From Chitinophagales bacterium (lineage in GTDB: Bacteria; Bacteroidota; Bacteroidia; Chitinophagales; LD1): 64,000 bases of DNA. Shown one piece after another: positions 1 through 64,000 of this stretch (the first letter of the stretch is position 1; the number at the start of each line of letters is the position of its first letter). The notes below the pieces were generated by a model that searched no databases, was not told where the DNA came from, and saw only the letters and a program-made list of their open reading frames with translations. The stretch covers positions 1,854,329-1,918,328 of the forward strand of contig JAXLUM010000001.1 in assembly GCA_046329515.1 (NCBI GenBank). Reading direction: 5' to 3'. Position numbers and translations under genes: made by a program.

Positions 1-277
1 TTGCTGATGCGCTGGAGGCAATACAGGCTGATTCTAACGCCACTGAATAAACCGATTCGTTTTGTAAGGAATGATCGCGTGCGCTGAGTTCAACATGCTG
101 TGAAGCATCAATCCAGCCTTCATAACCATCATAAGTGTTTCGTATGTTTATCCAGTTGCCTTGCTGGATAATTACTTCATATGTTTCGCCAAACAGAAGT
201 TGGCTAACCAATTCGCTTTGGTGGTTAGGTTCCTTACGTAAAGAAATGATACTGAGCTTTGCTATACCAAATGTCAT
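1..277 (-). CDS. NlpC/P60 (C40) family peptidase, N-terminal SH3b-like part; the gene continues past the left window edge
   Basis: My own minus-strand translation from the ATG at 277-275 stays open to base 1: MTFGIAKLSIISLRKEPNHQSELVSQLLFGETYEVIIQQGNWINIRNTYDGYEGWIDASQHVEL... The pattern LRxEPxxxSExVSQLLFGE...W..I....GYEGW is the usual N-terminus of Bacteroidota C40 peptidases. It is absent from the ORF track because it is truncated. Confidence 0.55.
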   Translation of the reverse strand, partial: MTFGIAKLSIISLRKEPNHQSELVSQLLFGETYEVIIQQGNWINIRNTYDGYEGWIDASQHVELSARDHSLQNESVYSVALESACIASSASA

Positions 278-490
278 AAACACAAATTTACCCGCCTCTT
301 TGCTAATAATAAGGTAAGTATCGCCTAATCTATCTACACCGGCCTGTTAGGATTCCCTAAAACGAAGCAAATAATTATGTTTGTAAGATGTGGAAAGCAG
401 GGGTTGTTAAATGCAACTATGGGCACTCCTTTTTCCTCTTTAGTTTAGATTTAATGTTGTAACCGAGATTTTTTCTATTTTCAGATTTTG

Positions 491-3400
491 ATGAAGAAAA
501 ATTACCCCCTGATGCGTTCACTATTAGTGACCTTGTGCTGTTGCCTTGCTTTATTTTCCGAAGCTCAAATTACATGCAGCGTTAGCCTGCAACAAAATTC
601 ACCTTGTGCCCCTAAGCCAATATTGGCCCAGGCTACAGCCAGTTCCGTTTCCCCTATTACCCAATATTGCTGGCGTTTAACCAACTGCGCTACCGGCACT
701 GTTATTTTCCAAAGTTGCGGACCCAACCCCAGCTTTGCATATGTAAACTCAGTAGTGGGCAATTTATGCCTGCGCATGACTGTGTTTAATTCTGCCGGCG
801 ACTCATGTGTGCAAACCATAAATAACATCCTTGTTTCGGGCTCGCCTACCATTGACATGGGAATAAGCAATACGGAAGGATGTTGCGGTTTGAATGTGCA
901 GATGCAATGTAATATTACACCCGGTTGCGGCGCAATAGATTCACTGGTTATACAACCGGGTTGCGGCCCAATTATTTTCCTGAATAGCTGCCCTTCAGGT
1001 ATAATTAATATTCCTTACAACTGCTCCTGCCCTCCGGGCGTCTATGATGTAACCGTAGTTGCAAAAAACTCCTGCGGTTGTTATGCACAGCCTAAAACAT
1101 ATGCTGATACCGTTCACATTATACCTAAACCGGTTGCTTTTTTTACGGCAGATACTACTACGGCCCACTGTGCCAGCGGCCCGTTAAACGTAAACTTTAT
1201 GGCCAACAATGCCGGCCCTAATATGACCTATAAGTGGTATATTGACGGTGCCTTACAGCAAAGTTCAACGGCACCCGCAGGTTTAAACTTTACCCATTCC
1301 TTTCCAATATCAGCAAACTGTTATGATGTTAAACTTGTAGTGGTACATGCTTCGGGTGGAGGCTGTATTGATTCAATGGTAATAAGTGACCTGATATGCA
1401 ATACCAGCACGCCCAGCATTAATATAAGCAGCAACGTAAATACTACCTGTGTTAACAGCAGCACCCCGGCCACTATAACCTTAACTGACAATACCGGTGG
1501 CGGACCACACACTGTAACCTGGGCCATGCCAGCACCGCTGGGCACCCAAACGGGGCCTACTGCCACTTATACCACTACGGCTACAGGCACCTACACCGTG
1601 ACCGTTAATGCTTCTTATGGAGGCAACTGCTCTGCTACCTTAACGCAGGTAGTTACTACTTTAAATGCCAAACCCGTATCTAACTTTACAGTAAGTGATG
1701 ATTCGATCTGTAAACTGCCAGCATCAGTAACAGCAACAGCAACTCCTTGTGTAGGCTGTTCCTACGGGTGGAATTTTTCCGGCATAACTCCTCAGCCACC
1801 CAATAGTTCTACTGCAACTGTTTCTTACACCAATAATGGCACTTTCAATATATCATTGGTTACAACAGCGGCCAACGGTTGCGCCACCACCATTATTAAA
1901 AATAATGCGGTTGTAATACGCAGACTTGGTGCGAGAATTGGGATGAACGGCTCCTACGGCTGTCCTCCTAAATGTGTAACGTTTACGAACCAAACACCGG
2001 CGTTTCCGGGTGAGACTGTTTTACCGACCAACGTTTGCTGGAGTTTTCCGGGATCGGGTATTGCAGGGCAATGCAACAATACCATAAACCAATGCTTTGT
2101 GCAGCCCAGCTGCTATGATGTGCAGTTAGCAGTAACCACCGTTAGCGGTTGTACGGATACCGTAAAGCTTATTGACACAGTGTGTGTGCATGGCCCTCCG
2201 GTTTGCTCGGTTATTGCCGACCCTGATACCATGTGCTATGAAGCGGATTCAGTAGCGTTTACAATAATGTGCGATTCAGCAAACCTTATACACGCTATTT
2301 ATGGTGATGCCGGTGAAGACTGGGCGCATCCTACTGCCGGCGTTCCTTTTACGTTAGTTCATATGTACCTTGATTTTGGCAGCTTTAATGCCATGATAAT
2401 TACATACAGGGACAGTTGCCTGGGCGACACTTTTGTTATTCCAATTACAGTTTTCCCTCCTGCTGCTAAGTTTAAAGATTCAACAAGTTGTTCATTAGGC
2501 GATAGTATAATATTAGTGAACGAATCGAAATATGCTAACCGATGGACATGGTCGCTTTGTAACGGAGATACTATAGGCAGCGCAACCGGCCCTAAGAGCC
2601 CTAAAGTAAAAGTTGCTTTATGCGATACTTGTACTATTTCTCTCACTGCCTATAATGATACCACGGGCTGCGTCCATCAATATACCGAAACCATTAATAC
2701 GCCTTGCGACTCTGTATCCATATCCCCTTCCGATACTACTTATTGCGGCGGATTTATAACCTTGTTCAATACTTCGCCCGACCAGGTATCAAATCTCACT
2801 CAATGGGACCTACAAGGCTCTAATGCCATCTCCTGGTCACCCATTAAAGGGCCAAGCTACTCCTATAACCTTTTAAATCCGGGGTATTATAATCTTGCCA
2901 TGTTGAATACTACATCCGGTGGATGTAAGGATACCGCCTTTGCCAATGTACACGTATGTAAAATAACGCCGAACTTTGGGCCAACGAATGTTTGTTTGCC
3001 TGATTCGTTCTACTTCGTTGACTTAAGTAAAGATTCAACCTGCGGAGTTACGCATTGGAACTGGACCTTTGGCGATGGCAGCCCTGCTGACACTACATCA
3101 GCTCCGGTGCATGGTTATGCTAACTCCGGTACATACCAGGTACAATTAACTGTTCGTAATGATTTTGGTTGCCAGGCTTCTGTAACAAAGTCGGTAGTAG
3201 TAGGTGGTTATGTAAACTTCGACTACCAGGTTGATACTACAGTTTGCCCGGGACCTAACAGTACTGTTTGTGTTACCAATAATACCAGTAGTCCGGGTGT
3301 TACTTTAACATGGCAATGGACGGCGCAGACTCCTGCCGGCACCATCGTATCTAACCAAGCCGCCCCGTGTTTCGGCCCATATAATACAGCGGGTGATTAC

Positions 3401-6352
3401 CCCGTATACATGTTGATGCAAAGCGCTACTTGTACCAGACGTGATACGTTTAATATACATGCTCATTACCCTATCGCTGCCGGCTATATTGATATTGACA
3501 CTGTAGATTGCCCTAATCCTCCGGTGATTATAACCTTTACTGACACCTCACTTTATAAAGATGGTCTTGCCAGTTGGAATTTTGGCGGACAAGGGGTAGC
3601 CAATTTTGATGTTGCCACCTTCTTCTTTTCGGACCCGGGTAATTATATAATTACAAATACAGTGACAACCAATGAAGGCTGCGTTAACACAGCTATTATT
3701 GATACGGTTGTAGTATTAGGTCCTTACGGTAATGCTTCGTATTCACCACCGGGTATTTGTTCGTGCAAAGAGAATGTAGATTACGTTATTAACTCGGTTT
3801 ATGCGGATACTGTAACGCTCATTTTCGGCTGTAACACGGGCTTTATTGCTACGCCTATAGCAGTACCGGGTAGCCCGGCGAACCCTGCAGTAACCAATCT
3901 TAGTGTTCCTTATTGCATTACAGATACCTGCCAGCCGCAACTTATTTATGCTGACGCCTCAGGTTGCCGCGTTTTTCAAGATTTGCCTTACATACCGGTT
4001 GATAGCCCTGTTATAAAATACTTCTTTGATAACTACGGCGTTTGTGTTCAGGGTACGGTTTGTTTCCGCGATTCAACCAAATACAAACTTGGCCCTAACT
4101 TCTCGTGGACCACACAACTTTTATGGGACTTTGGTGATGCCTTAGCTTCACCGGCTAATCCTAACACTGATACTGTAGCCAATCCATGTCACTATTTTAG
4201 TCAACCTGGTGGTTATACGGTTAAGCTATATATATGGAGTAATTTAGGCTGCATGGACTCATTGGTTAGCACCATTGTGGTAATACCTGAGTTTCCCATT
4301 GCCAACTATACGCAGGACGATACACTGGTTTGTGCCTACTCTCCTGCATGCTTCCACGATTCATCATGGATATATCCGCTTACAGGTGCTGACTACTGGG
4401 TATGGTGCTGGGGAGATGGAACACCATGCGATACAATTCATGGAATTCCTGATGCCTGTCACATTTATACAACAGGAGGCAGCTACAACGTAACAATGTG
4501 GGTAGTAGATAGCGTAGGCTGCGGCGATTCGATTGGTTATCGACACATTACCGTGGTAGACAACCCTATTGCCAGCGCCGGTGGCGACCAAACTATTTGT
4601 TATGGTGTTACCACTCAACTTAATGGCAGCGGCACATCCAATTGTCAATGGAGCCCTCCGGGATTAGTATCGGACCCTAATATTTGTAACCCTACCATTA
4701 CACTAACACAGAATGACTCGGTAACGTTGATAGTAACCGACCAATACGGATGTGCGGATACAACAACCACACACTTTACTGTGGCGCGGGTTACGGCAGA
4801 CTTTACTGTAGGGTCTACCTTCTGTTCAGATGATTCGGTTTGCGTAACGGACGCTTCTACCAATATTAATGGTGTAATAAATGTTTGGCGTTACGACTAC
4901 GGCGATAACTCTGCATTCCTTTACGGGCAAAATGTTTGTCACAATTATTTTGCGGCAGGCCCCGGCACTTACAATATTGAATTGTTTGTAAGTGATACTA
5001 CCGGTTGTGTGGATTCTATAAGCAAACCGGTTACTATATTGCCTAGCCCGATAGCTAACTTCTCGCTTAACGATACCGTAATTTGCAGCGACCAAACTAT
5101 TTGTATTACGGACCTTACCACCAGCCAGGCGCCAATTAACAGCTGGCAGTGGTACTATGGCGATTTCCCGAATACCCCGGTAAATGGAGCCAGCCCTCCT
5201 TGCCACCAGTATGCCGCTCCGTTACAAAACAATTACACTATAGCTTTAATAGTAACCGACCAAAACAATTGTGCTGATACCGCAAGTATTGTGGTCACAG
5301 TTAATGAGGTGCCGCAGGCAGATTTTAGCTGGGTTACCAGTTGCGAAACGCAACCTATGCCGTTAACCAGCCTTTCTACACCGGGCGACGGTGCTATTAA
5401 CTACTGCGAGTGGACCTTATGGCAAGGCGCTCCTAACCCCGTAATTGATAATAACTGCAATACCTCATTCCAATTCCCTCCGGGACAGTTCCCTGTGCAG
5501 TTTATTGTAAGAGATGTGAATGGATGTGCTGATACAATAGTCAAAACCGTATTTGTGGATTCGGTTTCTCAACTGGTAATTTACCCGGGCGACACCACTA
5601 TATGCGCAGGCACATCTGTTGACTATAATGTGAGCGGTGTATTTGACCAGGTGGTTTGGACGCCAAACGTTTGGTTAAGCGACCCGAACAGCTCAACTGT
5701 TACCGTTAACCCGTTAAGTAACATAAGCTACATTATTAATGCTGTAAACGGCGTTTGTGCTGCAGCTTCTGATACGTTTAGCATACGTGTAATACAACCT
5801 ATACCAATTGAAGTATTTGCAACACCTGAACAAATTGTGTTGGGCTTAACCTCGAATTTAACTTCGCAAATACCGGGTGATATTGACAGCATTATATGGA
5901 CACCGGAAGAAACACTGGACTGCCGCGATTGTCCTAACCCTATTGCGTTGCCAATTGCAACTACCACTTATACCGCCACCATTTACTACAGTGAAAACGG
6001 TGTAACCTGCACCAACAGCGCTTCAGTAACTATTACGGTGCTTAACAACTGCGATGATAAGATTGTATACGTGCCTAACACCTTTACCCCTAACGGTGAT
6101 GGCATTAACGATATATTCATGATACGCGGTTTAGCGGCCACCAAAATCAACTACTTCCGCATATTTGACCGTTGGGGCCACCTGGTATATGAAGCCCATG
6201 GCGGTGCGCCAAACGAGCCTAAATGGGGCTGGGATGGCACAGATGTGGATGGCAAGAAACTTAATAACGCCGTTTTCGTTTACACCTATGAGATAGAGTG
6301 TATTAACGGAGATGTGGTACATGGACAAGGTAATGTTACACTAGTAAGATAG
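491..6352 (+). CDS. Giant secreted adhesin-like protein with a signal peptide, a Cys-rich N-terminal region, many PKD/Ig-like repeats and a T9SS type-B (gliding-motility CHU_C-type) C-terminal sorting domain
   Basis: The ORF is 1954 aa. The track start at 488 is TTG; there is an ATG at 491. PKD signatures recur (WNWTFGDGSPADTTSAPVHGYANSGTYQVQLTVRNDFGC; WDFGDA; YDYGDNS; WYYGD). The C-terminus KIVYVPNTFTPNGDGINDIFMIRG...FRIFDRWGHLVYE...WDGT...AVFVY fits the type-B T9SS CTD family. Confidence 0.9.
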   Translation: MKKNYPLMRSLLVTLCCCLALFSEAQITCSVSLQQNSPCAPKPILAQATASSVSPITQYCWRLTNCATGTVIFQSCGPNPSFAYVNSVVGNLCLRMTVFNSAGDSCVQTINNILVSGSPTIDMGISNTEGCCGLNVQMQCNITPGCGAIDSLVIQPGCGPIIFLNSCPSGIINIPYNCSCPPGVYDVTVVAKNSCGCYAQPKTYADTVHIIPKPVAFFTADTTTAHCASGPLNVNFMANNAGPNMTYKWYIDGALQQSSTAPAGLNFTHSFPISANCYDVKLVVVHASGGGCIDSMVISDLICNTSTPSINISSNVNTTCVNSSTPATITLTDNTGGGPHTVTWAMPAPLGTQTGPTATYTTTATGTYTVTVNASYGGNCSATLTQVVTTLNAKPVSNFTVSDDSICKLPASVTATATPCVGCSYGWNFSGITPQPPNSSTATVSYTNNGTFNISLVTTAANGCATTIIKNNAVVIRRLGARIGMNGSYGCPPKCVTFTNQTPAFPGETVLPTNVCWSFPGSGIAGQCNNTINQCFVQPSCYDVQLAVTTVSGCTDTVKLIDTVCVHGPPVCSVIADPDTMCYEADSVAFTIMCDSANLIHAIYGDAGEDWAHPTAGVPFTLVHMYLDFGSFNAMIITYRDSCLGDTFVIPITVFPPAAKFKDSTSCSLGDSIILVNESKYANRWTWSLCNGDTIGSATGPKSPKVKVALCDTCTISLTAYNDTTGCVHQYTETINTPCDSVSISPSDTTYCGGFITLFNTSPDQVSNLTQWDLQGSNAISWSPIKGPSYSYNLLNPGYYNLAMLNTTSGGCKDTAFANVHVCKITPNFGPTNVCLPDSFYFVDLSKDSTCGVTHWNWTFGDGSPADTTSAPVHGYANSGTYQVQLTVRNDFGCQASVTKSVVVGGYVNFDYQVDTTVCPGPNSTVCVTNNTSSPGVTLTWQWTAQTPAGTIVSNQAAPCFGPYNTAGDYPVYMLMQSATCTRRDTFNIHAHYPIAAGYIDIDTVDCPNPPVIITFTDTSLYKDGLASWNFGGQGVANFDVATFFFSDPGNYIITNTVTTNEGCVNTAIIDTVVVLGPYGNASYSPPGICSCKENVDYVINSVYADTVTLIFGCNTGFIATPIAVPGSPANPAVTNLSVPYCITDTCQPQLIYADASGCRVFQDLPYIPVDSPVIKYFFDNYGVCVQGTVCFRDSTKYKLGPNFSWTTQLLWDFGDALASPANPNTDTVANPCHYFSQPGGYTVKLYIWSNLGCMDSLVSTIVVIPEFPIANYTQDDTLVCAYSPACFHDSSWIYPLTGADYWVWCWGDGTPCDTIHGIPDACHIYTTGGSYNVTMWVVDSVGCGDSIGYRHITVVDNPIASAGGDQTICYGVTTQLNGSGTSNCQWSPPGLVSDPNICNPTITLTQNDSVTLIVTDQYGCADTTTTHFTVARVTADFTVGSTFCSDDSVCVTDASTNINGVINVWRYDYGDNSAFLYGQNVCHNYFAAGPGTYNIELFVSDTTGCVDSISKPVTILPSPIANFSLNDTVICSDQTICITDLTTSQAPINSWQWYYGDFPNTPVNGASPPCHQYAAPLQNNYTIALIVTDQNNCADTASIVVTVNEVPQADFSWVTSCETQPMPLTSLSTPGDGAINYCEWTLWQGAPNPVIDNNCNTSFQFPPGQFPVQFIVRDVNGCADTIVKTVFVDSVSQLVIYPGDTTICAGTSVDYNVSGVFDQVVWTPNVWLSDPNSSTVTVNPLSNISYIINAVNGVCAAASDTFSIRVIQPIPIEVFATPEQIVLGLTSNLTSQIPGDIDSIIWTPEETLDCRDCPNPIALPIATTTYTATIYYSENGVTCTNSASVTITVLNNCDDKIVYVPNTFTPNGDGINDIFMIRGLAATKINYFRIFDRWGHLVYEAHGGAPNEPKWGWDGTDVDGKKLNNAVFVYTYEIECINGDVVHGQGNVTLVR

Positions 6353-6363
6353 AAGGAGGAACT

Positions 6364-7422
6364 ATGGCAAAAAATTTACTAAAATCCGTTTTTGTAACTG
6401 TAGTTATGGCCTTGCTGGCTTTGCAGGGTATTGCACAGGATATTCACTTCTCGCAGTATTACGCATCGCCTATGCAGCTAAACCCTGCATTAGCGGGTAT
6501 GAACAATTGCGACTATCGTATTTACGCCAACTTTCGCACCCAGTGGGTTACGGTTTCAACCGGTAATACCTATAGAACCGTTGCAGGCGGCGCTGATATG
6601 AGCATCGGCAAAGTAACCAAGTATAACAGCTTTGCAGGTTTGGGCATCTCTTTCTTTAGCGACCAGGCGGGCGATCTTAACTTCAACACTAACCGAATAG
6701 ACCTTTCATTTGCTTACCACTTTATGCTAAACCGTAAAGGAACTATGCAGATTTCTACCGGTATACAGGGCGCGTTTAACTACAACAGCATCAATCCTTC
6801 TAAGGCAACCTTTGATTCGCAATACGACCCTACAACAGGTATTGCTGACCCTAACGGGCAAAAAGAAAGCTTTGCCAAAACGCGTGTAATGTTCGGCGAT
6901 GCAGGCTTTGGCCTTTTGTATAGCGCCATAGTTAAGCAGCAAACCAATTTCTTTTTAGGTTTTGCCCTTAACCACCTTAACCAGCCTAAAATGTCGTTTC
7001 AACCTAATGGAACAACCAATGACGGCAGCGGTTTTGAGCGTTTGTACATGAAGATTACAATACATGGTGGAGCATCTTTACCTGTAGGTAAGCGCTTAGC
7101 TATACAGCCGCACTTTTTGGCGTTGGTACAGGGGCCTTCTTACCAGTTTAACTTAGGCTGTAACTTTAAAACCACTTTAGGAAACGTTACTACCAGCAGA
7201 ACAGCCTTGCACCTTGGTGTGCAATACCGCGGCTTGCTTGATGCAGTTGTGTTAAGCACCCGTATTGATGTAAAAGGTTTTGGCGCCGGTTTAAGCTATG
7301 ACATTAACGTATCTAAACTGACACCGGCCTCTCATTCAGTAGGTGCGCCTGAAGTTTCTATTATGTATCAGGGATGCGCCCGCAAGAAGCCTCATCCGGG
7401 GCACTGCCCTGCTTTGTTCTAA
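6364..7422 (+). CDS. PorP/SprF family type IX secretion system outer-membrane protein
   Basis: The 352-aa product has a signal peptide and the hallmark N-terminal motif QDIHFSQYYASPMQLNPALAG. The gene starts 11 nt after the type-B cargo gene and is preceded by AAGGAGGA. Confidence 0.9.
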   Translation: MAKNLLKSVFVTVVMALLALQGIAQDIHFSQYYASPMQLNPALAGMNNCDYRIYANFRTQWVTVSTGNTYRTVAGGADMSIGKVTKYNSFAGLGISFFSDQAGDLNFNTNRIDLSFAYHFMLNRKGTMQISTGIQGAFNYNSINPSKATFDSQYDPTTGIADPNGQKESFAKTRVMFGDAGFGLLYSAIVKQQTNFFLGFALNHLNQPKMSFQPNGTTNDGSGFERLYMKITIHGGASLPVGKRLAIQPHFLALVQGPSYQFNLGCNFKTTLGNVTTSRTALHLGVQYRGLLDAVVLSTRIDVKGFGAGLSYDINVSKLTPASHSVGAPEVSIMYQGCARKKPHPGHCPALF

Positions 7423-7510
7423 TTGAATGACTTGGTACTATAAAAAAAGCTGCCTTAAAAAAGTTGTGAGGTATCCTTTTATTTTCTTAAATAGTAACCT
7501 CTTTCAGAGC

Positions 7511-8218
7511 TTACAGCCACAAATGGTAGTAATATTGCTTATGGATAACATTAAATCCAAGCGCTTTGTAAAAAGCCATTGCACCACGGTTATCTTCCTG
7601 CGTGGATACCGTACATTTACTGTATCCATTTTGCGCTAAGTGATGTAGGCTATGGTGGATAAGAGCCCTACCTATTCCTTTAACCTGCTGTTTTTTGTTG
7701 GTTGCGATTAAGCTTATGGAAGGCGTCCCGTCCTTTATAGTAACGGAAATAAAACCCGCAAATTCAATTCCGATGTGGCAAACCCATACGAAGGTATTGG
7801 CCTCATCGGCGGTTTCCTTTTCTATCCAGCGTCGATACAACGCTTCAAAAGAGCCAACTGGAAAATTATTATCCAATTTGAACCGCGAAAACCCGCCGGC
7901 AATCAAGGCAAGTTCGTATAGTCTGGGGTCAACATTACCTGTATAACGACTTATATGCGAAGAAGGTTGAAATAAACTGGAGGAGGTATCAATGCTTAGT
8001 GTAACCTTCACATCGATAGGGGAAAGCCCTTGTAAGGTGTTAAGTGAGCCAATATCATCGTCTTCAACAACGATGTAAGCAAGTTCAATTTCATTCTGCC
8101 TTAACTCGGTTTGGAGCTGTACAAACTCAACATTAGTTAGCCCTTTGGGGTCTACCCTGGAAATGTTCAGTTGAAAAAAATCAGTATCCCACTGTTGTAT
8201 GGCAGCTGTGTAACTCAA
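7511..8218 (-). CDS. wecD: TDP-4-amino-4,6-dideoxyhexose N-acetyltransferase (WecD/RffC-like GNAT)
   Basis: The 235-aa product has an N-terminal QQWDTDFFQLNISRV. The central FSRFKLDNNFPVGSFEALYRRWIEKE and C-terminal STQEDNRGAMAFYKALGF resemble E. coli WecD (LTWENAFFG; SRFRAPWY...FYAQWIENA; ATQVGNTAALKRYIQSGA) as I recall it. The TTG start overlaps the stop of the upstream GT2 gene (TTGA at 8215-8218). Confidence 0.7.
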   Translation of the reverse strand: MSYTAAIQQWDTDFFQLNISRVDPKGLTNVEFVQLQTELRQNEIELAYIVVEDDDIGSLNTLQGLSPIDVKVTLSIDTSSSLFQPSSHISRYTGNVDPRLYELALIAGGFSRFKLDNNFPVGSFEALYRRWIEKETADEANTFVWVCHIGIEFAGFISVTIKDGTPSISLIATNKKQQVKGIGRALIHHSLHHLAQNGYSKCTVSTQEDNRGAMAFYKALGFNVIHKQYYYHLWL

Positions 8219-9165
8219 TTTGTATTCAGTGTTTTATGAACAATGAAATTGGGGCGATCCTTTACACCTTCAAAAATCTTAGCTATGTAAAGCCCTAGCA
8301 CGCCTAACATCGTTATAATCGTGCCTCCAATAAACCATATAGAAAAAATAAGGCTAGCATATCCTAAAACCTCAGTAGTACCCAAAATCCACCGCATAAT
8401 AATGTAGATTCCGAACATCAACGAAAAGAGAGAAATATACAAGCCTATTTTAACTGTTAAGCGCAGGGGTTTATCGGAGTTGGCAAGTATAATATTAAGC
8501 GCCAGTTGTAACAGCTTCGAAAAGTTGTAAGAAGTTTCACCTTCAAAACGTTCGCCATGCTCAATATCTACTGCAGTATGGGTAAAACCTACCCAGTTTA
8601 TCATAGCAGGAAAGTAGCGGATGTGTTCGGGTAATTTTATTATTTCATCAATTACTTGGCGGTGATAGACTCCAAAATTGGCTACCGTTCTATCAAATGT
8701 TGTTCCCGAAAGACTTGAAAGGAAAACGTGAAAAAGCTCCGAAGTTTTCCGCTTAAAAAAAGTATCCTTTCTGTTATGCCTTCGGCCGCGTACTATTTCA
8801 TAACCTTCCAAGGCTTTGGCATACATTAAGGGAATCTGGTCAGGCCTGTCCTGCAAATCGCAGTCCATTACTATTACCCATTCACCGGCAGTAAAGGTAA
8901 GCCCAGCTGAAATGGCATAATGCTGTCCGAAATTCCGGCTTAGTTTTACCCCCTTTACTTTCGGATTTTGCTTGCAAACTGCATCTATTTTCTGCCAAGT
9001 TTTATCAGGGCTACCATCTTCCACCAAAATAATTTCATATTTTTCGGTTAGTCGCGAAACCGACTCTTCAATCCGGAGCACAAGTTCCTCTACTATCAGT
9101 TCTGCCCGGTAAACGGGAGAAACAACACTTAACAAAGGCTTCTGTTTAAAACGACTTTCACCCAT
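8215..9165 (-). CDS. GT2 family polyprenyl-phosphate glycosyltransferase (GtrB/ArnC/DPM1-like)
   Basis: GT2 motifs are present: LLSVVSPVYRAE, ILVEDGSPD and the DxD-type VMDCDLQD. Two C-terminal TM helices (LRLTVKIGLYISLFSLMFGIYIIM; ASLIFSIWFIGGTIITMLGVLGLYIA) are typical of lipid-carrier-charging GT2 enzymes. The track start at 9183 is TTG, so I prefer the ATG at 9165. Confidence 0.8.
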   Translation of the reverse strand: MGESRFKQKPLLSVVSPVYRAELIVEELVLRIEESVSRLTEKYEIILVEDGSPDKTWQKIDAVCKQNPKVKGVKLSRNFGQHYAISAGLTFTAGEWVIVMDCDLQDRPDQIPLMYAKALEGYEIVRGRRHNRKDTFFKRKTSELFHVFLSSLSGTTFDRTVANFGVYHRQVIDEIIKLPEHIRYFPAMINWVGFTHTAVDIEHGERFEGETSYNFSKLLQLALNIILANSDKPLRLTVKIGLYISLFSLMFGIYIIMRWILGTTEVLGYASLIFSIWFIGGTIITMLGVLGLYIAKIFEGVKDRPNFIVHKTLNTN

Positions 9166-9418
9166 GAAATCTGGCAGTATCAATAATATGTCCCAATAGT
9201 TGTTTGAAATTAAGGCTGTGATTGATGTTTTTCAGACATTGAAATTTAAGCTGCAATATACCATTTAAAGGAAGAATAACAAGACTCTGCTTGTGGAGAA
9301 AGATGCTAAGGAATTGTAAATGACAACTTATGTTTTATTAATAGAGCCGTTTTGATAATTTTACACATTAAATTTTGAAGAACAGAGGGAGCCTTATTTG
9401 CCCCTAACCTCAGGCTGA

Positions 9419-10570
9419 ATGTATATACCATTTAACAAACCCTTTATTTCGGGCAGGGAACTTGAATTTATATTGGAGGCCGTTAATTCCGGTAAAATTT
9501 CCGGGGACGGAATGTTTACCCGCAAGTGCCACGAGTTTTTTCAGACCAACTATGGTCTCAACAAATGCCTGCTAACTACTTCGTGTACGGATGCATTAGA
9601 AATGGCCGCGATACTAACAAAAATTCAGGAAGGTGATGAAGTAATAATGCCGTCCTACACTTTCGTTTCTACTGCAAATGCATTTAGATTGCGGGGTGCC
9701 AAAATTATTTTTGCTGATAGCCGGAAAGACCACCCGGGGGTTGATGAAGACCAAATTGAAAGCCTTATTACAACCAGAACAAAGGCTATTGTGCCGGTAC
9801 ATTATGCTGGAGTAGCCTGTCAAATGGATAGGATAACAGCATTGGCTAAAAAATACAGTCTGTTTGTAGTGGAAGATGCAGCACAAGCAATTGATTCATA
9901 CTACACGGGTGCAGACGGTAAAAAAAAGGCATTGGGCTCTATTGGTGATTTAGGTGCTTTTTCCTTTCACGAAACGAAGAATGTGATTGCCGGAGAAGGT
10001 GGAATGCTTGCTGTAAATAATAAAGAGTTTGCAGAAAGAAGTGAAATAATCCGGGAAAAAGGAACGAACCGTTCAGCCTTTTTTAGAGGAGAAGTAGATA
10101 AATATGGATGGGTGGATATTGGTAGCTCTTACCTACCATCAGATATAATTGCAGCGTTTTTATACGCGCAATTAGAGAACCTACAACTCATTCAGGAAAG
10201 AAGAAAACAGATATGGGAACTGTATTGGAAGCGTTTGAATCCACTGCAGAATGCTGGGAAAGTGAAGTTGCCCGTTATTCCGGATTACGCCACCAACAAT
10301 GCGCATATGTTCTACTTGGTACTAAACAGCCTCAAGGACAGAACCGGATTGATAGAAGCACTGAAGAAGTATGATATACATGCAGTGTTCCATTATGTTT
10401 CGCTTCATAAAAGCAGCTACTATGTGCAAGGTAAAGAAGCGCAACCCTTGCCCATGGTGGAATTGTATAGCGACCGCTTGTTGCGTCTACCTCTTTTCTT
10501 TGATCTGACGGATGAGCAGGTGAATATGATATCGGATATGATAATAAACTACTTCGGCTTACCTGCTTAG
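9419..10570 (+). CDS. wecE: dTDP-4-amino-4,6-dideoxyhexose (Fuc4N/Qui4N-type) PLP aminotransferase, DegT/WecE family
   Basis: The N-terminus of the 383-aa product, IPFNKPFISGRELEFILEAVNSGKISGDGMFTRKCHEFF...LLTTSCTDALEMAAIL...GDEVIMPSYTFVSTANAF.LRGAKI.F.D, tracks E. coli WecE closely as I recall it. The PLP-lysine motif SFHETKN is present. Confidence 0.85.
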   Translation: MYIPFNKPFISGRELEFILEAVNSGKISGDGMFTRKCHEFFQTNYGLNKCLLTTSCTDALEMAAILTKIQEGDEVIMPSYTFVSTANAFRLRGAKIIFADSRKDHPGVDEDQIESLITTRTKAIVPVHYAGVACQMDRITALAKKYSLFVVEDAAQAIDSYYTGADGKKKALGSIGDLGAFSFHETKNVIAGEGGMLAVNNKEFAERSEIIREKGTNRSAFFRGEVDKYGWVDIGSSYLPSDIIAAFLYAQLENLQLIQERRKQIWELYWKRLNPLQNAGKVKLPVIPDYATNNAHMFYLVLNSLKDRTGLIEALKKYDIHAVFHYVSLHKSSYYVQGKEAQPLPMVELYSDRLLRLPLFFDLTDEQVNMISDMIINYFGLPA

Positions 10571-10591
10571 CCGCCGAACCATGCCAGCAAA

Positions 10592-12133
10592 ATGAAAGAG
10601 AATAAGTGGTTCATAACTATATCCTGGATTGGTGTTTGCACATTATGTACAGCCCTATATACTCTGTTTTTCATCCATACCTTTTACCACGACCGATACA
10701 TAAGCCTCAGTGGCGATGCGGAACAATATGTTGGTTCTGCTGAAAAGCTATATACTAATTTTGAATACTCCTTTTACCGTACGGATGACATGAACTTTCG
10801 TTCGAACAAGATGATAGGTAAGCCTATTGATAAAGGAATATACTACGCTTATCGTACGCCCGGCTATTTGTTCATTTATATGCCTTTGCGTTTTTTGCTC
10901 AACCAAACAAGCACCTTGTATGCCATACTTGTACTACAAGTTCTTGCTGTTTCCATAAGCAAGTACCTGCTCGCCAGAATTTCGCAGAAAATTGCAGGCG
11001 GGACTATTTTCGCATTTCTGACAGTTATGCTCTGTCTGAATGTAATGCCGCAGTTTCATTACTTGTTGATGAGTTTTTTGACAGAACCTTGGGCCATATC
11101 GTTCCTCGTATTTTCAATGGCCTGCTTATTTCTTGTAAAGGAAGAAAAACTAAGCAGCCCAACGATTCTTCTTATAAGTGGCTTTTTTATGATGATAGCC
11201 GTTATGCTTCGGCCTTTTCTCGTTTTCTTCCCTTTGTTTTTATTGGTATGGTTATTCTTTAAGGGAGTAAAAAAAATGTCAATACTCGTGCTGTTTGTAT
11301 TGCCGATCCTATTCGTTGATACTATTTGGTCTGCCCGTAACCTGATTACTGCAGGGGAGTTTATTCCTTTATCTAAAACATTGCAGATTTTTGATTACAG
11401 TCACGAAGGGTTTAATGCGCAACGTGATTTATGCAAAGACCTAGGCACTTCAACGGAATGGTGGAAGCCTGAATCGTTAATATATTGGTTTCATCACCCC
11501 GAGGATGGACGACCGGCCTCTGAAGTTCTGCCTGAAAAATTTCTTGCTGTAAAAGAGAACAGAAGATTGATGGTAGATGCTAAAGCAGCATATACTTTAT
11601 CCAACGATACAAGTGTAAACCTTGAAGAGCGCATACGATTTGAGAAAGAATCGGCCCGGTTAATTAAGATAGCGAATAACCAATTCAAAACAACATACCC
11701 TTTAGACGCCAGTGTTAAAAGCAGACTTACTGTTTTAAAAACCTTTATAGAGATGCCATTGGTAAAACCCTTGATTGGGTTTCGTTACCCCATAAATGTG
11801 CTTACAGTGTTTGCAGAGGCTTTCCTGTATTGGTTTGTAGTGTTAGGCGGATTTATGGCCATATTATTTTACGTTTTTGTAAAACGCAGTGCCGAGGGGA
11901 TGATACTAAGCTTCTTACCTATGTTTATGCTTATACTGTTTGCCTTTGTAATCCGCTTGTGCGAACATAGGGAGCTTTTCATTCCGCATTTTCTGCTTGC
12001 TGCATTAGCCTCTGCGTATGTTGGCAGTGTTTTTAGCATGAAAAAGCTAGAACAAAAATTGGTATGGATAATACCATTTATACCGATTTTATTACTGGCG
12101 GGGTATACAACCAAACGTTCCATCGTTTGGTAA
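10592..12133 (+). CDS. Polytopic membrane protein, probable GT-C fold glycosyltransferase (PMT_2/ArnT-like)
   Basis: The 513-aa product has about 11-13 hydrophobic helices by eye. The first loop motif SGDAEQYVGSAEKLY resembles the acidic D-x-x-x-Y loop of GT39/GT83-type enzymes. It starts 21 nt downstream of wecE. The CDS call is solid; the fold assignment is an inference. Confidence 0.6.
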   Translation: MKENKWFITISWIGVCTLCTALYTLFFIHTFYHDRYISLSGDAEQYVGSAEKLYTNFEYSFYRTDDMNFRSNKMIGKPIDKGIYYAYRTPGYLFIYMPLRFLLNQTSTLYAILVLQVLAVSISKYLLARISQKIAGGTIFAFLTVMLCLNVMPQFHYLLMSFLTEPWAISFLVFSMACLFLVKEEKLSSPTILLISGFFMMIAVMLRPFLVFFPLFLLVWLFFKGVKKMSILVLFVLPILFVDTIWSARNLITAGEFIPLSKTLQIFDYSHEGFNAQRDLCKDLGTSTEWWKPESLIYWFHHPEDGRPASEVLPEKFLAVKENRRLMVDAKAAYTLSNDTSVNLEERIRFEKESARLIKIANNQFKTTYPLDASVKSRLTVLKTFIEMPLVKPLIGFRYPINVLTVFAEAFLYWFVVLGGFMAILFYVFVKRSAEGMILSFLPMFMLILFAFVIRLCEHRELFIPHFLLAALASAYVGSVFSMKKLEQKLVWIIPFIPILLLAGYTTKRSIVW

Positions 12134-12136
12134 ATT

Positions 12137-13201
12137 TTACTTCTTCAGCAACCAGAAGGTAGGATCTTCTTGTTGAGCGTCTTCCAGGCGACGTTGAGCT
12201 TCGTAAAAATGATTGCCTACCGAGTAGCCAATCTTTGTAAGGCGTGCGCCTTTTTCACGGAAGATGATGGAATCAGGAAAGCGCTGTTGCAAACGTTCAA
12301 CAGCTGCATCTATATTTTGGTCCTCACGGAAGGCACCTATAATTACATAGTACGTATGTCCGTTGCCTGAAGTAATTACCGGTTGTTCAACCACCGGATT
12401 TTCTTTCACCTCAACTTCCTCCTTAACGGCCGGCACATTGTTGTCGGCAGTTAAAGTTGGATCTGGTGTTAATGGTAAGGTATCGGTTGAAGTATTGGAC
12501 GTTTCAGTAAACGTATCTTCTGATACTACCTCCTGCTTCTGCTCGACCGGCATAGGATGAAACTCCGGTTCCGGAGTTTTAAAAATGCTGCTTATGGTAT
12601 TGTAGATACCTGCTTCATCTAAGCGCAAGGCTTTTACTTCAACACCCGCCCACATTAGCTGGCCGATAGCCGCCATAGCTATAAGTATTACAATAACGGC
12701 AGCCACCCTCCATTGCTTGCGGCCCGAAACCTGTTTCTTGGTTTCCTGGGTAAACTTTTCGGTAAAGTCTATTTGTTTGCCGCGCAAAACAGGTTCGGCA
12801 ACAATAGTGCGTAAACCATAAGCGGCTTTCAGGTAGTTGGTGGCTTCATCCTGCTGAAACTGCAGATTGCCTTCTATATCAGCATGCAACTTGCCTACGC
12901 GGGCAATGTTTATCTCCTCATTATTGCGCAACAGGGTTTTAGCAGAGCTTACCCAATCGCTTACCAATGAAGAGGCAGTATCAAGGGTCATTTTGCCCTT
13001 TGCTGAGATGTAATTAACCAGCAAGCCATCGTTGGTTTGCAGGTTGCGGTTAAAGGTTATGGCCTTAGTAGGTGGCTGAATAGTATGCAGGATAGGGTGA
13101 ATATCGGCGCTCTTATAATTGCATACCAATCCTCCAAAACCGGGGATGATGATGCAATCGTGCTCAAAGAGCATTTCACTTATGTAAACCGATATATCCA
13201 T
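12137..13201 (-). CDS. HU-CCDC81-like / SPOR domain membrane protein
   Basis: The N-terminal HU-like region contains IIIPGFGGLVCNYKSA and ARVGKLHADIEGNLQFQ. One TM helix (WRVAAVIVILIAMAAIGQLMWAG) is followed by a Pro/Thr/Glu-rich linker and a C-terminal SPOR-like YYVIIGAFREDQNIDAAVERLQ...YSVGNHFYEAQRRLE. The track start at 13210 is TTG; there is an ATG at 13201. Confidence 0.75.
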   Translation of the reverse strand: MDISVYISEMLFEHDCIIIPGFGGLVCNYKSADIHPILHTIQPPTKAITFNRNLQTNDGLLVNYISAKGKMTLDTASSLVSDWVSSAKTLLRNNEEINIARVGKLHADIEGNLQFQQDEATNYLKAAYGLRTIVAEPVLRGKQIDFTEKFTQETKKQVSGRKQWRVAAVIVILIAMAAIGQLMWAGVEVKALRLDEAGIYNTISSIFKTPEPEFHPMPVEQKQEVVSEDTFTETSNTSTDTLPLTPDPTLTADNNVPAVKEEVEVKENPVVEQPVITSGNGHTYYVIIGAFREDQNIDAAVERLQQRFPDSIIFREKGARLTKIGYSVGNHFYEAQRRLEDAQQEDPTFWLLKK

Positions 13202-13405
13202 TTGGAACAACTTTACTCCCCTTGCATGCGAAAAACCGATATGTTCTTCGCTTCACTTATTTACGCAGTGGGGTGCTTTAAGTGTCGAGCGCAAAATAGA
13301 ATTTTTAGGACGCTTAGCTTAACATAGTTAGAAGATTGTGGATAAAAATTGGATAAGTGAAATTTCGGTGAAAGCCATAAATTTCCGCAGTTAAAAATTG
13401 AGCTA

Positions 13406-16400
13406 ATGGCCGGCAAACAGATAAAGAAGTTATTGGTAGCAAACCGTGGTGAAATTGCCATACGCATTTTGCGTGCTGCTTCAGAATTGAGAATAAAAAC
13501 CGTTGCGGTATATACCTATGAGGACCGCTACTCCCTGCACCGCTATAAAGCAGATGAATCCTATCAAATTGGGCCTAACAGCGAACCGCTGAAGCCCTAC
13601 CTAGATATTGAAGAGATAATTCGCGTAGCGAAACAGAATGGCGTTAATGCCATTCACCCCGGTTATGGTTTTTTATCAGAGAATGTAAACCTTGCTAAAC
13701 GTTGTGCGGAAGAAGGGATAATATTTGTTGGCCCGCGCCCTGATGTAATGGAGCAGTTGGGGGATAAGGTTGCAGCTAAGAAAGTAGCACGTGCAGTAGG
13801 CGTGCCTTTAATACCCGATAGCCACATCGCCCTTAAAACTATTGCTGATGCTTTGAATGAGGCGGTACGCATTGGTTACCCGGTAATGCTTAAAGCTGCG
13901 GCAGGTGGTGGTGGCAGAGGTATGCGCGTAGTGCGTAATGAAGAGGAAATGTCAAGGTCATTCCCTGAAGCGCGCAACGAAGCAAAGAAAGCCTTTGGAG
14001 ATGATACCGTTTTTATTGAAAAGTTTGTAGATGACCCTAAGCACATTGAGGTGCAGATATTGGGTGACAACTACGGTAACATTGTGCACCTGTATGAGCG
14101 CGATTGTAGTGTGCAGCGCCGTTTTCAAAAAGTAATTGAAGTAGCACCGAGTATTTTGCCCGAAGAAACGCGGCAGAAGTTATTTGGGTACGCATTAAGT
14201 ATTGCCAAGCATGTAAACTACAACAATGCCGGCACGGTAGAATTTCTGGTAGATAGAGAAGACAACATTTACTTTATTGAGGTTAACCCACGCATACAGG
14301 TAGAGCACACCATTACGGAAGAAATTACCGGTATTGATATTGTGCGTTCGCAGTTGATTATTGCGGCTGGGCACGAACTATCGCACAACCAGATATTCCT
14401 AAAAACGCAGGATGATGTAAAATGCAATGGCTGGGCCATACAATGCCGCGTTACAACCGAAGACCCTGAAAACGATTTTAAACCTGACTACGGAACCATT
14501 GTTGCTTACCGCAATGCCGGTGGCTTTGGTATTCGTTTAGATGAGGGTAGCTCCTACCCCGGTGTAAAAATCTCTCCTTTCTTCGATTCAATGCTGGTGA
14601 AGGTTAGTGCCTGGAGCCGCACTTTGAAAGGAGCAACCGCGAGGCTGAACAGAACATTGCAGGAGTTTAGGATACGTGGGGTAAAAACCAACATTCCCTT
14701 CCTGGTTAATGTGATGGAAAATGAAGAGTTTCAAAGCGGAAAAGCCACAGTAGGATTCATTGCCCGCAATCCGCAATTACTGGTACCGCAATGGGGTTAT
14801 GATAAAGACCGCGGCACAAAACTTATCCGTTACCTGGCTGAATTAAAAGTAAATGGTCACCCGGATGTAAAGTCCTTTGACCCAAATAAAAAATTCAGAA
14901 CACCGGTAGTGCCAACCTTTGACCCACTGGCTGAATACCCTAAGAGTTATAAAAACCTGTTAGATGAATTGGGCCGCGATAAATTTCTGGAATACATAAA
15001 GAGCGGCCAACGCCTATATACTTTGGACGGAAATAAGAATGGGGTTCTATATACGGACACTACTTTCCGCGATGCGCATCAATCTTTGTTCGCAACCCGA
15101 CTGCGCAATACCGATATGTTGGCTGTTGCCGAAGGCATGGCGAAAAATCATCCTGAAATTTTTAGTATGGAAGTTTGGGGAGGTGCCACCTTTGACGTAT
15201 GCATGCGCTTTTTGCATGAAGACCCCTGGGAGCGTTTGCGTTTACTGCGCCGCGCTATGCCTAATATGCTGTTGCAAATGTTGTTTAGAGGTAGCAACGC
15301 CGTAGGTTATGCTGCTTACCCTGATAACCTGATTGAAAAGTTCATTGAAAAGAGTGCAGAGAATGGCATCGACATCTTCCGCATTTTCGATTCGCTGAAT
15401 TGGTTGGATGGCATGAAAATGAGCATACGCACTGTGCGCGAGAAAACCAATTCACTAGCCGAAGCCTGCATTTGTTACACCGGGGATATAATGAACCCGC
15501 AACGGCAAAAGTTTAACCTGAATTACTATGTGGAGCTAGCGAAACAACTGGAAGGCGAAGGTGCGCATTTGTTAGGCATTAAAGATATGGCCGGCTTGCT
15601 GAAACCCTACGCTGCAGAAGCTTTGGTTGGTGAGTTAAAAAAACACATCAAAATTCCTATTCACCTGCATACGCATGATACGTCGTCTCTACAAGCAGCT
15701 ACCTATTTAAAAGCTGTTGAGGCCGGTGTAGATGCCATTGATGTGGCTTTAGCCTCCATGAGCGGGTTGACCTCTCAACCCAATTTTAACTCGGTAGTGG
15801 CTATGATGAAAGGCCACAAGCGCGAAACGCCGGTGAACTTAAAATCGCTGAATAGTTATAGCAACTACTTTGAAGTGGTGCGCGAATATTATTACCCTTT
15901 TGAAAGTGAATTAAAAGCCGGCACAGCGGAAGTGTATGAGCATGAAATACCGGGCGGCCAATACAGTAACCTGTTACCACAGGCGCGCTCATTGGGTTTA
16001 GAAGATAAGTTTGAAACCATTAAACATAACTATGAAGTAGTAAACCAGTTGTTTGGTGATATAGTTAAGGTTACGCCATCATCTAAAGTAGTGGGCGATA
16101 TGGCGCTGTTTATGACGTCAAATGGCTTAAGTGTTGAGGATGTGTTTGCAAAAGGCGATGTACTCTCCTTTCCTGATTCGGTAAAACAGATGTTCCGTGG
16201 CGATTTAGGGCAGCCTTATGGCGGCTGGCCCAAAGAGTTACAGAAGATAATATTAAAAGATATTATACCGTATACCGATAAGCCCAATGCCCACCTTGGC
16301 CCTATAGACTTTGAACGTGAACTGGCAGAATTCAAAAATAAATATGACGACAAGGTAACGATGGAAGATTTCCTTAGTTACAAGATGTACCCAAAAGTGT

Positions 16401-16879
16401 GGGATGAGTTCTACAACTTTAAAAAGCACTTTGGCGATGTGCAGTATTTGCCAACACCGGCCTTCTATTATCCTATGAAGTCCAACGAGGAGATAATTAT
16501 TTCCATTGAGCCGGGTAAGAACCTGTTGGTGCGCTTTATGTATTTAGGCGAGCCGAACGAAGATGGCATGCGAGATATCTTCTTTAAAATAAACGGCCAA
16601 ACCCGTAGCATAAGCATGCGCGATACAAGCATTAAGGTATCGAAGCAGGACCATTACAAGGCTAAGGCTGCAAATGAACTAGGCGCACCCTTACAAGGCA
16701 AACTGGTTAAGGTGCATGTAAAGGAAGGTGAAGAAGTAAGCAAAAACCAACCCCTGTTTGTTATTGAGGCCATGAAGATGGAAAGCACCATTACCGCGCC
16801 TGCTGCAGGTAAAGTGAAAAAGGTTTACCTGAATGAAGGCATAATGGTGGAACAGGACGATTGTGTGGTGGTGTTGTAA
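13406..16879 (+). CDS. pyc: Pyruvate carboxylase, single-chain
   Basis: The 1157-aa product has an N-terminal biotin carboxylase ATP-grasp domain (KAAAGGGGRGMRVV), a central HMGL-like carboxyltransferase and a C-terminal biotinyl-lysine motif (IEAMKME). Confidence 0.95.
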   Translation: MAGKQIKKLLVANRGEIAIRILRAASELRIKTVAVYTYEDRYSLHRYKADESYQIGPNSEPLKPYLDIEEIIRVAKQNGVNAIHPGYGFLSENVNLAKRCAEEGIIFVGPRPDVMEQLGDKVAAKKVARAVGVPLIPDSHIALKTIADALNEAVRIGYPVMLKAAAGGGGRGMRVVRNEEEMSRSFPEARNEAKKAFGDDTVFIEKFVDDPKHIEVQILGDNYGNIVHLYERDCSVQRRFQKVIEVAPSILPEETRQKLFGYALSIAKHVNYNNAGTVEFLVDREDNIYFIEVNPRIQVEHTITEEITGIDIVRSQLIIAAGHELSHNQIFLKTQDDVKCNGWAIQCRVTTEDPENDFKPDYGTIVAYRNAGGFGIRLDEGSSYPGVKISPFFDSMLVKVSAWSRTLKGATARLNRTLQEFRIRGVKTNIPFLVNVMENEEFQSGKATVGFIARNPQLLVPQWGYDKDRGTKLIRYLAELKVNGHPDVKSFDPNKKFRTPVVPTFDPLAEYPKSYKNLLDELGRDKFLEYIKSGQRLYTLDGNKNGVLYTDTTFRDAHQSLFATRLRNTDMLAVAEGMAKNHPEIFSMEVWGGATFDVCMRFLHEDPWERLRLLRRAMPNMLLQMLFRGSNAVGYAAYPDNLIEKFIEKSAENGIDIFRIFDSLNWLDGMKMSIRTVREKTNSLAEACICYTGDIMNPQRQKFNLNYYVELAKQLEGEGAHLLGIKDMAGLLKPYAAEALVGELKKHIKIPIHLHTHDTSSLQAATYLKAVEAGVDAIDVALASMSGLTSQPNFNSVVAMMKGHKRETPVNLKSLNSYSNYFEVVREYYYPFESELKAGTAEVYEHEIPGGQYSNLLPQARSLGLEDKFETIKHNYEVVNQLFGDIVKVTPSSKVVGDMALFMTSNGLSVEDVFAKGDVLSFPDSVKQMFRGDLGQPYGGWPKELQKIILKDIIPYTDKPNAHLGPIDFERELAEFKNKYDDKVTMEDFLSYKMYPKVWDEFYNFKKHFGDVQYLPTPAFYYPMKSNEEIIISIEPGKNLLVRFMYLGEPNEDGMRDIFFKINGQTRSISMRDTSIKVSKQDHYKAKAANELGAPLQGKLVKVHVKEGEEVSKNQPLFVIEAMKMESTITAPAAGKVKKVYLNEGIMVEQDDCVVVL

Positions 16880-16882
16880 GAG

Positions 16883-17596
16883 ATGAAAACTTTAGGACTA
16901 ATAGGCGGCACCGGATGGGTTAGCACCCTTGAATATTATCGCTTGATAAATCAGGGCGTTAATGCTGTATTAGGTGGTAACAACGCAGCTAAGTTGTTTC
17001 TCTATTCTGTAAATTATCATGAGTTCCGCGCTTATAACGATAATAAGCAGTGGCCTAATGCTGAAGGCATACTTTGCGATGCAGCACGCAAACTGGAAAG
17101 CGTAGGCGCTGAATGTATTGTGATTTGCGCCAACACCCTGCACCGTTCTGCTAAAGCTATTCAGGCTTCCGTTGGTATACCCGTTATACATATAGCCGAG
17201 GTAGTGGCTGCTGCCATTAAAAAGCAAAACCTGAACACCGTTGCCTTGCTCGGCACTAAGGGCACCATGGAGGAAGACTTCTTTAAAGATATACTGGCGG
17301 CTAACGGCATTAAGGCGTTAATACCTGATGATGCCGACCGCAACTTCATCCATTACACCATTTTTGAGGAATTGGGTAAAGAGATTTTTACAGTTGAAAC
17401 AAAGCAACGTTACCTCAACATCATAAATCAATTAGTGCAAAAGGGGGCGCAAGGTGTAATATTAGGTTGCACTGAAATTCCACTATTGATTAAACCGGAA
17501 GAGTGCCCAGTACCTGCCTTCGATACATTGGAACTGCATGTTAAGGCAGCAGTAGAATTTGCACTATCGGATATGGCAGCAAATAAATCCGCCTGA
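16883..17596 (+). CDS. Aspartate/glutamate racemase family protein
   Basis: The 237-aa product begins LGLIGGTGWVST and carries two catalytic-Cys motifs (VICANTLH and ILGCTEIPLL) typical of Asp/Glu racemases. Confidence 0.85.
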   Translation: MKTLGLIGGTGWVSTLEYYRLINQGVNAVLGGNNAAKLFLYSVNYHEFRAYNDNKQWPNAEGILCDAARKLESVGAECIVICANTLHRSAKAIQASVGIPVIHIAEVVAAAIKKQNLNTVALLGTKGTMEEDFFKDILAANGIKALIPDDADRNFIHYTIFEELGKEIFTVETKQRYLNIINQLVQKGAQGVILGCTEIPLLIKPEECPVPAFDTLELHVKAAVEFALSDMAANKSA

Positions 17597-18498
17597 TGCG
17601 CAGCTTACTGATAGCTGCACTGCTCTTCGGCGGTTTAGTAAAAGCACAAGTAGCCAATGTACCAGCAGCATTCGAACGGATTGCAGAAAAGCCCACGGCC
17701 ATAACCTATAATGCCGGTCAAAACCATTTACCGAAAGGTGGGCACATACAAGGCATACAAGAATATGTAGCAGATAGCTCAACTTACATTGTGCTTACCG
17801 GTAGCAGCAGTAGTTATTCCTACTACTTAAGCTCCGGAGAAGGATGGCAAACCCAATGGGGTTACCGCTACTCCCCTGCTGTTCGCAAACTGTTTGATAG
17901 TCCGTTACGGCATGCCGGTGGCTGCCAGATACATGGCAAATGGCTGGCCGTAGGTATTGAGGATAACATAGGTAAGAGCGAATCGATAATTGCTTTGATA
18001 GACTTAAGCAATGGCAAAGTGGATACCGTATTAGAACGCAAAGGAACTTATAAGCGTAGCACTGCGGGAGCGGTTGGGTATACCAAAACCGTTGATGAAA
18101 CGCAATGGATAGCTGTGGGCGATTGGGATTCCAGGCATATTGACTTTTACCAATACCATATAGCAACACACCACTTCTATTGGGTAGGGACTTATACTGC
18201 AACTACTGCCAACTGGCCGGCTTTTCAATCTATTAACTTAGTAAGCGACAGCGCCGGAAAGCTGTTCCTGCTGGGTTTTAGCCTATATCAAGGTAAAAAC
18301 AGGGCAGATTTGTTCCAGGTAAACTTCGAGAACGGTGTAGAACTGAAACTCATCAGCACACGCTATTTCAAATGTGAAAATGGCACAGGATTCCGCTTTG
18401 GAGCAGGCGTAGTTATAAAAGAAGATGCGTTAAGTATTATCGCCTCCGCACGCAACTTAAAGAAGCGCAACAAAGCCAATATCTTTTCAGAAAAATAA
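17596..18498 (+). CDS. Secreted hypothetical protein
   Basis: The 300-aa product has a signal peptide (MRSLLIAALLFGGLVKAQ). I recognised no family. The start overlaps the racemase stop (TGATG). Confidence 0.7.
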   Translation: MRSLLIAALLFGGLVKAQVANVPAAFERIAEKPTAITYNAGQNHLPKGGHIQGIQEYVADSSTYIVLTGSSSSYSYYLSSGEGWQTQWGYRYSPAVRKLFDSPLRHAGGCQIHGKWLAVGIEDNIGKSESIIALIDLSNGKVDTVLERKGTYKRSTAGAVGYTKTVDETQWIAVGDWDSRHIDFYQYHIATHHFYWVGTYTATTANWPAFQSINLVSDSAGKLFLLGFSLYQGKNRADLFQVNFENGVELKLISTRYFKCENGTGFRFGAGVVIKEDALSIIASARNLKKRNKANIFSEK

Positions 18499-18503
18499 TT
18501 GAA

Positions 18504-19160
18504 CTATCCATTGCCTTTCTTGTAATCAGCCAAAAATTTCTCCAAGCCGATATCTGTAAGCGGATGGTTGAACAAACCGGTAATAGATGAAAGTGGACAA
18601 GTGGCAATATCAGCACCGGCTTCAGCACATTTTACAATATGCAGCGATGAACGTATAGAGGCAGCCAGCACTTCGGTGCGGTAGCCATAGGTAGAATATA
18701 TATGAACAATTTGCTCAATAAGTTGAACACCATCCCAATTGCTGTCGTCAATACGGCCTATAAAAGGTGAAACCATTGAAGCGCCTGCTTTGGCCGCCAA
18801 TATTGCCTGCGCTGCCGAGAATACAAGCGTGCAGTTTGTTTTTATGCCGTTATCAGTAAACCACTTAATAGCCTTAACACCTTCGCGTATCATAGGCACT
18901 TTTACCACAATGTTGGGATGAAGGGCAGCCAGTTTCTTGCCTTCTTCCACCATACCTTTAAAATCGGTAGAAATAACCTCTGCGCTTACAGGGCCATTTA
19001 CCACACTGCAAATCTTCAGGTAGTGGTCAATGATATTTTGCTGGCCGGTAATGCCTTCTTTCGCCATTAAAGAGGGGTTAGTGGTAACGCCATCTAAAAT
19101 GCCCATTGCGGCGGCTTCTTCTATTTCTGAAAGTTTTGCGGTATCAATGAAAAATTTCAT
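18504..19160 (-). CDS. fsa: Fructose-6-phosphate aldolase / transaldolase subfamily 3B
   Basis: The 218-aa product contains MKFFIDTA...GVTTNPSL, the VVKVP Schiff-base lysine region and SPFIGR, matching the short TalC/Fsa type. Confidence 0.9.
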   Translation of the reverse strand: MKFFIDTAKLSEIEEAAAMGILDGVTTNPSLMAKEGITGQQNIIDHYLKICSVVNGPVSAEVISTDFKGMVEEGKKLAALHPNIVVKVPMIREGVKAIKWFTDNGIKTNCTLVFSAAQAILAAKAGASMVSPFIGRIDDSNWDGVQLIEQIVHIYSTYGYRTEVLAASIRSSLHIVKCAEAGADIATCPLSSITGLFNHPLTDIGLEKFLADYKKGNG

Positions 19161-19289
19161 GGTGCTTGCTGCTGTTTTTACTGAGTCTGTAATTGGATTT
19201 GCAAAGCTAAAATGAAATTAGCCTTCGTATTGCTAACGATTATTAATCCACAGTTGTTAAAAGCTAAAATGCTGAAGGAGAGAAAAAAA

Positions 19290-19392
19290 AGTGGGCAAGT
19301 TACCCATATCGCACCGCTCAACCGCTTACCTTTGCTCGGTTTCCCGCCTGGAGGAGTGAGCAGGAGCTGGTCGTACGGGGCTCGCCCGGCGC
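19290..19392 (-). ncRNA. ffs: Signal recognition particle RNA (small bacterial 4.5S type)
   Basis: The minus-strand RNA reads GCGCCGGGCGAGCCCCGUACGACCAGCUCCUGCUCACUCCUCCAGGCGGGAAACCGAGCAAAGGUAAGCGGUUGAGCGGUGCGAUAUGGGUAACUUGCCCAC and is followed by U8. The core CCAGG-CGG-GAAA-CCG-AGCA-AAGG parallels E. coli 4.5S CCAGGUCAGGUCCGGAAGGAAGCAGCCAAGG (GNRA loop plus AGCA). The 5' GGGCGAG pairs with the 3' CUUGCCC. The exact ends are uncertain by a few nt. Confidence 0.65.
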
Positions 19393-19516
19393 AAATATAG
19401 AAACTGTTGCCAATTTTCCGCTTCGCCTCAATAGAATTTGTGTTTAATTACTGTTTATGGCATAAGCTACCAAAACAGCCAAATAGGTATAAATTAGCCG
19501 CCCGTTAAATATCACT

Positions 19517-21160
19517 ATGGCTACAAGCAATATAAACTTAGAGCATAACAAGAACGAAGATGCAATGAAGCTGGCATTATCGGACCTGCGACGCACTACC
19601 GACCAGATTAAACTGGGCGGAGGTAAAAAGAGCATAGAAAAACATAAAGAGAAAGGTAAACTGACTGCGCGCGAACGCATTGAGTTATTGTTTGACAAGG
19701 GCAAGCCTACCCTGGAAATTGGGGAGTTAGCAGCCTATGGCATGTATGAAGAGCAAGGTGGTTGCCCTTCAGCCGGTGTGGTGGTGCAGTTGGGTTATAT
19801 AAAAGGCCGTTTGTGTATTGTAGTTGCAAATGATGCTACAGTAAAAGCGGGTGCCTGGTTTCCAATGACGGCAAAGAAGAATTTGCGCGCACAGGAAATT
19901 GCAATAGAAAACCGCTTACCTATAATTTACCTGGTAGATAGCGCCGGTGCATTTTTACCAATGCAGGATGAGGTTTTTCCTGATAAGGAAAACTTCGGCC
20001 GCATATTCTACAACAACTCTATAATGAGTTCAATGGGCATACCGCAAATTGCCGCTATTATGGGCAGTTGTGTTGCCGGTGGTGCTTACCTGCCGATACT
20101 AAGTGATGAAGCACTGATTGTTGAAGGAACAGGTTCGGTATTTCTTGCGGGTAGTTATTTAGTAAAGAGCGCTATTGGCGAGGATATTGACAACGAATCT
20201 TTAGGGGGCGCTACAACACATTGCGAAATTTCAGGCGTTACGGATTACAAAATGAAGAACGATGAGGAGTGCCTGAAAACTATCCGCAACATTGTAGACA
20301 AATACGGCAAGCCCGATTATGCAGGTTTTGACCGCATTGAATCTATTGCACCAAAATTAAATCCGCAGGAGTTATACGGCCTTATACCAACTGACCTTGG
20401 CAAGCAGTATGATATGCACGAGTTGATCTACCGTTTGGTAGACAATTCAGAAATTGAAGAGTATAAGGAGGGCTACGGCCAGTCAATTGTTTGTTGTTAT
20501 GCGCGCATTGACGGCTGGGCAGTAGGCATTGTAGCCAACCAGCGCAAAGTGGTTAAGAGCAAGAAAGGTGAAATGCAGTTTGGCGGTGTTATTTACAGTG
20601 ATAGCGCTGATAAAGCCGCGCGCTTTATTATGAACTGCAATCAGAAGAAAATTCCTTTGGTGTTTTTGCAGGATGTTACCGGCTTTATGGTAGGCAGCCG
20701 CAGCGAGCAAGGCGGAATAATTAAGGATGGTGCTAAAATGGTAAATGCCGTTTCTAATTCAGTAGTGCCTAAATTTACTATTGTGGTAGGCAACAGCTTT
20801 GGCGCGGGTAACTATGCTATGTGCGGTAAAGCTTACGGCCCGCGTTTAATTTACGCATGGCCAACCAGCCGCATTGCGGTAATGGGTGGCGACCAGGCTG
20901 CTAAAACCTTGTTGCAAATACAGGTTAGTGCCATGAAAGCCAAAGGCGAAGAATTGGGTGCAGAAAAGGAAAAGGAATTGCTGGATAAAATCTCTTCAAA
21001 ATATAAGGCCACTATGGACCCTAAGTATGGCGCAGCCCGCCTGTGGACCGATGGCATTATAGACCCAACAGAAACCCGTAAGGTAATTTCTATGGGTATT
21101 GAGGCAGCCAATCACGCCCCTATAACCAAACAGTTTAACGTAGGCATCATCCAAACCTAG
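19517..21160 (+). CDS. Acyl-CoA carboxylase carboxyltransferase subunit (methylcrotonyl-CoA/propionyl-CoA carboxylase beta-like)
   Basis: The 547-aa product begins GGGKKSIEKHKEKGKLTARERIELLFD and has tandem carboxyltransferase N and C halves (VANDATVKAGAW; GSCVAGGAY; FLQDVTGFMVG). Confidence 0.9.
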   Translation: MATSNINLEHNKNEDAMKLALSDLRRTTDQIKLGGGKKSIEKHKEKGKLTARERIELLFDKGKPTLEIGELAAYGMYEEQGGCPSAGVVVQLGYIKGRLCIVVANDATVKAGAWFPMTAKKNLRAQEIAIENRLPIIYLVDSAGAFLPMQDEVFPDKENFGRIFYNNSIMSSMGIPQIAAIMGSCVAGGAYLPILSDEALIVEGTGSVFLAGSYLVKSAIGEDIDNESLGGATTHCEISGVTDYKMKNDEECLKTIRNIVDKYGKPDYAGFDRIESIAPKLNPQELYGLIPTDLGKQYDMHELIYRLVDNSEIEEYKEGYGQSIVCCYARIDGWAVGIVANQRKVVKSKKGEMQFGGVIYSDSADKAARFIMNCNQKKIPLVFLQDVTGFMVGSRSEQGGIIKDGAKMVNAVSNSVVPKFTIVVGNSFGAGNYAMCGKAYGPRLIYAWPTSRIAVMGGDQAAKTLLQIQVSAMKAKGEELGAEKEKELLDKISSKYKATMDPKYGAARLWTDGIIDPTETRKVISMGIEAANHAPITKQFNVGIIQT

Positions 21161-21269
21161 TCGGGTTATCGTTAAAAACGTTTAAGCCCGATGGTTAGCC
21201 GCAATGAGAACGACTGTAAAACGTAATCATTAAGGCATTTTATTTATCTTTAGAATAATAATCCCCCCA

Positions 21270-21821
21270 ATGAAAAAAGGACTTATTGCTGCATTTGTTG
21301 TTACGCTGGCCATTTTAGGTTATGCCTTTAAAAGACCTGCCTCAGCCCCTGCTGCGGATACTATAAAGTGGATGAGCTGGGAAGAAGTGCAACAGGCACA
21401 GAAAAAGCAACCCCGCAAAATTTTTGTTGACGTGTACACTGAATGGTGTGGCTGGTGTAAGCGTATGGATGCTACCACTTTTACCAATAAGGATATTGTA
21501 AGCTACATTAACAATAACTACTACGCAGTAAAGTTTGATGCAGAAACACGTTCCACTATCAACTTCCATGGTAAGGATTATAAGTATGTGCCCTCAGGCT
21601 ACCGTGGTTACAATGAGTTGGCTGCTGAATTACTGCAAGGCCAGTTAAGCTATCCTACAGGAGTTTACTTAGACGAGAACCTGGAAATAATTACCATCAC
21701 CCCTGGCTACCAGGAACCAAAGCAGTTTGAGCAAATCATCAACTTTATTTCTACCGGCTCCTACAAAACGGTAAGCTTTGATGATTACATCCGCAGCTTT
21801 AACGGCAAGGTTCAGGATTAA
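21270..21821 (+). CDS. Thioredoxin-fold protein (DUF255/thioredoxin-like), secreted
   Basis: The 183-aa product has a signal/anchor sequence and a CxxC motif (WCGWCKRM). Confidence 0.8.
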   Translation: MKKGLIAAFVVTLAILGYAFKRPASAPAADTIKWMSWEEVQQAQKKQPRKIFVDVYTEWCGWCKRMDATTFTNKDIVSYINNNYYAVKFDAETRSTINFHGKDYKYVPSGYRGYNELAAELLQGQLSYPTGVYLDENLEIITITPGYQEPKQFEQIINFISTGSYKTVSFDDYIRSFNGKVQD

Positions 21822-21933
21822 GAGCTTCTCTCCCGCTTCAATTCATATCATATTAATTGCTTTATATCTCTACAATATTAAGCTTGTACAGGCATACAAT
21901 ACACTAAAAGATTTCCTGTAAAGAGTAGATTGA

Positions 21934-23340
21934 TTACAGCAAGTTGGCTACTGATGGGAACACGCCAAACACTAACGAAAGCACCACACATATACCAATA
22001 ACAACGGCATAAGATGGGTTAATGCTGAACTCAGGTTCGTTACCTTCTTTGGTATACATGGCCAGAATAACTTTGAAGTAATAGTAAACACCAATGATAG
22101 AGTTAACCACTGCAAACACCGTTAACCACAGGTGGCCGTTTTTAATAGCCTCGGTAAAAATGTAATACTTACCAAAGAAGCCCGCGAAAGGCGGTATACC
22201 TGCCATAGAAAGCATGGCCATGGTTAAAGCTGCGGCCAGCATAGGCTTGCGCTTGCCTAAGCCGTTAAAGGCTTCAAACTTATCGGAACGCAGATTGTTA
22301 GAAACTACTATAGCTACTGCAAAGGCAGCGATGGTAGATAAACCATACGCCAATGAATAATAGAATATAGCGCCGTCTGTATTGCCATAAGCGCTTATTA
22401 TGCCCAGCATTAAGTAGCCGGCATGCGATACACCTGAAAAGGCCAGCATGCGCTTAAATGAATCCTGGTTAAGTGCGCTTAAGTTGCCTACCAGTATAGT
22501 TAAAGCAGTAATGGATGAAAGAACCCATGCGTAGGTTGGCATAGCCAGCACAAGACTAACGTTCAATAAACGGTAGAAAGCGGCAAAGGCAGCAATTTTA
22601 GCTACTGAAGCCATTAAGGTGGTTACCAGTGTTGGAGAACCTTCATACACATCGGGCGCCCAAAAGTGGAAGGGTGCTGCTGATACTTTAAACAGCATAC
22701 CGATAAGCATCATGCCTGAACCGATATAGAACAAAGCAGATGGATGCTGATTTGCGGCAAAGAAACGAATGCGCTCTAAATCAAATGCACTACGGCCTAT
22801 TATACCGTCAACAGTTGGTATTTGAGAAGAAACATCACCGTAAATTAAAGCCAGACCGAACAACAAAACGCCCGATGCAAAGCTTCCCATAAGGAAATAC
22901 TTCATACCGGCTTCGTTACTGCGCAGTTCTTTCTTTTTGCTGCCTGCTAATACATATAGAGAGATAGACAGAATTTCGAGACCTAAGAAAAACATAGCCA
23001 GGTTACCATAGCTTACTAAAGCAATGGCGCCTGCCAGGGTGAAAACGATAATGGCAACAAAGTCGCTTATTTTGGCTTGCTCGCTTTTATAAAAGTCGCC
23101 GGCTAAAACAACCAGCAAAGCGCCCAGTAAAAGAATTAAACCTGAGAAAGCAATGCTGAAGTTGTCAATCATCAGCATGTTGTGGTAATAACTTTCGTTT
23201 GTACCCCAGCTATACACATTTGCGCCGAAAATGGCCAACAGGCCAACAACAGCCAAAGGCACGATGAACCTGCGCAGATTTGCCATCTCTGCAAGCATGC
23301 AAACCACGCCTAAAACCGATGTATATATTAAGGTCTTCAT
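21934..23340 (-). CDS. nuoN: NADH-quinone oxidoreductase subunit N
   Basis: The 468-aa polytopic antiporter-like subunit is last in the nuo gene order. Confidence 0.9.
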   Translation of the reverse strand: MKTLIYTSVLGVVCMLAEMANLRRFIVPLAVVGLLAIFGANVYSWGTNESYYHNMLMIDNFSIAFSGLILLLGALLVVLAGDFYKSEQAKISDFVAIIVFTLAGAIALVSYGNLAMFFLGLEILSISLYVLAGSKKKELRSNEAGMKYFLMGSFASGVLLFGLALIYGDVSSQIPTVDGIIGRSAFDLERIRFFAANQHPSALFYIGSGMMLIGMLFKVSAAPFHFWAPDVYEGSPTLVTTLMASVAKIAAFAAFYRLLNVSLVLAMPTYAWVLSSITALTILVGNLSALNQDSFKRMLAFSGVSHAGYLMLGIISAYGNTDGAIFYYSLAYGLSTIAAFAVAIVVSNNLRSDKFEAFNGLGKRKPMLAAALTMAMLSMAGIPPFAGFFGKYYIFTEAIKNGHLWLTVFAVVNSIIGVYYYFKVILAMYTKEGNEPEFSINPSYAVVIGICVVLSLVFGVFPSVANLL

Positions 23341-24791
23341 TATCTCAAACTATAATTCAGTATTACATCCAGGCTTGGCTGAATGTATTGTAAAAACATT
23401 TTAGGGAACAAACCTATTTCGAAAATGCCAATGATAATTAAAACAAATACCGCCATCTCTGTCCAATCCAAATCAGCAAAGCCTGCCGTGGTTTCTTTGG
23501 TTTCGCCCAGCATTACAAACTGATACATGCGCAGCATATAAACAGCGCCCAAAATGATTGTTAAGCCTGCAGCTACTGCTAACCATGTGTTGTATTCGTA
23601 TACTCCATACAGCAGCAGGAACTCACCAATAAAAGCATTAGTTGTTGGTAAAGCTACACTGGCTAATACCACAATCATAAATACGGTAGCAAACTTAGGA
23701 GCCACATTGCGTATACCACCTAAAGAAGAGATAGTGTAAGTGCCCGTGCGGCGGAAGATAATTTCAGCAGCAAAGAATAAGCCTACTACGTTAAAGCCGT
23801 GTGCGAACATTTGCACTACAGCGCCCTCAAAACCTTCGCGGGTTAAACTGAAAATACCGGCGCTTATTAAACCTACGTGCGCAAATGAAGAATAAGCCAA
23901 CAGGCGCTTTAAGTCGTCCTGCTTAATGGCAATAATTGAACCGTAAATAACACCTACAACGCTTAAAGCAATTACTAATGGGGTCCAGGTAAATACGCCA
24001 TGCGGTAATACCGGTAACAACCAGCGCAACAAGGCATATAAACCCATTTTAAGCATTATACCGGCAAGCAGCATAGTGCCCGCAGTAGGCGCTTCTTTAT
24101 ACGTTTCAGGCTGCCAGGTATGGAAAGGGAAGATTGGAATTTTGATAGCAAAGGCGACAAAGAAGGCCCAGAACAAAATGTTCTGCTGGGTATCGCTAAG
24201 ATTAAGTTTGTAAAGCTGTGAAGTGCTAAAGCCCCCTGCCTGCATATACAGGTAGATAAAGCCGATAAGCATGAACAGGGAACCTGCTAAAGTGTAGATA
24301 AAGAATTTAAAAATAGCACGGCTGCGGAACTCCTTATCTTTGTTTTCACCCCACAATAAAGCGATGAAGTAGATTGGAATAAGCGCTATCTCCCAGAACA
24401 GGTAGAACAGGAAACCATCGGCTGCCATGAACACACCCAGCAGGCCAAATTCCATTAATAGAATAAGCGAATAGAATGCTTTCGCATTATCAATTTCCTT
24501 TTTAAAGGTGGTGAAGATGATAAGCGGCACCAGGAAAGTAGTAAGCGCTACTAAAACCAACGCTAGGCCATCAACACTTAAAGAGAACTGCACCATAGGA
24601 TTGGTAATCCAATCGTGCACGTAAGTTACCGGCGCAAGATGATTGCCTACCAGCGATGTTTTAATTAAGGCACAACCCACAAACGCCAGGAAACCACCAA
24701 ACAGCGCAACGTATTTAGCATAGCGGTCGCCACTGAGGTAAGTTACCAAAGCGAAAATTAAAGGCAGAAAGAGGGTTATAACTAAAAGCAT
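23340..24791 (-). CDS. nuoM: NADH-quinone oxidoreductase subunit M
   Basis: The 483-aa antiporter-like subunit contains HTWQPETYKEAPTAG, and its position in the operon fits. Confidence 0.9.
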   Translation of the reverse strand: MLLVITLFLPLIFALVTYLSGDRYAKYVALFGGFLAFVGCALIKTSLVGNHLAPVTYVHDWITNPMVQFSLSVDGLALVLVALTTFLVPLIIFTTFKKEIDNAKAFYSLILLMEFGLLGVFMAADGFLFYLFWEIALIPIYFIALLWGENKDKEFRSRAIFKFFIYTLAGSLFMLIGFIYLYMQAGGFSTSQLYKLNLSDTQQNILFWAFFVAFAIKIPIFPFHTWQPETYKEAPTAGTMLLAGIMLKMGLYALLRWLLPVLPHGVFTWTPLVIALSVVGVIYGSIIAIKQDDLKRLLAYSSFAHVGLISAGIFSLTREGFEGAVVQMFAHGFNVVGLFFAAEIIFRRTGTYTISSLGGIRNVAPKFATVFMIVVLASVALPTTNAFIGEFLLLYGVYEYNTWLAVAAGLTIILGAVYMLRMYQFVMLGETKETTAGFADLDWTEMAVFVLIIIGIFEIGLFPKMFLQYIQPSLDVILNYSLR

Positions 24792-24794
24792 AAA

Positions 24795-26699
24795 CTATCT
24801 TACAATAAAGGCCCAGGCAAAAAATACAATTATACTTATTACCATAGCCAGCAGGTAAAAACCAATGTAGCCGCTTTGCAGCTTGCGTAGTTGGTTACCA
24901 AACATCAATGAAATTCTTCCGCTCCAGTTTACGATACCATCTACAAACAACACATCTAAAATGCTGTAGCCAATTTCACTTGCTTTAAGCAGCGGCTTAA
25001 CTACCAGCGTATCATAAAGTTCATCAATGTAATACTTGTGATAAACCAGTTTACCAATGCCGCTCTCTTCGCCATCGTTTGCAGGCATATTTTTCTTGCT
25101 TACATACATTACATAAGCGGTAACAATAGAAACTATAGCCACTGTAGTAGCAATGCCCATCAACATTAATTCAGTAGATGCGGAACCTTCATGGCCTTCA
25201 GCATGGGCAGGTATTGACGCTTCAAATACCGGTGCAAGGAAACCCTTTAACCAGTGTTGTGCGTGGAATACTTCCGGTATACCCATTATGCCACCAGCCA
25301 CTGCTAATAGTGCCAGAACAATAAGTGGGAAAGTGATTACAAAGGGAGATTCATGCAGATGATGTTTCTCTTCCTCTGTTCCGCGGAATTCACCGGTAAA
25401 GGTTAGGAATACTAAACGGAACATATAGAAGGCTGTAAGCAATGAAGCCAGTGAGCCTACTGCCCATAACACCTTGTTATGTTCGTAAGCAGCAGCTAAA
25501 ATTTCATCCTTACTAAAGAAACCGCTTAAAGGGAAAATTCCGGATATAGCCAAAGACGATAACAGGAATGTCCAGAAGGTTATAGGCATCCATTTGCGCA
25601 GGCCGCCCATTTTGCGAATATCCTGTTGGCCATGTAAAGCATGTATAACAGAACCTGAGCCGAGGAATAAGCAAGCCTTAAAGAAGGCGTGTGTAATAAC
25701 GTGGAAAACACCTGTGCTGAAAGCACCAACACCAAGTGCCATAAACATTAAGCCCAACTGCGATACTGTTGAGTAAGCCAACACTTTCTTAATATCATTT
25801 TGCAGCACGCCAATGGTTGCAGCAAACAGCGCTGTTACGGCACCTACTACAGCTACTACATGCATAGTTTCCGGAGCCAACACAAACAGGAAGTGCGCAC
25901 GGCTTAACATGTAAATACCTGCCGTAACCATGGTTGCAGCGTGGATAAGCGCAGATACAGGTGTAGGGCCGGCCATTGCATCAGGCAACCAGGTATATAA
26001 AGGTATTTGTGCACTCTTACCAATAGCGCCCACAAACAGTAACAAGGTTATAGTTACAATAAGCGTATGGTTGATTTCGCCGGCCATTAAGTTCTTTTGA
26101 ACAGTGGCAAAATGCAACGAGTGGAAGTTGTAAAGAATAAGGAACATGCCCATCAAAAAGCCAAGGTCCCCAATGCGGTTCATTACAAAAGCCTTTTTAG
26201 CTGCGTTGTTGTAATCCTGGTTTTTAAACCAGAAACCGATAAGCAGGTATGAGCAGAGGCCTACACCTTCCCAACCTATAAAGGTTACCAGGAAGTTATT
26301 GCCCAATACCAGAATAAGCATGAAGAAGATGAACAGGTTGAGATATGAGAAGAAGGTATGGAACTTCTCATCATCGTGCATATAACCTATAGAGTAAACG
26401 TGGATAAGGAAACCGATGCCGGTAACAATCATCAGCCACATAACACTTAGCTGGTCGGCCAATAAACCGAAGCTGATGTCCATGTCGCCAAACTGAATCC
26501 AATCGTAAACGTTTACATCAATAGCTTTTGCTGAACCGTTTAAGAAGCCCATAAAAAGCGTGGCAGATAAAACGAATGAACCGAAAATGGTAGCCGAGCC
26601 AATTACACCAGAAACCGTTTTAGGCAGTTTTTTGCCCACAAGGGCATTAACCAGAAAACCGGCAAGAGGTAAAAGGATTATTATTAAAAGACTAACCAT
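24795..26699 (-). CDS. nuoL: NADH-quinone oxidoreductase subunit L
   Basis: The 634-aa product contains WLPDAMAGPTPVSALIHAATMV and a long C-terminal extension typical of NuoL. Confidence 0.95.
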   Translation of the reverse strand: MVSLLIIILLPLAGFLVNALVGKKLPKTVSGVIGSATIFGSFVLSATLFMGFLNGSAKAIDVNVYDWIQFGDMDISFGLLADQLSVMWLMIVTGIGFLIHVYSIGYMHDDEKFHTFFSYLNLFIFFMLILVLGNNFLVTFIGWEGVGLCSYLLIGFWFKNQDYNNAAKKAFVMNRIGDLGFLMGMFLILYNFHSLHFATVQKNLMAGEINHTLIVTITLLLFVGAIGKSAQIPLYTWLPDAMAGPTPVSALIHAATMVTAGIYMLSRAHFLFVLAPETMHVVAVVGAVTALFAATIGVLQNDIKKVLAYSTVSQLGLMFMALGVGAFSTGVFHVITHAFFKACLFLGSGSVIHALHGQQDIRKMGGLRKWMPITFWTFLLSSLAISGIFPLSGFFSKDEILAAAYEHNKVLWAVGSLASLLTAFYMFRLVFLTFTGEFRGTEEEKHHLHESPFVITFPLIVLALLAVAGGIMGIPEVFHAQHWLKGFLAPVFEASIPAHAEGHEGSASTELMLMGIATTVAIVSIVTAYVMYVSKKNMPANDGEESGIGKLVYHKYYIDELYDTLVVKPLLKASEIGYSILDVLFVDGIVNWSGRISLMFGNQLRKLQSGYIGFYLLAMVISIIVFFAWAFIVR

Positions 26700-26705
26700 T
26701 TAATT

Positions 26706-27035
26706 CTACCACTTTAAATTTTTCAACTCGTCAATATCCACGGAGTGTACATTGCGGAAAATAGTAACCAGTATAGCCAAACCTACTGCCACTTCAGCAG
26801 CAGCCACGGCCATAATAAAGAATACGAACACCTGACCGCTTGCATCATTGTTGTATGATGAAAAAGCAACCAGCAAAAGGTTAACTGAGTTAAGCATAAG
26901 CTCAATGCTCATAAACATGATAATGGCATTGCGGCGGAATAATACTCCTGCCACACCTATACAAAACAACGCTGCGCTTAATACTACATAGTATTGCACC
27001 GGCACTGTCTGAAATATGTTTAACAGTGGGCTCAT
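26706..27035 (-). CDS. nuoK: NADH-quinone oxidoreductase subunit K
   Basis: The 109-aa product has three TM helices and [11 protein letters not shown]. Confidence 0.9.
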
Positions 27036-27541
27036 GAGGCGGCTTGCGTTTTATCTTTCTTTGCTAATAACACGGCACCAATCATGGCGCTTAAAAACAA
27101 TACAGAAGCAAATTCAAAAGGGAAGAAATATTCATCTAACAATACCTTACCCAGGTTTTGAATAGTGCCTATGGTAGGATCATTATAATAATAGTTCGTT
27201 GTTATGTCTACCCGGCGCAAAATGGCAACCAATACAAGTAACAGAATTCCACCGGCCAATACTGCAGCTATACGTGCAATTGCGGGCTTGTGCTTCTCCG
27301 TTTCTTCGTTAAGGTTCATAAGCATTAGTGTAAACAGGAAAAGCACCATAATGGCCCCTGCGTATACTATAATGTGAACCACTGCCAGAAACTGAGCATT
27401 CATAAGCAGGTAATGGCCTGCAATGGAAAAGAAGCAGCCAATTAAGAAAAGCACTGAATGGACAGGATTGCGGGAGAACACAGTCATAAGACCGCAGAAA
27501 ACCGCTACAATGCTTAGAAAAATGAATAAGTAAAACGTCAC
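27032..27541 (-). CDS. nuoJ: NADH-quinone oxidoreductase subunit J
   Basis: The 169-aa membrane subunit contains [10 protein letters not shown] and [17 protein letters not shown]. Confidence 0.9.
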
Positions 27542-27542
27542 T

Positions 27543-28076
27543 TTATTTCTTCGTATTTTCAGGCTTATCCTCTAAAGGCATCACCAATTTGTTCTTACCG
27601 TAAATAAAACCTTCGCGCTGGTAATCTGCCGGTGCTAATTCTTCCGTTAAGAAGATAGCTTCCTTTGGGCAGGCTTCCTCGCACAATCCGCAGAAAATGC
27701 AGCGCAGCATATTAATTTCATAAGTGCTGGCATACTTTTCTTCACGGTATAAATTCTCCTCTCCTTTTTTGCGTTCAGCTGAAGTCATTGTAATGGCCTC
27801 AGCAGGGCATGATAATGCACAAAGGCCACAAGCCGTGCAACGCTCAGCGCCGTTTTCATCACGCATTAAAATATGACGGCCACGCCAAACAGGTGAAAGT
27901 TCACGCTTTTGTTCGGGGTATTGAATTGTAACCTTCTTGCTAAAGAAATGGCGCAACGTTATACCCATACCTTTGGCAATTGCCGGTATGTATAACTTCT
28001 CCATAAAGGTCATATCCTTGTTCGATACGTCCTTCTTTCTTCCGGAGAGCGATATGTTTTTAAAATCGGTGGCCAT
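27543..28076 (-). CDS. nuoI: NADH-quinone oxidoreductase subunit I
   Basis: Two 4Fe-4S ferredoxin motifs are present: CTACGLCALSCP and CIFCGLCEEACP. Confidence 0.95.
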   Translation of the reverse strand: MATDFKNISLSGRKKDVSNKDMTFMEKLYIPAIAKGMGITLRHFFSKKVTIQYPEQKRELSPVWRGRHILMRDENGAERCTACGLCALSCPAEAITMTSAERKKGEENLYREEKYASTYEINMLRCIFCGLCEEACPKEAIFLTEELAPADYQREGFIYGKNKLVMPLEDKPENTKK

Positions 28077-28158
28077 TTTTAAAAAAGCGTTGCAAAAATA
28101 TTTTTATTCAGAAATTATCACTGTTATTATCTCTCTATTGCTAAATCAATTTTCAACA

Positions 28159-29223
28159 TTAGTTCTGTGTAACTATTATAACAGCGCCTGTTATAATAAT
28201 ATTCAACATACTCAGCGGTATTAATGCTTTCCAACCCAGGTCCATTAACTGATCGTAACGGAAACGAGGGACTGTCCAACGGACCCACATAAAAAAGAAG
28301 ATGAAGAACAGGGTTTTAGCAAACATTACGGCAAAGCCAATAAGTGTTTCGGCATTGCCGCCAATGTGCGTTCCAACCCAATCCATACCCGGGTAATTAA
28401 AGCCGCCAAAAAATACGGCAGACATAATAGCCCCTGAAATGAACATATTGATATACTCTGCAAACAGATAGAAGCCCAGCTTCATTGAAGAGTATTCAGT
28501 ATGGTAACCACCAATCAATTCCGATTCACACTCTGGTAAGTCAAAAGGTGTTCTGTTGGTTTCGGCAAAAGCGCAAATTAAAAAGATGATAAAGGCCAAC
28601 GGTTGTTTGAATACATTCCATGAAAGCCAAGGAAATTTACCGCCCCAATCAATAAAGCCGTGTTGTTGGTGTGTAATTTCGCGCAAGCTCAACGTTCCGC
28701 TCATCATTAAAATGGCAATTATAGATAAGCCCATTGCCACTTCATAAGAAATCATTTGCGAAGAGGCACGCACAGCGCCTAACAAAGAGTATTTGTTGTT
28801 AGAAGCCCAGCCACCAATCATAATACCATAAACACCTATTGAAACAACGCCAAACACAAACAGCACAGCGATGTTTATGTCAGCAGCCTGTAACTGCACT
28901 TCGCGGCCCATTATTGTCAGTGTATCACCCCAAGGGACAACAGCGCTTGTAATAAGCGCGGTGGTCATAAACAAAAACGGACCCAGGATAAACAGGAACT
29001 TGTTTGGTGTATCAGGAATGAAATCTTCCTTGGTAAACATTTTTACACCGTCGGCTAATGGTTGTAATAAACCCAGCGGGCCTGCACGGTTAGGGCCAAG
29101 GCGGTCCTGGAAATAAGCCGCAAACACGCGCTCGCCTAATGTGCTATATAAAGCCACTAACATAGTGATAGCGAATACCACTAAAATGACTCCAAATTTT
29201 TCAACAAAATATGCTAACTCCAT
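28159..29223 (-). CDS. nuoH: NADH-quinone oxidoreductase subunit H
   Basis: The 354-aa product contains FQDRLGPNRAGPLGLLQP and AETNRTPFDLPE. Confidence 0.95.
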   Translation of the reverse strand: MELAYFVEKFGVILVVFAITMLVALYSTLGERVFAAYFQDRLGPNRAGPLGLLQPLADGVKMFTKEDFIPDTPNKFLFILGPFLFMTTALITSAVVPWGDTLTIMGREVQLQAADINIAVLFVFGVVSIGVYGIMIGGWASNNKYSLLGAVRASSQMISYEVAMGLSIIAILMMSGTLSLREITHQQHGFIDWGGKFPWLSWNVFKQPLAFIIFLICAFAETNRTPFDLPECESELIGGYHTEYSSMKLGFYLFAEYINMFISGAIMSAVFFGGFNYPGMDWVGTHIGGNAETLIGFAVMFAKTLFFIFFFMWVRWTVPRFRYDQLMDLGWKALIPLSMLNIIITGAVIIVTQN

Positions 29224-29225
29224 GT

Positions 29226-30281
29226 TTAGTTCCCGTCGCTTAAAGTTTGTTCCGGAGTATTTGTTCCATTCATGCTAATGGCCTTTCTGTCTTCCGTACG
29301 ACCTTTTAAAAGGCGCGGGTCAGCATCAATTTCCACTTCCTCTTTAGCCAGCATGTATTTGTTAGAGTTAATAACGCTCCACTTCTCCATTTTGCGCATG
29401 CCTTCAACAGTCCAATCTGCTAAGTTTTTATGCTCAAAGCGGCATTCATTACAAATGTATTCCGGCTTACCTTCTGCATTACTTTCTACTTCATGGTAAA
29501 CATCTTTACGCGCAGTAACGCGGTAAACATCTTTACCAAAAGTCCATAAGGTAACTTTACCGCAGCATTTAGTGCAATTGCGGTGCGCATCTAAAGGCTT
29601 TAAAAACCACACGCGCGATTTAAAGCGGAATGTTTTATCAGTTAAAGCGCCTACCGGGCAAACATCAATCATGTTTCCGCTGAATTCATTCTCAACCGCA
29701 TTTTGAATGTAGGTTGAAATTTCAGCAGCATCACCACGGTTCATAATACCATGCACACGCTTAGGTGTAAGCTGGTCGGCCACATAAGTGCAACGGTAGC
29801 ATAAAATACAACGGTTCATGTGTAGTTGTATCTTATCGCCTATATCAATTCTATCAAAGGTTCTTCTTTCCTCCTGGTAACGGGTTTTGGCAACACCGTA
29901 ATCAAAGCCCAGGTTTTGTAAATCACACTCACCTGCCTGGTCGCAAATAGGGCAATCCAAAGGGTGGTTGATTAATAGAAACTCTACAACCCCTTTGCGC
30001 ATATCCTGCACCTTAGGGCTGGTCATGTTCTTCACTTCCATACCGTCAGCTACCGGTGTGCAGCAACTTGCCTGCAATTTAGGCATTGGGTTAGGGTTAG
30101 CATCGCTGCCTTTGCTGATTTCAACCAGGCACACACGGCATTTGCCTCCACTACCCTTTAATTTGGAATAGTAGCACATAGCAGGCGGCACTAAATCGCC
30201 ACCAATTTTGCGGGCTGCGTTTAATATGGTTGTCCCAGGTTCTACTTCAACTGTAACACCATCTATTGTTACCTTGGGCAT
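29226..30281 (-). CDS. nuoG: NADH-quinone oxidoreductase subunit G, short form (Fe-S N-terminal domains only)
   Basis: The 351-aa product has a 2Fe-2S region (CYYSKLKGSGGKCRVC), HPLDCPICDQAGEC and CILCYRCTYV. The long molybdopterin-like C-terminal domain is absent. Confidence 0.85.
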   Translation of the reverse strand: MPKVTIDGVTVEVEPGTTILNAARKIGGDLVPPAMCYYSKLKGSGGKCRVCLVEISKGSDANPNPMPKLQASCCTPVADGMEVKNMTSPKVQDMRKGVVEFLLINHPLDCPICDQAGECDLQNLGFDYGVAKTRYQEERRTFDRIDIGDKIQLHMNRCILCYRCTYVADQLTPKRVHGIMNRGDAAEISTYIQNAVENEFSGNMIDVCPVGALTDKTFRFKSRVWFLKPLDAHRNCTKCCGKVTLWTFGKDVYRVTARKDVYHEVESNAEGKPEYICNECRFEHKNLADWTVEGMRKMEKWSVINSNKYMLAKEEVEIDADPRLLKGRTEDRKAISMNGTNTPEQTLSDGN

Positions 30282-30500
30282 TAATCAGAATTTAGGCATC
30301 AAAAACTTCGGGTGCGAATGTAGTTTTATAGAGGCAGATGTCCAAAATTAATATTAACAATCCCACCTGTAAAAAAGCAAACGTCCATACTCGCTCTAAA
30401 AGGCTGAAAACAGGGGTGTTAAATCCGCATTGAGGAATCAAAAAAGAAATAACTCAAGATACTGTAAAATGTAAAAAATACGGAGGCAGAAACTTTAAAC

Positions 30501-31874
30501 CTAAACAGCAACTGCCTGGGTAGTCATAAGGTGTTTCACCTTCTCCCAAGGTTCGTTTTCAAAGTGTTTGCGGTTCTTTACCTTTTCCGGAAAACGGACG
30601 TGGTATTCAAACTCGTGACGGAAATGGCGTATAGCTGCTGCCACCGGCCATGCTGCTGCATCACCAAGTGGGCAAATGGTATTGCCTTCTATTTTGCGCT
30701 GAATATCCCAAAGCAGGTCAATATCTTCCATGCTGCCAAAGCCGTGCTCTAAACGCCAGGTTACTTTTTCCAGCCAGCCGGTACCTTCGCGGCAAGGTGA
30801 ACACTGTCCGCAACTTTCATGATGGTAAAAACGGGAGAAATTCCAGGTATTACGAACTACACAGGCGCGGTCGTCATAAACAATAAAGCCGCCTGAGCCA
30901 ATCATACTGCCCGTAGCAAAGCCACCATCAGCCATACTTTCGTAGGTCATTAAACGGCTTTCGCCTTTAGCGGTTTTAAAAAGTAACTCAGCAGGCAGAA
31001 TAGGCACTGATGAACCACCGGGCACGCAAGCCTTTAAAGGGCGGTCTGTTTCCATACCTCCGCAGTATTCATCGCTCATTACAAACTCTTCAACAGGTAT
31101 ACTCAGTTCAATTTCGTAAACCCCCGGCTTTTTAATATTGCCGGAAGCTGAAATAAGCTTGGTACCGGTTGATTTGCCTATACCAATTTTAGCATACTCT
31201 TCTCCCCCGTTCATAATAATCCAAGGCACTGCCATAATGGTTTCCACGTTGTTAACCACTGTTGGGTTGCTGTATAAACCAACCACCGCAGGGAAGGGTG
31301 GTTTAATACGCGGGTTACCGCGCTTGCCTTCAAGGCTTTCAATTAAAGCAGTTTCCTCACCGCATATATAAGCGCCTGCACCACAAGTAACATGAAGGTC
31401 CAGGTTATAACCCGTGCCCTGAATGTTTTTACCCAACCAGCCGGCAGCATACGCTTCTTTAATGGCTTTTTCCAATATGCGGAACACCCACATATACTCA
31501 CCACGTATGTATATGTAAGACAGGTTTGCTTCTAAGGCAATGCTGCTCACTATCATGCCCTCTACCAAAAGGTGAGGTAACTTTTCCATTAAGTAACGGT
31601 CCTTAAAAGTGCCCGGCTCGCTTTCATCGGCATTGCACACCAGGTGGCGTGGCTTGCCGCTCTTCTTATCAATAAAGCTCCACTTCATGCCTGTAGGGAA
31701 ACCCGCACCACCGCGACCGCGCAGGCCGCTCTTCTTCACTTCCTCTACTATATCGTTAGGCGTTTTTTCCTTCAGGGCTTTTTCCACTGAGCGGTAGCCG
31801 CCCATTTTGCGGTAAACCTCGTAGGTATTAATGCCTTCAACATTCACATGTTCCAATAATATCTTTCTTCCCAT
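30501..31874 (-). CDS. nuoF: NADH-quinone oxidoreductase subunit F
   Basis: GLRGRGGAGFPTGMKW marks the FMN/NADH site, and ESCGQCSPCREG marks the 4Fe-4S cluster. Confidence 0.95.
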   Translation of the reverse strand: MGRKILLEHVNVEGINTYEVYRKMGGYRSVEKALKEKTPNDIVEEVKKSGLRGRGGAGFPTGMKWSFIDKKSGKPRHLVCNADESEPGTFKDRYLMEKLPHLLVEGMIVSSIALEANLSYIYIRGEYMWVFRILEKAIKEAYAAGWLGKNIQGTGYNLDLHVTCGAGAYICGEETALIESLEGKRGNPRIKPPFPAVVGLYSNPTVVNNVETIMAVPWIIMNGGEEYAKIGIGKSTGTKLISASGNIKKPGVYEIELSIPVEEFVMSDEYCGGMETDRPLKACVPGGSSVPILPAELLFKTAKGESRLMTYESMADGGFATGSMIGSGGFIVYDDRACVVRNTWNFSRFYHHESCGQCSPCREGTGWLEKVTWRLEHGFGSMEDIDLLWDIQRKIEGNTICPLGDAAAWPVAAAIRHFRHEFEYHVRFPEKVKNRKHFENEPWEKVKHLMTTQAVAV

Positions 31875-31876
31875 TA

Positions 31877-32428
31877 CTAACTTTTTAAAATACCTGCAGA
31901 ATACAATTCCACCTTGCCTGCTTTACAATCGTCTATCAACTTATCCATTTTAGCAGGGGTCAGAAATTCATGGTAGTAATCGCCTAATTGTAACATCGGG
32001 GCATAGCCGCAGGCGCCTAAGCACTCTACGCCTTTAACACTAAACATGCCATCAGCAGTTACCTCGCCTTCGCCGTGCACACCTAGTTTTTCCATGGTGT
32101 ATTCCATTAAATCTTCGGCGCCACGCAGGCAACAGCAACTTGTGCGGCAAAATTCCAGCATGTATTTGCCTACCGGCTTTTGGTTATACATGGTGTAAAA
32201 GGTTACCACCTCGTACACTTCTATAGGTAAAATATTTAATACTTCGGCAACCTTATCCATAACCGGCACGCTTAGCCAGTTATCATGTTCATCCTGCACT
32301 TCGTGCAATACGGTAAGCAATGCGCTTTTGTGCTTTCCTTCCGGGAAATGTGATTTCAATTCAGCAATACGCGCCATCAGCCTTTCGCTGAATTTTACTT
32401 CTTCTTTTGTTACTTCGGCTAATCCCAT
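31877..32428 (-). CDS. nuoE: NADH-quinone oxidoreductase subunit E
   Basis: The 183-aa product has thioredoxin-like 2Fe-2S cysteines (CRTSCC...CLGACGYAPM). Confidence 0.9.
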   Translation of the reverse strand: MGLAEVTKEEVKFSERLMARIAELKSHFPEGKHKSALLTVLHEVQDEHDNWLSVPVMDKVAEVLNILPIEVYEVVTFYTMYNQKPVGKYMLEFCRTSCCCLRGAEDLMEYTMEKLGVHGEGEVTADGMFSVKGVECLGACGYAPMLQLGDYYHEFLTPAKMDKLIDDCKAGKVELYSAGILKS

Positions 32429-32465
32429 TTCAACAATCTTATAACTTAAAACCTACAACTAATTA

Positions 32466-33707
32466 TTAAGCATCCAATTCACCGGCTATTACATTCAATG
32501 AGCTAAGGATAACAATCGCATCGCTCAGGTAATGATCTTTGGTTAACTCAGTAAACGCCTGGTAGTAAATAAAACATGGCCTGCGGAAATGCAAACGCGC
32601 CGGAACACGGCTGCCATCCGTAACCAAATAAAATCCTAACTCTCCATTACCTCCTTCAACCGGGTGATAAACTTCGCCTTTAGGCACCGGAATTTCACCC
32701 ATCACAATTTTGAAGTGATAGATAAGGGCTTCCATGTTATTATATACATCCTCTTTAGGAGGCAGGTAATAATCAGGCACATCAGCATGGTAAGGGCCTT
32801 CAGGCAACTTTTCGTAAGCCTGCTTTATTATGCGAAGGCTTTGCCACATTTCGGCCTGGCGAACGCAGTAACGGTCATAGGTATCGCCGGTTTTACCAAC
32901 AGGCACATCAAATTCAAAATCTTCGTAGCTACTGTAAGGAGAAGCTACACGAACATCATAATCTACACCGGCAGCGCGCAGGTTAGGGCCTGTAAAGCCG
33001 TAGCTTATTGCTTTTTCAGCGCTGATACCACCTACGTTAATGCAGCGGTCCATAAAAATACGGTTGCGCGAAACAAGGTCTTCAAACTCCTTTAAGGCAA
33101 CCGGAAACTCTTTAAGGAATGCATCTAACTTGCGGAAGGCAGTTGGGCTCCAGTCGCGCTCAAAGCCACCAATGCGGCCCATGTTCGTAGTTAATCGCGC
33201 ACCACAAATTTCCTCGTATATTTCATATACCTTTTCGCGATACTGATAAATGTATAAGAAGCCGGTAAAGGCACCGCTATCCACCGCAAGAATGGAATTA
33301 CATATCAGGTGGTCGGTTATACGGGCCAATTCCATTACAATTACACGCAGGTATTGTGCACGCTTAGGCACTTCAACCCCTAACAATTTTTCAAGTGTCA
33401 TCCACCAACCCATGTTATTAATTGGGGCCGAACAGTAGTTCATACGGTCGGTAAGCGGAGTGATTTGATAGAACGGACGGTTCTCGGCAATTTTTTCAAA
33501 AGCCCTGTGGATGTAGCCTACTGTTTGCTCGGCATCAATAATCTTTTCGCCATCCATTAACAACACGTTTTGGAAAATACCGTGTGTTGCCGGGTGGGTT
33601 GGGCCAAGGTTTAAGATAGAGAGTTCGCTGCCATCCTCATTCTCACGCTGCTTAATCATGTCAGCGTATTTCTCCTCTATGGTAAGTGATTTTACTAAAG
33701 TGCTCAT
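32466..33707 (-). CDS. nuoD: NADH-quinone oxidoreductase subunit D
   Basis: The 413-aa product contains NLGPTHPATHG and RAAGVDYDVR. Confidence 0.95.
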   Translation of the reverse strand: MSTLVKSLTIEEKYADMIKQRENEDGSELSILNLGPTHPATHGIFQNVLLMDGEKIIDAEQTVGYIHRAFEKIAENRPFYQITPLTDRMNYCSAPINNMGWWMTLEKLLGVEVPKRAQYLRVIVMELARITDHLICNSILAVDSGAFTGFLYIYQYREKVYEIYEEICGARLTTNMGRIGGFERDWSPTAFRKLDAFLKEFPVALKEFEDLVSRNRIFMDRCINVGGISAEKAISYGFTGPNLRAAGVDYDVRVASPYSSYEDFEFDVPVGKTGDTYDRYCVRQAEMWQSLRIIKQAYEKLPEGPYHADVPDYYLPPKEDVYNNMEALIYHFKIVMGEIPVPKGEVYHPVEGGNGELGFYLVTDGSRVPARLHFRRPCFIYYQAFTELTKDHYLSDAIVILSSLNVIAGELDA

Positions 33708-34234
33708 TGTTGATTCACATTTCCGCTTTGCGGTATTCTACCAAAATAACGATCGTCCTTATCGGTGCGGTTAGGGTCCTCTAACGGAAATTCCTTACGC
33801 ATAGGGAAACTCACCATTTCATCCATATTCAGTATGCGTTTCAAGTCAGGATGGCCGGTAAACACAATACCAAAAAAGTCATAGGTTTCTCTCTCCTGCC
33901 AATTAGCAGAGTTGTAAAGGCGGGTGGCGCTTTCCACTTCCGGGTTTTCGCCGTTTAAATAGGTTTTAATGCGTATGCGCACATTATCTACCCAATTATG
34001 CAGGTGGTAAACCACACCAAATTGGCGGTCTAATTCGCTCTCGGGATAATGCATACCACAGAGGGTAGTAAGAAAGTTAAACCCTTCCTCATCGCGCAGG
34101 TATTGCATAATATCAATCACCTTATCGCGGCCGGCCTCAAAGGTCAGCATCTCATATGGCGAAGTAAAATTCTTAACGCCCTCACCAAAGCGGGCGGTCA
34201 GCTTTTCTATCAATTGTTCGTTCGTAATTGCCAT
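33704..34234 (-). CDS. nuoC: NADH-quinone oxidoreductase subunit C
   Basis: The 176-aa product contains ERETYDFFGIVFTGHPDLKRIL. Confidence 0.9.
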   Translation of the reverse strand: MAITNEQLIEKLTARFGEGVKNFTSPYEMLTFEAGRDKVIDIMQYLRDEEGFNFLTTLCGMHYPESELDRQFGVVYHLHNWVDNVRIRIKTYLNGENPEVESATRLYNSANWQERETYDFFGIVFTGHPDLKRILNMDEMVSFPMRKEFPLEDPNRTDKDDRYFGRIPQSGNVNQQ

Positions 34235-34248
34235 TTCAGTAAACAGAA

Positions 34249-34818
34249 TTAATTCACAGTAATGCCGTAGGTGGCTAAAAGCGCCTTGTATTCAGGCGAG
34301 TTTCTGCGGCGCATAGGCTCGTTCTTCACCAATTCCTGCAGTTTCATAATACCATCAAGTATTTGCTCAGGGCGCGGCGGACAGCCGGGCACATAAACAT
34401 CTACAGGTATAATTTTATCAATACCCTGTAACACAGAGTAGGTATCAAACACACCACCTGAACAGGCGCAGGCACCCACTGAAATTACCCAACGCGGTTC
34501 AGCCATTTGCTCATACACCTGGCGAAGAATAGGGCCCATTTTCTTAGCAATGGTTCCCATCACTAACAGCATATCGGCCTGGCGTGGTGAAAAGGAAGGC
34601 CTTTCAGACCCGAAACGGGCAAGGTCATAATGCGAAGCCATGGTACTCATAAACTCAATACCGCAGCAACTGGTAGCAAATGGTAAAGGCCACATACTTT
34701 TAGAACGAGCCAAACCCACTACCGAATCCAATGAGGTGGCAAAGAAACCCTGACCCTCAATACCGGGAGGGGGTGCCACCATCTTTATATCACTTTTGCT
34801 ATTTACTATTTCAGCCAT
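34249..34818 (-). CDS. nuoB: NADH-quinone oxidoreductase subunit B
   Basis: The motifs [27 protein letters not shown] and GCPPRPE are present. Confidence 0.95.
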
Positions 34819-34881
34819 TTTTAACTCCTGTTTTTACGCTTCCAAATTTACCTCTTTTAGGTCGGTTTAAGGTTTAAAGCC

Positions 34882-35247
34882 TTATTCCCATTCCAGCGCA
34901 CCTTTCTTTATAATGTAATAGAAACCAATTAATAACAACACCATAAACAAGGCCATTTTCCAAAGTCCTTCCAAGCCTAAATCACGAAAATTAACAGCCC
35001 ATGGATACATAAAAATCACCTCCACATCAAACAATACAAAAAGAATAGCAACCAGGAAGTATTTAACCGAGAACGGAATACGCGCATTACCGTGCTGAGG
35101 AATACCGCATTCGAAGTTTACATCCTTATTTTTAGAATGGCGCTTGGGGCCAATGTAATGCGATACGGCAAGGGTAAAGGCTACAAAGCCTGCCGCAAAA
35201 ACCGCCTGAATCACAATCGGCAGATAATCAAAATTCGTATTCGTCAT
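34882..35247 (-). CDS. nuoA: NADH-quinone oxidoreductase subunit A
   Basis: The 121-aa product contains FECGIP and FLVAILFVLFDVEVIFMYPWA, and it is the first gene of the operon. Confidence 0.9.
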   Translation of the reverse strand: MTNTNFDYLPIVIQAVFAAGFVAFTLAVSHYIGPKRHSKNKDVNFECGIPQHGNARIPFSVKYFLVAILFVLFDVEVIFMYPWAVNFRDLGLEGLWKMALFMVLLLIGFYYIIKKGALEWE

Positions 35248-35266
35248 AACACACTTTTAGGCGTGG

Positions 35267-35274
35267 CAAAAATA
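35267..35274 (-). promoter_or_regulatory. Candidate Bacteroidota -7 promoter box for the nuo operon
   Basis: The minus strand reads TATTTTTG, which matches TAnnTTTG, 20-27 nt upstream of the nuoA ATG. I found no convincing -33 TTG. This is a motif match only. Confidence 0.3.
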
Positions 35275-35488
35275 ACCCTCCCCCCCAATAAAAAAACCAT
35301 TTTACCCACAATTTGTTAAGCGGCTGTAATAAGGGTGTACAACCCAATAGCATGGATATTGCTTAAGGCTATAATTGTCGCAAACAGACCCTGTAATTGT
35401 CGGTATTGCCTATAACAGGGCCAACTTAAGCAACGTATGTTTGCATTGTAATTAATAAACAGCATTATTAAACCTTAAATAACAAAAC

Positions 35489-35917
35489 ATGGACTCAGCA
35501 AACAAAGAAGTTATTACCGTGCAGACTACTGTAAATGCCCCGGTTGAAAAGGTATGGGAATTATGGACCAAACCAGAACACATTACCCAGTGGAACAATG
35601 CTTCTGATGACTGGCACTCACCTAAAGCAGAAAACGATTTAAGAGAAGGAGGAAAGTTTCTGGTAAGAATGGAAGCTAAAGACGGCAGCTTTGGTTTTGA
35701 TTTCGGGGGAGATTACACTGCAGTAAAACAGAATGAGCTAATTGCTTACACCATGGGCGACGGGCGTAAAGTGGATGTGAACTTTAAAGCAAATGGCAAC
35801 AGCACGGAAGTGGTAGAAAACTTTGAAGCGGAAACCACACACAGCATTGACATGCAACGCGGTGGCTGGCAGGCTATACTGAACAACTTTAAGCGCTACG
35901 CAGAAAGTAAAGTTTAA
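35489..35917 (+). CDS. SRPBCC/AHSA1 (activator of Hsp90 ATPase homolog 1-like) domain protein
   Basis: The 142-aa product contains APVEKVWELWTKPEHITQW and FGFDFGGDYTAV, a typical AHSA1 family pattern. Confidence 0.8.
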   Translation: MDSANKEVITVQTTVNAPVEKVWELWTKPEHITQWNNASDDWHSPKAENDLREGGKFLVRMEAKDGSFGFDFGGDYTAVKQNELIAYTMGDGRKVDVNFKANGNSTEVVENFEAETTHSIDMQRGGWQAILNNFKRYAESKV

Positions 35918-36864
35918 TTAGAGTAAGAAGCTACTTCAACAGCCAGGCGGTCATCACTTGCACCAAGCTCGGTGGCGGCCTGGTTACTTAACTTAACCAT
36001 TACCTGTGTTTGTGCATCAAGTGGCGGCACCTTGCCTACCACTTTAGCATAAATGGTTTTTTGGTTAAGCATATTGGTAACGCGGATTACAGAACCCACT
36101 TCGGCATCATTATAGAATGCCAGGTACTGATTACCCGAGGTTTCATCCATAATGTAATTGGCCTCGCCGCGGCTCTTCTTAATTTTAAAACCACCTGCGG
36201 AGTAGTTATTAAAGAAAGAAGGATATTCCACAGGGTTATTGCTGCTTACTTTAAGCGTGCCGGCCGGTGGCACAGCGTTAGTAACTACAGGTTTGGCCGG
36301 TTCAATAGTTATAGTTGGTTCCGGTGTTTTCTTCTCTTCTACCGGCGGCATCTCATCGGCCTGGTAGGTAAAGCGCGGACGCACATCTTCCTGCTGGTAA
36401 GGTGTATCGGGGGTAGAAGGCACCGCCAACGGTTTATAAACTGCTGTGTTGTTCAGCTTACTTACAATCAGCTTCTGCCCTATTTTAAGGTTAAGGTCTG
36501 CAAGATTATTCCATTGCTTTATTTCAGTAGTTGTTACGCCATACTTTTTACTAATGGCATAAATGGTTTCGCCTTTGGTAACGGTGTGCACACGCGCCGG
36601 TGTGGTTTTAACCTGCACCTGGCTGGCAGGTGGCGGCACCACCTTTACGGCAACGCCCTTAGTTGGTATAGTCAGTTTATCTCCCGGCTTAAGAGCTGTG
36701 CTTTTCATTGAGTTCATCCGGGTAATCTGCTCAACAGTTACACCGTACTGTTTTGAAATGGCATACAAGGATTCTCCGCTTTTAACGGTATGCACGCGGG
36801 CGGTTTGCGCTGAGGCTGCTACAACAGTCAAACCAAAATAGATGCAAAAGAAAATCCTTCTCAT
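35914..36864 (-). CDS. Secreted LysM-repeat protein with a C-terminal RlpA/DPBB-like domain
   Basis: A signal peptide is followed by two LysM repeats (HTVKSGESLYAISKQYGVTVEQITRMN; HTVTKGETIYAISKKYGVTTTEIKQWN) and a Pro-rich linker. The C-terminal VIRVTNMLNQKTIYAKVVGKVP...LSNQAATELG resembles RlpA double-psi beta-barrel domains. Confidence 0.8.
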   Translation of the reverse strand: MRRIFFCIYFGLTVVAASAQTARVHTVKSGESLYAISKQYGVTVEQITRMNSMKSTALKPGDKLTIPTKGVAVKVVPPPASQVQVKTTPARVHTVTKGETIYAISKKYGVTTTEIKQWNNLADLNLKIGQKLIVSKLNNTAVYKPLAVPSTPDTPYQQEDVRPRFTYQADEMPPVEEKKTPEPTITIEPAKPVVTNAVPPAGTLKVSSNNPVEYPSFFNNYSAGGFKIKKSRGEANYIMDETSGNQYLAFYNDAEVGSVIRVTNMLNQKTIYAKVVGKVPPLDAQTQVMVKLSNQAATELGASDDRLAVEVASYSN

Positions 36865-36925
36865 ATCAATTCGTTTATTTTTATGCCATTATATGGAACC
36901 ACAAAATAACGCTCCAACTTTCGTT

Positions 36926-38269
36926 ATGAGGCTGTTAACTCGCCACATACTAACAACCTTTATCATTTTGTTGTGCAGTATATTAAACACATACGCGCAG
37001 CAAAAAATTGTGTTTAAATACAACATTCACGATGAAATAGGCCCTGCTATGAGCCGCCTGACGGAGAAAGCAGTTAAAGAGGCAGAGGAAAAGAAGGCCA
37101 GCTACCTATTGATTGATATGGACACCTATGGCGGTATGGTGGATGATGCGGATAAAATACGCACGGCCTTACTGCACACTAAAATTCCAACCATTGTTTT
37201 TATACGCAACAATGCAGCCTCAGCCGGCGCTTTAATTTCTATTGCGTGCGATTCTATTTATATGACCCCGGGCTCAACCATTGGCGCTGCCAGTGTGGTA
37301 AACCAGGAAGGCGAAATAATGCCGGAGAAATACCAAAGCTACATGCGCAAAAAGATGCGCGCTACGGCTGAAGAAACAGGGCGCAATCCACAGATAGCCG
37401 AGGGAATGACGGATATTGACCTGGTAGTAGACAGTGTGAAGGAGAAAGGAAAAATCATCACCTTTTCAGTAGCTGAGGCTATTAAGCATGGCTATTGCAA
37501 TGGCGAGGTAGAGAAGCCTGAAGATATTCTTCCTTTATTAAAAGGCGGGCCTTATGTAATAGAAGAACATGATGCCACCTTTGCGGAAAGCATAGTGTTA
37601 TGGCTGGTTAACCCTGCTGTATCGGGCTTGTTGTTGCTGATAATATTTGGCGGCATTTACTTTGAGTTTAAGGCGCCGGGCACCTTCTTCCCTATTGCGG
37701 TTTCTATTGGGGCTGCGCTTATTTACTTTGCCCCTTTATACCTTGAGGGCCTTGCTGAACGTTGGGAGATTCTGATTTTTGGCGTAGGGGTCATACTTAT
37801 TATATTGGAAATATTTGTGATACCCGGTTTTGGCATTACCGGTATTGCCGGCATAATACTGGTAATAGCAGGCCTTACGCTTGCCCTGGTGCGCAATGTT
37901 GATTTCGATTTCACTTTTGTGCCTAAGGGCAGCTTGTCCCTTTCCTTACTTATGGTGGTGGTTGCTATGGCGGTGCCATTGCTTCTGTTACTGGCGTTCG
38001 GACAGAAAATATTCAGTTCCCAATTCTTTACACGGGTTTCCGCACAAGCCGAAATGCGTACTGCAGATGGGTTTTCTATCCGCGATAATGTAATGCACAG
38101 CTTAATAGGTGAAACGGGGGTGGCCGCCACTGATTTACGCCCTGCAGGTAAAGTAGATGTAAACGGTGAGCGCTATGATGCTACAAGCGATGGCAGCTTC
38201 ATACATAAAAACGATAGTGTGCGAATTATAGCCGTGCGTAGTAAATATTTAGTGGTAGAGAAAGCATAA
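36926..38269 (+). CDS. NfeD-like membrane-bound ClpP-class serine protease
   Basis: A ClpP-like N-domain (LIDMDTYGGMVDDADKI...NNAASAGALISIACD) is followed by 4-5 TM helices and a C-terminal NfeD OB-like domain (GVAATDLRPAGKVDVNGERYDA). The track start at 36842 overlaps the divergent LysM start. The ATG at 36926 gives a signal-like MRLLTRHILTTFIILLCSILNTYAQQ. Confidence 0.8.
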   Translation: MRLLTRHILTTFIILLCSILNTYAQQKIVFKYNIHDEIGPAMSRLTEKAVKEAEEKKASYLLIDMDTYGGMVDDADKIRTALLHTKIPTIVFIRNNAASAGALISIACDSIYMTPGSTIGAASVVNQEGEIMPEKYQSYMRKKMRATAEETGRNPQIAEGMTDIDLVVDSVKEKGKIITFSVAEAIKHGYCNGEVEKPEDILPLLKGGPYVIEEHDATFAESIVLWLVNPAVSGLLLLIIFGGIYFEFKAPGTFFPIAVSIGAALIYFAPLYLEGLAERWEILIFGVGVILIILEIFVIPGFGITGIAGIILVIAGLTLALVRNVDFDFTFVPKGSLSLSLLMVVVAMAVPLLLLLAFGQKIFSSQFFTRVSAQAEMRTADGFSIRDNVMHSLIGETGVAATDLRPAGKVDVNGERYDATSDGSFIHKNDSVRIIAVRSKYLVVEKA

Positions 38270-38274
38270 TAGCA

Positions 38275-40179
38275 ATGGGCTTTTTAAAAATGCTGGTTAA
38301 GCGCATACTGTTGCTGATGGGTTTCTTTCAGTTAAGCAGGCTATTGTTTCTTGCCTTTAACTTCAGTTTGTTTCCGCACTTAACGCCCGCCGGCTACCTG
38401 CATATACTTTGGGGCAGTTTCCGCTTTGATATTTCCACCATTGTGTATGTAAATGTCTTATACATTTTCCTCTTCCTATTGCCTTTCAATTTCCGCTTTA
38501 ATAAAGCCTATCAAACCTTCGCTAAGCTTATTTTTATAACAGGCGCTGCGGTTTGCCTGTTTGCTGATATAGCAGACATGGCCTACTACCCTTTTTTGCT
38601 ACACCGCACTAATGCTGCTTTCTTTTTAGAGTTTAAGCATGATACCAACCTACTAACCGATGCAGGAAAGTTTGTATGGAGTTATTGGTATTTGGCTTTT
38701 CTGTTTGCCGGATTGCTATGGCTGCTTATACGCAGCTACAACTGGATAAAGATGCCCGTTGCCGAAGAATACAACCGGAAGAAACTGTGGCTGGATGCCG
38801 CCGCTATACCCTTTGTAGCCTTACTATGGTTAGGATTTGCCCGTGGTAGTTTTGTGCCCAGCAACCGGCCCCTTAACCTTAGTTATGCCGGGTTCTACGT
38901 GCGCAGTCCGGAGGAGGCCAACCTTGTAGTAAATACCCCTTTTAGCATAATGACCACCTTTGGTAACATTAAAGTGCACGAGGCTACTTACTATACATCC
39001 TTTGAGGAAGCAGCAAAATACTACCAGCCCATACAAAGCTATGCGCATGAGCCGGGAACAGAGAAGCGCAAAAATGTTGTAATAATTATAGTAGAAAGTT
39101 TAAGCCGCGAATTTGTTGGTGGGTTAAATGAAAAGAAGGATGGCTATGAAGGCTACACTCCTTTTCTTGATTCATTGCTGAAGCAAAGTATGACCTTTAA
39201 ATACAGCTACGCCAATGGACGCAGAAGTATTGAAGCTCTGCCAACCGTTGTAGCAAGTATACCTTCGTTTACTGAAGCGTATACTCTAACCCCCTATACC
39301 ACCAATACAGTCAATTCATTGCCGCTTGTTTTAAAACGGTATGGCTATAATACCAGCTTTTTTCATGGTGCACACGAGGGAAGCATGGGCTTTGCGGCCT
39401 TTATGACCATAGCAGGGGTTGATAAAAACTACAGTAAAAACGAATACGGCAACGAAAAAGATTTTGACGGCACCTGGGGCATTTACGATGAGGAGTTTTT
39501 GCAATACTGGGCGCAACAGATGAATACATTTAAAGAACCTTTTTACAGTTCGGTATTCACGGTTTCATCCCATCACCCTTTTGCTTTGCCTGAGCGGTAT
39601 AAAAACAGTTTTAAAGCCGGCACTTTGGCTATACACCCAAGTGTGCAGTATACTGACATGGCCATTCGCCGCTTTTTTGAAACAGCAAGCAAAATGCCCT
39701 GGTATAAAAACACCGTATTTGTAATTACAGCGGACCATGCTGCTGCACTTAGCTATTACCAGAATTACCAAAACCCTGTGCAGTCATTTGCCGTGCCCAT
39801 CCTCTTCTTTACGCCCGATTCAAGCCTTAGCGGTTTTAAAAACTACACCATTCAGCAGGCTGATATTTTTCCAACCCTGGTAGACTACCTTGGCCTTAAT
39901 GATACCATACTTGCTTTTGGTAAAAGTGCATTACGCGATACAACAGAGGGCTTTGTGGTAAACTGCTACGCCGGTATTTACCAGGCATATTATAAAGATT
40001 TTGCGCTGCAGTTTGATGGCAATAAGGCTTTAGCGCTATATAAGTTTAAAGAAGATACCCGCCTGCAAAACAACCTGCTGGGCCAATACCCTGATGAAGA
40101 GAAACTGATACTGGCAAAGCTGAAAGCTTACATACAACAGTATAACAACCGTGTACGCAACAATAAAATGTTACCTTAA
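38275..40179 (+). CDS. LTA synthase family sulfatase-domain membrane protein (phosphoglycerol/phosphoethanolamine transferase-like)
   Basis: The 634-aa product has N-terminal TM helices and a sulfatase domain (VVIIIVESLSREF; VFVITADHA). Confidence 0.85.
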   Translation: MGFLKMLVKRILLLMGFFQLSRLLFLAFNFSLFPHLTPAGYLHILWGSFRFDISTIVYVNVLYIFLFLLPFNFRFNKAYQTFAKLIFITGAAVCLFADIADMAYYPFLLHRTNAAFFLEFKHDTNLLTDAGKFVWSYWYLAFLFAGLLWLLIRSYNWIKMPVAEEYNRKKLWLDAAAIPFVALLWLGFARGSFVPSNRPLNLSYAGFYVRSPEEANLVVNTPFSIMTTFGNIKVHEATYYTSFEEAAKYYQPIQSYAHEPGTEKRKNVVIIIVESLSREFVGGLNEKKDGYEGYTPFLDSLLKQSMTFKYSYANGRRSIEALPTVVASIPSFTEAYTLTPYTTNTVNSLPLVLKRYGYNTSFFHGAHEGSMGFAAFMTIAGVDKNYSKNEYGNEKDFDGTWGIYDEEFLQYWAQQMNTFKEPFYSSVFTVSSHHPFALPERYKNSFKAGTLAIHPSVQYTDMAIRRFFETASKMPWYKNTVFVITADHAAALSYYQNYQNPVQSFAVPILFFTPDSSLSGFKNYTIQQADIFPTLVDYLGLNDTILAFGKSALRDTTEGFVVNCYAGIYQAYYKDFALQFDGNKALALYKFKEDTRLQNNLLGQYPDEEKLILAKLKAYIQQYNNRVRNNKMLP

Positions 40180-40184
40180 CCCCA

Positions 40185-40952
40185 ATGATAATTACAGGCA
40201 TTATACCCGCACGCTATGCAAGCAGCCGTTTCCCCGGTAAGCCGTTGGTAGATATTAAGGGTAAGAGTATGATACGCCGCGTTTACGAGCAGGCAAAAAA
40301 GGCAACGCTTTTAAGCGATGTTATCATAGCTACAGATGACCAGCGCATTTACGATGAGGTAAACAGCTTTGGCGGCAAGGTGGTAATGACAAGCCCTATA
40401 CATGTAAACGGCACTGAACGCTGCGCAGAAGTTGCCGCCGCCTGCAATGCAGACGTAATTATAAATATACAGGGTGATGAGCCCTTTATTGAGCCCGAAC
40501 AAATTGATGCACTGGGCAGGTGTTTCGAAAATGCAGAAACACAAATTGCTACTTTAATAAAGGAACACCCGCTGAATGAAGAGTTGCAAAACCCTGCACG
40601 TATAAAAGTGGTAGTAGATAAAAGCTTACGGGCGTTGTATTTCAGCCGCAACGTAATACCGCACCAAAGGGCGCAACCGCAGGTGCATGTAGGTGGCTTT
40701 GGCCATACCCATAACCCACAAACTAGCCCAAGCACCTCAGCCGTTTACTACAAGCATATTGGGCTGTATGCCTACCGTAAAGAGGTTTTGTTAGAATTGG
40801 TAAAACTGGCCCCTACCCCATTAGAAATGGCAGAAAGCCTTGAGCAACTGCGCTGGCTGGAGAACGGTTACCGCATACAATGCGCGCTTACCACGCACGA
40901 AAGTATTTCTATTGATACGCCGGAGGATTTGGCCCTATTTATTAAGCACTAA
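40185..40952 (+). CDS. kdsB: 3-deoxy-manno-octulosonate cytidylyltransferase (CMP-Kdo synthetase)
   Basis: The motifs IIPARYASSRFPGKPL, INIQGDEPF and LEQLRWLENGY are present. Confidence 0.9.
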   Translation: MIITGIIPARYASSRFPGKPLVDIKGKSMIRRVYEQAKKATLLSDVIIATDDQRIYDEVNSFGGKVVMTSPIHVNGTERCAEVAAACNADVIINIQGDEPFIEPEQIDALGRCFENAETQIATLIKEHPLNEELQNPARIKVVVDKSLRALYFSRNVIPHQRAQPQVHVGGFGHTHNPQTSPSTSAVYYKHIGLYAYRKEVLLELVKLAPTPLEMAESLEQLRWLENGYRIQCALTTHESISIDTPEDLALFIKH

Positions 40953-43900
40953 GCGGCGGTACATTTGATGGCCTTCGTTATCCCAAAGCTTAAGAAGGTA
41001 CGCCCCCGCAGCAAAAGTTGAAATATCTACCGCCAGGTGCTTAGCCGGTTTTTCAAGGAATAAGTCTTTAACCAACACGCCGCTTAAACTATATAAGCTA
41101 CCTGATATTTTAGTGCCACTACTGTTGTTAACGTTTACTTCACCCTTTGTAGGATTTGGGTAAACGTCAACCCCATCTGCAAATTCATCAATTAAACCCG
41201 AGCACAAACTTACGATAACCGAAAGGGTATCGCTTTGTGTGCAGCCGTTATTATCAGAATAAGTGTAGATAATTTGATGAACCCCTTCACCTGCAATAAG
41301 GGGGTCGAAGATATTATTCATCATTCCTGCGCCGCTGTAAGCGCCACCCGGTGGCCCTCCTAACAGTGAGTATTGAGGGCCATATATGCATACTTCATCC
41401 GGCAAAAATCCCGCACTTACCGGCGATACGAAATTTACGGTTAGGTTAAGTGTTACTACACTATCGCAGCCATCTGCAGTGTGAAATACTGCACTGTGCA
41501 TACCGGCCTGGCTAAATGCTGAATCATTAAAGAAATAAACATCTCCGGGGCATAATTGCACTTGTAAATTATTGGCAAACTGGTATTCGCTTAGCACCAA
41601 ATTTACAACCGAATCGCAACCCTGAACGGTAGTTATGGTATCGCTGTATACCCCCGGTTGAGTCAGCGTGTCGCCCTGAAAGAGATAATAACCACCCTTA
41701 CAAAAACTACCCGTAAGGTTTGATCCCTTTTGCATAAATGTCAAATGCAGGTATTGCACGAGGGAATCACAGCCATTTTGCGCTTTTAAAGTGTCCGTGT
41801 AGATTCCACTTGTAGTTAATTGTTGACCGTTGTAAGTATACATGCTTCCGTTACAAGCAGTGGCGAACACGTGATCAGACGCCAATGAGGCATATGCAAT
41901 TTGAACCTGAACAATAGAATCACAACCGGCTGAGGAAATCAGTGTATCGCGATAAAGACCGGGTGCTGTAAGTATTTGCCCGAAGAAATTATATGAACCC
42001 GGCCCTCCGCTACAGATGTAGTGCAGTGTAGTTACTATAGAATAGGTGATGTAATGCAAGTTAAGGACAACCACTGAATCGCAGCCGTTAGCCAACGGTA
42101 TGTAGTAGTTATAGGTGCCGGGCGTAAAAAGTGTATCACTCATAAACACATAGGAACTGCCCGGGCACATACCCGCATTTACTGAAGTGGTAACGTAGTT
42201 TTCTACATATAGGTGCAGTTCGGAAACTGAATCGCAGCCGCTTACGCCGGTTAAGGTGTCTCTGTAAATACCCGTAGTAGTACGAAGCTGCCCGTTAAAC
42301 AGGTAGCTGGAGCCGTGGCAGATGGTATCATAAAAGGCAACTACCGGGGCCGCAGTAACCGTTAGGTTAAGGCGATGCAATGAATCACAACCATCCGGCT
42401 TTATAATGGTATCCCAATAGGAACCTGTTTGAGTCAGGTATGCTCCGTTGAACAAGAAACTTTTGCCCTGGCAAATAGTCTGTTGTTCCGCCGATACCGG
42501 AGAAGGTTTTACGTACAAAGCAAGCACTACAATTGAATCGCACCCCGCAGGGTTTGTCAGATGGTGGTTATAAATACCGGCGGTATTATACACCTGGCCA
42601 AAGAAATTGACTGAGCCCCCGTGGCAGATAGTATCATATACGCCATGCATGAGCGGGCTTGTAACGTAAAGGTTGAGGTAGCGGAATGAATCGCAGCCAT
42701 TTGCCGCAGTAAAAGTATCGGCATAAAAACCTCCCGCACTTATTATTTGCCCGTTGAAGTTATAAGTTTGCCCGGCACAGATGGTTGCCGTTATATAACT
42801 ATAGATTTTAATGGAGGCCAGATGTAAAACAGTGACAACTGAATCACAACCATCCACCGCTTTAAAAAGCCTGCTGTAGGTAATATTCTGTGTGTAGGGC
42901 AGGTTAAAAACAGTATCGGCAAATGTATAAGTGCGTGCGCAAGTGGTATCGAAAATATGAGTTTCCGGCGCCTGAAGCGGTGATACTGTTAAATTGAGCG
43001 TTATAAAGGAATCGCAACCTTGTGCAGAAGGTAAAACAACGGTACGGCTTGCACTATGCGTATACGTAGAATCGTACCATTGAAAGCTTTTGCCCAGGCA
43101 TACCTGCACATTTAAGGTATCATAAACCTTGCAAGAGGGGTTACGGTATTCGTAAATTCTTTCGCCGGACAAAAAACCGTGATTCGGATTTAAAAAACGA
43201 AAGCGGTTCGGATTAACGGCTATACTATCTAAACCCCAGCTGGCACCACCGTTTACAGTATGATAAATGTATTGCGGAGGGTTGCTCGCATGGGCGCGCC
43301 CTCCTACCCAACCTTCGGTTGAATTTCTAAAGCCTATAGCTTGTGCACCAATACCACAAACGCAAAACTGCTGCTCCTGCCAGGTTAACCCGCCATCCAC
43401 CGTTTTTAAAACGTACTGAGTATCGTTTGCCATGTTGCGGAAGGATTCTAAGGAAACGTATCCCGTATCGCGGGTTGGGAAAGATATCTTCCAGCACATT
43501 TCCTGTGAGTGGCTGCTTGTTTTTTTCAATTGCCAGTTGTTGCCCCCATCAGTGGTATAGAGCACAACACCATTACCGGTAGCAAAAAAGGCGTTTGTGC
43601 CTACGGCAATGCCTGTGTCTTTATTAAAAAAGAGCACATCCACCAGGCCGCCAGCATAAGCGCTCATATCCTTATAAGACCAACTGCTACCGCTGTTAGT
43701 AGTTTTAAGAAAGACGGCGGGGCCATAGTATCGGCCCACTGCGGTCAAAGTAGAATCATTAATTACGTTTTGCCCGCAAATGCCCATTGGCCGCGGGCCT
43801 GGAATATTGTGTCCAGGCTGCCAGGAGTTGCCGCTATCCACCGATTGGTACATAACCGCTGTATCATTACCATTGGCCTCCAAAATGCCGATGAAACCAT

Positions 43901-44168
43901 TCTTCGCATTCAAAAAACCAATATCGCGATAAACGGCTGTTACTGGGGCCGCCATTTGCTGCCAGCTTATGCCATGGTTTTGGGTTTTTAGCACCGCAGC
44001 ATTTCCATTAGCAGTATTTTTGACGGCCCAGCCGGTATCATTATTTAAAAAGTAGATATCATCGTAACGGTCTAATAAGGGGGGTGCTGAAGTAGCCATC
44101 CAATACCCCTGTGCAGCGCAGTTTGTACAAATAACTAGTACAAGCAATAAATAGCAAAGCTTTCTCAT
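40935..44168 (-). CDS. T9SS type-A cargo: signal peptide, BNR/Asp-box (Ycf48-like) beta-propeller, 11 tandem Cys repeats and a type-A C-terminal sorting domain
   Basis: The 1077-aa product carries Asp-box motifs (SVDSGNSW, TNSGSSW, TTDGGNNW, TVDGGLTW, TVNGGASW) and 11 GCDS-containing repeats. The C-terminus VDVYPNPTKGEVNV...AGAYLLKLWD fits the T9SS type-A CTD. Its 3' end overlaps kdsB by 18 nt in convergent orientation. Confidence 0.9.
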   Translation of the reverse strand: MRKLCYLLLVLVICTNCAAQGYWMATSAPPLLDRYDDIYFLNNDTGWAVKNTANGNAAVLKTQNHGISWQQMAAPVTAVYRDIGFLNAKNGFIGILEANGNDTAVMYQSVDSGNSWQPGHNIPGPRPMGICGQNVINDSTLTAVGRYYGPAVFLKTTNSGSSWSYKDMSAYAGGLVDVLFFNKDTGIAVGTNAFFATGNGVVLYTTDGGNNWQLKKTSSHSQEMCWKISFPTRDTGYVSLESFRNMANDTQYVLKTVDGGLTWQEQQFCVCGIGAQAIGFRNSTEGWVGGRAHASNPPQYIYHTVNGGASWGLDSIAVNPNRFRFLNPNHGFLSGERIYEYRNPSCKVYDTLNVQVCLGKSFQWYDSTYTHSASRTVVLPSAQGCDSFITLNLTVSPLQAPETHIFDTTCARTYTFADTVFNLPYTQNITYSRLFKAVDGCDSVVTVLHLASIKIYSYITATICAGQTYNFNGQIISAGGFYADTFTAANGCDSFRYLNLYVTSPLMHGVYDTICHGGSVNFFGQVYNTAGIYNHHLTNPAGCDSIVVLALYVKPSPVSAEQQTICQGKSFLFNGAYLTQTGSYWDTIIKPDGCDSLHRLNLTVTAAPVVAFYDTICHGSSYLFNGQLRTTTGIYRDTLTGVSGCDSVSELHLYVENYVTTSVNAGMCPGSSYVFMSDTLFTPGTYNYYIPLANGCDSVVVLNLHYITYSIVTTLHYICSGGPGSYNFFGQILTAPGLYRDTLISSAGCDSIVQVQIAYASLASDHVFATACNGSMYTYNGQQLTTSGIYTDTLKAQNGCDSLVQYLHLTFMQKGSNLTGSFCKGGYYLFQGDTLTQPGVYSDTITTVQGCDSVVNLVLSEYQFANNLQVQLCPGDVYFFNDSAFSQAGMHSAVFHTADGCDSVVTLNLTVNFVSPVSAGFLPDEVCIYGPQYSLLGGPPGGAYSGAGMMNNIFDPLIAGEGVHQIIYTYSDNNGCTQSDTLSVIVSLCSGLIDEFADGVDVYPNPTKGEVNVNNSSGTKISGSLYSLSGVLVKDLFLEKPAKHLAVDISTFAAGAYLLKLWDNEGHQMYRRLVLNK
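41436..43133 (-). repeat. Intragenic array of 11 tandem repeats of about 51 aa (about 153 nt), consensus C.G.SY.F.G......G.Y.DT.....GCDS...L.L.V
   Basis: The array spans aa 346-911 of the cargo protein. The GCDS motif recurs 11 times with a 51-aa period, which I counted directly between two adjacent motifs. Confidence 0.85.
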
Positions 44169-44231
44169 AGGTTAGAAATGGCAATTTAGGCATTTAGTTT
44201 TGCCTGCTATGTATTTCTAAAAAATTGCCTG

Positions 44232-46901
44232 TTAAAAGTTATACCCCACCTGGAACGTATAGTTACGCGGCGGCTCTATTAGTGCCGGACGCAACATGTA
44301 CTCAGTGTTCAGAATGTTTTTGACGATGAAGTTGAACAGGAACTTATCCTTATAGTTATAGCCGGCGCGAACATCCATTACAAAGTAACCCTTGCTGTGC
44401 GTTTTGCGGAAATCGCTAACCACTTTAAGGGCGCCAATACCCACGTTGTCAATCTCCTTCATAAAACTGTTATAGAAGGCGCTGACACCAATAATAAAAC
44501 CCTTGTACGTAGTTTGCGCATCAATTTTAAAGCTGTGCTGCACGCGGTATTTTAAAGTAGTAACCTGTGCATGAGCCCGCACTGAATCAAGGTTACGTGG
44601 ATCTAAATAGCTGTAACCGATAAGGAAGTTTAAAGGCACACCGAATATCTGGCCGTTGGCTACAGCGCTAACCTCCACACCCCAAATACGGGCATCAGTA
44701 ACGTTCATAGCCTGGAAAGGAATACCCAGCACATAAGGCTTAATAGAATCGGCAAGGTCATCGTAATTAATAGCCTGAAACTCTATCATATCGTGGTAGC
44801 GCATAATGTAGGCGCTGGCATCAAAGTAGGCCATCCACTTGCTTATTTTTACACCCTGCTTAATACCCAATTCAGCGCTCCATCCGTTTTCAGGACGTAA
44901 GTTTTCATTAGGGAATACCTGCGCACCGCTACGCAAGGTGTAAACGTATTTCTCGGCAAGGGCAGGATAACGGAAACCCTGTCCAAAGCTTGCACGGATG
45001 TAAGTGCCTTTAGTAGCCTGGTAATTCATACCAATACGGAACAGCGGCGTAACAGGCGATTGAATGTCGTTGGTCTTCTTTGCTGCCTTATTGAGTATAT
45101 TAATAAATGGCAAACGGTTGTGCACAGTTTCACCGCTAAGGCGGGCAAACTCAAAACGCAAACCAGCGCTTATAGTCAACTTCTGGAAGAACTTCTTCTC
45201 TGCCTGTATGTAAGCGGCAAAGTTCATAATCTCGCGGGTGCTGAAGTACTTTATGTTGTTGATGTTAGCCACTAGCTGGCCAAAGGTTTTACCCTTAATG
45301 TTGCTGTAAAAGCCGTTGGTACCGGCAGTAACTACCAGCGCTGCCTTGGTAAAGTTGTGCAGTATGCTGTAATCGTAATAAAGCTGTGTGCTGTTGGTGC
45401 TATCGCCGGTAGTGCTGAAACTTTGGTTATTAAACACACGGAATTTCAGGCTATGGCGGTTCTCCCCTTTATCGTAGTAGTTAAGGTAAGGGTCTATGGT
45501 AAACATACGGGCCTGTGTGCGCACATCAGCCTGGGTAGGTATATACATTAAGGTAGCAATACCTTTTGCCGCAAAAAAGTCCTTAAGCGTTTGGTGGAAG
45601 AAGGTCATGTTTAACCCCGCTGTTAAACGCGAAAGCTTCTTCGGCGTGTAACGCAGCTTGGCTGCCAAACGGGTACGCTTGTAATCGTTGCTTTGCCTAA
45701 AGCCCATATCCTGCTGGTAGCTGGCGCTCAGCACCACCCCAAAATCGCCATACTGTTTGGCATGGGTAAACTGGCCGCCGCCATACATGCGGTAGTGCAC
45801 ACGGTCAACCGTATCCCCTCTTTGATTTATGGTTTTGCTGCGCCACCAATCGTTCCAGGTACGTTGGCGGGGCTGGTCGTAAAAGCCGTAATTAATAAGC
45901 AGCTTGTTCACCATTTCCGGCTTGGGTTGTATGGTGCGCATATTAATAACGCCGTTTAATGCTGATGAACCATAAAGTGCTGATGATGAACCTTTAATAA
46001 CTTCTATTTGCTCTAAAGCTTCAATAGGCATCATTTCCCAAACAATGCTTCCGTTCTCAGGGCTTATAATGGGCATTTCATCTAAAAGGGCCAGCACACG
46101 GTTACCCGTAGCATCGCTAAAACCGCTACCGCCGCGTATGGCAATAGTTTTACCCAACATATTAACGCCGGGCACCTTGTTCATGGCCTCGTCCATTTTG
46201 GCGCTTTGCTGTGTAAGCACGCTTGCCTTCACCACTTCCATACTTACCACCTCTTCGCTCAGCTTCTTTTCGTACTTAGTGCCGGTTACCACTATAATGT
46301 CCATCTCCTTGCTCTCTATACCCATTACCACATCCAATGGCTTGTCCTTTTCCAACACGGTTACCAGCATACTGCGGGTGGTGTAGCCTACAAAGCTAAA
46401 GTCCAGCGTATGCGTGCCGGGGGCCAGGTATATCTCATACTTGCCATCCAAATCCGTTTGAGCGCCGTTTGAAGTTCCCTTTTGAATAATGTTTACGGCC
46501 ATCATAGGGCTCCCGTCCTTTTCATCCGTAACCGTTCCGTACACCTTTAACTTACCGGTTCCGGCTTCCTGCTTTACCTGCACGGGCTGGCTAACCGCTT
46601 CAACTTTAGGCGCTATACTTAAATTAATAACAGTATCAGTAAGCAGATTTACCTGAACAGCAGTTTCAGTATAACCGACCTTAGTAGCTGCAATGGTGCT
46701 TTGGCCTATATTGGCCATAAACTCGTAATGGCCGTTTGAATCGGTAGCTGCCGAGTTATTAGTGCCGGACTGTGAAATAGTTGTATTTGAAAGGGGCGAA
46801 TTGCTTTTACTATCGGTAACTATACCGCTAAGCTTTACCTGCTGGGCCTCAACACCTACAACCATCAACGCGGCAGATAAAATTGCCAGTAATTTCCTCA
46901 T
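44232..46901 (-). CDS. TonB-dependent receptor with two N-terminal carboxypeptidase-regulatory-like domains
   Basis: The 889-aa product has a signal peptide and two CarboxypepD_reg-like units (VKLSGIVTDSKSNSPL...DSNGHYEF; LKVYGTVTDEKDGSPM...DLDGKYEI). It has a plug (IEVIKGSSSALYGSSALNGVINM) and a C-terminal barrel ending in ...YTFQVGYNF. No SusD-like partner is adjacent. Confidence 0.9.
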   Translation of the reverse strand: MRKLLAILSAALMVVGVEAQQVKLSGIVTDSKSNSPLSNTTISQSGTNNSAATDSNGHYEFMANIGQSTIAATKVGYTETAVQVNLLTDTVINLSIAPKVEAVSQPVQVKQEAGTGKLKVYGTVTDEKDGSPMMAVNIIQKGTSNGAQTDLDGKYEIYLAPGTHTLDFSFVGYTTRSMLVTVLEKDKPLDVVMGIESKEMDIIVVTGTKYEKKLSEEVVSMEVVKASVLTQQSAKMDEAMNKVPGVNMLGKTIAIRGGSGFSDATGNRVLALLDEMPIISPENGSIVWEMMPIEALEQIEVIKGSSSALYGSSALNGVINMRTIQPKPEMVNKLLINYGFYDQPRQRTWNDWWRSKTINQRGDTVDRVHYRMYGGGQFTHAKQYGDFGVVLSASYQQDMGFRQSNDYKRTRLAAKLRYTPKKLSRLTAGLNMTFFHQTLKDFFAAKGIATLMYIPTQADVRTQARMFTIDPYLNYYDKGENRHSLKFRVFNNQSFSTTGDSTNSTQLYYDYSILHNFTKAALVVTAGTNGFYSNIKGKTFGQLVANINNIKYFSTREIMNFAAYIQAEKKFFQKLTISAGLRFEFARLSGETVHNRLPFINILNKAAKKTNDIQSPVTPLFRIGMNYQATKGTYIRASFGQGFRYPALAEKYVYTLRSGAQVFPNENLRPENGWSAELGIKQGVKISKWMAYFDASAYIMRYHDMIEFQAINYDDLADSIKPYVLGIPFQAMNVTDARIWGVEVSAVANGQIFGVPLNFLIGYSYLDPRNLDSVRAHAQVTTLKYRVQHSFKIDAQTTYKGFIIGVSAFYNSFMKEIDNVGIGALKVVSDFRKTHSKGYFVMDVRAGYNYKDKFLFNFIVKNILNTEYMLRPALIEPPRNYTFQVGYNF

Positions 46902-47237
46902 AAGCGAAATTTTCGTGCGGAGTCAAAAATAGAATTTTCCCCTATGAAGAACCCTGACTTAAGGAATTGTTATCCACAGATGAAGGCAGGCTAATGGACA
47001 GCGGAAAAGGCGGTTATTAGGCGGCTATATATAAAGACTCAACATTGAGCCTTTGTTCGCAACGAAGCCTTAACATGGGTATTTCGTTTCCCAAACTATA
47101 TTTTCAGAATATTTTTTTCGGGCAACCTGCTGCAACCTTTGGTAGTCTGTTAATTGAAAACTGCTTAAAAAGCTTTAAGCCCACCCTTAATTACACGGGC
47201 ATGACAGAGCAAAGCAGGTTTTTGGGGCTAAAAACCT

Positions 47238-47245
47238 TATTTTTG
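47238..47245 (+). promoter_or_regulatory. Candidate -7 promoter box for rocD
   Basis: TATTTTTG matches TAnnTTTG 18 nt upstream of the ATG. This is a motif match only. Confidence 0.3.
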
Positions 47246-47262
47246 AAACGAAACTTATAAGA

Positions 47263-48504
47263 ATGACCACAGCAACATCAGCAGGTATAAGCAGAGCAGA
47301 GCATTTAATGGAACTGGAAGAACAGCACGGTGCGCATAACTACCATCCGCTGCCGGTTGTATTAGAACGCGGCCGGGGCGTGTATGTATGGGATGTAGAC
47401 GGCAAACGCTATTTAGATTGCCTTAGCGCCTACAGCGCCGTTAACCAGGGGCATTGCCACCAACTGATTATTGATGTTTTAAAACGCCAGGCCGAAAAGC
47501 TGACCCTAACCAGCCGCGCCTTTCATAACAATGTATTGGGCGAATACGAAAAGTATATAACCGAATACTTTGGCTACGATAAGGTGTTACCTATGAACAC
47601 CGGCGTTGAAGCGGTTGAAACGGCTATTAAACTGGCGCGCCGTTGGGCTTACGAGGTTAAAGGCGTTAAGGAGAATGCAGCTAAGATAATTGTGCCTGAA
47701 GGTAACTTCCATGGGCGCACACTGTTGGCTATTTCTGCCAGCACCGACCCTGATAGCTATGCAGGCTTTGGACCCTATGTGCCCAACTTTGTAAAAATAC
47801 CTTATAACGACCTTACCGCTTTAGCCGAAGCTTTAACAGATAAAGACGTAGCAGGCTTTATGGTTGAGCCTATACAAGGCGAAGCCGGCGTTAATGTGCC
47901 TGATGATAACTACCTGGCAAAAGCAAAATTCCTTTGCGAAAAGGCCGGCGTGTTGTTTATAGCCGATGAAGTGCAAACAGGCCTTGGCCGCACCGGCAAA
48001 ATGCTGGCTTGCGATTGGGAGGAAGTGCGCCCCGATATTTTGATTTTAGGCAAAGCCCTTAGCGGTGGCACCCTACCGGTTAGCGCTGTATTGGCTGATG
48101 ACCCCATTATGCTAACCATTAAGCCCGGCGAACACGGCAGTACGTATGGCGGTAATCCGCTGGCGGCTAAAGTAGCTATGGCTGCGCTGCAGGTTATTAA
48201 GGATGAGAACCTGGTGTATAACGCCTTTTACCTTGGCAAGTACTTCCGCCAGGAATTGGGCAAGATTAAACACAAGAGCATAAAACAAATACGCGGTAAA
48301 GGTTTACTAAACGCTATTGTATTAGACACCACCGACGAAAAAGCCGGCTGGAACCTTTGCGTTAAAATGATGAAGAAAGGCCTGTTGGCTAAACCAACGC
48401 ACAGCTACATCATTCGCCTTGCACCGCCTTTATGTATAACTAAGGAACAGGTAGATGAAGCCATTGCTATCATTACCGACGCCTTTAAGGACTTTAAAGG
48501 ATAG
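47263..48504 (+). CDS. rocD: Ornithine--oxo-acid aminotransferase
   Basis: The 413-aa product begins [45 protein letters not shown]. It has a class-III PLP lysine region ([12 protein letters not shown]) and [14 protein letters not shown]. Confidence 0.9.
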
Positions 48505-48535
48505 CTATAATCACATAGTAAATAGAAAACATAAG

Positions 48536-48562
48536 AAGGACTTCGTTTGAGGTCCTTTTTTT
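48536..48562 (+). terminator. Rho-independent terminator of rocD
   Basis: The stem AAGGACTTC / GAGGTCCTT (9 bp, one G-U pair) has a GTTT loop and is followed by a T-run. Confidence 0.65.
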
Positions 48563-48563
48563 A

Positions 48564-48715
48564 CTACCCCCTCCGCCAAACTTCGTATGGCTCGTCCCCC
48601 TTTCCGGGGGACAATAACCTAACTTCTTAGTTAAGCGCATTACTGTATTTAAACTGTCCTCCTGGCAGGAGGACGAGGAGATTCCGATAACAATCGGGAT
48701 TGACGGAGGAGGTAT
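48564..48715 (+). repeat. Multi-hairpin interspersed repeat, copy A (full length, 152 nt)
   Basis: Copy A contains four hairpins: GCCAAAC-TTC-GTATGGC, GTCCCCC-TTTCC-GGGGGAC, GTCCTCCT-GGC-AGGAGGAC and ATTCCGAT-AACA-ATCGGGAT. The 5' ACCCCCTCCGCC can pair with the 3' GACGGAGGAGGT. Homologous copies lie at 53123 and 54198. Confidence 0.85.
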
Positions 48716-48885
48716 TGAGCACAGAATGATATTAAAGACACATTCCCATTCCGATTACTTAATACGGGGCCTGATATTCTGCATTAAGCCCCTTCTATCC
48801 TACCTTCACAAAAAATATTTAGCAATAGAAATAGCTCTCTACCAGCTAATTAACAGCAGCTATCCACAGCCCTGAATCTCGCCTC

Positions 48886-48916
48886 TTGCCTTAACTACTC
48901 TTTTTGATTATATTTG
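48886..48916 (+). promoter_or_regulatory. Candidate Bacteroidota sigma-A promoter for the first island ORF
   Basis: A TTG at 48886-48888 is followed by a 20-nt spacer and then TATATTTG at 48909-48916 (TAnnTTTG consensus), 25 nt before the ATG at 48941. Confidence 0.35.
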
Positions 48917-48940
48917 TACCATTAAGGTAATTTAAAGTAT

Positions 48941-49378
48941 ATGACTAAACAGGACATTTTAAAGGAAAAACCGCTGGACCCGGAGCTGCTGCGTCCGCAG
49001 TTTTGGCAAATGCTGGAGGATAGCGAAATAGATGAGGCCTTTCAAAAACTGGATGAGCTGACTATGGAACTGGCCCTCCGCCTGCAACGCATGGAGCAAA
49101 CCGACCTGTTTAAACTAACCAACCAACAGGCGCTTGACACCATACGCCAAATGGAGCGCCAGCGCTTTGTGGTAGAAACCCTGTTTAACGCGCGTGAATT
49201 CGCCATGCAGCTTATTGATGCCCGCAAACAGAACCGTCTGCTGCAACTGCAATTAACAGAACGCAACTTTCAACTGCAATGCACCAATGATGCCCTAATA
49301 CAAACCCACGAAAGCCTTGAGTTTACTACGGAGCTGTGTGAGAAATATATGGACCAGTTGGCTAGTGGTAAAGGGTAA
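48941..49378 (+). CDS. Hypothetical coiled-coil protein
   Basis: The 145-aa product is rich in Leu/Gln/Glu/Arg heptad-like stretches (LQRMEQTDLFKL...RKQNRLLQLQLTERNFQLQ). I recognised no catalytic motif. Confidence 0.6.
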   Translation: MTKQDILKEKPLDPELLRPQFWQMLEDSEIDEAFQKLDELTMELALRLQRMEQTDLFKLTNQQALDTIRQMERQRFVVETLFNAREFAMQLIDARKQNRLLQLQLTERNFQLQCTNDALIQTHESLEFTTELCEKYMDQLASGKG

Positions 49379-49510
49379 ATGGCAAGCGGTGAACGGTAAA
49401 TAGCAAGTGGTGAATACAAACTCTTACTTCATACTTCTCAATTCTAACTTCTCAATTCTAAACTCTCACTTCAAACTTCTTATTTCTCACTTCATACTTC
49501 AAACTTTTCA
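49360..49510 (+). repeat. Iteron-like direct-repeat cluster immediately upstream of the ATPase gene
   Basis: A 21-bp unit is repeated in tandem: GGTAAATGGCAAGCGGTGAAC at 49374-49394 and GGTAAATAGCAAGTGGTGAAT at 49395-49415, with a partial copy just upstream. A perfect 14-nt tandem CTTCTCAATTCTAA occurs twice (49434-49461). At least four ACTTCAWACTTC-type words lie between 49426 and 49506. Confidence 0.8.
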
Positions 49511-49513
49511 CTA

Positions 49514-50530
49514 ATGGAAGACAAACTCCGCCAAATGATTGACCGCTTAAATACTGACCGCGGCGAGAAACTATTACTAATGAAACCCGCTGCACAATGG
49601 ATGCTGGAGGCCAGCCGCACGCCGGACCCTAAACTGCTGTTCAGCACCTTTTGGCGCGAGGGCGAACTGGCTATATTGTTTGCTGATACCAACGTGGGCA
49701 AAAGCATACTGGCCGTGCAAATTGCCGATGCCATAAGCCGTGGCCAGGGCGATGAACTGTGCCGCGTGGCCGTGCCTGCCCAAAAGGTATTGTATATGGA
49801 CTTTGAACTTAGCGCCAAGCAATTTCAAAAGCGCTATTGTAATGAGGCGGGGCGCATGTATAACTTCAGCGATAACTTTATACGCGTTGAGCTTAACCGC
49901 CACATGAAGCTGCTTACTGATTTTGACGGCGCCCTGTGGGCCGGAATTGAACGCGCCATTACCGAAAGCGGCGCACGTGTGCTTATAGTTGATAACCTTA
50001 CCGCCCTAAAACTGCAAAGCACCGAAGCCGCCAAGGAGGCCATACCGCTAATGAATAACCTGCTGCAACTTAAACACAAACTGGGCCTTAGCATATTGGT
50101 GGTGGCGCACACGCCCAAGCGCAACCGCAGCAACCCCATTACCGAAAACGACCTTGCCGGCAGCAAACTTATAAGCAACCTGGCCGATACCCTTTTTGCC
50201 ATTGGCCACAGCGCCATGGGCAGCGACATGCGCTACCTTATACACGTAAAGGACCGCAGCGGCAACAAACAGTTTGGGTACGACAATGTAATTAGCTGCC
50301 GCGTAGTAAAAACCGATGCACAACTCTGCTTTATGCCGCAGGGTTACGGCCCCGAAAAGGACCACCTTAGCCCACCCGAAACCGGCGATAGCCGCGCACA
50401 ACTGGATAGCGATATTGTGGATTTGTATAACAGCAACCCCAACCTAAGCAACCGCGAAATTGCCCGGCAGTTGAATACAAACCCTATGAAGGTAACAAGG
50501 GTATTGCAACGCGAAAAGCTGCTTGATTAA
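49514..50530 (+). CDS. RecA-fold (AAA_25/RepA-like) ATPase with a C-terminal helix-turn-helix
   Basis: The 338-aa product has Walker A FADTNVGKS (nt 49685-49705) and Walker B ARVLIVDNLTAL, followed by SILVVAHTPK. The C-terminal NLSNREIARQLNTNPMKVTRVLQRE looks like an HTH. The gene is GC-rich relative to its neighbours. Confidence 0.8.
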   Translation: MEDKLRQMIDRLNTDRGEKLLLMKPAAQWMLEASRTPDPKLLFSTFWREGELAILFADTNVGKSILAVQIADAISRGQGDELCRVAVPAQKVLYMDFELSAKQFQKRYCNEAGRMYNFSDNFIRVELNRHMKLLTDFDGALWAGIERAITESGARVLIVDNLTALKLQSTEAAKEAIPLMNNLLQLKHKLGLSILVVAHTPKRNRSNPITENDLAGSKLISNLADTLFAIGHSAMGSDMRYLIHVKDRSGNKQFGYDNVISCRVVKTDAQLCFMPQGYGPEKDHLSPPETGDSRAQLDSDIVDLYNSNPNLSNREIARQLNTNPMKVTRVLQREKLLD

Positions 50531-50582
50531 GTGTAACACTGTAACAGTTGTAACACGCATAACAGCCGTTACACTGTTACAT
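50531..50582. repeat. Palindromic element, copy 1 (abuts the ATPase stop codon)
   Basis: The sequence is GTGTAACAC-TGTAACAGTTGTAAC-ACGCATAACAGCC-GTTACACTGTTACA-T, homologous to 52958-52999. Confidence 0.85.
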
Positions 50583-50691
50583 CCCTTCCGTCATTCAGTT
50601 TCTACTTTCCAAAAAAAATCTTTCGTGAACTGATGAAAAGCTTGGTTCGTGCAATTACCTATTGTACCTTAGGCATACAAAACCCCTAACT

Positions 50692-50907
50692 ATGAAAAGC
50701 AATTGTCAAAACCATGAATTTAATTTTTGGGCCAACTTATGTTTAGGCATTTACTACTTTGCTGAATACAATGATATAAGTGCTAAACGCAAAATAGACC
50801 CAATCAAAAAAATAGCTGCTAAAAATGAAGCTGCTGAAAAGTCCATAGACTTTACTCTAAAATCGCTTGGTGCTCTTATAGATTACCACAACTGTAGACG
50901 CGGATAA
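50692..50907 (+). CDS. Hypothetical small protein (71 aa from the ATG)
   Basis: The sequence is MKSNCQNHEFNFWANLCLGIYYFAEYNDISAKRKIDPIKKIAAKNEAAEKSIDFTLKSLGALIDYHNCRRG. The track start at 50662 is TTG. The ORF is AT-rich and I recognised no family; coding status is uncertain. Confidence 0.35.
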   Translation: MKSNCQNHEFNFWANLCLGIYYFAEYNDISAKRKIDPIKKIAAKNEAAEKSIDFTLKSLGALIDYHNCRRG

Positions 50908-51087
50908 TTACCCCTCGCTGCTTTGCATTTTGTCCTGAAGGTGGGCTACCATCTTTAGATATTCCTCTTTTTCCTTAGGTGGCATGGCATCCAGTTTCCT
51001 TTTGGCTTCTGCCAAAGCCTCAGGCGAAAAAAAACGCTTGAGCGCTTTTTGATGTAACGCTTCTAATTCTTCTTTGCTGCGTTCCAT
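50908..51087 (-). CDS. Hypothetical small helical protein (59 aa; below the ORF-track threshold)
   Basis: My own translation is MERSKEELEALHQKALKRFFSPEALAEAKRKLDAMPPKEKEEYLKMVAHLQDKMQSSEG. It is divergent from the methyltransferase gene. Its stop abuts the stop of the 50692 ORF (TAATTA at 50905-50910). Confidence 0.4.
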   Translation of the reverse strand: MERSKEELEALHQKALKRFFSPEALAEAKRKLDAMPPKEKEEYLKMVAHLQDKMQSSEG

Positions 51088-51223
51088 ATACTAAAGTGGA
51101 TATTAACATAAAGCAATTAGTATAAAAGTAAACAGAAATGTTTACTTCTATAATCAAATTGACTTCTTTTAAGTCGGATTGACTTATTGTAATTATGTAC
51201 CAATAGTGCCTAATACAGAGTTT

Positions 51224-51294
51224 GTCAGTCTGAGCTTGTCGAAGACGACAATCGTATTGCGCAGTTAAGCACCCTTCGACAGGCTCAGGGTGAC
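51224..51294. repeat. Inverted-repeat (MITE/REP-like) element of the GTCACCCTGAGCCTGTCGAAGGG family
   Basis: The 21-nt arms GTCAGTCTGAGCTTGTCGAAG and CTTCGACAGGCTCAGGGTGAC have 1 mismatch and 2 G-T pairs, with a 29-nt loop. The element ends 31 nt upstream of the methyltransferase ATG. The spurious ORF 51020-51334 reads HPEPVEGC through it. Confidence 0.8.
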
Positions 51295-51325
51295 AGAGCG
51301 CTATATTATAAAATGGTAATAACCC

Positions 51326-52957
51326 ATGAACCACCTGTACTTTGGCGATAGCCTTGATATACTAAAGGAACTGCATGCCCAGCACCCCGAAGGCTTTATT
51401 GACCTAATATATATTGACCCGCCTTTTAACAGCAAGCGCAATTACAATGTGTTGTTTGAAACCGTAGATATACATGATGCCAAGGCACAGAAAGAAGCCT
51501 TTGCCGATACCTGGAGCAACGTAAGTTATTTTGATACCATAAGTGAGTTAAAGGCTTCAGAATTACATCTCACTAATTTGTTAGAAGGATTACAAGCTGC
51601 TGGTATTAGTAAAAGCGCGATTAGCTATTTATCGACTATGGCTATACGTATTTTTTATATACACAAAGTATTAAAGTCTACAGGCAGTTTCTACTTGCAT
51701 TGCGACACCACCATGAGCCACTATCTTAAAATAATCTGTGATATCATTTTTGGTGTTAAGAATTTCAGAAACGATATTATCTGGAAAAGAAGTGATGCAA
51801 AAGGTGATATCAGTCAAGGCGCTAAGCACCTGGGTAGAAATACAGATAACATTCTTTTTTACACAAAATCCGATGACGCCTATATCACCCAGTTGTACAC
51901 TCCTATGACCGAAGATTACATTGATAGATTTTATAGGCACATTGAAGAAGGAACTGGCAGAAGGTATAAGCTCGATAATATGCTCGGCCCAGGTGGCGCA
52001 GCAAAAGGCAATCCATATTACGAAGTGATGGGAATAAAGAGATATTGGCGTTACAGTAAGGAAAAAATGGCTGAGCTTATTAAAGCGGGTCGCGTAATTC
52101 AGACTAACCCAGGTACAGTACCCATGTATAAAAGATATTTGGACGAATCAAAAGGTGTGCCTTTAGGTAATTTATGGATTGACATAGACCTTGTACGCGG
52201 TCATTCTAAAGAAAAGCTAGGATATCCAACACAAAAGCCTGTAGCCTTGTTAGAAAGGATTATTCAAATAAGCAGTAAACCCGGTGATTTGGTTGCTGAC
52301 TTCTTTTGCGGTTGCGGTACTACCATAGCTGCTGCCCAAAAGCTAAACCGTAAATGGATAGGCGTTGATATTAGCCACTTAGCCGTAGGCTTAATACGCA
52401 AGCGCTTAATTGATAACTATGGCGAAGAGATAAACAAGACCTTTGATATAAAAGGCTTACCTAAGGATGTTGCCAGTGCACACATGCTGGCCGAGCAGCC
52501 GCAGGGCCGTATGCGTTTTCAGGATTGGGTTATTGAAACCCTTATTGGCGGCGTAACCAACGAAAAGAAAGTGGGCGATGGCGGTTATGATGGCTACACT
52601 ACGTTAGAAGTAGAGAAGGGTAAAAAAGAGATAGTATATATTGAAGTTAAAAGCGGTAACATAAACGTTAGCACCCTGCGCAGCTTTGCTAAAACCGTGC
52701 AACAGCAAAAAGGCAGTGCCGGTATATTAGTTTGTTTTAAAGAACAAATTACCAAGGGCATGTTAAACGAAGCCAAGGGCGAGGGTTACTTCCGCGAAGA
52801 TTTATTCGGCAACCGCTTCGATAAAATACAGATAATAAGTGTAGAAGATTTACTGGATGGTAAAATGCCTGAACTGCCCCGCAGTACCGAAACAGGCCCA
52901 TTCAAAAAAGCCGAGAAAGCCGAAAAGAAAGGCAAAAGCAAGGGATTGTTTGATTAG
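51326..52957 (+). CDS. Beta-class (N6-adenine/N4-cytosine type, DPPF) DNA methyltransferase fused to a C-terminal PD-(D/E)XK Mrr-like restriction-endonuclease domain
   Basis: In the 543-aa product, motif IV IYIDPPF (nt 51416-51427) lies N-terminal to the AdoMet motif I DFFCGCGTT (nt 52298-52321), which is the beta permutation. QKP lies before motif I. The C-terminal VGDGGYDGY...IVYIEVKSG (D418/D422, E440-V-K442) fits the Mrr_cat-type D...(D/E)xK signature. Confidence 0.85.
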   Translation: MNHLYFGDSLDILKELHAQHPEGFIDLIYIDPPFNSKRNYNVLFETVDIHDAKAQKEAFADTWSNVSYFDTISELKASELHLTNLLEGLQAAGISKSAISYLSTMAIRIFYIHKVLKSTGSFYLHCDTTMSHYLKIICDIIFGVKNFRNDIIWKRSDAKGDISQGAKHLGRNTDNILFYTKSDDAYITQLYTPMTEDYIDRFYRHIEEGTGRRYKLDNMLGPGGAAKGNPYYEVMGIKRYWRYSKEKMAELIKAGRVIQTNPGTVPMYKRYLDESKGVPLGNLWIDIDLVRGHSKEKLGYPTQKPVALLERIIQISSKPGDLVADFFCGCGTTIAAAQKLNRKWIGVDISHLAVGLIRKRLIDNYGEEINKTFDIKGLPKDVASAHMLAEQPQGRMRFQDWVIETLIGGVTNEKKVGDGGYDGYTTLEVEKGKKEIVYIEVKSGNINVSTLRSFAKTVQQQKGSAGILVCFKEQITKGMLNEAKGEGYFREDLFGNRFDKIQIISVEDLLDGKMPELPRSTETGPFKKAEKAEKKGKSKGLFD

Positions 52958-52999
52958 TGTAACAGTGTAACACCCATAACAGCCGTTACACTGTTACAT
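52958..52999. repeat. Palindromic element, copy 2 (abuts the methyltransferase stop codon)
   Basis: The 14-bp arms TGTAACAGTGTAAC and GTTACACTGTTACA are perfect, with a 13-nt loop ACCCATAACAGCC. Confidence 0.9.
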
Positions 53000-53122
53000 T
53001 AAAGTCAACTACCGTATATTTATCGTCCTTGCAATTCTAAGGACCGGTGAAGAACCCATGCCTTAGTTCAATGTAGGGTGCGCCTTTCTGCAAAGAGAGG
53101 CGTTTTATCTTTCGCCCTATTC

Positions 53123-53225
53123 AATAACCCAGCTTCTTAATTAAGCGCTACACTGTATTTAAACTGTCCTCCTACACAGGAGGACGAGGAAATCCCGATA
53201 ACAATCGGGATTGACGGAGGAGGTA
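53123..53225 (+). repeat. Multi-hairpin interspersed repeat, copy B (3' 103 nt only)
   Basis: Copy B aligns with 48613-48715 of copy A with about 12-13 differences by eye. It retains the hairpins GTCCTCCT-ACAC-AGGAGGAC and ATCCCGAT-AACA-ATCGGGAT. Confidence 0.85.
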
Positions 53226-53259
53226 GTGCATTTTACCTGCCTACTTATATATTCGCCGC

Positions 53260-53907
53260 ATGAAAACAGCTAAATATCCTGCGTTAATAGTACTCGCTCT
53301 TTCGGTAAGCGCCATGCTACTGCTAAATGCCTGCAAAAAGGAAAGCCTGCCGAATTGGGATGTTCCTAAAATTAAAACCTGGACCTACAGTTTATTGCAA
53401 ACCGGTGTGCATGTTACCATGCACTACACCTACGATACTGATGGCCGCGTAACGGAGGAACTCTCTACCAATGACGCTTCCTCAACAACCTATACTAATA
53501 CGTTTACTTATAGCAATAACTATGTTTTGGTTAGCTACCATGGCACCTCGCCTGATACTATTTGGTTGAATGCCGATGGATTGAATACAGCCTTTACGTT
53601 TAATGCAGATGGCTATAGAACGGCAGGTAATAGCGGCGAAACGTATGAGTGGGTGGATGGCAATACGGCAACGGCTTACGGCAATACCGGTGATACTACC
53701 CATTTTACCTACGCTACGGATAAGCAGAATACCATAGGCTATTACAATAAGGGTATCTATACCATGGGCAAAGACTCAAAAAATCCTGTTCTTACGGCTA
53801 CCAGCTCAAGCGGGGCTATTTACAACTATACCTACACCTACGACCAACAAGGCCGTATTGCAAGCGTAACAAGCGCTACCGATACCAGTTATTATACGTA
53901 TTACTAA
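53260..53907 (+). CDS. Hypothetical lipoprotein
   Basis: The 215-aa product has a signal peptide with a lipobox-like LLNAC. It is Thr/Tyr/Asn-rich with repeated TYTY motifs. I recognised no family. Confidence 0.7.
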   Translation: MKTAKYPALIVLALSVSAMLLLNACKKESLPNWDVPKIKTWTYSLLQTGVHVTMHYTYDTDGRVTEELSTNDASSTTYTNTFTYSNNYVLVSYHGTSPDTIWLNADGLNTAFTFNADGYRTAGNSGETYEWVDGNTATAYGNTGDTTHFTYATDKQNTIGYYNKGIYTMGKDSKNPVLTATSSSGAIYNYTYTYDQQGRIASVTSATDTSYYTYY

Positions 53908-53974
53908 GCTGCAATTTACCTGCGCCAGTTGAGTTCGAATTGACGGGATTGATTCAGCATCTCGTTTAACTGAG

Positions 53975-54182
53975 ATTCCGTGTCGCAGCACGGAATGACG
54001 GGACTGGTTGTATTTTTTCCCCTCCTTGGCTAAGGAGGGGCAGAAACAGACTCCGCTTGCGGAGGATGGTTCGGGGTGGTTTGATATTACTACCACCTCT
54101 ACTTTGAAAACGCTCCGCATTTTTAAATTCTTCTCCTACTTAAAAAGGAGGAGAATCTAAACACAAGCACGGAATGACGGGA
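53975..54182. repeat. Cluster of short GC-rich hairpin repeats
   Basis: ATTCCGTG-TCGCAG-CACGGAAT lies at 53975-53996 and CCCCTCCTT-GGCT-AAGGAGGGG at 54019-54040. TTCTCCT...AGGAGGAGAA follows, and the word CACGGAATGACGGGA occurs twice (53989-54003 and 54168-54182). Confidence 0.75.
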
Positions 54183-54197
54183 ATGTGTTTTTGCATA

Positions 54198-54363
54198 CTA
54201 CCCCCTCCGCCATACTTCGTATGGCTCGTCCCCCTGTCCCGAAGTATCGGGAGGGGGACAATAACCTAACTTCTTAGTTAAGCGCAGTACTGTATTTAAA
54301 CTGTCCTACTACACAGGAGGACGAGGAAATCACGATTGCAATCGGGATTGACGGAGGAGGTAT
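54198..54363 (+). repeat. Multi-hairpin interspersed repeat, copy C (full length, 166 nt, with an extra nested hairpin)
   Basis: Copy C has the same architecture as copy A, plus an inserted TCCCGAAGTATCGGGA hairpin inside the GTCCCCC/GGGGGAC stem-loop. Confidence 0.85.
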
Positions 54364-54467
54364 TTAATTCCTCCCTCTGCCTCACTGCGTTCGGCTTCTC
54401 CCTCCAAAGGGAGACAGGTTTGCCCTCCGCGATGGAGATGGTTTTACTAACCCCGCCTCCCAACTAC

Positions 54468-55676
54468 TTACATTTTCCCGAAGCGTTTTAATGCGGTATG
54501 GTTGGTGGCAGTGGTAAGCTTTATAAGGTAACTACCGGCAGCTAAGGGGCTTACATCAATGGTAGCTGTAGCCTGGGGCGTTAACACCAATTGACCATTC
54601 AGGTTAAACACTTCTACTTTGATAATAGCTTCGTTACAGGTAATGTTTAGGTAATTGCCTGCGGGGTTGGGGTAAAGTTGCAGGCTTGCTTCGTTCAAAT
54701 AAGTAACTGCTGAAGGCTGGATAACTATGTTAGGTGTGCCATGGCGAACTACCAAACCATTAGCGCCTACGGCCCAACCAAGGGTATCATTCAAAAAGAA
54801 CAGGGCATTAGGCGTAGCCGTATGTAGGGTATCCATAGTCCATGTTGTGCCGCCATTAGTCGTTTTGCGCAGGGGTTGGTCGTTACCGAAAGAAGAAGAA
54901 ACTACCGCCCAACCGTTTTGGCTATCAGTAAAGTGAACATCGTGCTTACCGGCATTAGTGCCCGAGGCTTTGTCCGTCCATGTGCTGCCGTTAGCTGTAA
55001 TTTTAAACGCGGAAGGATTGCCACCTGCCCAGCCTTCCGTTTCTGAAAGCATTTGCAGGCATATAAGATTTAAGGTGGAAACTGAACCTGCAGCTACCTG
55101 TTCGGTCCAGCTTGCGCCGGCATCATCAGTATATACTACCAGCCCGCGGCTGCCTACTGCCCAGCCTCTGGTGCCGCTTAAAAAGTGCATGGCATAAATG
55201 CCTTTGCTTGGTGCAGCTACGGTTTGCCAGCTTGCGCCACCGTTGGTAGTGCGCTTTACAATACCCGGCACTCCGTTACTGCCTGCTATGTAGCCGGTAT
55301 CAGGCGTTACAAAAAATACATCTTCATAGTTAATCTGGTTGCCGCTATCAATGGCCAGCCAGGTATTGCCGCCATCATCAGTAGTAAGTATGCTTTGCTT
55401 GCCTCCCACTACCCAACCCTTAGTGGGGCTTGTAAAAAACACTGAGGTAAAACCCGTGCTTGTAACCGGCGAGGTTTGCGCTGCCCAGTTTGTTCCGCCA
55501 TCGTTTGTAGTTAGTATTGTGCCCTGTTGGCCAACAGCCCAACCTTTGCTTTCGTTAATAAAAAACACATCGGTTAGTTCTTTGGTAGTGCCGCTGTTTA
55601 GGGGCGTCCATTCCTGTGCGTTAGCTATAAAACATAAAAAGAGGGAAAGGGTAAATAGTGTAAGTTTTGCTTGCAT
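54468..55676 (-). CDS. T9SS type-A cargo: BNR/Asp-box (Ycf48-like) beta-propeller plus C-terminal sorting domain
   Basis: The 402-aa product has a signal peptide and Asp-boxes (TNDGGTNW, TDDGGNTW, TTNGGASW, TDDAGASW, TTNGGTTW). The C-terminus LQLYPNPAGNYLNI...AGSYLIKL fits the type-A CTD. Confidence 0.85.
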   Translation of the reverse strand: MQAKLTLFTLSLFLCFIANAQEWTPLNSGTTKELTDVFFINESKGWAVGQQGTILTTNDGGTNWAAQTSPVTSTGFTSVFFTSPTKGWVVGGKQSILTTDDGGNTWLAIDSGNQINYEDVFFVTPDTGYIAGSNGVPGIVKRTTNGGASWQTVAAPSKGIYAMHFLSGTRGWAVGSRGLVVYTDDAGASWTEQVAAGSVSTLNLICLQMLSETEGWAGGNPSAFKITANGSTWTDKASGTNAGKHDVHFTDSQNGWAVVSSSFGNDQPLRKTTNGGTTWTMDTLHTATPNALFFLNDTLGWAVGANGLVVRHGTPNIVIQPSAVTYLNEASLQLYPNPAGNYLNITCNEAIIKVEVFNLNGQLVLTPQATATIDVSPLAAGSYLIKLTTATNHTALKRFGKM

Positions 55677-55785
55677 ACAACGGGTTTTAGGTACGTGTTT
55701 ATTGTATTACAAGGATATACCATGCGAAAAGGCGCATCAATCACCCGAACGGGGGATTTGGTTATTACTACTGTATAAATAAAGC

Positions 55786-56310
55786 TTATTGAGCCTGTTG
55801 GTCTTTGGGCGGCTCCTTTACAAAGGCAGAGACTATTAAGCGGAATAAAGAAGCAAGTGTTTTCCAACCGCCATACAGTAACATGCCTATACCCAAAAAG
55901 AAAACTACATTGTCAACCCAGGGGCTTACTACAAATCGGTTACCGTTTTGGGCCATCCACACACAGGGGTCTTCAAATTCATTTTGCTCGGGGTTATTTT
56001 TATTAAACCAAACAGCAAGTTCAAGGTCGGGCTTATCGCTTAAGGAGCTTTTCTCCACCACATACTCGCGGCCTTTTACGGCATAGGTATAACTGTACTT
56101 ATACAGGTTGGCTTTTAGTGTGCGCCTTTGCACGGTATAAACTTCGGCAGTTTCATTTAAAAAGGCAGTAGTGGAATCAACATTAGCGCAAAGGGTTTTG
56201 TAGCGCTGCACCGTGCCCTGCTTTACTAAAACAGTAGTTAACTTAAGAAGCAAAAAACCGATGATGGCTACAGCGGCAAAGATTAGCAGTTTACGTAAGT
56301 GTTGGTTCAT
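55786..56310 (-). CDS. DUF3592-like membrane protein
   Basis: The 174-aa product has an N-terminal TM helix, a central soluble beta-rich region and a C-terminal TM helix (VVFFLGIGMLLYGGW). The family assignment is tentative. Confidence 0.6.
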   Translation of the reverse strand: MNQHLRKLLIFAAVAIIGFLLLKLTTVLVKQGTVQRYKTLCANVDSTTAFLNETAEVYTVQRRTLKANLYKYSYTYAVKGREYVVEKSSLSDKPDLELAVWFNKNNPEQNEFEDPCVWMAQNGNRFVVSPWVDNVVFFLGIGMLLYGGWKTLASLFRLIVSAFVKEPPKDQQAQ

Positions 56311-56381
56311 AGGTAACTTAAGATGGTAAAGGATATAAAACTATGCGCAAGGTGTCAACTTTCCAACCTCTCAGTGTTTTC

Positions 56382-56420
56382 TCACCCTTCGACATCCCGA
56401 AGCCTCGGGATCAGGGTGAC
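56382..56420. repeat. Nested GC hairpin element related to the 51224 inverted-repeat family
   Basis: TCACCCTTCGAC-ATCCCGA-AGCC-TCGGGAT-CAGGGTGAC shares the words CACCCTTCGAC and CAGGGTGAC with 51270-51294. Confidence 0.7.
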
Positions 56421-56429
56421 ACGTTTTAT

Positions 56430-57368
56430 TTACTCCATTAAGCCGCGGCCGTATTTCTTTATCTCGCCTTTTTCCTGAAGTTGCATGCGCACTTTGTCTA
56501 ACACTCCGTTTACAAAGTCCTTGCTTTTAGGTGTGCTGTAGAGTTTGCTAATGTCAATATACTCGTTAATAGAAACCTTAACCGGTATGGTAGGGAAATA
56601 CTTCAACTCACAAACAGCCATCTTCATCAATATCAAATCTAAAATGGCAACGCGGTCCATTTCCCAATTCTTTAAATTGGGTTGTATAAAGTTGGTTAAC
56701 TCCTCGGTGTTGTGAATGGTTTTAATCAGCAGGTCAATGGCAAACTTCTTCTCCTCTTCCCACATATCAAGGCCGTTAAAAAAGCCGCCTTGCTTTTCAT
56801 CAAAGGCATCAATGTGTTTGCTGGTAATAAGCAGCAGCAGTGAGTTATCATCATCGTAGTTAATAAACAACTCCTCAAGGTGAGCGTACAACTGCTTATC
56901 TCCCTGAAAAACCTTCTTTACAATAAAGTTCAGTATCTCTTTATCCTGCTCAAGGGTAGGCTCAGTTAAAGCAGAATATTCTTTGTATTTATCTTTAGCT
57001 GAAAGGTCAGTAAACAGGGCCTTAACCACATCATCACTAACGTAATGGCGTATGTTGTTCTTTTTAGCTAAACCATTAAACTGGTCATCCTGCTGCAGGT
57101 AAGCCACTATGCGGTTGGCAGCAATGGTAGTGCTGGCTTTAAGGTCCTCTTCTGTTTTAATAAACTTGGCCATGCGCTTGGCCTTATCAACCATACTGTA
57201 GTTACATACCTCAATCAGGTACATAAGGTTGGTTAAGTAAAGGTCCATTGAGCGCTGCACCTGCTGCATCAATTGGTTTTCAAGTTTCACAAGTGCAATG
57301 TCGTGGTCCATTTCCCAGGCGTATAATGCCTGCATAACCTTCACGCGCAAATTTCTTCTCCCCAGCAT
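56430..57368 (-). CDS. nusB: Transcription antitermination factor NusB (long Bacteroidota form)
   Basis: The 312-aa product begins LRVKVMQALYAWE. The C-terminal NusB core is WEMDRVAILDLILMKMAVCEL...PVKVSINEYIDISKLYSTPKSKDFVNGVLDKV. Confidence 0.8.
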   Translation of the reverse strand: MLGRRNLRVKVMQALYAWEMDHDIALVKLENQLMQQVQRSMDLYLTNLMYLIEVCNYSMVDKAKRMAKFIKTEEDLKASTTIAANRIVAYLQQDDQFNGLAKKNNIRHYVSDDVVKALFTDLSAKDKYKEYSALTEPTLEQDKEILNFIVKKVFQGDKQLYAHLEELFINYDDDNSLLLLITSKHIDAFDEKQGGFFNGLDMWEEEKKFAIDLLIKTIHNTEELTNFIQPNLKNWEMDRVAILDLILMKMAVCELKYFPTIPVKVSINEYIDISKLYSTPKSKDFVNGVLDKVRMQLQEKGEIKKYGRGLME

Positions 57369-57394
57369 TTAAAGAACGTTTTTAGGTGGTTGGT

Positions 57395-58501
57395 TTAGTT
57401 AGTCTTTTGTTTGGCCTTCTCGTTTTCAATACGCTCTACCGCCATGCGTATGGCTGCTTCCTGCGTATGTATTTTTTCCGCTTCTGCTTTCTTAAATATA
57501 TCCAGCGTGCGGCTGTAAATACCTTCAATAATGGTTTTGGTTTGCTCCTCAGTAAGGGCGTGCACTTCGCGGTAGCAGTTAATAACGCCGCCGGCATTAA
57601 TTAAAAAGTCGGGCGCGTAAAGCACCTTTCTGTCTAACAGCATGTGGCCGTGCAGGTTCTCATCAGCCAACTGGTTGTTAGCTGCGCCTGCAATTACGCT
57701 GCACTTTAAACGGTAAATAGTATCGGTATTAACGGTGGCACCTAATGCACAAGGCGAGTAGATGTCCATATCCAAATCGTAAATATCCTCAGGGGCAACA
57801 ACAGTTACTTTGCACTCCTTAGTAACGGCTTCAAGGTTAGCCTGGTTAATATCGGCTACGTAAACATCGGCGCCATCTTTAACCAAATGCTTTACCAGGT
57901 AAAAGCCTACGTGGCCTACACCCTGCACGGCAATTTTCTTGCCTGCAAGGCTATCGCTACCAAACTGTTGCTTGGCGCTGGCTTTAATACCAAGGTAAAC
58001 GCCATAAGCTGTAAATGGCGAAGGGTCGCCAGTGCCACCTGCTGAAATGGGCTTGCCGGTAACGTGCTTGGTTTCCTGCATTACAATGCTCATTACATCG
58101 GTGCTGGTGCCCACGTCTTCTGCAGTAATGTAGTTGCCATTAAGGCTCTCAACAAACCTACCGAAGCGACGCCAGAAGGCTTCATCGCGCTTAACTTTAG
58201 GGTTACCTATAATAACCGCTTTACCACCGCCCAGGTTAATGCCCGATATGCTGGATTTGAAGGTCATACCGCGCGAAAGGCGTAGCACATCCCAAAGGGC
58301 ATCGCTTTCGTTTTCGTAGTTCCATATACGGCAACCGCCTAATGAGGGGCCTAATACCGTATTGTGTATTCCTATAATTCCTTTTAAGCCGGTTTCTTTA
58401 TCGTTAAAGAACATCACCTGCTCGTGCCCCATGGGCTCCATCATTTCAAAAAGCCTGGCTTCCTTCTTATCTACACTTTTAATCACGCTGTGCTCACTCA
58501 T
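57395..58501 (-). CDS. Glu/Leu/Phe/Val dehydrogenase family enzyme (leucine dehydrogenase-like)
   Basis: The 368-aa product has a catalytic lysine region (INLGGGKAVIIG) and an NAD-binding VQGVGHVGFYL. Confidence 0.85.
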   Translation of the reverse strand: MSEHSVIKSVDKKEARLFEMMEPMGHEQVMFFNDKETGLKGIIGIHNTVLGPSLGGCRIWNYENESDALWDVLRLSRGMTFKSSISGINLGGGKAVIIGNPKVKRDEAFWRRFGRFVESLNGNYITAEDVGTSTDVMSIVMQETKHVTGKPISAGGTGDPSPFTAYGVYLGIKASAKQQFGSDSLAGKKIAVQGVGHVGFYLVKHLVKDGADVYVADINQANLEAVTKECKVTVVAPEDIYDLDMDIYSPCALGATVNTDTIYRLKCSVIAGAANNQLADENLHGHMLLDRKVLYAPDFLINAGGVINCYREVHALTEEQTKTIIEGIYSRTLDIFKKAEAEKIHTQEAAIRMAVERIENEKAKQKTN

Positions 58502-58673
58502 AACCCTTAATTAAATTAAGACGCCTGCTTATTCAGGCGCGCCAAAATTAGCCGAATTTCAGCAATGCCCAACCGTTGGTAGGTTTTAAAACAGATATTA
58601 TGATTTGGGTTTCATTCAGTAGCCTTAACATAAGCTTATCTTCATTTTACGACAAAATGTCAGCCCTATACCC

Positions 58674-58681
58674 TATATTTG
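58674..58681 (+). promoter_or_regulatory. Candidate -7 promoter box for miaB
   Basis: TATATTTG matches TAnnTTTG 10 nt before the ATG at 58691. The box covers the TTG at 58679 that the ORF track used as start, which argues for the ATG. Confidence 0.35.
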
Positions 58682-58690
58682 CCGCCCCGC

Positions 58691-60169
58691 ATGGAGAACA
58701 AATTGTACAATAACGAGATAGCCTTTGAACTGGAGCCTAAGAAGATTGACGAGGCCCGCCAAGGGGAAACTTTAACCGTTGAACGCCCGCAAACCGTGCA
58801 AAGCAACGGCAAGAAGTATTACATAGAAAGTTACGGCTGCCAAATGAACTTTAGCGATAGCGAAGTGGTGGCTTCCATATTAGCCAACGCAGGCTTTGAC
58901 AGTACCGCCGAATATACCGATGCGGACCTTATACTGATTAACACCTGCGCCATACGCGATAATGCCGAGCAACGTGTGCGCCACCGCTTACAACACTTGC
59001 AAGGTGTAAAGAAGAAAAAGAAGGGTGCGCTAATTGGCGTGTTGGGCTGCATGGCCGAACGCCTGAAGGAGAAGTTTCTGGAAGAAGAAAAGATAGTGGA
59101 CATTGTTGCAGGGCCTGATTCGTACCGCGCTCTGCCTTCCTTAATTGAAGAAGCCGAAACGGGCCAAAAGGCAGTAAACGTTTTACTAAGCCGTGAGGAA
59201 ACCTATGCCGAGATTAACCCGGTGCGTTTAAACAGCAACGGTATTACCGCTTTTATAAGCATAACCCGTGGCTGCGATAATATGTGCAGCTTTTGCGTGG
59301 TGCCGTTTACGCGTGGACGTGAACGCAGCCGCGATTGGCAAACGATAGTAAATGAGGCGAAGGCTTTGTATGCACAAGGTTATAAGGAAGTAACCCTACT
59401 AGGCCAAAATGTAGATAGCTACCGCTACAGTACCGACCCTAAACTGGTTGGTAAAAAACTGGTAGATGCCAAGTATGATGAGAACGTAGTAAACTTTGCC
59501 AGGCTGCTTGAGTTAGTAGCGCAAATAGCTCCTGATTTACGTGTGCGTTTCAGCACCTCTCACCCTAAGGATATGACTGATGATGTGTTGCACGCCATGG
59601 CTAAGTACCCTAATATCTGCAAATACATTCACCTGCCGGTGCAAAGCGGTAATACGCGCGTGCTCGATATAATGAACCGCACTTACGACCGCGAATGGTA
59701 TATGGGCCGCATTGATGCCATTAAGCGCATTGTGCCCGATGCTGCCATTTCAACTGATATTATTGCAGGTTTTTGTACGGAGACCGAAGAGGAACATAAG
59801 GATACCTTAAGCATGATGGAGTATGTGCGTTACAGCATGAGCTACATGTTTATTTACAGTGAACGACCCGGCACTGTTGCAGCCAAGAAGTTTACTGACG
59901 ATATACCGGAGGATGTTAAGAAGCGCCGCCTGCAGGAAATTGTTGACCTGCAACTAAAGCATAGCTTGGAGCACAACAAGGCAGACATAGGCAAAACCTT
60001 TGAGGTATTGGTAGAAGGCACCAGCCACCGCAGCGATGAGCATTTGTTCGGACGTAACTCGCAAAACAAAGTAGTTGTTTTCCCTAAAGGCGATTTAAAG
60101 CCGGGTATGTATGTTAATGTAAAAGTAACGGATTGCACTTCCGCCACTTTAAAAGGCAACCCCCTCTAA
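58691..60169 (+). CDS. miaB: tRNA-i6A37 methylthiotransferase MiaB
   Basis: The product has an UPF0004 N-domain ([15 protein letters not shown]), a radical-SAM CxxxCxxC motif ([16 protein letters not shown]) and a C-terminal TRAM domain. Confidence 0.9.
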
Positions 60170-60186
60170 CTCCCCCGAAGGGGGAG
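60170..60186 (+). terminator. GC hairpin directly after the miaB stop (terminator-like, no T-run)
   Basis: The hairpin is CTCCCCC-GAA-GGGGGAG. A related hairpin, CCTCCCC-TTG-GGGGAGG, lies at 60272-60291, 20 nt before the next gene. Confidence 0.4.
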
Positions 60187-60309
60187 AATAAGGTTGAGGC
60201 GCCTTACAGTATAAAAGTTTTTAATTTATAGTCCCGATATAGGGCACATTTAAAAGTAAACTCGAACAAGTCCCCTCCCCTTGGGGGAGGGTTAGGGAGG
60301 GGTTGTAAT

Positions 60310-61530
60310 ATGGAAATACAAAGCATTAAAAACCGTTTCGGAATAATTGGCAATGCCGCCACTTTAAACAATGCCATTAGCATTGCTGAACGGGTAGCAG
60401 GCACTAACCTTACCGTGCTTATTACGGGCGAAAGCGGTGTAGGTAAAGAAGTATTCTCGCACATTATACACCAGTTAGGTACCCGCAGGCATAATCCGTT
60501 TATAGCGGTTAACTGCGGCGCTATACCCGAAGGCACTATTGATTCAGAATTATTCGGCCACGAAAAAGGTTCGTTTACCGGTGCGCACGACCAGCGCAAA
60601 GGTTATTTTGAAACCGTAAATGGCGGCACCATTTTCCTTGATGAAGTTGGTGAGTTGCCGCATGGCACACAGGCACGTTTACTGCGTGTGTTAGAAACCG
60701 GTGAATACATACGCGTAGGCAGCAGCAAGGTAATGAAAACCGATGTGCGCGTAATTGCCGCTACTAACGTTAATCTGCAGGAAGCGGTGCGTGCAGGTAA
60801 ATTCCGCGAGGACTTATACTACCGTTTGAGCACGGTGCCTATTTACATACCGCCTTTACGCGAGCGTGGGGAGGATATTTACTTACTGTTCCGCAAGTTT
60901 TGTATTGACTTTGCTGAACGCAACAAAATACAACCCGTTAAGCTTACTGAGGATGCCAGAGAACTGATTCTAAAGTATACCTGGCCCGGTAACGTTCGCC
61001 AATTGAAGAACGTAGCCGAACAGGTTAGCATATTGGCTCGCGAAAAAGATGTAACGGCTGCCGAACTAGCGCAGATTGTACCTGACATAACCGACAACCG
61101 CTTACCTGCACTTGCTGAACATCGCTACGAAAGCGGAGGTGGCAGCAGCTTTACCGAAAGAGAGATTCTTTACAAACTGATATTTGATTTAAAGAAGGAC
61201 CTTAACGACCTTAAGCAGTTTGTGTTTGATGTTACCAAGCAACAGGTTAATGGCGCTCCTATACATTACGAAACACCAATGCAAGCGGTAGAGAAGCCTG
61301 TAATACTGCCTCAGCAAATGACCAACCAACCTATAGTGTTGGGTGAAAAGAAAAACTTTGATGAGCACGAAACGGTGGATGAAACCCTGAACATTGCCGA
61401 TAAGGAAAAAGAGCTCATTATTAAGGCACTTAAGAAATACCGCAATAAACGTAAGGACGCCGCTGCCGACCTTGGCATAAGCGAGCGCACCTTATACCGT
61501 AAGATTAAGGAATACGGTATTGATGCGTAG
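60310..61530 (+). CDS. Sigma-54-dependent transcriptional activator (AAA+ plus Fis-type HTH, no N-terminal sensory domain)
   Basis: The AAA+ core starts at about residue 10: Walker A GESGVGKE, GAFTGA-like GSFTGA, Walker B FLDEVGEL, plus YRLSTVPIYIPPLRER. The C-terminal HTH is ADLGISERTLYRKIKEYGI. Confidence 0.9.
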   Translation: MEIQSIKNRFGIIGNAATLNNAISIAERVAGTNLTVLITGESGVGKEVFSHIIHQLGTRRHNPFIAVNCGAIPEGTIDSELFGHEKGSFTGAHDQRKGYFETVNGGTIFLDEVGELPHGTQARLLRVLETGEYIRVGSSKVMKTDVRVIAATNVNLQEAVRAGKFREDLYYRLSTVPIYIPPLRERGEDIYLLFRKFCIDFAERNKIQPVKLTEDARELILKYTWPGNVRQLKNVAEQVSILAREKDVTAAELAQIVPDITDNRLPALAEHRYESGGGSSFTEREILYKLIFDLKKDLNDLKQFVFDVTKQQVNGAPIHYETPMQAVEKPVILPQQMTNQPIVLGEKKNFDEHETVDETLNIADKEKELIIKALKKYRNKRKDAAADLGISERTLYRKIKEYGIDA

Positions 61531-61545
61531 GCATCTTATAACACA

Positions 61546-61567
61546 AAAGGCACCTTGCGGTGCCTTT
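61546..61567. terminator. Bidirectional hairpin terminator between the sigma-54 activator gene and valS
   Basis: The hairpin AAAGGCACC-TTGC-GGTGCCTTT is flanked by an A-run and a T-rich tract. Confidence 0.65.
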
Positions 61568-61572
61568 GTTGT

Positions 61573-64000
61573 TTAGTTTAAGCTTGCTATGCTCTTCTCC
61601 AAAATTTCAATCTTCTGAAGAGCGTCATCGCGTTTCTTCTTTTCGTTTTCCAATACCTGTGCAGGCGCTGATGATACAAAGCGTTCATTGGCCAGCTTTT
61701 TCTCTACGGATGCTAAAAAGCCTTTGGCATACTCTAACTCTTTGCTCAGCTTTTCCTTTTCATCTGCAGCATTCGCCTGTTCGCCGGTAACAATAAAGAA
61801 CTTATAGCCTTTAGCTACCAGGTTTTTAGCACCTGCAACATCTGCAGTAACAGCTTCCAGTTTACTCAAGCGAGCCAGTTTGCTTATTTTAGAAGCAAAC
61901 GCATCAAAGGAAACAGCATCACTACCGCTGTAGAAAGCATCTACCGTTTCGGTATTCTTCTTGTTGGCTTTAGCGCGTATTTCGCGTATGCCGGTAATCA
62001 ATTCAAAACTGAAAGCAGCTTCAGCAATCAATTTCTCATTAACAGCGGCTGCTTTAGGATATTCAGCTATGCAAATGCTTTCGCCATCCTTACGGTCCTT
62101 CAGGTTATGCCATATCTCTTCTGTAATAAACGGCATTACAGGATGCAACAAGCGCAGCAGCTTATCAAATAGCTCTACTGTTTTGTTGTATGTGTAGCTA
62201 TCTATCGGCTTCTGATAATCGGGTTTTACCAATTCAAGGTACCAGCTACAGAAGTCATCCCATACTAGTTTGTAAAGTGTCATCAATGCTTCACTCAGGC
62301 GGTATTCTTTGTATGAAGCTTCCAACTCAACAATGGTTTGGTTCAGCTTGCTTTCCATCCATTCAATAGCCACTTTGTTCTCGGCGTTTTCACCATCCTG
62401 TACCTCCCACCCTTTTACCAGGCGTAAGGCATTCCAAAGTTTATTGCTGAAGTTACGGCCCTGTTCACACAGCTTCTCATCAAACAGAATATCGTTACCT
62501 GCAGGGCTGCACAGCAGCATACCTAAACGAACACCATCTGCTCCGTATTTCTCAATCAGTTCTAATGGGTCAGGACTGTTGCCCAAACTCTTGCTCATTT
62601 TGCGGCGCAGCTTATCGCGCACAATTCCGGTGTAGTAAACGTTTTTAAATGGCTTATCTCCTTTCCATTCGTAACCTGCCATTATCATACGCATAACCCA
62701 GAAGAACATAATCTCCGGTGCGGTAACCAGGTCATTTGTTGGATAGTAATACTGTATGTCCTTATTGTTCGGGTCTTTAAACCCATCAAATACTGATATA
62801 GGCCACAACCAACTGCTGAACCAGGTATCTACCACATCTTCATCCTGCTTTAACTGGCTAGTGGTAAGTGGCAAGTGGTTAGCAGTGGCTTGCGCTATGG
62901 CTTCTTCTCTAGTTTTCGCCACAGCAACTAGATTGCCTTTCTCATCGTACCAAGCAGGTATGCGCTGGCCCCACCACAACTGGCGACTTATGCACCAATC
63001 GCGTATGTTATCAATCCAGTGCTTGTATGTATTCTTTAGGTTGGCAGGGTAAAAGCGTACTTCATCGCTCATTACATCTTCCAACACCTGCGGGTTCTTT
63101 TGCATGAAAGCCTTCATGTTTACAAACCACTGCATACTTAAACGCGGTTCAACTACAGCATTTGTACGTTCGCTTCGGCCAACCTTGTTTACTATCTCTT
63201 CCGTTTTAATCAGCAGGCCCTCTTCAGTCAATTTCTCAATGGCCTTTTTGCGCGCAGCAAAGCGGTCTAAGCCTACGAATATCTGTGCGGCCTCTGATAC
63301 AGTTCCATCCTCATTAAAGCAGTCAATAATCGGCAGATTGAATTTCTTACCAATCTCGTAGTCATTAGCATCATGCGCAGGGGTAATCTTCAATGCCCCT
63401 GTACCAAATTCAATGTCTACATAGTTATCGGCAATAACAGGTACCTCGCGGTTAACCATAGGCACAATAACCGTTTTGCCAATCAGGTGCTTGTAACGCT
63501 CATCATTAGGGTTAACACAAACGGCCACATCGCCCATAATAGTTTCCGGGCGAACAGTAGCTACCGCTAAAAATTCGTTAGTGCCCTTTAGCATATACTT
63601 TACAAAGTATAGTTGGCTCTTTACCTCTTCGTGGTTTACCTCTTCATTGCTAAGGGTAGTTTTCGCCTGGGGGTCCCAGTTAATCATGCGCAAGCCGCGG
63701 TAGATAAGCCCCTTATTGTAAAGGTCAATAAACACATCTAACACCGCCTCGCTTAAATCGGGCTCCATAGTAAAACGGGTGCGCTGCCAATCGCAACTGG
63801 CGCCCAGTTTCTTTAGTTGCTCCAGTATTATGCCGCCGTACTTTTCTTTCCATTCCCAGGCATACTTCATAAACTCATCGCGGCTCAGGTCGCTTTTCTT
63901 AATACCACGCTCGCGCAGCATGCCTACCACTTTGGCTTCGGTAGCTATACTGGCATGGTCAGTACCAGGTACCCAGCAGGCATTTTTGCCTTCCATACGC
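61573..64000 (-). CDS. valS: Valine--tRNA ligase, C-terminal roughly 800 aa (5' end beyond the right window edge)
   Basis: The reading frame is open to the window end. The KMSKS motif (RKMSKSLGN), the editing/CP1 region and the C-terminal coiled coil typical of ValRS are present. Confidence 0.95.
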   Translation of the reverse strand, partial: RMEGKNACWVPGTDHASIATEAKVVGMLRERGIKKSDLSRDEFMKYAWEWKEKYGGIILEQLKKLGASCDWQRTRFTMEPDLSEAVLDVFIDLYNKGLIYRGLRMINWDPQAKTTLSNEEVNHEEVKSQLYFVKYMLKGTNEFLAVATVRPETIMGDVAVCVNPNDERYKHLIGKTVIVPMVNREVPVIADNYVDIEFGTGALKITPAHDANDYEIGKKFNLPIIDCFNEDGTVSEAAQIFVGLDRFAARKKAIEKLTEEGLLIKTEEIVNKVGRSERTNAVVEPRLSMQWFVNMKAFMQKNPQVLEDVMSDEVRFYPANLKNTYKHWIDNIRDWCISRQLWWGQRIPAWYDEKGNLVAVAKTREEAIAQATANHLPLTTSQLKQDEDVVDTWFSSWLWPISVFDGFKDPNNKDIQYYYPTNDLVTAPEIMFFWVMRMIMAGYEWKGDKPFKNVYYTGIVRDKLRRKMSKSLGNSPDPLELIEKYGADGVRLGMLLCSPAGNDILFDEKLCEQGRNFSNKLWNALRLVKGWEVQDGENAENKVAIEWMESKLNQTIVELEASYKEYRLSEALMTLYKLVWDDFCSWYLELVKPDYQKPIDSYTYNKTVELFDKLLRLLHPVMPFITEEIWHNLKDRKDGESICIAEYPKAAAVNEKLIAEAAFSFELITGIREIRAKANKKNTETVDAFYSGSDAVSFDAFASKISKLARLSKLEAVTADVAGAKNLVAKGYKFFIVTGEQANAADEKEKLSKELEYAKGFLASVEKKLANERFVSSAPAQVLENEKKKRDDALQKIEILEKSIASLN

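Follow-up and report, generated by a model that had tools for sequence, protein, structure and literature searches.

A divergent four-gene module of a Chitinophagales bacterium predicted to serve extracytoplasmic glycosylation with a 4-acetamido-4,6-dideoxyhexose

Four adjacent genes in a 64-kb stretch of Chitinophagales DNA (contig JAXLUM010000001.1; hereafter the window) likely make up the cytoplasmic-donor and periplasmic-transfer portions of an extracytoplasmic glycosylation system of the three-component (Gtr) type, which would follow a Fuc4NAc route to a polysaccharide. We estimate the probability of this reading at about 70%. Family and fold assignments of the enzymes, membrane topology and recurrent gene linkage are shown by the analysis described below. 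Together, sequence comparison and structural modelling support the pathway that had originally been predicted, in which an aminated and N-acetylated nucleotide sugar is loaded onto undecaprenyl phosphate, flipped and transferred in the periplasm.

Gene layout and cytoplasmic enzymes

The four predicted ORFs were confirmed in the sequence, two on the minus strand and two on the plus strand, in divergent orientation.

7511..8218, minus strand: two-domain GNAT N-acetyltransferase, distant relative of WecD (235 aa, TTG start)
8215..9165, minus strand: GtrB/ArnC/PgfS-type GT2 (preferred ATG start; the mechanical ORF call is 8215-9183, with a TTG start)
9166..9418, no strand: divergent intergenic region (253 bp), the presumed promoter site of both two-gene units
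9419..10570, plus strand: WecE, DegT-family PLP-dependent aminotransferase (383 aa)
10592..12133, plus strand: GT-C-fold membrane glycosyltransferase of an unclassified family (513 aa)
12110..12131, plus strand: terminator-like hairpin across the stop codon of the GT-C gene (8-bp stem and AAATTTTACT tail)

The GT2 stop and the TTG at which the acetyltransferase starts overlap by 4 nt (A-TTGA), and 21 nt (10571-10591) separate WecE from the GT-C gene, both as predicted. Two features make this TTG start credible: no Met occurs inside the ORF before residue 213, and the N-terminal WDTDFF aligns with the beginnings of E. coli WecD and of a GNAT from a related locus, L010. The predicted 253 bp between the two units is exact if the GT2 begins at the ATG at 9165, and shrinks to 235 bp from the TTG at 9183. 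The ATG fits, since alignments of the GT2 to GtrB, ArnC and the L010 GT2 open at about residue 12 when the protein is counted from the ATG. Promoters in this region are presumed only, because scans for sigma-70-type and Bacteroidota-type (-33 TTG / -7 TAnnTTTG) motifs gave none above chance. The hairpin may mark the 3' end of the plus-strand unit, which is weak evidence because the total of such sites in the region did not exceed the shuffled expectation.

The module is neither phage- nor plasmid-borne. In agreement with the reported lack of a flippase, rmlAB, wzx and wzy, tblastn searches of the 64-kb window with E. coli proteins found nothing below E = 0.2 for rmlA/rmlB, wzx, wzy, wecF, gtrA or arnD/E/F. 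Pfam scans covered the other ORFs in the window, where the only small multi-TM ORFs were NuoK and NuoA, i.e. no flippase, and where no acceptor-pathway genes were found. The module adjoins PorP/SprF and a gene for a 1954-aa T9SS cargo protein, and within the window but 26-28 kb from it are an EptA/LtaS-like and a KdsB-like gene.

Homology scores, at E = 1e-58 to 1e-169, lie far beyond chance. The aminotransferase exceeded the cutoffs of both NCBIfam WecE models (PRK11706, 562 bits, cutoff 375; TIGR02379, 522 bits, cutoff 435), is 55% identical to E. coli WecE and matched its structure (PDB 4PIW) at E = 2e-127. Judged by these scores, it is a true WecE equivalog, in line with the proposed WecE likeness, with predicted dTDP-4-keto-6-deoxy-D-glucose 4-aminotransferase activity.

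The acetyltransferase matched Pfam Acetyltransf_1 (E = 3.6e-14). Its best NCBIfam match was WecD (PRK10975), aligned over the full length, but with 57 bits it stayed below the cutoff of 219. The protein is 25% identical to E. coli WecD (E = 2e-7), and WecD was not matched among solved structures in the PDB. The sole non-self homologue, P0155 of L010, is 33% identical and itself scored 96 bits on the WecD model. The proposed likeness to WecD therefore stands, but not a close one, and the protein is best described as distantly WecD-like by sequence, a weak assignment.

The GT2 gave full-length PDB matches to GtrB (5EKP, E = 1.2e-58) and ArnC (E = 5e-48); it shares 33% identity with E. coli YfdH/GtrB and 31% with ArnC. 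Two C-terminal TM helices, at ~238-256 and 266-295, bear out the predicted membrane anchor. These similarities identify a full-length GtrB/ArnC-type polyprenyl-phosphate glycosyltransferase of predicted GT-A fold. Its best NCBIfam matches, PgfS (219 bits) and ArnC (187 bits), were both under the equivalog cutoffs; since the protein falls below the cutoff of every characterised PI-GT, donor specificity cannot be assigned from profiles. To our knowledge, all biochemically characterised GtrB-type enzymes take UDP-sugars, and we know of none using a dTDP-sugar.

Fold and family of the 513-aa protein

A Pfam search with the 513-aa protein itself gave no match, while 32 of its 84 relatives contained PMT_2 and 11 of the 84 an Alg9-like GT22 domain. 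The AF2 model (pLDDT 95.2, pTM 0.94) was compared with the PDB using Foldseek, and the top 15 matches were all GT-C enzymes (probability 0.93-1.00), at modest TM-scores of 0.37-0.48. Conversely, MFS and other transporters reached a probability of at most 0.15 and a TM-score of at most 0.18, and Wzy and WaaL were absent from the match list. The protein has ~11 TM helices in a predicted N-in topology that satisfies the positive-inside rule (nine K+R in short loops inside versus two outside). D42, in the first periplasmic loop (residues 32-104), is invariant, and TM7 and TM8 are separated by a periplasmic domain of helices (residues 255-400). All conserved polar residues (D42, Y46, R88, E165, R207, R249, N250, E458 and R460) map to the periplasmic face.

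Fold and the transitive Pfam membership of relatives thus place the protein among GT-C enzymes, as originally suggested. The missing Pfam domain, and a flippase role that it could imaginably fill since none is encoded nearby, would suit a Wzy-like polymerase, WaaL-like ligase, flippase or transporter rather than a glycosyltransferase. We consider this extremely improbable: PMT_2 and GT22 matches among relatives, and a modelled loop-1 Asp with periplasmic Arg and Glu residues that would fit GT-C catalysis, argue against it. Wzy, WaaL and transporter identities were rejected on the GT-C-only top folds and the Pfam domains of relatives.

Profile comparison with hhalign revealed no significant relationship to ArnT (probability only 0.3%) or to YfdI/GtrS (GtrC; 0.2%). 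By sequence, the protein lies outside both families and belongs to an unclassified one. This bears on whether the module, like Arn, decorates the phosphate of lipid A or the inner core through an ArnT-, FlmK- or LgmC-like enzyme, altering surface charge or antimicrobial-peptide resistance. The architecture is alike (aminotransferase, N-acylation, ArnC-like GT2, then GT-C), and hhalign paired GDAEQY of the GT-C with the ArnT loop-1 motif PDETRY, within that same 0.3% match. The candidate flippases of L010 and L019 resemble ArnE/F, PF01522-type (ArnD family) deacetylases occur in L010 and L001, and the distant EptA/LtaS-like and KdsB-like genes would suit lipid A modification. However, the ArnB cutoff for the aminotransferase and the ArnC cutoff for the GT2 were missed by a wide margin, and relatives of the GT-C sit in O-polysaccharide-type clusters. 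The window also contains no deacylase, so the sugar would remain N-acetylated and neutral, without a charge benefit. We therefore regard lipid A or core decoration as quite unlikely.

Gene linkage in related loci and the probable acceptor

The survey of gene linkage took in 12 informative loci that encode relatives of the GT-C. This sample is small and metagenomic, was picked by rank of similarity and lacks phylogenetic independence. Near the GT-C, 11 of the 12 encode a TM-anchored GT2 of ~300 aa, nine a DegT aminotransferase and eight an N-acyltransferase. All four functions occur together in 8-9 of the 12, recurring in unrelated loci and across FdtA-type, WecE-type and 4,6-dehydratase-type sugar chemistries. 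L001 and L003 combine FdtA, an LbH acetyltransferase, DegT, GT2 and GT-C. L008 has the order GT2, VioB-family acetyltransferase, WecE (64% identity), GT-C; L016 reads WecE (63% identity), ATP-grasp, GT2, a 609-aa membrane protein, VioB-like acetyltransferase, GT-C, two GT4s, Wzt and Wzm. In both, the 4-amino logic recurs, but the acetyltransferase is of VioB type and not orthologous to ours. In L010, a GT2 51% identical to ours is followed by the GNAT P0155 with the same 4-nt overlap and then by an ArnE-like EamA protein. L019 forms a complete operon in which two EamA/SMR-like 4-TM proteins (an ArnE/F-like pair) stand between GT2 and GT-C.

Recurrent linkage also bears on whether the genes are only loosely associated, with WecE and the GNAT feeding a cytoplasmic glycosyltransferase elsewhere (ECA or O-unit) and the GT2 and GT-C handling a common UDP-sugar (Glc or GlcNAc). 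UDP-sugar use by characterised GtrB-type enzymes, the placement of the two gene pairs on opposite strands, and L006 and L019, where GT2 and GT-C occur without aminosugar genes, would favour this. Yet translational coupling links the acetyltransferase with the GT2 and not with WecE; this coupling is kept in L010, and WecE lies 21 nt upstream of the GT-C gene. Given also the recurrence of the four functions despite differing sugar chemistries, and no homologue of the cytoplasmic Fuc4NAc transferase WecF in the window, loose association is very unlikely.

Wzm/Wzt clusters with GT4 and GT2 genes enclose the module in L001, L007, L014 and L016. A larger conventional O-antigen cluster in relatives had been named as evidence against the original prediction, and such clusters do exist; nevertheless, these loci retain the lipid-loading GT2 and the GT-C, so their setting does not refute a Gtr-style mechanism. 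That setting points instead to the likely acceptor, most probably a finished polysaccharide of the ABC-transporter-dependent (O-antigen-like) kind that would receive the sugar as a side branch or cap.

Proteins are a less likely acceptor, and we consider it unlikely that the GT-C, supplied with the same lipid-linked donor, works in the Pgf/PMT manner and O-glycosylates Ser/Thr-rich regions of proteins in the periplasm, in the outer membrane or secreted by the T9SS. In PMTs, the MIR domain sits where our GT-C has its TM7-TM8 periplasmic domain, and PMT_2, found in those 32 relatives, is the protein O-mannosyltransferase family; ArnT-like lipid and glycan transferases, however, also belong to it. 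No polysaccharide genes accompany the module, and T9SS genes adjoin it, but these are convergent with it rather than operonic. PgfS is the best NCBIfam match of the GT2, and in S. mutans PgfS and GT-C enzymes O-glycosylate Ser/Thr-rich regions (PMC12041528). Against this, the GT2 is no more similar to PgfS than to GtrB or ArnC, and related loci lie inside polysaccharide clusters.

Proposed pathway and known systems

For substrates, stereochemistry, lipid intermediate, flippase and acceptor, we infer the following route to a polysaccharide. WecE would act on dTDP-4-keto-6-deoxy-D-glucose, which RmlA/RmlB from genes beyond the window would provide, and aminate it to a dTDP-4-amino-4,6-dideoxyhexose, more likely of the galacto form (Fuc4N). 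The WecD-like GNAT would N-acetylate dTDP-Fuc4N to dTDP-Fuc4NAc, so that the sugar delivered is probably Fuc4NAc (or Qui4NAc). The translationally coupled GT2 would then move it onto undecaprenyl phosphate at the cytoplasmic face. A flippase encoded elsewhere, by analogy with L010 and L019 probably a small ArnE/F-like DMT protein, would carry Und-P-Fuc4NAc to the periplasmic leaflet. Finally, the 11-TM GT-C would transfer the single sugar to the acceptor at a periplasm-facing site centred on D42 (loop 1), together with E165, R207, R249, N250, E458 and R460.

For the 3-amino isomer, a close precedent is region 3 of the Xanthomonas campestris wxc cluster (wxcK-wxcL-wxcM-wxcN-wxcO), which places FucNAc side branches on a rhamnan O-antigen (PMC4878081, PMC13133917). 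There, an aminotransferase and acetyltransferase for a dTDP-4-keto-6-deoxyglucose-derived sugar lie beside a GT2 (WxcL) and membrane proteins, and mutants lose the side branch alone while the ABC-transporter-made backbone remains (PMC4878081, PMC13133917); the role of WxcO is termed 'unclear' (PMC13133917). A dTDP-derived N-acetyl-amino-6-deoxyhexose is likewise predicted for the window, and L001 and L003 look like direct analogues of wxc. The window instead has a 4-aminotransferase (WecE) and a GNAT without an FdtA-type 3,4-ketoisomerase, and should therefore make the 4-acetamido isomer. It also lacks a WxcN-like small membrane protein, and its module stands by itself, with no O-antigen cluster around it.

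Of the two analogies first drawn, Arn is the weaker. In Gtr systems and Klebsiella gml, a GtrB-type GT2 makes an Und-P-monosaccharide from which a GT-C adds the sugar to finished polysaccharide in the periplasm, and gmlABC shows that such decoration also works on ABC-transporter-dependent O-antigens (PMC11127046). The window GT2 resembles YfdH of GtrA/GtrB/GtrC systems (Shigella/Salmonella phages; E. coli CPS-53 YfdGHI) at the identity given above. Unlike them, the module has a predicted dTDP-derived acetamido-dideoxyhexose donor rather than UDP-Glc or UDP-Gal, includes dedicated sugar-tailoring genes but no GtrA, and has a GT-C unrelated in sequence to YfdI/GtrS. With Arn (ArnB/ArnC/ArnA/ArnD/ArnT/ArnEF) it shares the predicted order of chemistry: 4-transamination of a nucleotide keto-sugar, N-acylation, Und-P transfer by an ArnC-type GT2, flipping (with small DMT ArnE-like proteins in L010 and L019) and GT-C transfer. 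It differs in dTDP versus UDP, 6-deoxyhexose versus pentose, acetyl versus formyl and a likely polysaccharide acceptor; the analogy is weaker because there is no formyl or deacylase step, the sugar stays neutral and not cationic, and the GT-C is not of the ArnT family.

The ECA/O-antigen pathway (RffH-RffG-WecE-WecD-WecF) has an orthologous WecE, a distantly homologous acetyltransferase and the same predicted dTDP-Fuc4NAc. There, WecF adds Fuc4NAc in the cytoplasm to an Und-PP-linked repeat unit that WzxE flips and WzyE polymerises, whereas the window has no homologue of these three and encodes a PI-GT and GT-C instead.

The Citrobacter youngae system and the Gram-positive CsbB/YfhO, GacI/GacL and PgfS/PgfM systems are precedents for unusual donors and for flippases of another family or unlinked, and PgfS/PgfM for protein acceptors (PMC12041528). 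C. youngae ORF12-15 (GT136) is a three-component system with an unusual pentofuranose donor, and GT-C enzymes that were orphans by sequence have given rise to new CAZy families (PMC11127046); csbB/yfhO is an operon without a flippase, served by the unlinked GtcA (PMC7389260). These systems differ from ours in donors (PRPP-derived pentofuranose, GlcNAc, GalNAc), GT-C families (GT136, YfhO) and flippases (MATE, GtcA, Wzx-like).

The searchable literature yielded no report of Arn/Gtr-type decoration with a 4-acetamido-4,6-dideoxyhexose donor, and within that scope the claimed novelty of a WecE/WecD-type donor for single-sugar decoration holds. Most likely, then, the module follows a well-known general strategy with a donor sugar not reported for such a system and a GT-C of an unclassified family.

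Gene layout and the sugar-handling enzymes

The four predicted ORFs of the module were found exactly where they had been placed, as two diverging pairs:

7511-8218, minus strand, GNAT acetyltransferase
8215-9165, minus strand, GT2 glycosyltransferase
9419-10570, plus strand, WecE-like aminotransferase
10592-12133, plus strand, 513-aa polytopic membrane protein

The spacer between the pairs measures 253 bp with the GT2 starting at ATG 9165 (a mechanical ORF call starts at TTG 9183), and 21 nt separate the end of the aminotransferase ORF from the start of the 513-aa ORF. The TTG start of the acetyltransferase overlaps the GT2 stop codon (…AAT TGA / TTG AGT…), as predicted. This start is credible because the first internal Met comes only at residue 213 and the N-terminal WDTDFF aligns with the N-termini of E. 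coli WecD and of a homologue in L010, a related metagenomic locus. The G+C content of the module (7511-12133) is about 0.40, 4-5 points lower than both flanks (0.44-0.45), which is typical of horizontally exchanged glycan loci. Searches of phages and plasmids found no relatives of the 513-aa protein, a result that speaks against a mobile seroconversion cassette of the Gtr kind. Scans for promoter and terminator motifs, among them the Bacteroidota -33/-7 consensus, performed no better than chance.

The aminotransferase is a genuine WecE. It exceeded the cutoffs of two NCBIfam models, PRK11706 (562 bits, cutoff 375) and TIGR02379 (522 bits, cutoff 435); on the ArnB model it reached 222 bits against a cutoff of 631. 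It shares 55% identity with WecE of E. coli K-12, and the solved structure of the E. coli enzyme (4PIW) was matched at E = 2e-127. The acetyltransferase is the weakest call of the module. Its best NCBIfam match is indeed WecD (PRK10975), over the full length, where it scored 57 bits (cutoff 219; TIGR02382, 33 bits against 195), and BLASTP aligned both of its domains with E. coli WecD (25% identity, E = 2e-7). The solved GNAT structures that it matched resemble RimI and do not include WecD. The L010 orthologue reached E = 5e-16 to WecD and 96 bits on the WecD model. The originally proposed WecD likeness thus stands as distant homology and fails at the level of the equivalog, so that "distant WecD homologue" is a fair description from the alignments.

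Along its whole length the GT2 aligned with two polyprenyl-phosphate glycosyltransferases of solved structure, GtrB (5EKP, E = 1.2e-58) and ArnC (E = 5e-48); Dol-P-Man synthase was a weaker match. Pairwise identity amounts to 33% with E. coli YfdH/GtrB and to 31% with ArnC, and the two C-terminal TM helices of the GT2 form the characteristic TM hairpin. It falls below the equivalog cutoffs of PgfS and ArnC (187 bits on the ArnC model against 529), and no GtrB-specific NCBIfam model was among its matches. Because the alignment with GtrB and ArnC is full-length, yet both cutoffs are missed, its assignment by homology to the GtrB-type polyprenyl-phosphate glycosyltransferases, as predicted, is certain, while its sugar donor is a prediction.

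Most of the window encodes housekeeping functions, including the nuo operon, pyruvate carboxylase, a KdsB-like gene and valyl-tRNA synthetase, together with type IX secretion system (T9SS) genes:

488-6352, plus strand, PKD-rich 1954-aa protein with a CHU_C type IX secretion signal, followed by PorP/SprF
6364-7422, plus strand, PorP/SprF, abutting the module and convergent with the acetyltransferase gene
40935-44168 and 54468-55676, minus strand, T9SS cargo proteins with Por_Secre_tail and BNR/YCF48-like repeats

We rejected a functional link between the module and the T9SS cargo and PorP/SprF genes, since the adjoining genes are convergent across an 88-bp gap and this neighbourhood was seen in no related locus. 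Just downstream of the 513-aa ORF, and convergent with it, a gene at 12137-13210 (minus strand) encodes a protein with a single TM segment, HU-CCDC81_bac_1/2 and a SPOR domain, a type that binds peptidoglycan; the gene has no evident link to the module. A 634-aa protein encoded at 38275-40179 (plus strand) combines five N-terminal TM helices with a Sulfatase domain (PF00884) in an EptA/LtaS-type architecture. Its gene lies directly upstream of the KdsB-like CMP-Kdo synthetase gene (CTP_transf_3; 40185-40952, plus strand), and the protein could be a lipid A/core phosphoethanolamine transferase. Finally, an AAA_25/DnaB_C-like ATPase with a C-terminal HTH (49514-50530, plus strand) precedes an N6/N4 DNA methylase that carries a fused Mrr_cat/NA-iREase1 nuclease-like domain (51326-52957, plus strand). 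This pair (49514-52957) sits in a local G+C dip (0.419) and resembles a small mobile or defence islet.

Tblastn searches of the window with E. coli RmlA, RmlB, WzxE, WzyE, WecF, WecA, GtrA and ArnA/D/E/F returned nothing below E = 0.2. The only small multi-TM ORFs in the window are NuoK and NuoA, and no flippase candidate (GtrA, SMR/DMT, MATE or Wzx-like) was found within its 64 kb, so the original list of absent genes is right for the window.

Fold and family of the 513-aa protein

The 513-aa protein (locus tag U0V74_07190, on a 1.95-Mb contig of a Chitinophagales MAG) has no Pfam match at E ≤ 0.01. A word-indexed database yielded only four close relatives, one of which (P0004, 34% identity) carries PMT_2 (PF13231), and second and third homologue searches added one further protein each. 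An exhaustive profile search recovered a large family, with 3,204 cluster representatives when E ≤ 1e-3 was allowed and 192 under the stricter limit of E ≤ 1e-30. Among the relatives scanned (Pfam E ≤ 0.01), 32 of 84 matched PMT_2 and 11 of 84 the Alg9-like GT22 family, with no other recurrent family. Two scans of genome contigs found no relatives. Depending on the alignment used, sequence searches against the PDB gave ATPase noise, nothing, or a marginal match to ALG9 (E = 0.033).

AlphaFold2 gave an unusable model from a 5-sequence alignment (pLDDT 49.5), and we therefore used the model from a 132-sequence alignment (pLDDT 95.2, pTM 0.94). Its top 15 Foldseek matches in the PDB were all GT-C proteins: archaeal AglB, STT3 of OST complexes, PglB, ALG9, Pmt4, ALG3 and PimE (probability 0.93-1.00, TM-scores 0.31-0.48). 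Transporters in the list stayed at probabilities ≤0.15 and TM-scores ≤0.18, and neither Wzy nor WaaL was among the 50 listed matches. On these results we rejected a Wzy polymerase, a WaaL ligase and a MOP or MFS transporter, and the prediction of a GT-C-like protein was borne out at the level of the modelled fold. Its predicted membership in the GT-C clan is by transitivity and fold only. The protein lacks a Pfam match of its own, and the rival reading that it has a non-glycosyltransferase role has to be weighed against these fold matches and the following residue layout.

The model has 11 TM helices with the N-terminus inside, and the short loops satisfy the positive-inside rule (K+R, 9 versus 2). 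The near-invariant polar residues all lie in periplasmic loops or at periplasmic helix ends. They include D42 and Y46 of a GD[AS]xxY motif just after TM1 (loop 1, periplasmic side), R88-x-P90-G91, E165, R207-P208, W246/R249/N250 and E458/R460; a helical periplasmic domain of about 145 residues separates TM7 from TM8. In the model, this layout is as should be expected of a site that binds a polyprenyl-phosphate sugar, and catalysis is predicted.

The PMT_2, ArnT and GtrC families had been named as the comparisons to make; PMT_2 was matched by some of the relatives and not by the protein itself. Hhalign of the 132-sequence family profile gave a probability of 0.3% (E = 0.21) for E. coli ArnT, in an alignment that pairs GDAEQY with ArnT PDETRY and is a motif-level resemblance only, and 0.2% for the GtrC-type YfdI. 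Since neither is significant, membership in the ArnT (GT83) or GtrC/YfdI family was rejected.

Conservation of the module in related loci

Contig look-ups and one metagenome scan provided 12 loci with relatives of the GT-C protein (24-36% identity to the window protein), a small, metagenomic and similarity-ranked sample in which counts ignore kinship. A GT2 of about 280-320 aa lies near the GT-C gene in 11 of the 12; these GT2s are homologous to the window GT2 over their full length where tested, and carry C-terminal TM helices wherever the sequence is present. L013/14 has no such TM-anchored GT2 within 8.9 kb. Of the 12 loci, 9 encode a DegT-family aminotransferase and 8 an N-acyltransferase. 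The sugar genes fall into several types. Those of L001 (FdtA, LbH acetyltransferase and DegT) and L003 (FdtA and DegT) are of the 3-amino-3,6-dideoxyhexose type, while L002, L007, L015 and the P0009 locus combine a 4,6-dehydratase/epimerase-family gene with DegT and a PglD-like acetyltransferase in a bacillosamine-like set. WecE-type chemistry occurs in the window, L008 and L016. The gene orders of the latter two are:

L008, all co-directional: HAD, GT2, NeuD/PglB/VioB-family acetyltransferase, WecE, GT-C, GT2, GT4
L016: WecE, ATP-grasp, GT2, 609-aa membrane protein, VioB-like acetyltransferase, GT-C, GT4, GT4, Wzt, Wzm

Their WecE proteins are 64% (562 bits) and 63% (548 bits) identical to that of the window, respectively, and the L008 acetyltransferase scored 172 bits, above the cutoff of its NeuD/PglB/VioB family. 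The combination of 4-aminotransferase, N-acetyltransferase, TM-anchored GT2 and GT-C therefore occurs three times, with the acetyltransferase replaced non-orthologously. Such recurrence points to coupled function rather than to common descent of the block, and it is the evidence against which the rival reading of a fortuitous adjacency of the module genes has to be held.

Several relatives do carry flippase-type genes. The only homologue of the window acetyltransferase is in L010, where it follows a GT2 51% identical to that of the window with the same 4-nt stop/start overlap; the next gene encodes a 111-aa EamA protein whose best NCBIfam matches are ArnE and ArnF. L019 is a complete operon of GT2, two DMT/SMR-like proteins (109 and 112 aa) and GT-C, and the first of these small proteins is 37% identical to the L010 EamA protein (E = 8e-12). 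L006 has a Wzx-like protein in place of the EamA-type proteins. In L001, L007, L014 and L016 the module lies beside genes for a Wzm/Wzt ABC transporter.

Other genes recur around these modules. Upstream of the GT2-GNAT-EamA genes, L010 (2-6061) encodes a deacetylase-like protein (PF01522, NodB/ArnD family; about 28% identical to that of L001), a FUT8-like protein and a GT10 fucosyltransferase, and downstream it encodes an HTH/HipA toxin-antitoxin pair. By analogy with Arn, the presence of this deacetylase hints that some systems may remove the N-acetyl group from the lipid-linked sugar. An HTTM/DCC1-like thiol-disulfide oxidoreductase membrane protein recurs near the GT-C gene in L007 (538 aa, within 4384-6268), where a 98-aa 3-TM protein without a family match precedes it, and in L016 (252-1706, 484 aa). 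A HAD-family hydrolase lies directly upstream of the TM-anchored GT2 in two independent loci (L007, 2013-2654; L008, 2-331), and the HAD-GT2-LbH acetyltransferase block that these two loci conserve has no counterpart in the window. A second GT-C-like protein stands beside the family member in L015 (within 7940-10392; 480 aa, 11-TM) and L006 (8496-9869; 457-aa PMT_2), L002 has a truncated paralogue there (3-866), and L015 also has a second TM-anchored GT2. These second copies suggest multi-sugar or multi-site decoration systems.

Predicted pathway, acceptor and significance

The most economical reading of the module, to which we give a probability of about 0.7, is a five-step pathway. WecE would aminate dTDP-4-keto-6-deoxy-D-glucose, with the RmlAB supply encoded elsewhere, and the WecD-like GNAT would acetylate the product. 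The coupled GT2 would then move the sugar onto Und-P, an unlinked flippase, probably ArnE/F-like, would flip it, and the GT-C protein would transfer it to an acceptor in the periplasm. N-acylation before lipid loading occurs likewise in the Arn pathway. A precedent for an unlinked flippase is csbB/yfhO with GtcA (PMC7389260). The galacto or gluco configuration of a WecE product cannot be read from sequence alone, nor can the stereochemistry of the final sugar; the WecE equivalog score and the WecD-like partner tip the balance somewhat towards Fuc4NAc rather than Qui4NAc.

The module shares with Gtr and other three-component systems a GtrB-type GT2 with a TM hairpin and, in the model, a GT-C with an acidic residue (D42) in the first extracytoplasmic loop; unlike them, it has no dedicated flippase encoded with it in the window. 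The Arn pathway is partly alike in working order. However, ArnA and ArnD homologues are absent from the window, the ArnB and ArnC equivalog levels are not reached and the GT-C is not ArnT, so the module is not a member of that pathway. With assembly of enterobacterial common antigen (ECA) it has the WecE equivalog in common, whereas the WecD equivalog test failed and RmlA/RmlB are absent from the window; because WecF, WzxE and WzyE are absent as well, it is not a member of that pathway either. The nearest described case is Xanthomonas wxc, which concerns the 3-acetamido isomer. Its membrane transferase WxcO, compared by description alone, has a role that is still called unclear (PMC13133917).

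For the acceptor, a polysaccharide has an even chance at best. By analogy with the relatives in Wzm/Wzt context, our best guess is a completed ABC-transporter-dependent polysaccharide, and polysaccharide acceptors have precedents in Klebsiella gmlABC and C. youngae (PMC11127046) and in Xanthomonas wxc region 3 (PMC4878081, PMC13133917). The original prediction had held that larger O-antigen-type clusters in relatives would refute it. Formally, the Wzm/Wzt loci are such clusters, but they retain the TM-anchored GT2 and the GT-C, which refines the target and does not refute the mechanism. The rival acceptors are a protein, in a Pgf/PMT-like system for which Pgf is a precedent (PMC12041528), and lipid A/core, in an Arn-like system; against both stands the Wzm/Wzt context that favours a polysaccharide.

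In the full-text literature we found no link of Fuc4NAc, Qui4NAc or viosamine to GtrB/GT-C systems, and an earlier bioinformatic mention is possible; in E. coli, D-Fuc4NAc is described solely as an uncommon sugar of side branches. What is new is the donor chemistry and the unclassified GT-C family, while the three-component paradigm is known. A broader joint reading, which we consider unlikely, would combine an uncharacterised GT-C family (192 representatives at E ≤ 1e-30) for N-acyl-amino-6-deoxyhexoses with a non-O-antigen target in this genome. Under it, Fuc3NAc-, Fuc4NAc/Qui4NAc- and bacillosamine-type sugars, dTDP- or UDP-built, would be transferred from polyprenyl-monophosphate donors by a potentially new CAZy family, and the targets of the stand-alone module, which has no flippase beside it, would be for example lipid A/core or T9SS-related surface proteins. 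If true, this would be a previously unknown single-sugar envelope modification in Bacteroidota.

Three-component periplasmic glycosylation is a driver of antigenic diversification and of resistance to phages and antimicrobial peptides. To our knowledge, the donors documented for it are in essence Glc, Gal, GlcNAc, GalNAc, Ara4N, GalN, GalA, Man and pentofuranoses. If the module works as predicted, dTDP-derived acetamido-dideoxyhexoses would join them, and GtrB-type enzymes would be able to use dTDP-sugars. E. coli already makes dTDP-Fuc4NAc for ECA; the module components, especially the GT2, are directly testable in E. coli and may find use in glycoengineering. The more valuable outcome is a GT-C clade with constant linkage to genes that tailor amino-6-deoxyhexoses. 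This linkage is a readable specificity signature for a sizeable, unclassified family, and it would provide a rule by which side branches of Fuc4NAc, Qui4NAc or Fuc3NAc could be predicted from sequence alone in uncultured Bacteroidota and other bacteria.

Follow-up and report, generated by a model that had tools for sequence, protein, structure and literature searches.

An iteron palindrome at the ends of NBU1/Tn4555-type ATPase genes and its two copies in a Chitinophagales accessory island

Results

Genes and repeats downstream of rocD

The window is the whole 64 kb stretch of Chitinophagales DNA that was analysed. Within it, an earlier note had described a 4.6 kb accessory island of five non-housekeeping ORFs, bracketed by copies of a multi-hairpin repeat, as a candidate undescribed defence or plasmid-derived module. 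All five ORFs (P1 to P5) were found where the note had placed them. The features of the locus are as follows.

48536–48562, + strand: rocD terminator-like hairpin (AAGGAC...GTCCTT) and T-run, by direct reading of the sequence
48562–48717: REP-like multi-hairpin repeat, copy 1 (repeat families D1, D3 and D6; match in L105)
48941–49378, + strand: P1, 145 aa, predicted helical/coiled-coil (ORF call, domain search)
49359–49512, + strand: tandem arrays filling the gap between P1 and P2 (repeat search)
49514–50530, + strand: P2, predicted RecA-fold (SF4, DnaB/gp4-like) ATPase, 338 aa (AAA_25, PHROG, AlphaFold)
50531–50582: iteron palindrome 1, GTGTAACAC TGTAACAG TTGTAACAC - 11 nt - GTTACAC TGTTACA (repeat D7)
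50662–50907, + strand: P3, small ORF, 81 aa from TTG or 71 aa from the ATG at 50692 (ORF call)
50908–51087, - strand: P4, small charged helical ORF, 59 aa, tail-to-tail with P3 (ORF call)
51223–51295: long imperfect REP-like palindrome upstream of P5 (DNA fold -22.6 kcal/mol, z = -4.7)
51326–52957, + strand: P5, predicted beta-class (Type III Mod-like) N6-adenine DNA methyltransferase with a C-terminal PD-(D/E)xK (Mrr-like) domain (Pfam, PADLOC, PDB)
52957–52999: iteron palindrome 2, GTGTAACAG TGTAACAC - 11 nt - GTTACAC TGTTACA (repeat D7)
53080–53110, + strand: terminator-like GC hairpin followed by a T-run (terminator scan)
53116–53232: REP-like repeat, copy 2, 3' part only (repeat search, L105 comparison)
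53260–55676: remainder of the block absent from the closest relative, L002 (ORF calls, repeats, domains, L002 alignment)
53260–53907, + strand: lipoprotein gene, in the block missing from L002
54196–54369: REP-like repeat, copy 3, full-length, outside the proposed island
54468–55676, - strand: YCF48/BNR protein with a T9SS sorting tail, in the block missing from L002

The terminator reported for rocD can be read in the sequence; its loop is 10 nt long and it was therefore not listed by the consensus terminator scan. The two bracketing copies of the multi-hairpin repeat are real, but a third copy lies outside the island at 54.2 kb, and an intergenic stretch of another Chitinophagales genome (L105) matches the repeat at 83–84% identity, with copy 1 matched at 12602–12678 (84%). 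The repeat is therefore a dispersed REP-like family rather than a unique pair at the ends of an element, and it was rejected as such an end. No Rfam entry was found for it. It is like REP/BIME palindromes in having three copies in 6 kb, in lying between genes and in being common to another genome.

Composition and absence from the closest relative

The suggestion that at least two compositions are combined in the island holds in 1 kb sliding windows over the 64 kb (mean GC 0.442, sd 0.023). Both extremes of the whole 64 kb are inside the island, the maximum of 0.518 at 49501 and the minimum of 0.378 at 50701, and the two adjoin each other. By gene, the GC content is 0.486 for P1, 0.518 for P2, 0.346 for P3 and 0.41 for P5.

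The closest relative is a congeneric MAG contig (L002) with 97% amino acid identity in rocD. Alignment with L002 runs to 48504 and resumes at 55822, with 379 nt between. There, rocD is followed by a homologue of the window ORF at 55786–56310; both flanks are kept and 48505–55785 is missing. The island is thus indeed absent from a relative, but as part of a variable block of 7.3 kb rather than of the 4.6 kb proposed. This empty-site comparison rests on one informative relative, which differs by the full 7.3 kb; synteny downstream of rocD is lost in relatives more distant than L002. The difference may be either an insertion here or a deletion there, in one event or several.

P2 and the module to which it belongs

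P2 matches AAA_25 (E=8e-24), HTH_24 (1.8e-4) and PHROG primase/helicase families, and its C-terminus is a three-helix HTH. In the AlphaFold model (pLDDT 85) the predicted fold is that of a DnaB/gp4-like helicase, with T7 gp4, DnaB, RadA and KaiC as the best PDB matches. More than 4000 relatives exist, and some carry fused VirE_N/PriCT primase domains. The 'AAA family ATPase' encoded by Tn4555-like cfxA elements and Bacteroides plasmids shares 45% identity with P2 across 93% of the P2 sequence.

Across 132 loci surveyed, the gene upstream of the P2 family member is HTH_17 in 47 of 85 cases and the gene downstream is Zn_ribbon_16+DUF6371 in 53 of 69. In NBU1/Tn4555-type mobilizable transposons the genes normally follow the order Xis - ATPase - primase-like - Mob - integrase. 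The order annotated in Bacteroides plasmids and transposons is integrase - transposase - excisionase - AAA ATPase - DUF6371 - Mob (with cfxA), as also given in the MTnBf8 table (PMC13597742). From the triplet of Xis (HTH_17/DUF3853), AAA_25 ATPase and DUF6371/Toprim, the window holds the ATPase only. A tblastn search of the 64 kb with family examples detected no gene for an integrase, Xis, Mob or primase-like protein, DUF6371 had no significant match there, and the window has no tRNA genes. The absence of an integrase and a relaxase from the island, noted before, was borne out by searches of the 64 kb with two family integrases and with the L240 mobilization protein, none of which gave a match. 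With the integrase, excisionase, primase-like gene and relaxase missing, the module has most likely become an immobile relic or needs a helper. All family-invariant residues are retained in P2, and P1-P2-like islands without int recur in L105/L106 (with a KAP NTPase) and in L185; this argues against simple decay. In L108, a P1-like/P2-like pair lies within an integrated element carrying integrase, RteC and Xis.

P1 has no detected homologue among 1.84 billion (1.84e9) representatives and no HTH_17 match in the domain search. It does have a weak profile match (hhalign probability 29%, E=5.7e-4) to proteins upstream of the P2-like genes in L105, L107, L108 and L111, and it is a fast-evolving, small positional partner of P2. 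The gap between the two genes is filled by a G-rich 21-mer present 2.7 times (49359–49414) and a G-free 7/14 nt array present 6.9 times (49417–49512) that ends at the P2 start codon. No fold was predicted for these arrays. In L105 and L106 the P2 homologue is likewise preceded by a comparable G-free 14 nt array.

P5 and the small ORFs

The Pfam matches of P5 are N6_N4_Mtase (E=7e-44) and NA-iREase1/Mrr_cat. The Mrr_cat match is barely over threshold (22.1 versus 21 bits) and Pfam gives the C-terminal domain family (NA-iREase1) the label 'inactive'. PADLOC matches are to the generic MTase_II and MTase_III models, and sequence and fold matches in the PDB are to EcoP15I Mod, H. pylori Mod and M.RsrI. 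DPPF, FxGxG and D422/E440/K442 (D422-E440-x-K442) are invariant in 33 P5 homologues, and both active sites are conserved in a family of more than 8000 members, among which no characterised one was found. P5 is most likely a self-contained, single-chain R-M enzyme, which would modify adenine within its own recognition site and, through the predicted nuclease, cut unmodified DNA. Close relatives are mostly solitary, with unrelated or variable neighbours, and DNA homology among the methyltransferase loci ends at the ORF ends.

P3 and P4 are also called as genes on an identical metagenome contig (L001). Neither has a family match in domain or profile searches or a homologue near the other methyltransferase loci examined, and they have no conserved partners. 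P2 and P5 belong to large annotated, uncharacterised families.

An iteron palindrome at the ends of P2-family genes

Palindrome 1 begins at the first base past the P2 stop codon. Palindrome 2 takes in the final base of the P5 stop codon (52955–52957), with its first GTAAC iteron 2 nt later. Relative to the P2 stop the two palindromes are at +2 and +2428; they have the same orientation, are identical at 33 of 34 positions over the right half and bracket exactly the low-GC P3-P4-P5 segment. There are no other TGTAACA clusters in the 64 kb. In one other locus, L185, palindromes at +2 and +2164 similarly bracket PDC-M31A/B, a candidate defence pair, between pepN-like and aconitase genes. The 34 nt direct repeat, which is part of the iteron palindrome of about 50 nt, had been missed in the earlier note.

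At the ends of P2-family genes lies a palindrome built from 3+2-3 short iterons, whose motif co-varies with the recognition helix of the HTH. By a strict test the palindrome is present at 67 of 109 P2-family gene ends and at 11 of 716 control ends. A regex scan gave 107 matches in 2.96 Mb, and among the matches listed all are in AAA_25-containing loci. About 78 of the 107 are at or near the AAA_25 3' end; the others are extra copies (six in L236, and the second copy each of the window, L001 and L122) and matches upstream of the gene (L108, L111 and L126). Recognition helix [MV]KVxR occurs with GTAAC in 33 of 34 cases, LGAVNKY with GTTCAC in 6 of 6, SEGA[IV]RKW with CGTAC in 5 of 5, and SKSxV with GTCCC or GTCCAC in 5 of 5, counts that are not phylogenetically independent. 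The Bacteroides gene ends have the GTCCC type.

This co-variation suggests that the palindrome is the predicted target of the P2 HTH. As at iteron origins, repeated motifs are beside the initiator gene and their specificity matches the initiator variant. The PICI origin 3' of rep and P4 ori/crr offer an analogy by which the palindrome would be a helicase-loading, origin-like site. Alternatively, it could serve as a regulator or terminator inside the operon, in the interval separating the ATPase gene from the primase gene. In L235, iteron arrays lie on both sides of a methyltransferase that has no AAA_25 gene within 8 kb, which the assignment of the site to P2 leaves unexplained. No description of an iteron palindrome at P2-family gene ends was found in a limited literature search.

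Discussion

Origin of the island

It is probable that the island consists of two separately acquired units, a mobile-element relic and R-M-type cargo, at a variable site rich in repeats beyond the rocD 3' end. The first (48.9–50.6 kb, GC about 0.50) would be a stripped-down replication-type module of Bacteroidota NBU1/Tn4555-type integrative mobilizable elements, made up of the hexameric-helicase-like P2, its small partner P1 and the palindrome after the P2 stop codon, to which the C-terminal HTH may bind and at which the helicase may load. The second (50.6–53.0 kb, GC about 0.40) would be the two unconserved small ORFs with P5, ending in the second P2 palindrome, such that the cargo is held between two cognate sites. 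It may have been captured by recombination at the palindrome, or the second site may itself be functional. The earlier proposal of a defence or plasmid-derived module thus survives in its parts, one deriving from a mobile-element replication module and another being an R-M-type enzyme, but not as a single system.

The idea of one coherent five-gene module did not hold, since P2 and P5 relatives are rarely neighbours and P1, P3 and P4 are conserved with neither large gene. As one new multi-gene defence system, in which the ATPase-HTH would sense foreign DNA or move along it, P5 would be effector and self-marking enzyme and the small ORFs regulators, the island is very unlikely. In L236 a P5 homologue (69% identical) does adjoin a P2 homologue (45% identical), with cognate palindromes around both, but the gene order is reversed, and L236 is the sole exception among six distinct close P5-homologue loci; the other five (L235, L237, L242, L243 and L244, with L238 and L239 being further contigs of the L237 protein) have no AAA_25 neighbour. 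Beyond L236, even a distant methyltransferase is near the P2 family in just one of 132 loci. P2-type modules are found beside defence genes in L107 (AbiL and AbiT) and L185 (PDC-M31), and P2 has a weak match to PADLOC mad8 of the methylation-associated MADS system (E=1.2e-4), which is however far below family level. The two halves of the island are also about 10 GC points apart.

It is equally improbable that the palindrome is a mere terminator or REP-like selfish repeat in an ordinary horizontally acquired patch without cis logic. Each copy comes after a stop codon, the predicted folds are good (z = -2.8 and -4.6), other REP-like palindromes are abundant in the region, and in L236, which has seven palindrome sites, the motif is also found between unrelated genes. 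Against this, the palindrome is tied to AAA_25 gene ends in more than 60 independent loci, is absent by regex from about 1 Mb of Chitinophagales rocD control loci, has direct repeats within its arms that a plain RNA hairpin does not need, and shifts together with the recognition helix. An active, helper-dependent, satellite-like mini-element, in which induction would lead P1-P2 and the twin palindromes to replicate or amplify the segment while another element supplies integrase and transfer machinery, is doubtful. The intactness of P2, the repeated finding of P2-type islands that lack int and carry defence-like cargo amid housekeeping genes (L105/L106, L185 and the window), the occurrence of P2 relatives on IMG/VR 'viral' contigs, and the precedent of PICI and P4 satellites, with rep-ori modules beside interference or defence genes, are in its favour, but att sites, integrase, packaging and transfer genes are all absent from the window and the L002 boundaries do not match the palindromes. 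A related and rather unlikely possibility is that integrase-less helicase-HTH modules with twin palindromes are a distinct Bacteroidota cassette holder, capturing defence genes between two origin-like sites and perhaps amplifying or exchanging them through P2-dependent replication or recombination at the palindrome. The cargo would be the methyltransferase-nuclease in the window, the PDC-M31 pair in L185 and several genes in L236.

Significance

Taken alone, the island is ordinary accessory DNA in which a mobile-element relic is accompanied by an R-M-type gene. NBU1/Tn4555-type mobilizable transposons disseminate resistance genes, cfxA among them, in gut Bacteroides. Their poorly understood 'AAA ATPase' now has a predicted DNA target, the compact iteron palindrome at the end of its own gene, with a predicted specificity that tracks the recognition helix. 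A role in origin binding, helicase loading or excision-linked replication thereby becomes testable. The twin sites around defence cargo in three independent loci suggest a route by which defence genes may be picked up or held, and the P5 family is a candidate class of single-chain restriction enzymes.

Comparison with known systems

The signature genes of PADLOC multi-gene systems (BREX, DISARM, MADS and others) are not found together here, in agreement with the earlier note on BREX and DISARM, and P1, P3 and P4 match none of the models. The P5 methyltransferase is like Type III Mod (EcoP15I) in being beta-class with DPPF and an inserted target-recognition region, and its best matches are EcoP15I and H. 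pylori Mod. In contrast to Type III R-M, there is no Res helicase subunit with P5, none being present among the ORFs and domain matches of the island as had been stated, and the homologues are solitary. Like Type IIC/IIG enzymes, P5 has methyltransferase and PD-(D/E)xK nuclease motifs on one chain. In the classical Type IIG layout the nuclease is N-terminal and the methyltransferase gamma-class, whereas the predicted nuclease of P5 is C-terminal and Mrr-like and its methyltransferase is beta-class.

NBU1, Tn4555 and MTnBf8 share with the island a RecA-fold ATPase of similar size and an iteron palindrome at the gene end. They differ in having integrase, targeting protein, HTH_17/DUF3853 excisionase, DUF6371/Toprim primase-like gene and Mob; in the window P1 is in the excisionase position and cargo follows directly after the ATPase.

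In the pri-rep-ori of PICI/SaPI the iteron origin is immediately 3' of the rep gene (PMC6092414). The Pri-Rep and alpha proteins have no detectable sequence homology to P2, and in the P2 family the primase is a separate downstream gene, absent from the window. Phage P4 has a second, distant iteron cluster (crr), and its octamer iterons resemble TGTTCACC; a palindrome variant in L159, GTGTTCAC, is close to the P4-like TGTTCACC. PICI and P4 origins have two iteron sets flanking an AT-rich region, whereas here there is a compact 3+2-3 palindrome with an 11 nt spacer. Common to PICI/SaPI pri-rep-ori, P4 alpha and the P2 module are a helicase-type initiator with a sequence-specific C-terminal DNA-binding part, both predicted for P2, and iterons immediately 3' of the gene.

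The region downstream of rocD

The earlier note proposed an accessory 4.6-kb island (48564–53226) between rocD and a lipoprotein gene, and its five ORFs, here P1 to P5, were all found as described. P1, P3 and P4 have no family-threshold match in Pfam, NCBIfam, PHROGs or PADLOC. The features are as follows, in window coordinates.

48562–48717: multi-hairpin repeat
48941–49378 (+): P1
49514–50530 (+): P2, AAA_25 ATPase (E=8e-24) with a C-terminal HTH
50531–50582: palindrome copy 1, GTGTAACAC TGTAACAG TTGTAACAC - 11 nt - GTTACAC TGTTACA
50662–50907 (+): P3
50908–51087 (-): P4
51326–52957 (+): P5, N6_N4_Mtase (E=7e-44) fused to a NA-iREase1/Mrr_cat nuclease
52957–52999: palindrome copy 2, laid out as copy 1 minus one left-arm iteron
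53116–53232: multi-hairpin repeat
54196–54369: multi-hairpin repeat, a third and full copy

The mosaic composition is upheld by sliding-window GC. In 1-kb windows over the 64 kb the mean is 0.442 (sd 0.023), and the maximum (0.518, at 49501) and minimum (0.378, at 50701) adjoin one another within the island. The bracketing multi-hairpin repeats are real in both copies, but they are not element ends. A third copy is present at 54196–54369 and an intergenic stretch of another Chitinophagales genome matches at 83–84% identity, therefore the repeats should be seen as a dispersed REP-like family. More REP-like palindromes lie at about 53940–54170. Adjoining the third copy, 54368–54417 (-) has a sub-threshold match to the whalefall-1 RNA (27.4 bits, gathering score 37, E=8.6e-4); no Rfam family reached threshold. 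A long imperfect palindrome is found upstream of P5 at 51223–51295 (DNA fold -22.6 kcal/mol, z = -4.7). Three diverged direct repeats of ~55 nt at 4712–5540, spaced by 519 and 255 nt, may correspond to repeated domains within a coding sequence.

Relatives of rocD, which are Chitinophagales MAGs, were scanned in one genome per species and their flanks searched with the window proteins. The sole informatively close relative, L002, has protein identities of 97% for rocD and 86% for the TonB receptor; synteny downstream of rocD is lost in those more distant. The L002 DNA aligns to the window up to 48504 and resumes at 55822, with 379 nt between. On the evidence of this one relative, which lacks 48505–55785 and keeps both flanks, the region is accessory. 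The polymorphic block is however 7.3 kb, and it includes the lipoprotein gene and a gene for a T9SS-sorted YCF48/BNR protein, so that its boundaries are not those first proposed for the island. The only ORF of the 'empty' L002 interval (L002:3560–3742, -) shares the N-terminal pattern MxxSK[DE]EL...H with P4, although the local alignment of the two is not significant (p = 0.06). Exact-protein look-up with P5 gave one match, on a metagenome contig of 3.6 kb that is identical to the window; look-ups with rocD and with P2 gave none. The relatives of P2 include a protein 100% identical to it, from an NCBI MAG contig of 1.95 Mb. Sequencing run SRR14234087 yields both a contig identical to the P2–P5 stretch and another locus, L103, where a P2 homologue (51% identical) precedes a KAP-family NTPase.

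The P2 family and its usual context

P2 has more than 4000 relatives, some of them fused to VirE_N and PriCT primase domains. Its AlphaFold model (pLDDT 85) is nearest to T7 gp4 helicase, DnaB, RadA and KaiC, and has a three-helix bundle at its end. Neighbouring genes were called in 132 P2-family loci gathered from metagenomes and IMG/VR; viral-contig relatives, none of which were found with a single query, were recovered with an alignment query. The upstream neighbour is an HTH_17 excisionase-like gene in 47 of 85 cases and the downstream neighbour encodes a Zn-ribbon and DUF6371 protein in 53 of 69. Annotated Bacteroides records have the order integrase, transposase, excisionase, AAA ATPase, DUF6371, mobilization protein and cfxA. 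This is a mobilizable transposon of the Tn4555/NBU1 type, and the gene table of MTnBf8 has the identical order (PMC13597742). Background on NBU1/Tn4555 excision comes in part from a review (PMC5704250). None of the usual partner genes is present in the 64-kb window.

In the subfamily nearest to P2 (50–55% identical), a helical protein of 140–155 aa is encoded upstream, replacing Xis or added to it. The match of P1 to these proteins is weak (hhalign probability 29%, E=5.7e-4); a search of 1.84 billion representatives gave no relative of P1. At the comparison locus L108 the P1-like/P2-like pair lies inside an integrated element with integrase, RteC and Xis (HTH_17) genes. At L105/L106, L107 and L185 the pair has housekeeping genes on either side, and the stretches examined contain no integrase. 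In L108 the P2-like gene is closely followed, still within the integrated element, by eight tandem units of 86–88 nt (L108:7182–7906). The gap between P1 and P2 is filled by a G-free tandem array with a 7/14-nt period that extends to the P2 start codon (49417–49512). Comparable arrays with differing repeat sequences are found at L105:9704–9808 and L106:2147–2251, so that the arrangement occurs in two unrelated genomes. A long hairpin was considered for the arrays between P1 and P2 and rejected, as each strand folds worse than shuffled sequences. A match at 62855 to the G-rich 21-mer of the same gap falls within a coding region and is coincidental.

An iteron palindrome at the end of the ATPase gene

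The stop codons of P2 and P5 are both followed by a 34-nt direct repeat (33/34 identical), each copy of which is part of a palindrome built of iterons. A regular expression for two direct GTNNC motifs and, after them, two inverted copies was run over 245 loci (2.96 Mb). It gave 107 matches and, among the matches listed, all are in AAA_25-containing loci; there was no match in ~1 Mb of rocD control loci. About 78 are at or near the 3' end of the AAA_25 gene, mostly abutting its stop codon. The others are extra copies in L236, second copies in the window, its identical contig L001 and L122, and copies upstream of the gene in L108, L111 and L126. Under a strict criterion of exact 6-mers, the palindrome is present at 67 of 109 non-redundant P2-family gene ends and at 11 of the 716 remaining gene ends of these loci. 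It was also considered whether methyltransferase loci generally have GTNNCAC arrays. Such arrays are confined to the window, L235 and L236, are absent from L242–L244 and the viral loci, and turned out to belong to the AAA_25 family.

The motif of the palindrome differs by lineage (GTAAC, GTCCC/GGGAC, GTTCAC, CGTAC, GTCCAC, GTCAC and GTTCC) and varies in step with the recognition helix of the C-terminal HTH. Helix [MV]KVxR is found with GTAAC (33/34), LGAVNKY with GTTCAC (6/6), SEGA[IV]RKW with CGTAC (5/5) and SKSxV with GTCCC or GTCCAC (5/5), these counts not being phylogenetically independent. Within the P1–P2 subfamily alone (~50% mutual identity), MKV or VKV goes with GTAAC and (K/R)(K/R)V with GGGAC. 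The most economical reading of this co-variation, including that within the subfamily, is that the iterons would be bound by the HTH of the ATPase. An integron attC site does not fit, because an integron integrase is absent, GTTRRRY is not matched at the core sites and the arms are direct iterons. No description of the palindrome was found in a limited literature search.

Twin palindromes and their cargo

The two palindromes of the window are 2.4 kb apart in the same orientation, and bracket exactly the low-GC segment of P3, P4 and P5. Of the 67 loci whose motif is defined, only one other, L185, has a distant second copy, its palindromes lying at +2 and +2164 from the ATPase stop codon. They enclose a two-gene unit with matches to the two subunits of PDC-M31, a PADLOC candidate system (A, E=6e-78; B, E=3e-10), and the locus is flanked by a pepN-like gene and aconitase. 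In both loci the palindrome alone is duplicated and its flanks are without homology. The second palindrome may represent either site-specific capture or a functional second site.

In L236 a P5 homologue (69% identical) is next to a P2 homologue (45% identical). Seven GTTCC palindromes (L236:2193–10066) are spread between dnaK and rpoC and set apart the methyltransferase, the AAA_25 gene, a 118-aa ORF, the GH3/Anthrone_oxy genes and an ion-channel gene. The layout resembles a cassette array, and the 12 kb contain no integrase. In L235 a lone P5 homologue (68% identical), with no AAA_25 gene within 8 kb either side, has on each flank an array of about nine GTACC/GGTAC iterons, the two arrays being inverted (7804–7899 and 9648–9763); their outer ends carry the identical 16-nt palindrome TGTACCATGTGGTACA.

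At least 8000 proteins, about 543 aa long and of one architecture, make up the P5 family. Across 33 homologues there is no variation in the methyltransferase motifs DPPF and FxGxG or in D422, E440 and K442 of the nuclease, while the middle of the protein (about residues 150–290) varies, as a target-recognition domain would. By both sequence and fold, P5 best matches Type III Mod subunits (EcoP15I, H. pylori) and M.RsrI. A single-chain restriction-modification enzyme is the likeliest predicted function, the alternative being an orphan methyltransferase with a DNA-binding nuclease-fold domain. Close homologues are sited between housekeeping genes, beside an IS110 transposase, beside an HTH_3 gene and in a phage-like contig. 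A conserved operon was sought around them and rejected, the neighbours being related neither to each other nor to P3 or P4. DNA homology among these loci begins at the start codon and stops at the stop codon. This variety of sites and neighbours, with homology confined to the ORF, marks P5 as a self-contained, horizontally mobile gene.

Relation to known elements

The reading of an accessory, mosaic, plasmid-derived or defence-related island was partly right. The island is not an undescribed five-gene module: P2 and P5 come from big families whose members mostly do not occur together, and conservation with them does not extend to P1, P3 or P4. It occupies a variable, REP-rich site downstream of rocD and is best described as two successive units. 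The first would be a stripped replication-type module of an NBU1/Tn4555-lineage element, and the second restriction-modification-type cargo held between two copies of the module's putative cognate iteron palindrome. Three observations are new and testable: that the palindrome is found across the family, that it co-varies with the HTH, and that it recurrently brackets defence cargo.

The P4 alpha protein (unrelated to the ORF called P4 here) binds octamer iterons in ori and at a second distant site, crr. In phage-inducible chromosomal islands an iteron origin lies immediately 3' of the initiator gene (PMC6092414), a position comparable to that of the palindrome 3' of P2.

Follow-up and report, generated by a model that had tools for sequence, protein, structure and literature searches.

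Are the short direct repeats that crowd the start codon of an ATPase gene the sites that its own protein binds? The 64,000-nt stretch of Chitinophagales DNA analysed here (the window) raises this question at a forward-strand gene for a 338-aa ATPase (49514-50530), whose start is directly preceded by a dense block of tandem repeats. The initial annotation took that block to be possible iterons or an autoregulatory operator beside an initiator-like protein.

The ATPase itself can be placed by profile and structure comparisons. Pfam AAA_25 matches residues 32-204 with 84.8 bits (gathering cut-off 27, E=8e-24), a PHROG DNA primase/helicase profile matches with E=1.9e-17, and in a profile search of the PDB the ATPase profile finds the helicase domain of T7 gp4 (E=5e-4). 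Its AlphaFold model (pLDDT 86) resembles the same gp4 domain (E=1.2e-12) and DnaB (E=1.8e-12), and also KaiC and RadA, and terminates in a three-helix bundle. The C-terminal helix-turn-helix (HTH) lies at about residues 291-333 with the recognition helix TNPMKVTRVL, and its match to HTH_24 (E=1.8e-4) is slightly under the gathering threshold. The Walker A (DTNVGKS) and Walker B (VLIVDNL) motifs that had been pointed out earlier are confirmed; residues T59, N60, G62, K63, S64, D160, N161 and A198-H-T-P-K202 show no variation among 30 homologs, and the last stretch we read as the conserved motif of H-x-x-K type that RepA has after strand 4. NCBIfam has no family for the ATPase, and among defence-system models it gives a marginal match to mad8 only. 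It has more than 4000 homologs at E<=1e-5, of which some are fused to a BT4734-like AEP primase plus PriCT_1 and others to a DnaG-type zinc finger; still other relatives are followed by a Zn_ribbon_16/DUF6371 gene, in tyrosine-integrase elements. These profile and model matches identify the ATPase as a RecA-fold protein of the RepA/DnaB type whose C-terminus carries an HTH; such proteins are known from integrative elements, and the result agrees with the AAA_25/RepA-type architecture first assigned. The ATPase is predicted to be a replicative helicase/initiator of the self-loading type that would belong to a large Bacteroidota integrative-element family.

Heptanucleotide arrays before the start codon

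Two tandem arrays fill positions 49359-49512 (154 nt in all) according to Tandem Repeats Finder, and 7 nt is the basic unit of both. Array 1 (49359-49414, no strand assigned) comprises about eight heptads in reverse orientation with a super-period of 21 nt, TGGCAAG CGGTGAA CGGTAAA (period 21, 2.7 copies, 82% matches). It is G-rich, it overlaps the last 20 nt of the preceding small open reading frame (ORF), stop codon included, and its minus-strand reading, nnnACCn, is that of the array 2 heptad family in reverse. Array 2 (49417-49512, forward strand) comprises about 14 forward heptads of the type CnnACTT, is 71% pyrimidine and ends 1 nt before the ATPase ATG; the program reports periods of 7, 14 and 21 for it (6.9 copies of 14 nt), and the perfect 14-nt tandem CTTCTCAATTCTAA lies within it at 49434-49447 and 49448-49461. 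The initial description of the block (dense direct repeats right before the ATPase start, a 21-bp tandem that begins in the stop region of the upstream ORF, a perfect 14-nt unit present twice, a pyrimidine-rich top strand) was accurate. With at most one mismatch ACTTCWMACTTC matches nine times in the 64 kb, eight of them in the block (0.69 expected), and the whole window has only three other arrays, all small, of 2.0-2.4 copies each. The coding strand at 49413-49515 is devoid of G for 103 nt, longer than anywhere else in the window (the second longest such run is 51 nt; G frequency 0.217).

These repeats adjoin the gene, are dense and far above chance, have a super-period of 21 nt that equals two helical turns, and occur in both orientations, all of which would suit iterons or an autoregulatory operator for the ATPase's own HTH, but do they follow the protein from locus to locus? 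Upstream heptad arrays are present at about 9 of 88 related loci and missing from about 79. Between the window and related locus L001 neither the recognition helix nor the TGTAACA array 3' of the gene (below) differs, yet their heptads are different and cannot be aligned although the flanks are 69-84% identical; conversely, L001 and loci L084 and L205 have similar heptads, but their helices differ and pair with different hexamers. Heptads of the same kind are also widespread without the ATPase: they occur at at least 120 metagenome loci, none of which has an ATPase homolog, and at at least 120 viral loci, among which there is one marginal ATPase match (E=5e-4, 23% identity). The repeat words are thus not linked to this ATPase family, contrary to what had been supposed. 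Finally, the block contains no promoter motif that an operator could control. The features expected of iterons, namely conservation, covariation with the DNA-binding domain and replicon specificity, are all lacking in the upstream block, and with the scarcity of arrays and the double dissociation of helix and heptad this makes it very improbable that the ATPase binds there. An attractive assignment is thereby corrected, in that the conspicuous upstream repeats are in all likelihood not the binding sites.

Could the heptads be a DNA platform for another small protein, either the product of the 145-aa ORF or a host factor, in the manner of the omega repressor? The heptads here are of the types CnnACTT or AnnACYT and a core nnnACYT is common to those of the window, L001, L084 and L205; the units are contiguous, 7 bp long and present in both orientations, and a small ORF is always adjacent. 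The heptads are, on the other hand, degenerate and turn over fast, the small-ORF family is equally present at loci that have no heptads, the small ORF matches no ribbon-helix-helix (RHH) or HTH family, and no promoter overlaps the array. Moreover, the heptads keep one strand polarity with respect to the gene and one strand is free of G, features indicative of a constraint at the RNA level or on a particular strand. We consider such a platform improbable.

A third explanation is that the block is a functionless minisatellite produced by replication slippage that persists because it is harmless. Copy number varies among close relatives (about 4, 10 and 15 heptads in L081, L205 and L084, whose ATPases are 71-77% identical), the tract is unalignable between relatives that are 85% identical, and the arrays are members of a generic class (PMC4679880). 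Their position argues for more than this, since heptad arrays stand at the same place in four ATPase lineages whose mutual identity is only about 50%. (Forward heptads end close to the start codon, as in the window, in L001, L084, L205, L072, L074 and L016, and in L074 the heptad leader occurs five times, before different ORFs.) Composition does so as well: the 103-nt G-free run is about twice as long as any other in the window, and the ATG-proximal spacer is G-free at all four of the window, L001, L084 and L205, whereas 17.5% of generic ACTTCNN arrays are G-free. A functionless minisatellite is possible, but on this evidence we think it rather unlikely.

Hexamer arrays 3' of the gene

A second set of repeats, absent from the initial annotation, begins 2 nt past the ATPase stop codon. 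This first hexamer array (50532-50581, forward strand) consists of four direct copies (TGTAACA at 50532, 50540 and 50549, and CATAACA at 50558) followed by two inverted ones (CGTTACA at 50567 and TGTTACA at 50575) at a spacing of 8-9 bp. A second copy (52958-52998, forward strand; TGTAACA twice, CATAACA, CGTTACA, TGTTACA) directly follows the stop codon of a methyltransferase gene and matches 50549-50582 at 97% identity; a copy of the TTGATT found ahead of the ATPase stop codon stands before this second array too.

Is such an array a regular companion of the ATPase? A locus was scored as positive if at least two direct and then at least two inverted exact hexamers lay between -10 and +110 of the stop codon; exact hexamers only were counted, because TGTAAC and TGTTAC are one base apart and mismatches would confound the two orientations. 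Direct-then-inverted hexamers follow the gene at 58 of 84 loci, and they were found at 0 of 84 upstream controls and 0 of 84 shuffled sequences. Of 207 spacings between hexamers 165 measure 9 bp, the direct and inverted half-sets are only 2-12 bp apart, and at 33 of the 58 loci the stop codon is enclosed by the first repeat, whose hexamer begins 5 nt ahead of that codon's end. The array stays at the 3' end of the ATPase gene whatever gene comes next, opposite-strand genes included, and in full elements it lies 10-60 nt before the start of the next gene. Its sequence covaries with the recognition helix over at least seven specificity classes: helices with xMK or xVK pair with GTAACA, HKR, HKK or HRR with GGGACA, HTR, HVR or HMR with GGAACA, HFK with GGCACA, VGT with TGAACA, and EGT with GTACGA.

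By this covariation the TGTAACA repeats at 50532-50581 are the putative cognate sites of the ATPase HTH, which would read the four direct and two inverted copies. By analogy with SaPI Rep-ori and with viral initiator helicases, the opposed half-sites would place helicase rings of opposite orientation on an origin. Because the layout is like that of SaPI Rep-ori, we infer that an origin for a self-loading helicase is the most likely function of 50532-50581. The suggestion that iterons stand beside the ATPase therefore survives in part: an origin-like repeat set does adjoin the gene, at its 3' end, and it is the upstream block that was misassigned. The literature searched held nothing specific on the origins or cognate sites of this Bacteroidota ATPase family.

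The palindrome formed by these repeats also folds as a strong RNA hairpin (z = -4.2) and so may be a terminator, additionally or instead. The array could, then, be no origin at all but a transcription terminator or RNA hairpin, or else an operator by which the ATPase HTH controls the next gene; its place between the ATPase and the next gene, so close to that gene's start in full elements, and the lack of an AT-rich centre such as SaPI origins have would both fit. A terminator, however, needs neither hexamers phased at 9 bp nor covariation with a helix, and in some arrays (that of L003, for example, by inspection) the spacers between hexamers are not complementary. The constancy of the array ahead of any downstream gene, even one on the opposite strand, the helicase-like nature of the protein and the fusion of its relatives to primases argue in the same direction. 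We regard a terminator or operator in place of an origin as a reading with some, though distinctly lesser, probability.

Operon, leader and island

If the heptads are not bound by the ATPase, what lies between it and its upstream neighbour? The small ORF (48941-49378, forward strand) encodes a helical 145-aa protein, conserved as the partner upstream of the ATPase, that belongs to no family in Pfam, PHROG or NCBIfam. Its identity to the corresponding upstream ORF of L001, the only locus to which tblastn connects it, is 58%, and the upstream ORFs of L002, L003, L082, L083 and L084 are 140-155 aa long with visible common motifs (FW and DLF). In several relatives the upstream ORF overlaps or abuts the ATPase start, and heptad arrays are missing wherever it overlaps. 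TAnnTTTG is the Bacteroidota -7 promoter consensus; TATATTTG (48909-48916, forward strand) is its sole match within 900 nt 5' of the ATPase start, and the upstream repeat block and spacer contain no such box. L001, L084 and L205 have the motif as well, 29-60 nt ahead of their small ORF, and the window and L001 are conserved in the promoter region. From sequence, then, the putative promoter at 48909 is likely that of a small ORF-ATPase operon.

Little RNA structure is predicted in this region. The 49413-49515 RNA has a minimum free energy of -2.8 kcal/mol and a centroid fold that is wholly unpaired, and since its strand is free of G it contains no ATG, GTG or TTG. A search for known RNA families (48400-51500 and 53000-54500, E<=1) gave nothing beyond weak, chance-level matches. 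Two devices were considered and rejected. A hairpin between arrays 1 and 2 that gates the ATPase start was ruled out (z = +0.95 for 49340-49530), and a leader peptide, the 35-codon GTG ORF at 49407-49514 that ends in TAATG, has a probability of about 0.2 of surviving by chance in a G-free tract and is further disfavoured by the TAA-rich heptads that close every frame in L001, L084 and L205.

Translation initiation in Bacteroidetes relies on low structure and not on Shine-Dalgarno pairing (PMC6847099, PMC3155529). We infer that the G-free tract may be a passive, unstructured leader, with no notable pairing and no spurious start, through which non-Shine-Dalgarno ribosomes would reach an open ATG; the G-free state suggests selection, in two or three independent lineages only. 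The block would then be a slippage-made heptanucleotide array, grown between a pair of genes whose counterparts in related elements overlap or abut, and it would be transcribed as an operon spacer from the single promoter at 48909. It would belong to the generic class found before start codons in Bacteroidota, Cyanobacteria and Beggiatoaceae, and it appears to be tolerated, and is probably useful, because the ATG-proximal 103 nt lack G. Array 1, being G-rich and reversed, is not explained by an RNA leader.

The operon lies in an island of 4.4 kb bounded by repeats of about 110-160 nt, which occur three times within 6 kb and nowhere else in the 64 kb, the copies being 88-94% identical over about 107 nt. 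Copy 1 (48573-48717, forward strand), with three hairpins, is the left edge of the island and a candidate att-like site, copy 2 (53122-53228, forward strand) is the right edge, and copy 3 (54207-54365, forward strand) marks the end of another short segment, about 1 kb long, in which a 215-aa ORF with a signal peptide lies. The cargo gene (51326-52957, forward strand) encodes an N6_N4_Mtase DNA methyltransferase fused to a restriction-endonuclease-like domain (NA-iREase1/Mrr_cat); related loci carry a KAP NTPase (L084) or a DUF4062 protein (L074) as cargo. No tRNA lies in 40-64 kb, which rejects a tRNA-based att site, and the integrase, primase-like gene and HTH_17 gene of L034 have no homolog in the window. 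Flanking direct repeats, as integrative elements have, are thus present, and an integrase or relaxase of its own is absent. The earlier remark that the element lacks an integrase is borne out within the window, yet its boundaries are marked by repeats. The island probably represents either a remnant or a rider of an integrative element, in both cases non-autonomous. That it has neither primase nor integrase and still carries two copies of the hexamer array is odd for an origin.

Taken jointly, we consider it moderately probable that the helicase/initiator reads the downstream TGTAACA origin, that the upstream heptads are an unbound leader of the generic kind, and that the island is such a remnant or rider. 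A bolder joint proposal is that small ORF, helicase-HTH and palindromic array form a minimal, integrase-less replicating cassette with the G-free tract as a purpose-built leader. The repeats of about 110-160 nt would bracket this cassette, defence-type cargo would be captured beside or between the array copies, excision would occur in trans and amplification from the cassette's own origin, and the G-free heptads would be a reinitiation or standby leader, without start codons, for non-Shine-Dalgarno ribosomes. We think this doubtful; if true, it would provide a function for the long-unexplained heptamer arrays. The reading of a downstream origin with an unbound upstream leader has consequences of its own. 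It offers a directly testable recognition code, in which two or three residues of the helix are matched to one hexamer, for an unannotated and very large family of Bacteroidota mobile-element helicases, and with this code the likely origins of such elements may be located from sequence alone. It also adds well-defined cases, G-free and replacing a stop-start overlap, to the unexplained heptanucleotide arrays that precede start codons.

Comparison with known systems

How do these repeats compare with others of their size? The pSM19035 omega repressor coats contiguous 7-bp heptads, direct and inverted, at sites that are both operator and centromere. The block studied here is similar in its contiguous 7-bp units, in both orientations, before a plasmid-type gene, but it differs in having no conserved heptad, no RHH match in the neighbouring ORFs, no overlapping promoter and a strand polarity that is fixed relative to the gene. 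The STRR heptamers of cyanobacteria are similar repeats. Intergenic heptamer direct repeats (TAACTGA and others) are described from Beggiatoaceae, Cyanobacteria and Bacteroidetes, and the Bacteroidetes arrays include heptamers other than TAACTGA (PMC4679880). The block is like these in being an intergenic 7-nt tandem whose forward units reach to a few nt from a start codon; reverse sets sometimes follow directly on a stop codon, no RNA structure is predicted, and close relatives have shorter, repeat-less spacers. It is unlike them in its units (CnnACTT/AnnACYT, not TAACTGA) and in an ATG-proximal tract that is wholly G-free. Near variants of TAACTGA were found in L074 and L016 only (TAACTGT and TAAATGA).

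The initiators of SV40 (large T antigen) and papillomavirus (E1) are themselves helicases, and opposed penta- or hexanucleotide sites seat their two rings. A predicted initiator-helicase and opposed hexanucleotide sets are what our locus has in common with those origins, although the viral proteins belong to the unrelated superfamily SF3 and have their origin-binding domain N-terminal to the motor. RSF1010 RepA has no DNA-binding tail and depends on a separate iteron-binding protein, RepC. The ATPase is like RSF1010 RepA and the primase-helicase-winged-helix fusions of mobile elements in its fold, in an AAA_25 match above threshold and in its relatives' BT4734-like primase fusions, and is unlike RSF1010 RepA in carrying its own C-terminal HTH. 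RepA/DnaB-type helicases with a C-terminal winged helix have already been predicted to recognise origins (PMC5862659).

The closest parallel in layout is that of the SaPI Rep and PriRep proteins, whose C-terminal winged-helix/HTH domain reads hexanucleotide iterons that lie in opposed sets directly 3' of rep (PMC9371898). The ATPase family shares with SaPI Rep the C-terminal HTH, the downstream opposed short repeats, the adjacent or fused primase and the residence in integrated elements. Its motor is a RecA-fold of the SF4 type (AAA_25/DnaB/gp4-like) and not the SF3 or MCM motor of SaPI Rep, its first site commonly includes the stop codon, and its hosts are Bacteroidota. The half-sets here abut, whereas SaPI origins have a central AT-rich tract, a difference that speaks against an origin. 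From these likenesses the ATPase is predicted to work as SaPI Rep does, while standing outside that class.

The ATPase and the heptads that precede its gene

The 338-aa product of ORF 49514-50530 (+) matches AAA_25 at 8e-24 and the PHROG 'DNA primase/helicase' family at 1.9e-17, with HTH_24 slightly under threshold, and among PDB entries a profile built from 30 of its homologs finds the helicase domain of T7 gp4. Its AlphaFold model (pLDDT 86) matches gp4, DnaB, KaiC and RadA at ~1e-12; its terminal part is a three-helix bundle with weak matches to HTH regulators. A Chitinophagales MAG has an identical protein, an 'AAA family ATPase', and relatives number more than 4000. A typical one (locus L034) lies in an integrated element with the gene order HTH_17, tyrosine integrase, HTH_17, ATPase-HTH and Zn_ribbon_16/DUF6371; in others the fusion partner is a BT4734-like AEP primase plus PriCT_1 or a DnaG-type zinc finger. 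The profile, the model and the context of the relatives thus show that its initial annotation as a RepA-like RecA-fold ATPase was sound.

Tandem Repeats Finder reports two adjoining arrays upstream of the gene, array 1 at 49359-49414 (period 21, 2.7 copies) and array 2 at 49417-49512 (periods 7, 14 and 21). With a perfect 14-nt tandem at 49434-49461 and 9 matches to ACTTCWMACTTC in the 64 kb, 8 of them inside the block (expected, 0.69), these confirm the repeats placed there earlier by eye; elsewhere the window has just three small tandem arrays of 2.0-2.4 copies each. When set in register, all 154 nt of the block form a string of heptads, ~8 of type TGGYRAR (nnnACCn on the other strand) and then ~14 of type CnnACTT, so the block is one heptad family that switches from reverse to forward orientation. 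The top strand from 49413 to 49515 has no G; no other G-free run in the window is as long, and the runner-up is about half its length.

A 35-codon GTG ORF (49407-49514) spans array 2, and its terminal TAATG overlaps the ATPase start; relatives do not conserve it, and it is probably due to chance. The possibility that array 1 folds back on array 2 in the RNA was rejected (z = +0.95), and an Rfam search of the block region found no family. Four heptads of the array 1 family (TGGCTAG TGGTAAG TGGCAAG TGGTTAG), including a 13-nt exact match to 49359-49371, lie at 62851-62882 inside the large minus-strand ORF 61573-63996, which from our reading of its translation resembles a valyl-tRNA synthetase gene.

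These repeats had been proposed to be iterons or an operator, and comparison with relatives does not bear this out. L001, the locus of an 85%-identical relative, has the same recognition helix and the same TGTAACA array downstream of the gene, but its heptads are AnnACYT rather than CnnACTT, and in a blastn comparison with the window the heptad tract is unalignable while its flanks are 69-84% identical. AnnACYT heptads are common to L001 and two further loci, L084 and L205, yet their helices pair with different hexamers. Since the heptads vary independently of the helix, the block is predicted not to be read by the ATPase HTH. Four ATPase lineages that share only ~50% identity carry heptad arrays (the window and L001; L074 and L016; L072; L081, L084 and L205). 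A fifth lineage has none; there, in an RteC-HTH_17 context, the upstream ORF of 140-147 aa adjoins the ATPase start or overlaps it (gap -17 to +2 nt).

The heptad words themselves are generic. A metagenome scan for four copies of ACTTCNN found at least 120 loci, with an ATPase homolog in none of the matches listed, and a viral scan for five copies of ACYTNNN also found at least 120, with one marginal ATPase match only (E=5e-4, 23% identity) among the matches listed. At L074 (4143-5931) a ~76-nt leader, CCAAGCCAAAGGCCAACAGC...TAAATGATAACTG...ATG, which ends in heptads and the ATG, occurs in 5 copies in 1.8 kb before different ORFs, the small ORF and the ATPase among them. Intergenic, forward heptamer direct repeats a few nt from start codons were described by MacGregor in Beggiatoaceae, Cyanobacteria and five Bacteroidetes; spacers in relatives are shorter and repeat-free, and the repeats have no predicted RNA structure (PMC4679880). 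The window block is a member of this known but unexplained class. The initial annotation had allowed that the words might be generic and unlinked to this ATPase family, and the scans and this class membership indicate that they are.

The heptad block as a proposed transcribed leader

The small ORF (48941-49378, +, 145 aa) is preceded at 29-60 nt by a match to TATATTTG, the -7 box of Bacteroidota, in the window (48909) and in L001, L084 and L205. No such box lies between the small ORF and the ATPase gene in these four loci, so the block is probably a transcribed intercistronic spacer. Heptad number differs among close relatives (~4, 10 and 15). In each of the four loci the 80-110 nt next to the ATG lack G, against only 21 of the 120 generic arrays among the matches listed. 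A tract without G can contain no ATG, GTG or TTG and can form no G-C or G-U pairs, and the RNA fold of 49417-49545 has -2.8 kcal/mol and an unpaired centroid. Translation initiation in Bacteroidetes relies on low structure instead of Shine-Dalgarno pairing (PMC6847099, PMC3155529), and ribosome standby sites can be unstructured tracts (PMC5934652). Our best reading, which we infer, is that slippage would create the array upstream of the ATPase gene, that selection would filter it into a passive, open leader, and that this leader would take the place of an ancestral stop-start coupling; a serious rival to this reading is that the block is a neutral minisatellite.

The island and its boundary repeats

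The 64-kb window has exactly three copies of a ~110-160-nt repeat with three hairpins, all of them within 6 kb (48573-48717, 53122-53228 and 54207-54365). The copies bracket a 4.4-kb segment (the small ORF, the ATPase, the TGTAACA array and a methyltransferase-nuclease fusion) and another segment of ~1 kb. They may represent att-like sites left by tandem accretion, or else a structured RNA element. The fusion (51326-52957, 543 aa) joins an N6_N4 DNA methyltransferase to a C-terminal restriction-endonuclease-like domain (NA-iREase1 / Mrr_cat). Immediately after its stop lies a second TGTAACA array (52958-52998), 97% identical to 50549-50582; in front of it stands a copy of the TTGATT found before the ATPase stop codon, so that array copies flank the 2.4-kb cargo segment. 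Among the loci compared, the window, L072, L036 and L016 are the only ones with extra array copies. The cargo of heptad-carrying loci is variable and defence-like: a KAP NTPase, a DUF4062 protein and the window's methyltransferase. There are no integrase, primase or HTH_17 homologs in the window and no tRNA in its 40-64 kb part. We read the island as a probable non-autonomous remnant, or rider, of an integrative element.

At L084 and L205, in two genomes, the small-ORF/ATPase module lies beside the same CNNM/CBS/CorC gene, and the cargo that follows differs, being a KAP NTPase at L084 and three unknown ORFs at L205. Just 5' of the methyltransferase is an inverted repeat (51223-51295; 22-nt arms TGTCAGTCTGAGCTTGTCGAAG / CTTCGACAGGCTCAGGGTGACA). 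L074 and L016 have repeated GTCACCCTGAGCGGAGTCGAAGGGCG elements that are similar to it, and it is probably of a dispersed, REP/MITE-like kind. A weak Rfam whalefall-1 match (54368-54417, minus; 27.4 bits, gathering score 37, E=1.3e-4) sits just past the third boundary-repeat copy.

The downstream hexamer array and known initiator helicases

The expectation of an origin beside the ATPase fared better than that of its position: origin-like sites exist, downstream of the gene and not in the upstream repeats. At 80 genomic loci and 8 further contigs, the ATPase stop codon is followed almost everywhere by 2-5 hexamers at 8-10 bp spacing and then 2-4 inverted ones. At least two direct and then at least two inverted exact copies lie between -10 and +110 of the stop at 58 of 84 loci, and at none of the 84 in either the 120 nt upstream or shuffled sequence; 76 of 88 loci qualify by a 5-mer criterion. 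The hexamers stand 9 bp apart in 165 of 207 intervals. At 33 of the 58 loci the first hexamer begins 5 nt before the end of the stop codon (CTG TAA CA), which places the stop codon inside the first repeat. The window has direct TGTAACA sites at 50532, 50540 and 50549, a fourth site, CATAACA, at 50558, and inverted sites at 50567 (CGTTACA) and 50575 (TGTTACA). At L018 (~6955-7065) an unusually long array combines two specificities: two GTAACA, then eight GGGACA at exact 9-bp phase, then three TGTCCCA.

Among the loci compared, the hexamer varies together with three residues of the recognition helix: GTAACA accompanies xMK or xVK; GGGACA, HKR, HKK or HRR; GGAACA, HTR, HVR, HMR or AVR; GGCACA, HFK; TGAACA, VGT; and GTACGA, EGT. 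The pairing of basic residues with G-rich hexamers is chemically sensible. The TGTAACA palindrome is also able to fold as an RNA hairpin (z = -4.2). In some arrays, such as that of L003, the spacers between hexamers are non-complementary by our inspection, and the array keeps to the 3' end of the ATPase gene irrespective of the next gene; together these point to a predicted recognition of the array as double-stranded DNA by the ATPase protein.

The C-terminal winged-helix domain of mobile-element RepA/DnaB-type helicases was earlier predicted to recognise origins (PMC5862659), and that of SaPI Rep reads 6-12 penta- or hexanucleotide iterons, in opposed sets, directly downstream of rep (PMC9371898). 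By analogy, the helicase and its array would be a putative new member of the self-loading initiator-helicase kind. Its layout, with opposed sets of hexamers 3' of the gene, is the same as at SaPI origins, but the motor is a RecA fold where that of SaPI is SF3 or MCM, the array has no AT-rich centre, and its first site often holds the stop codon.
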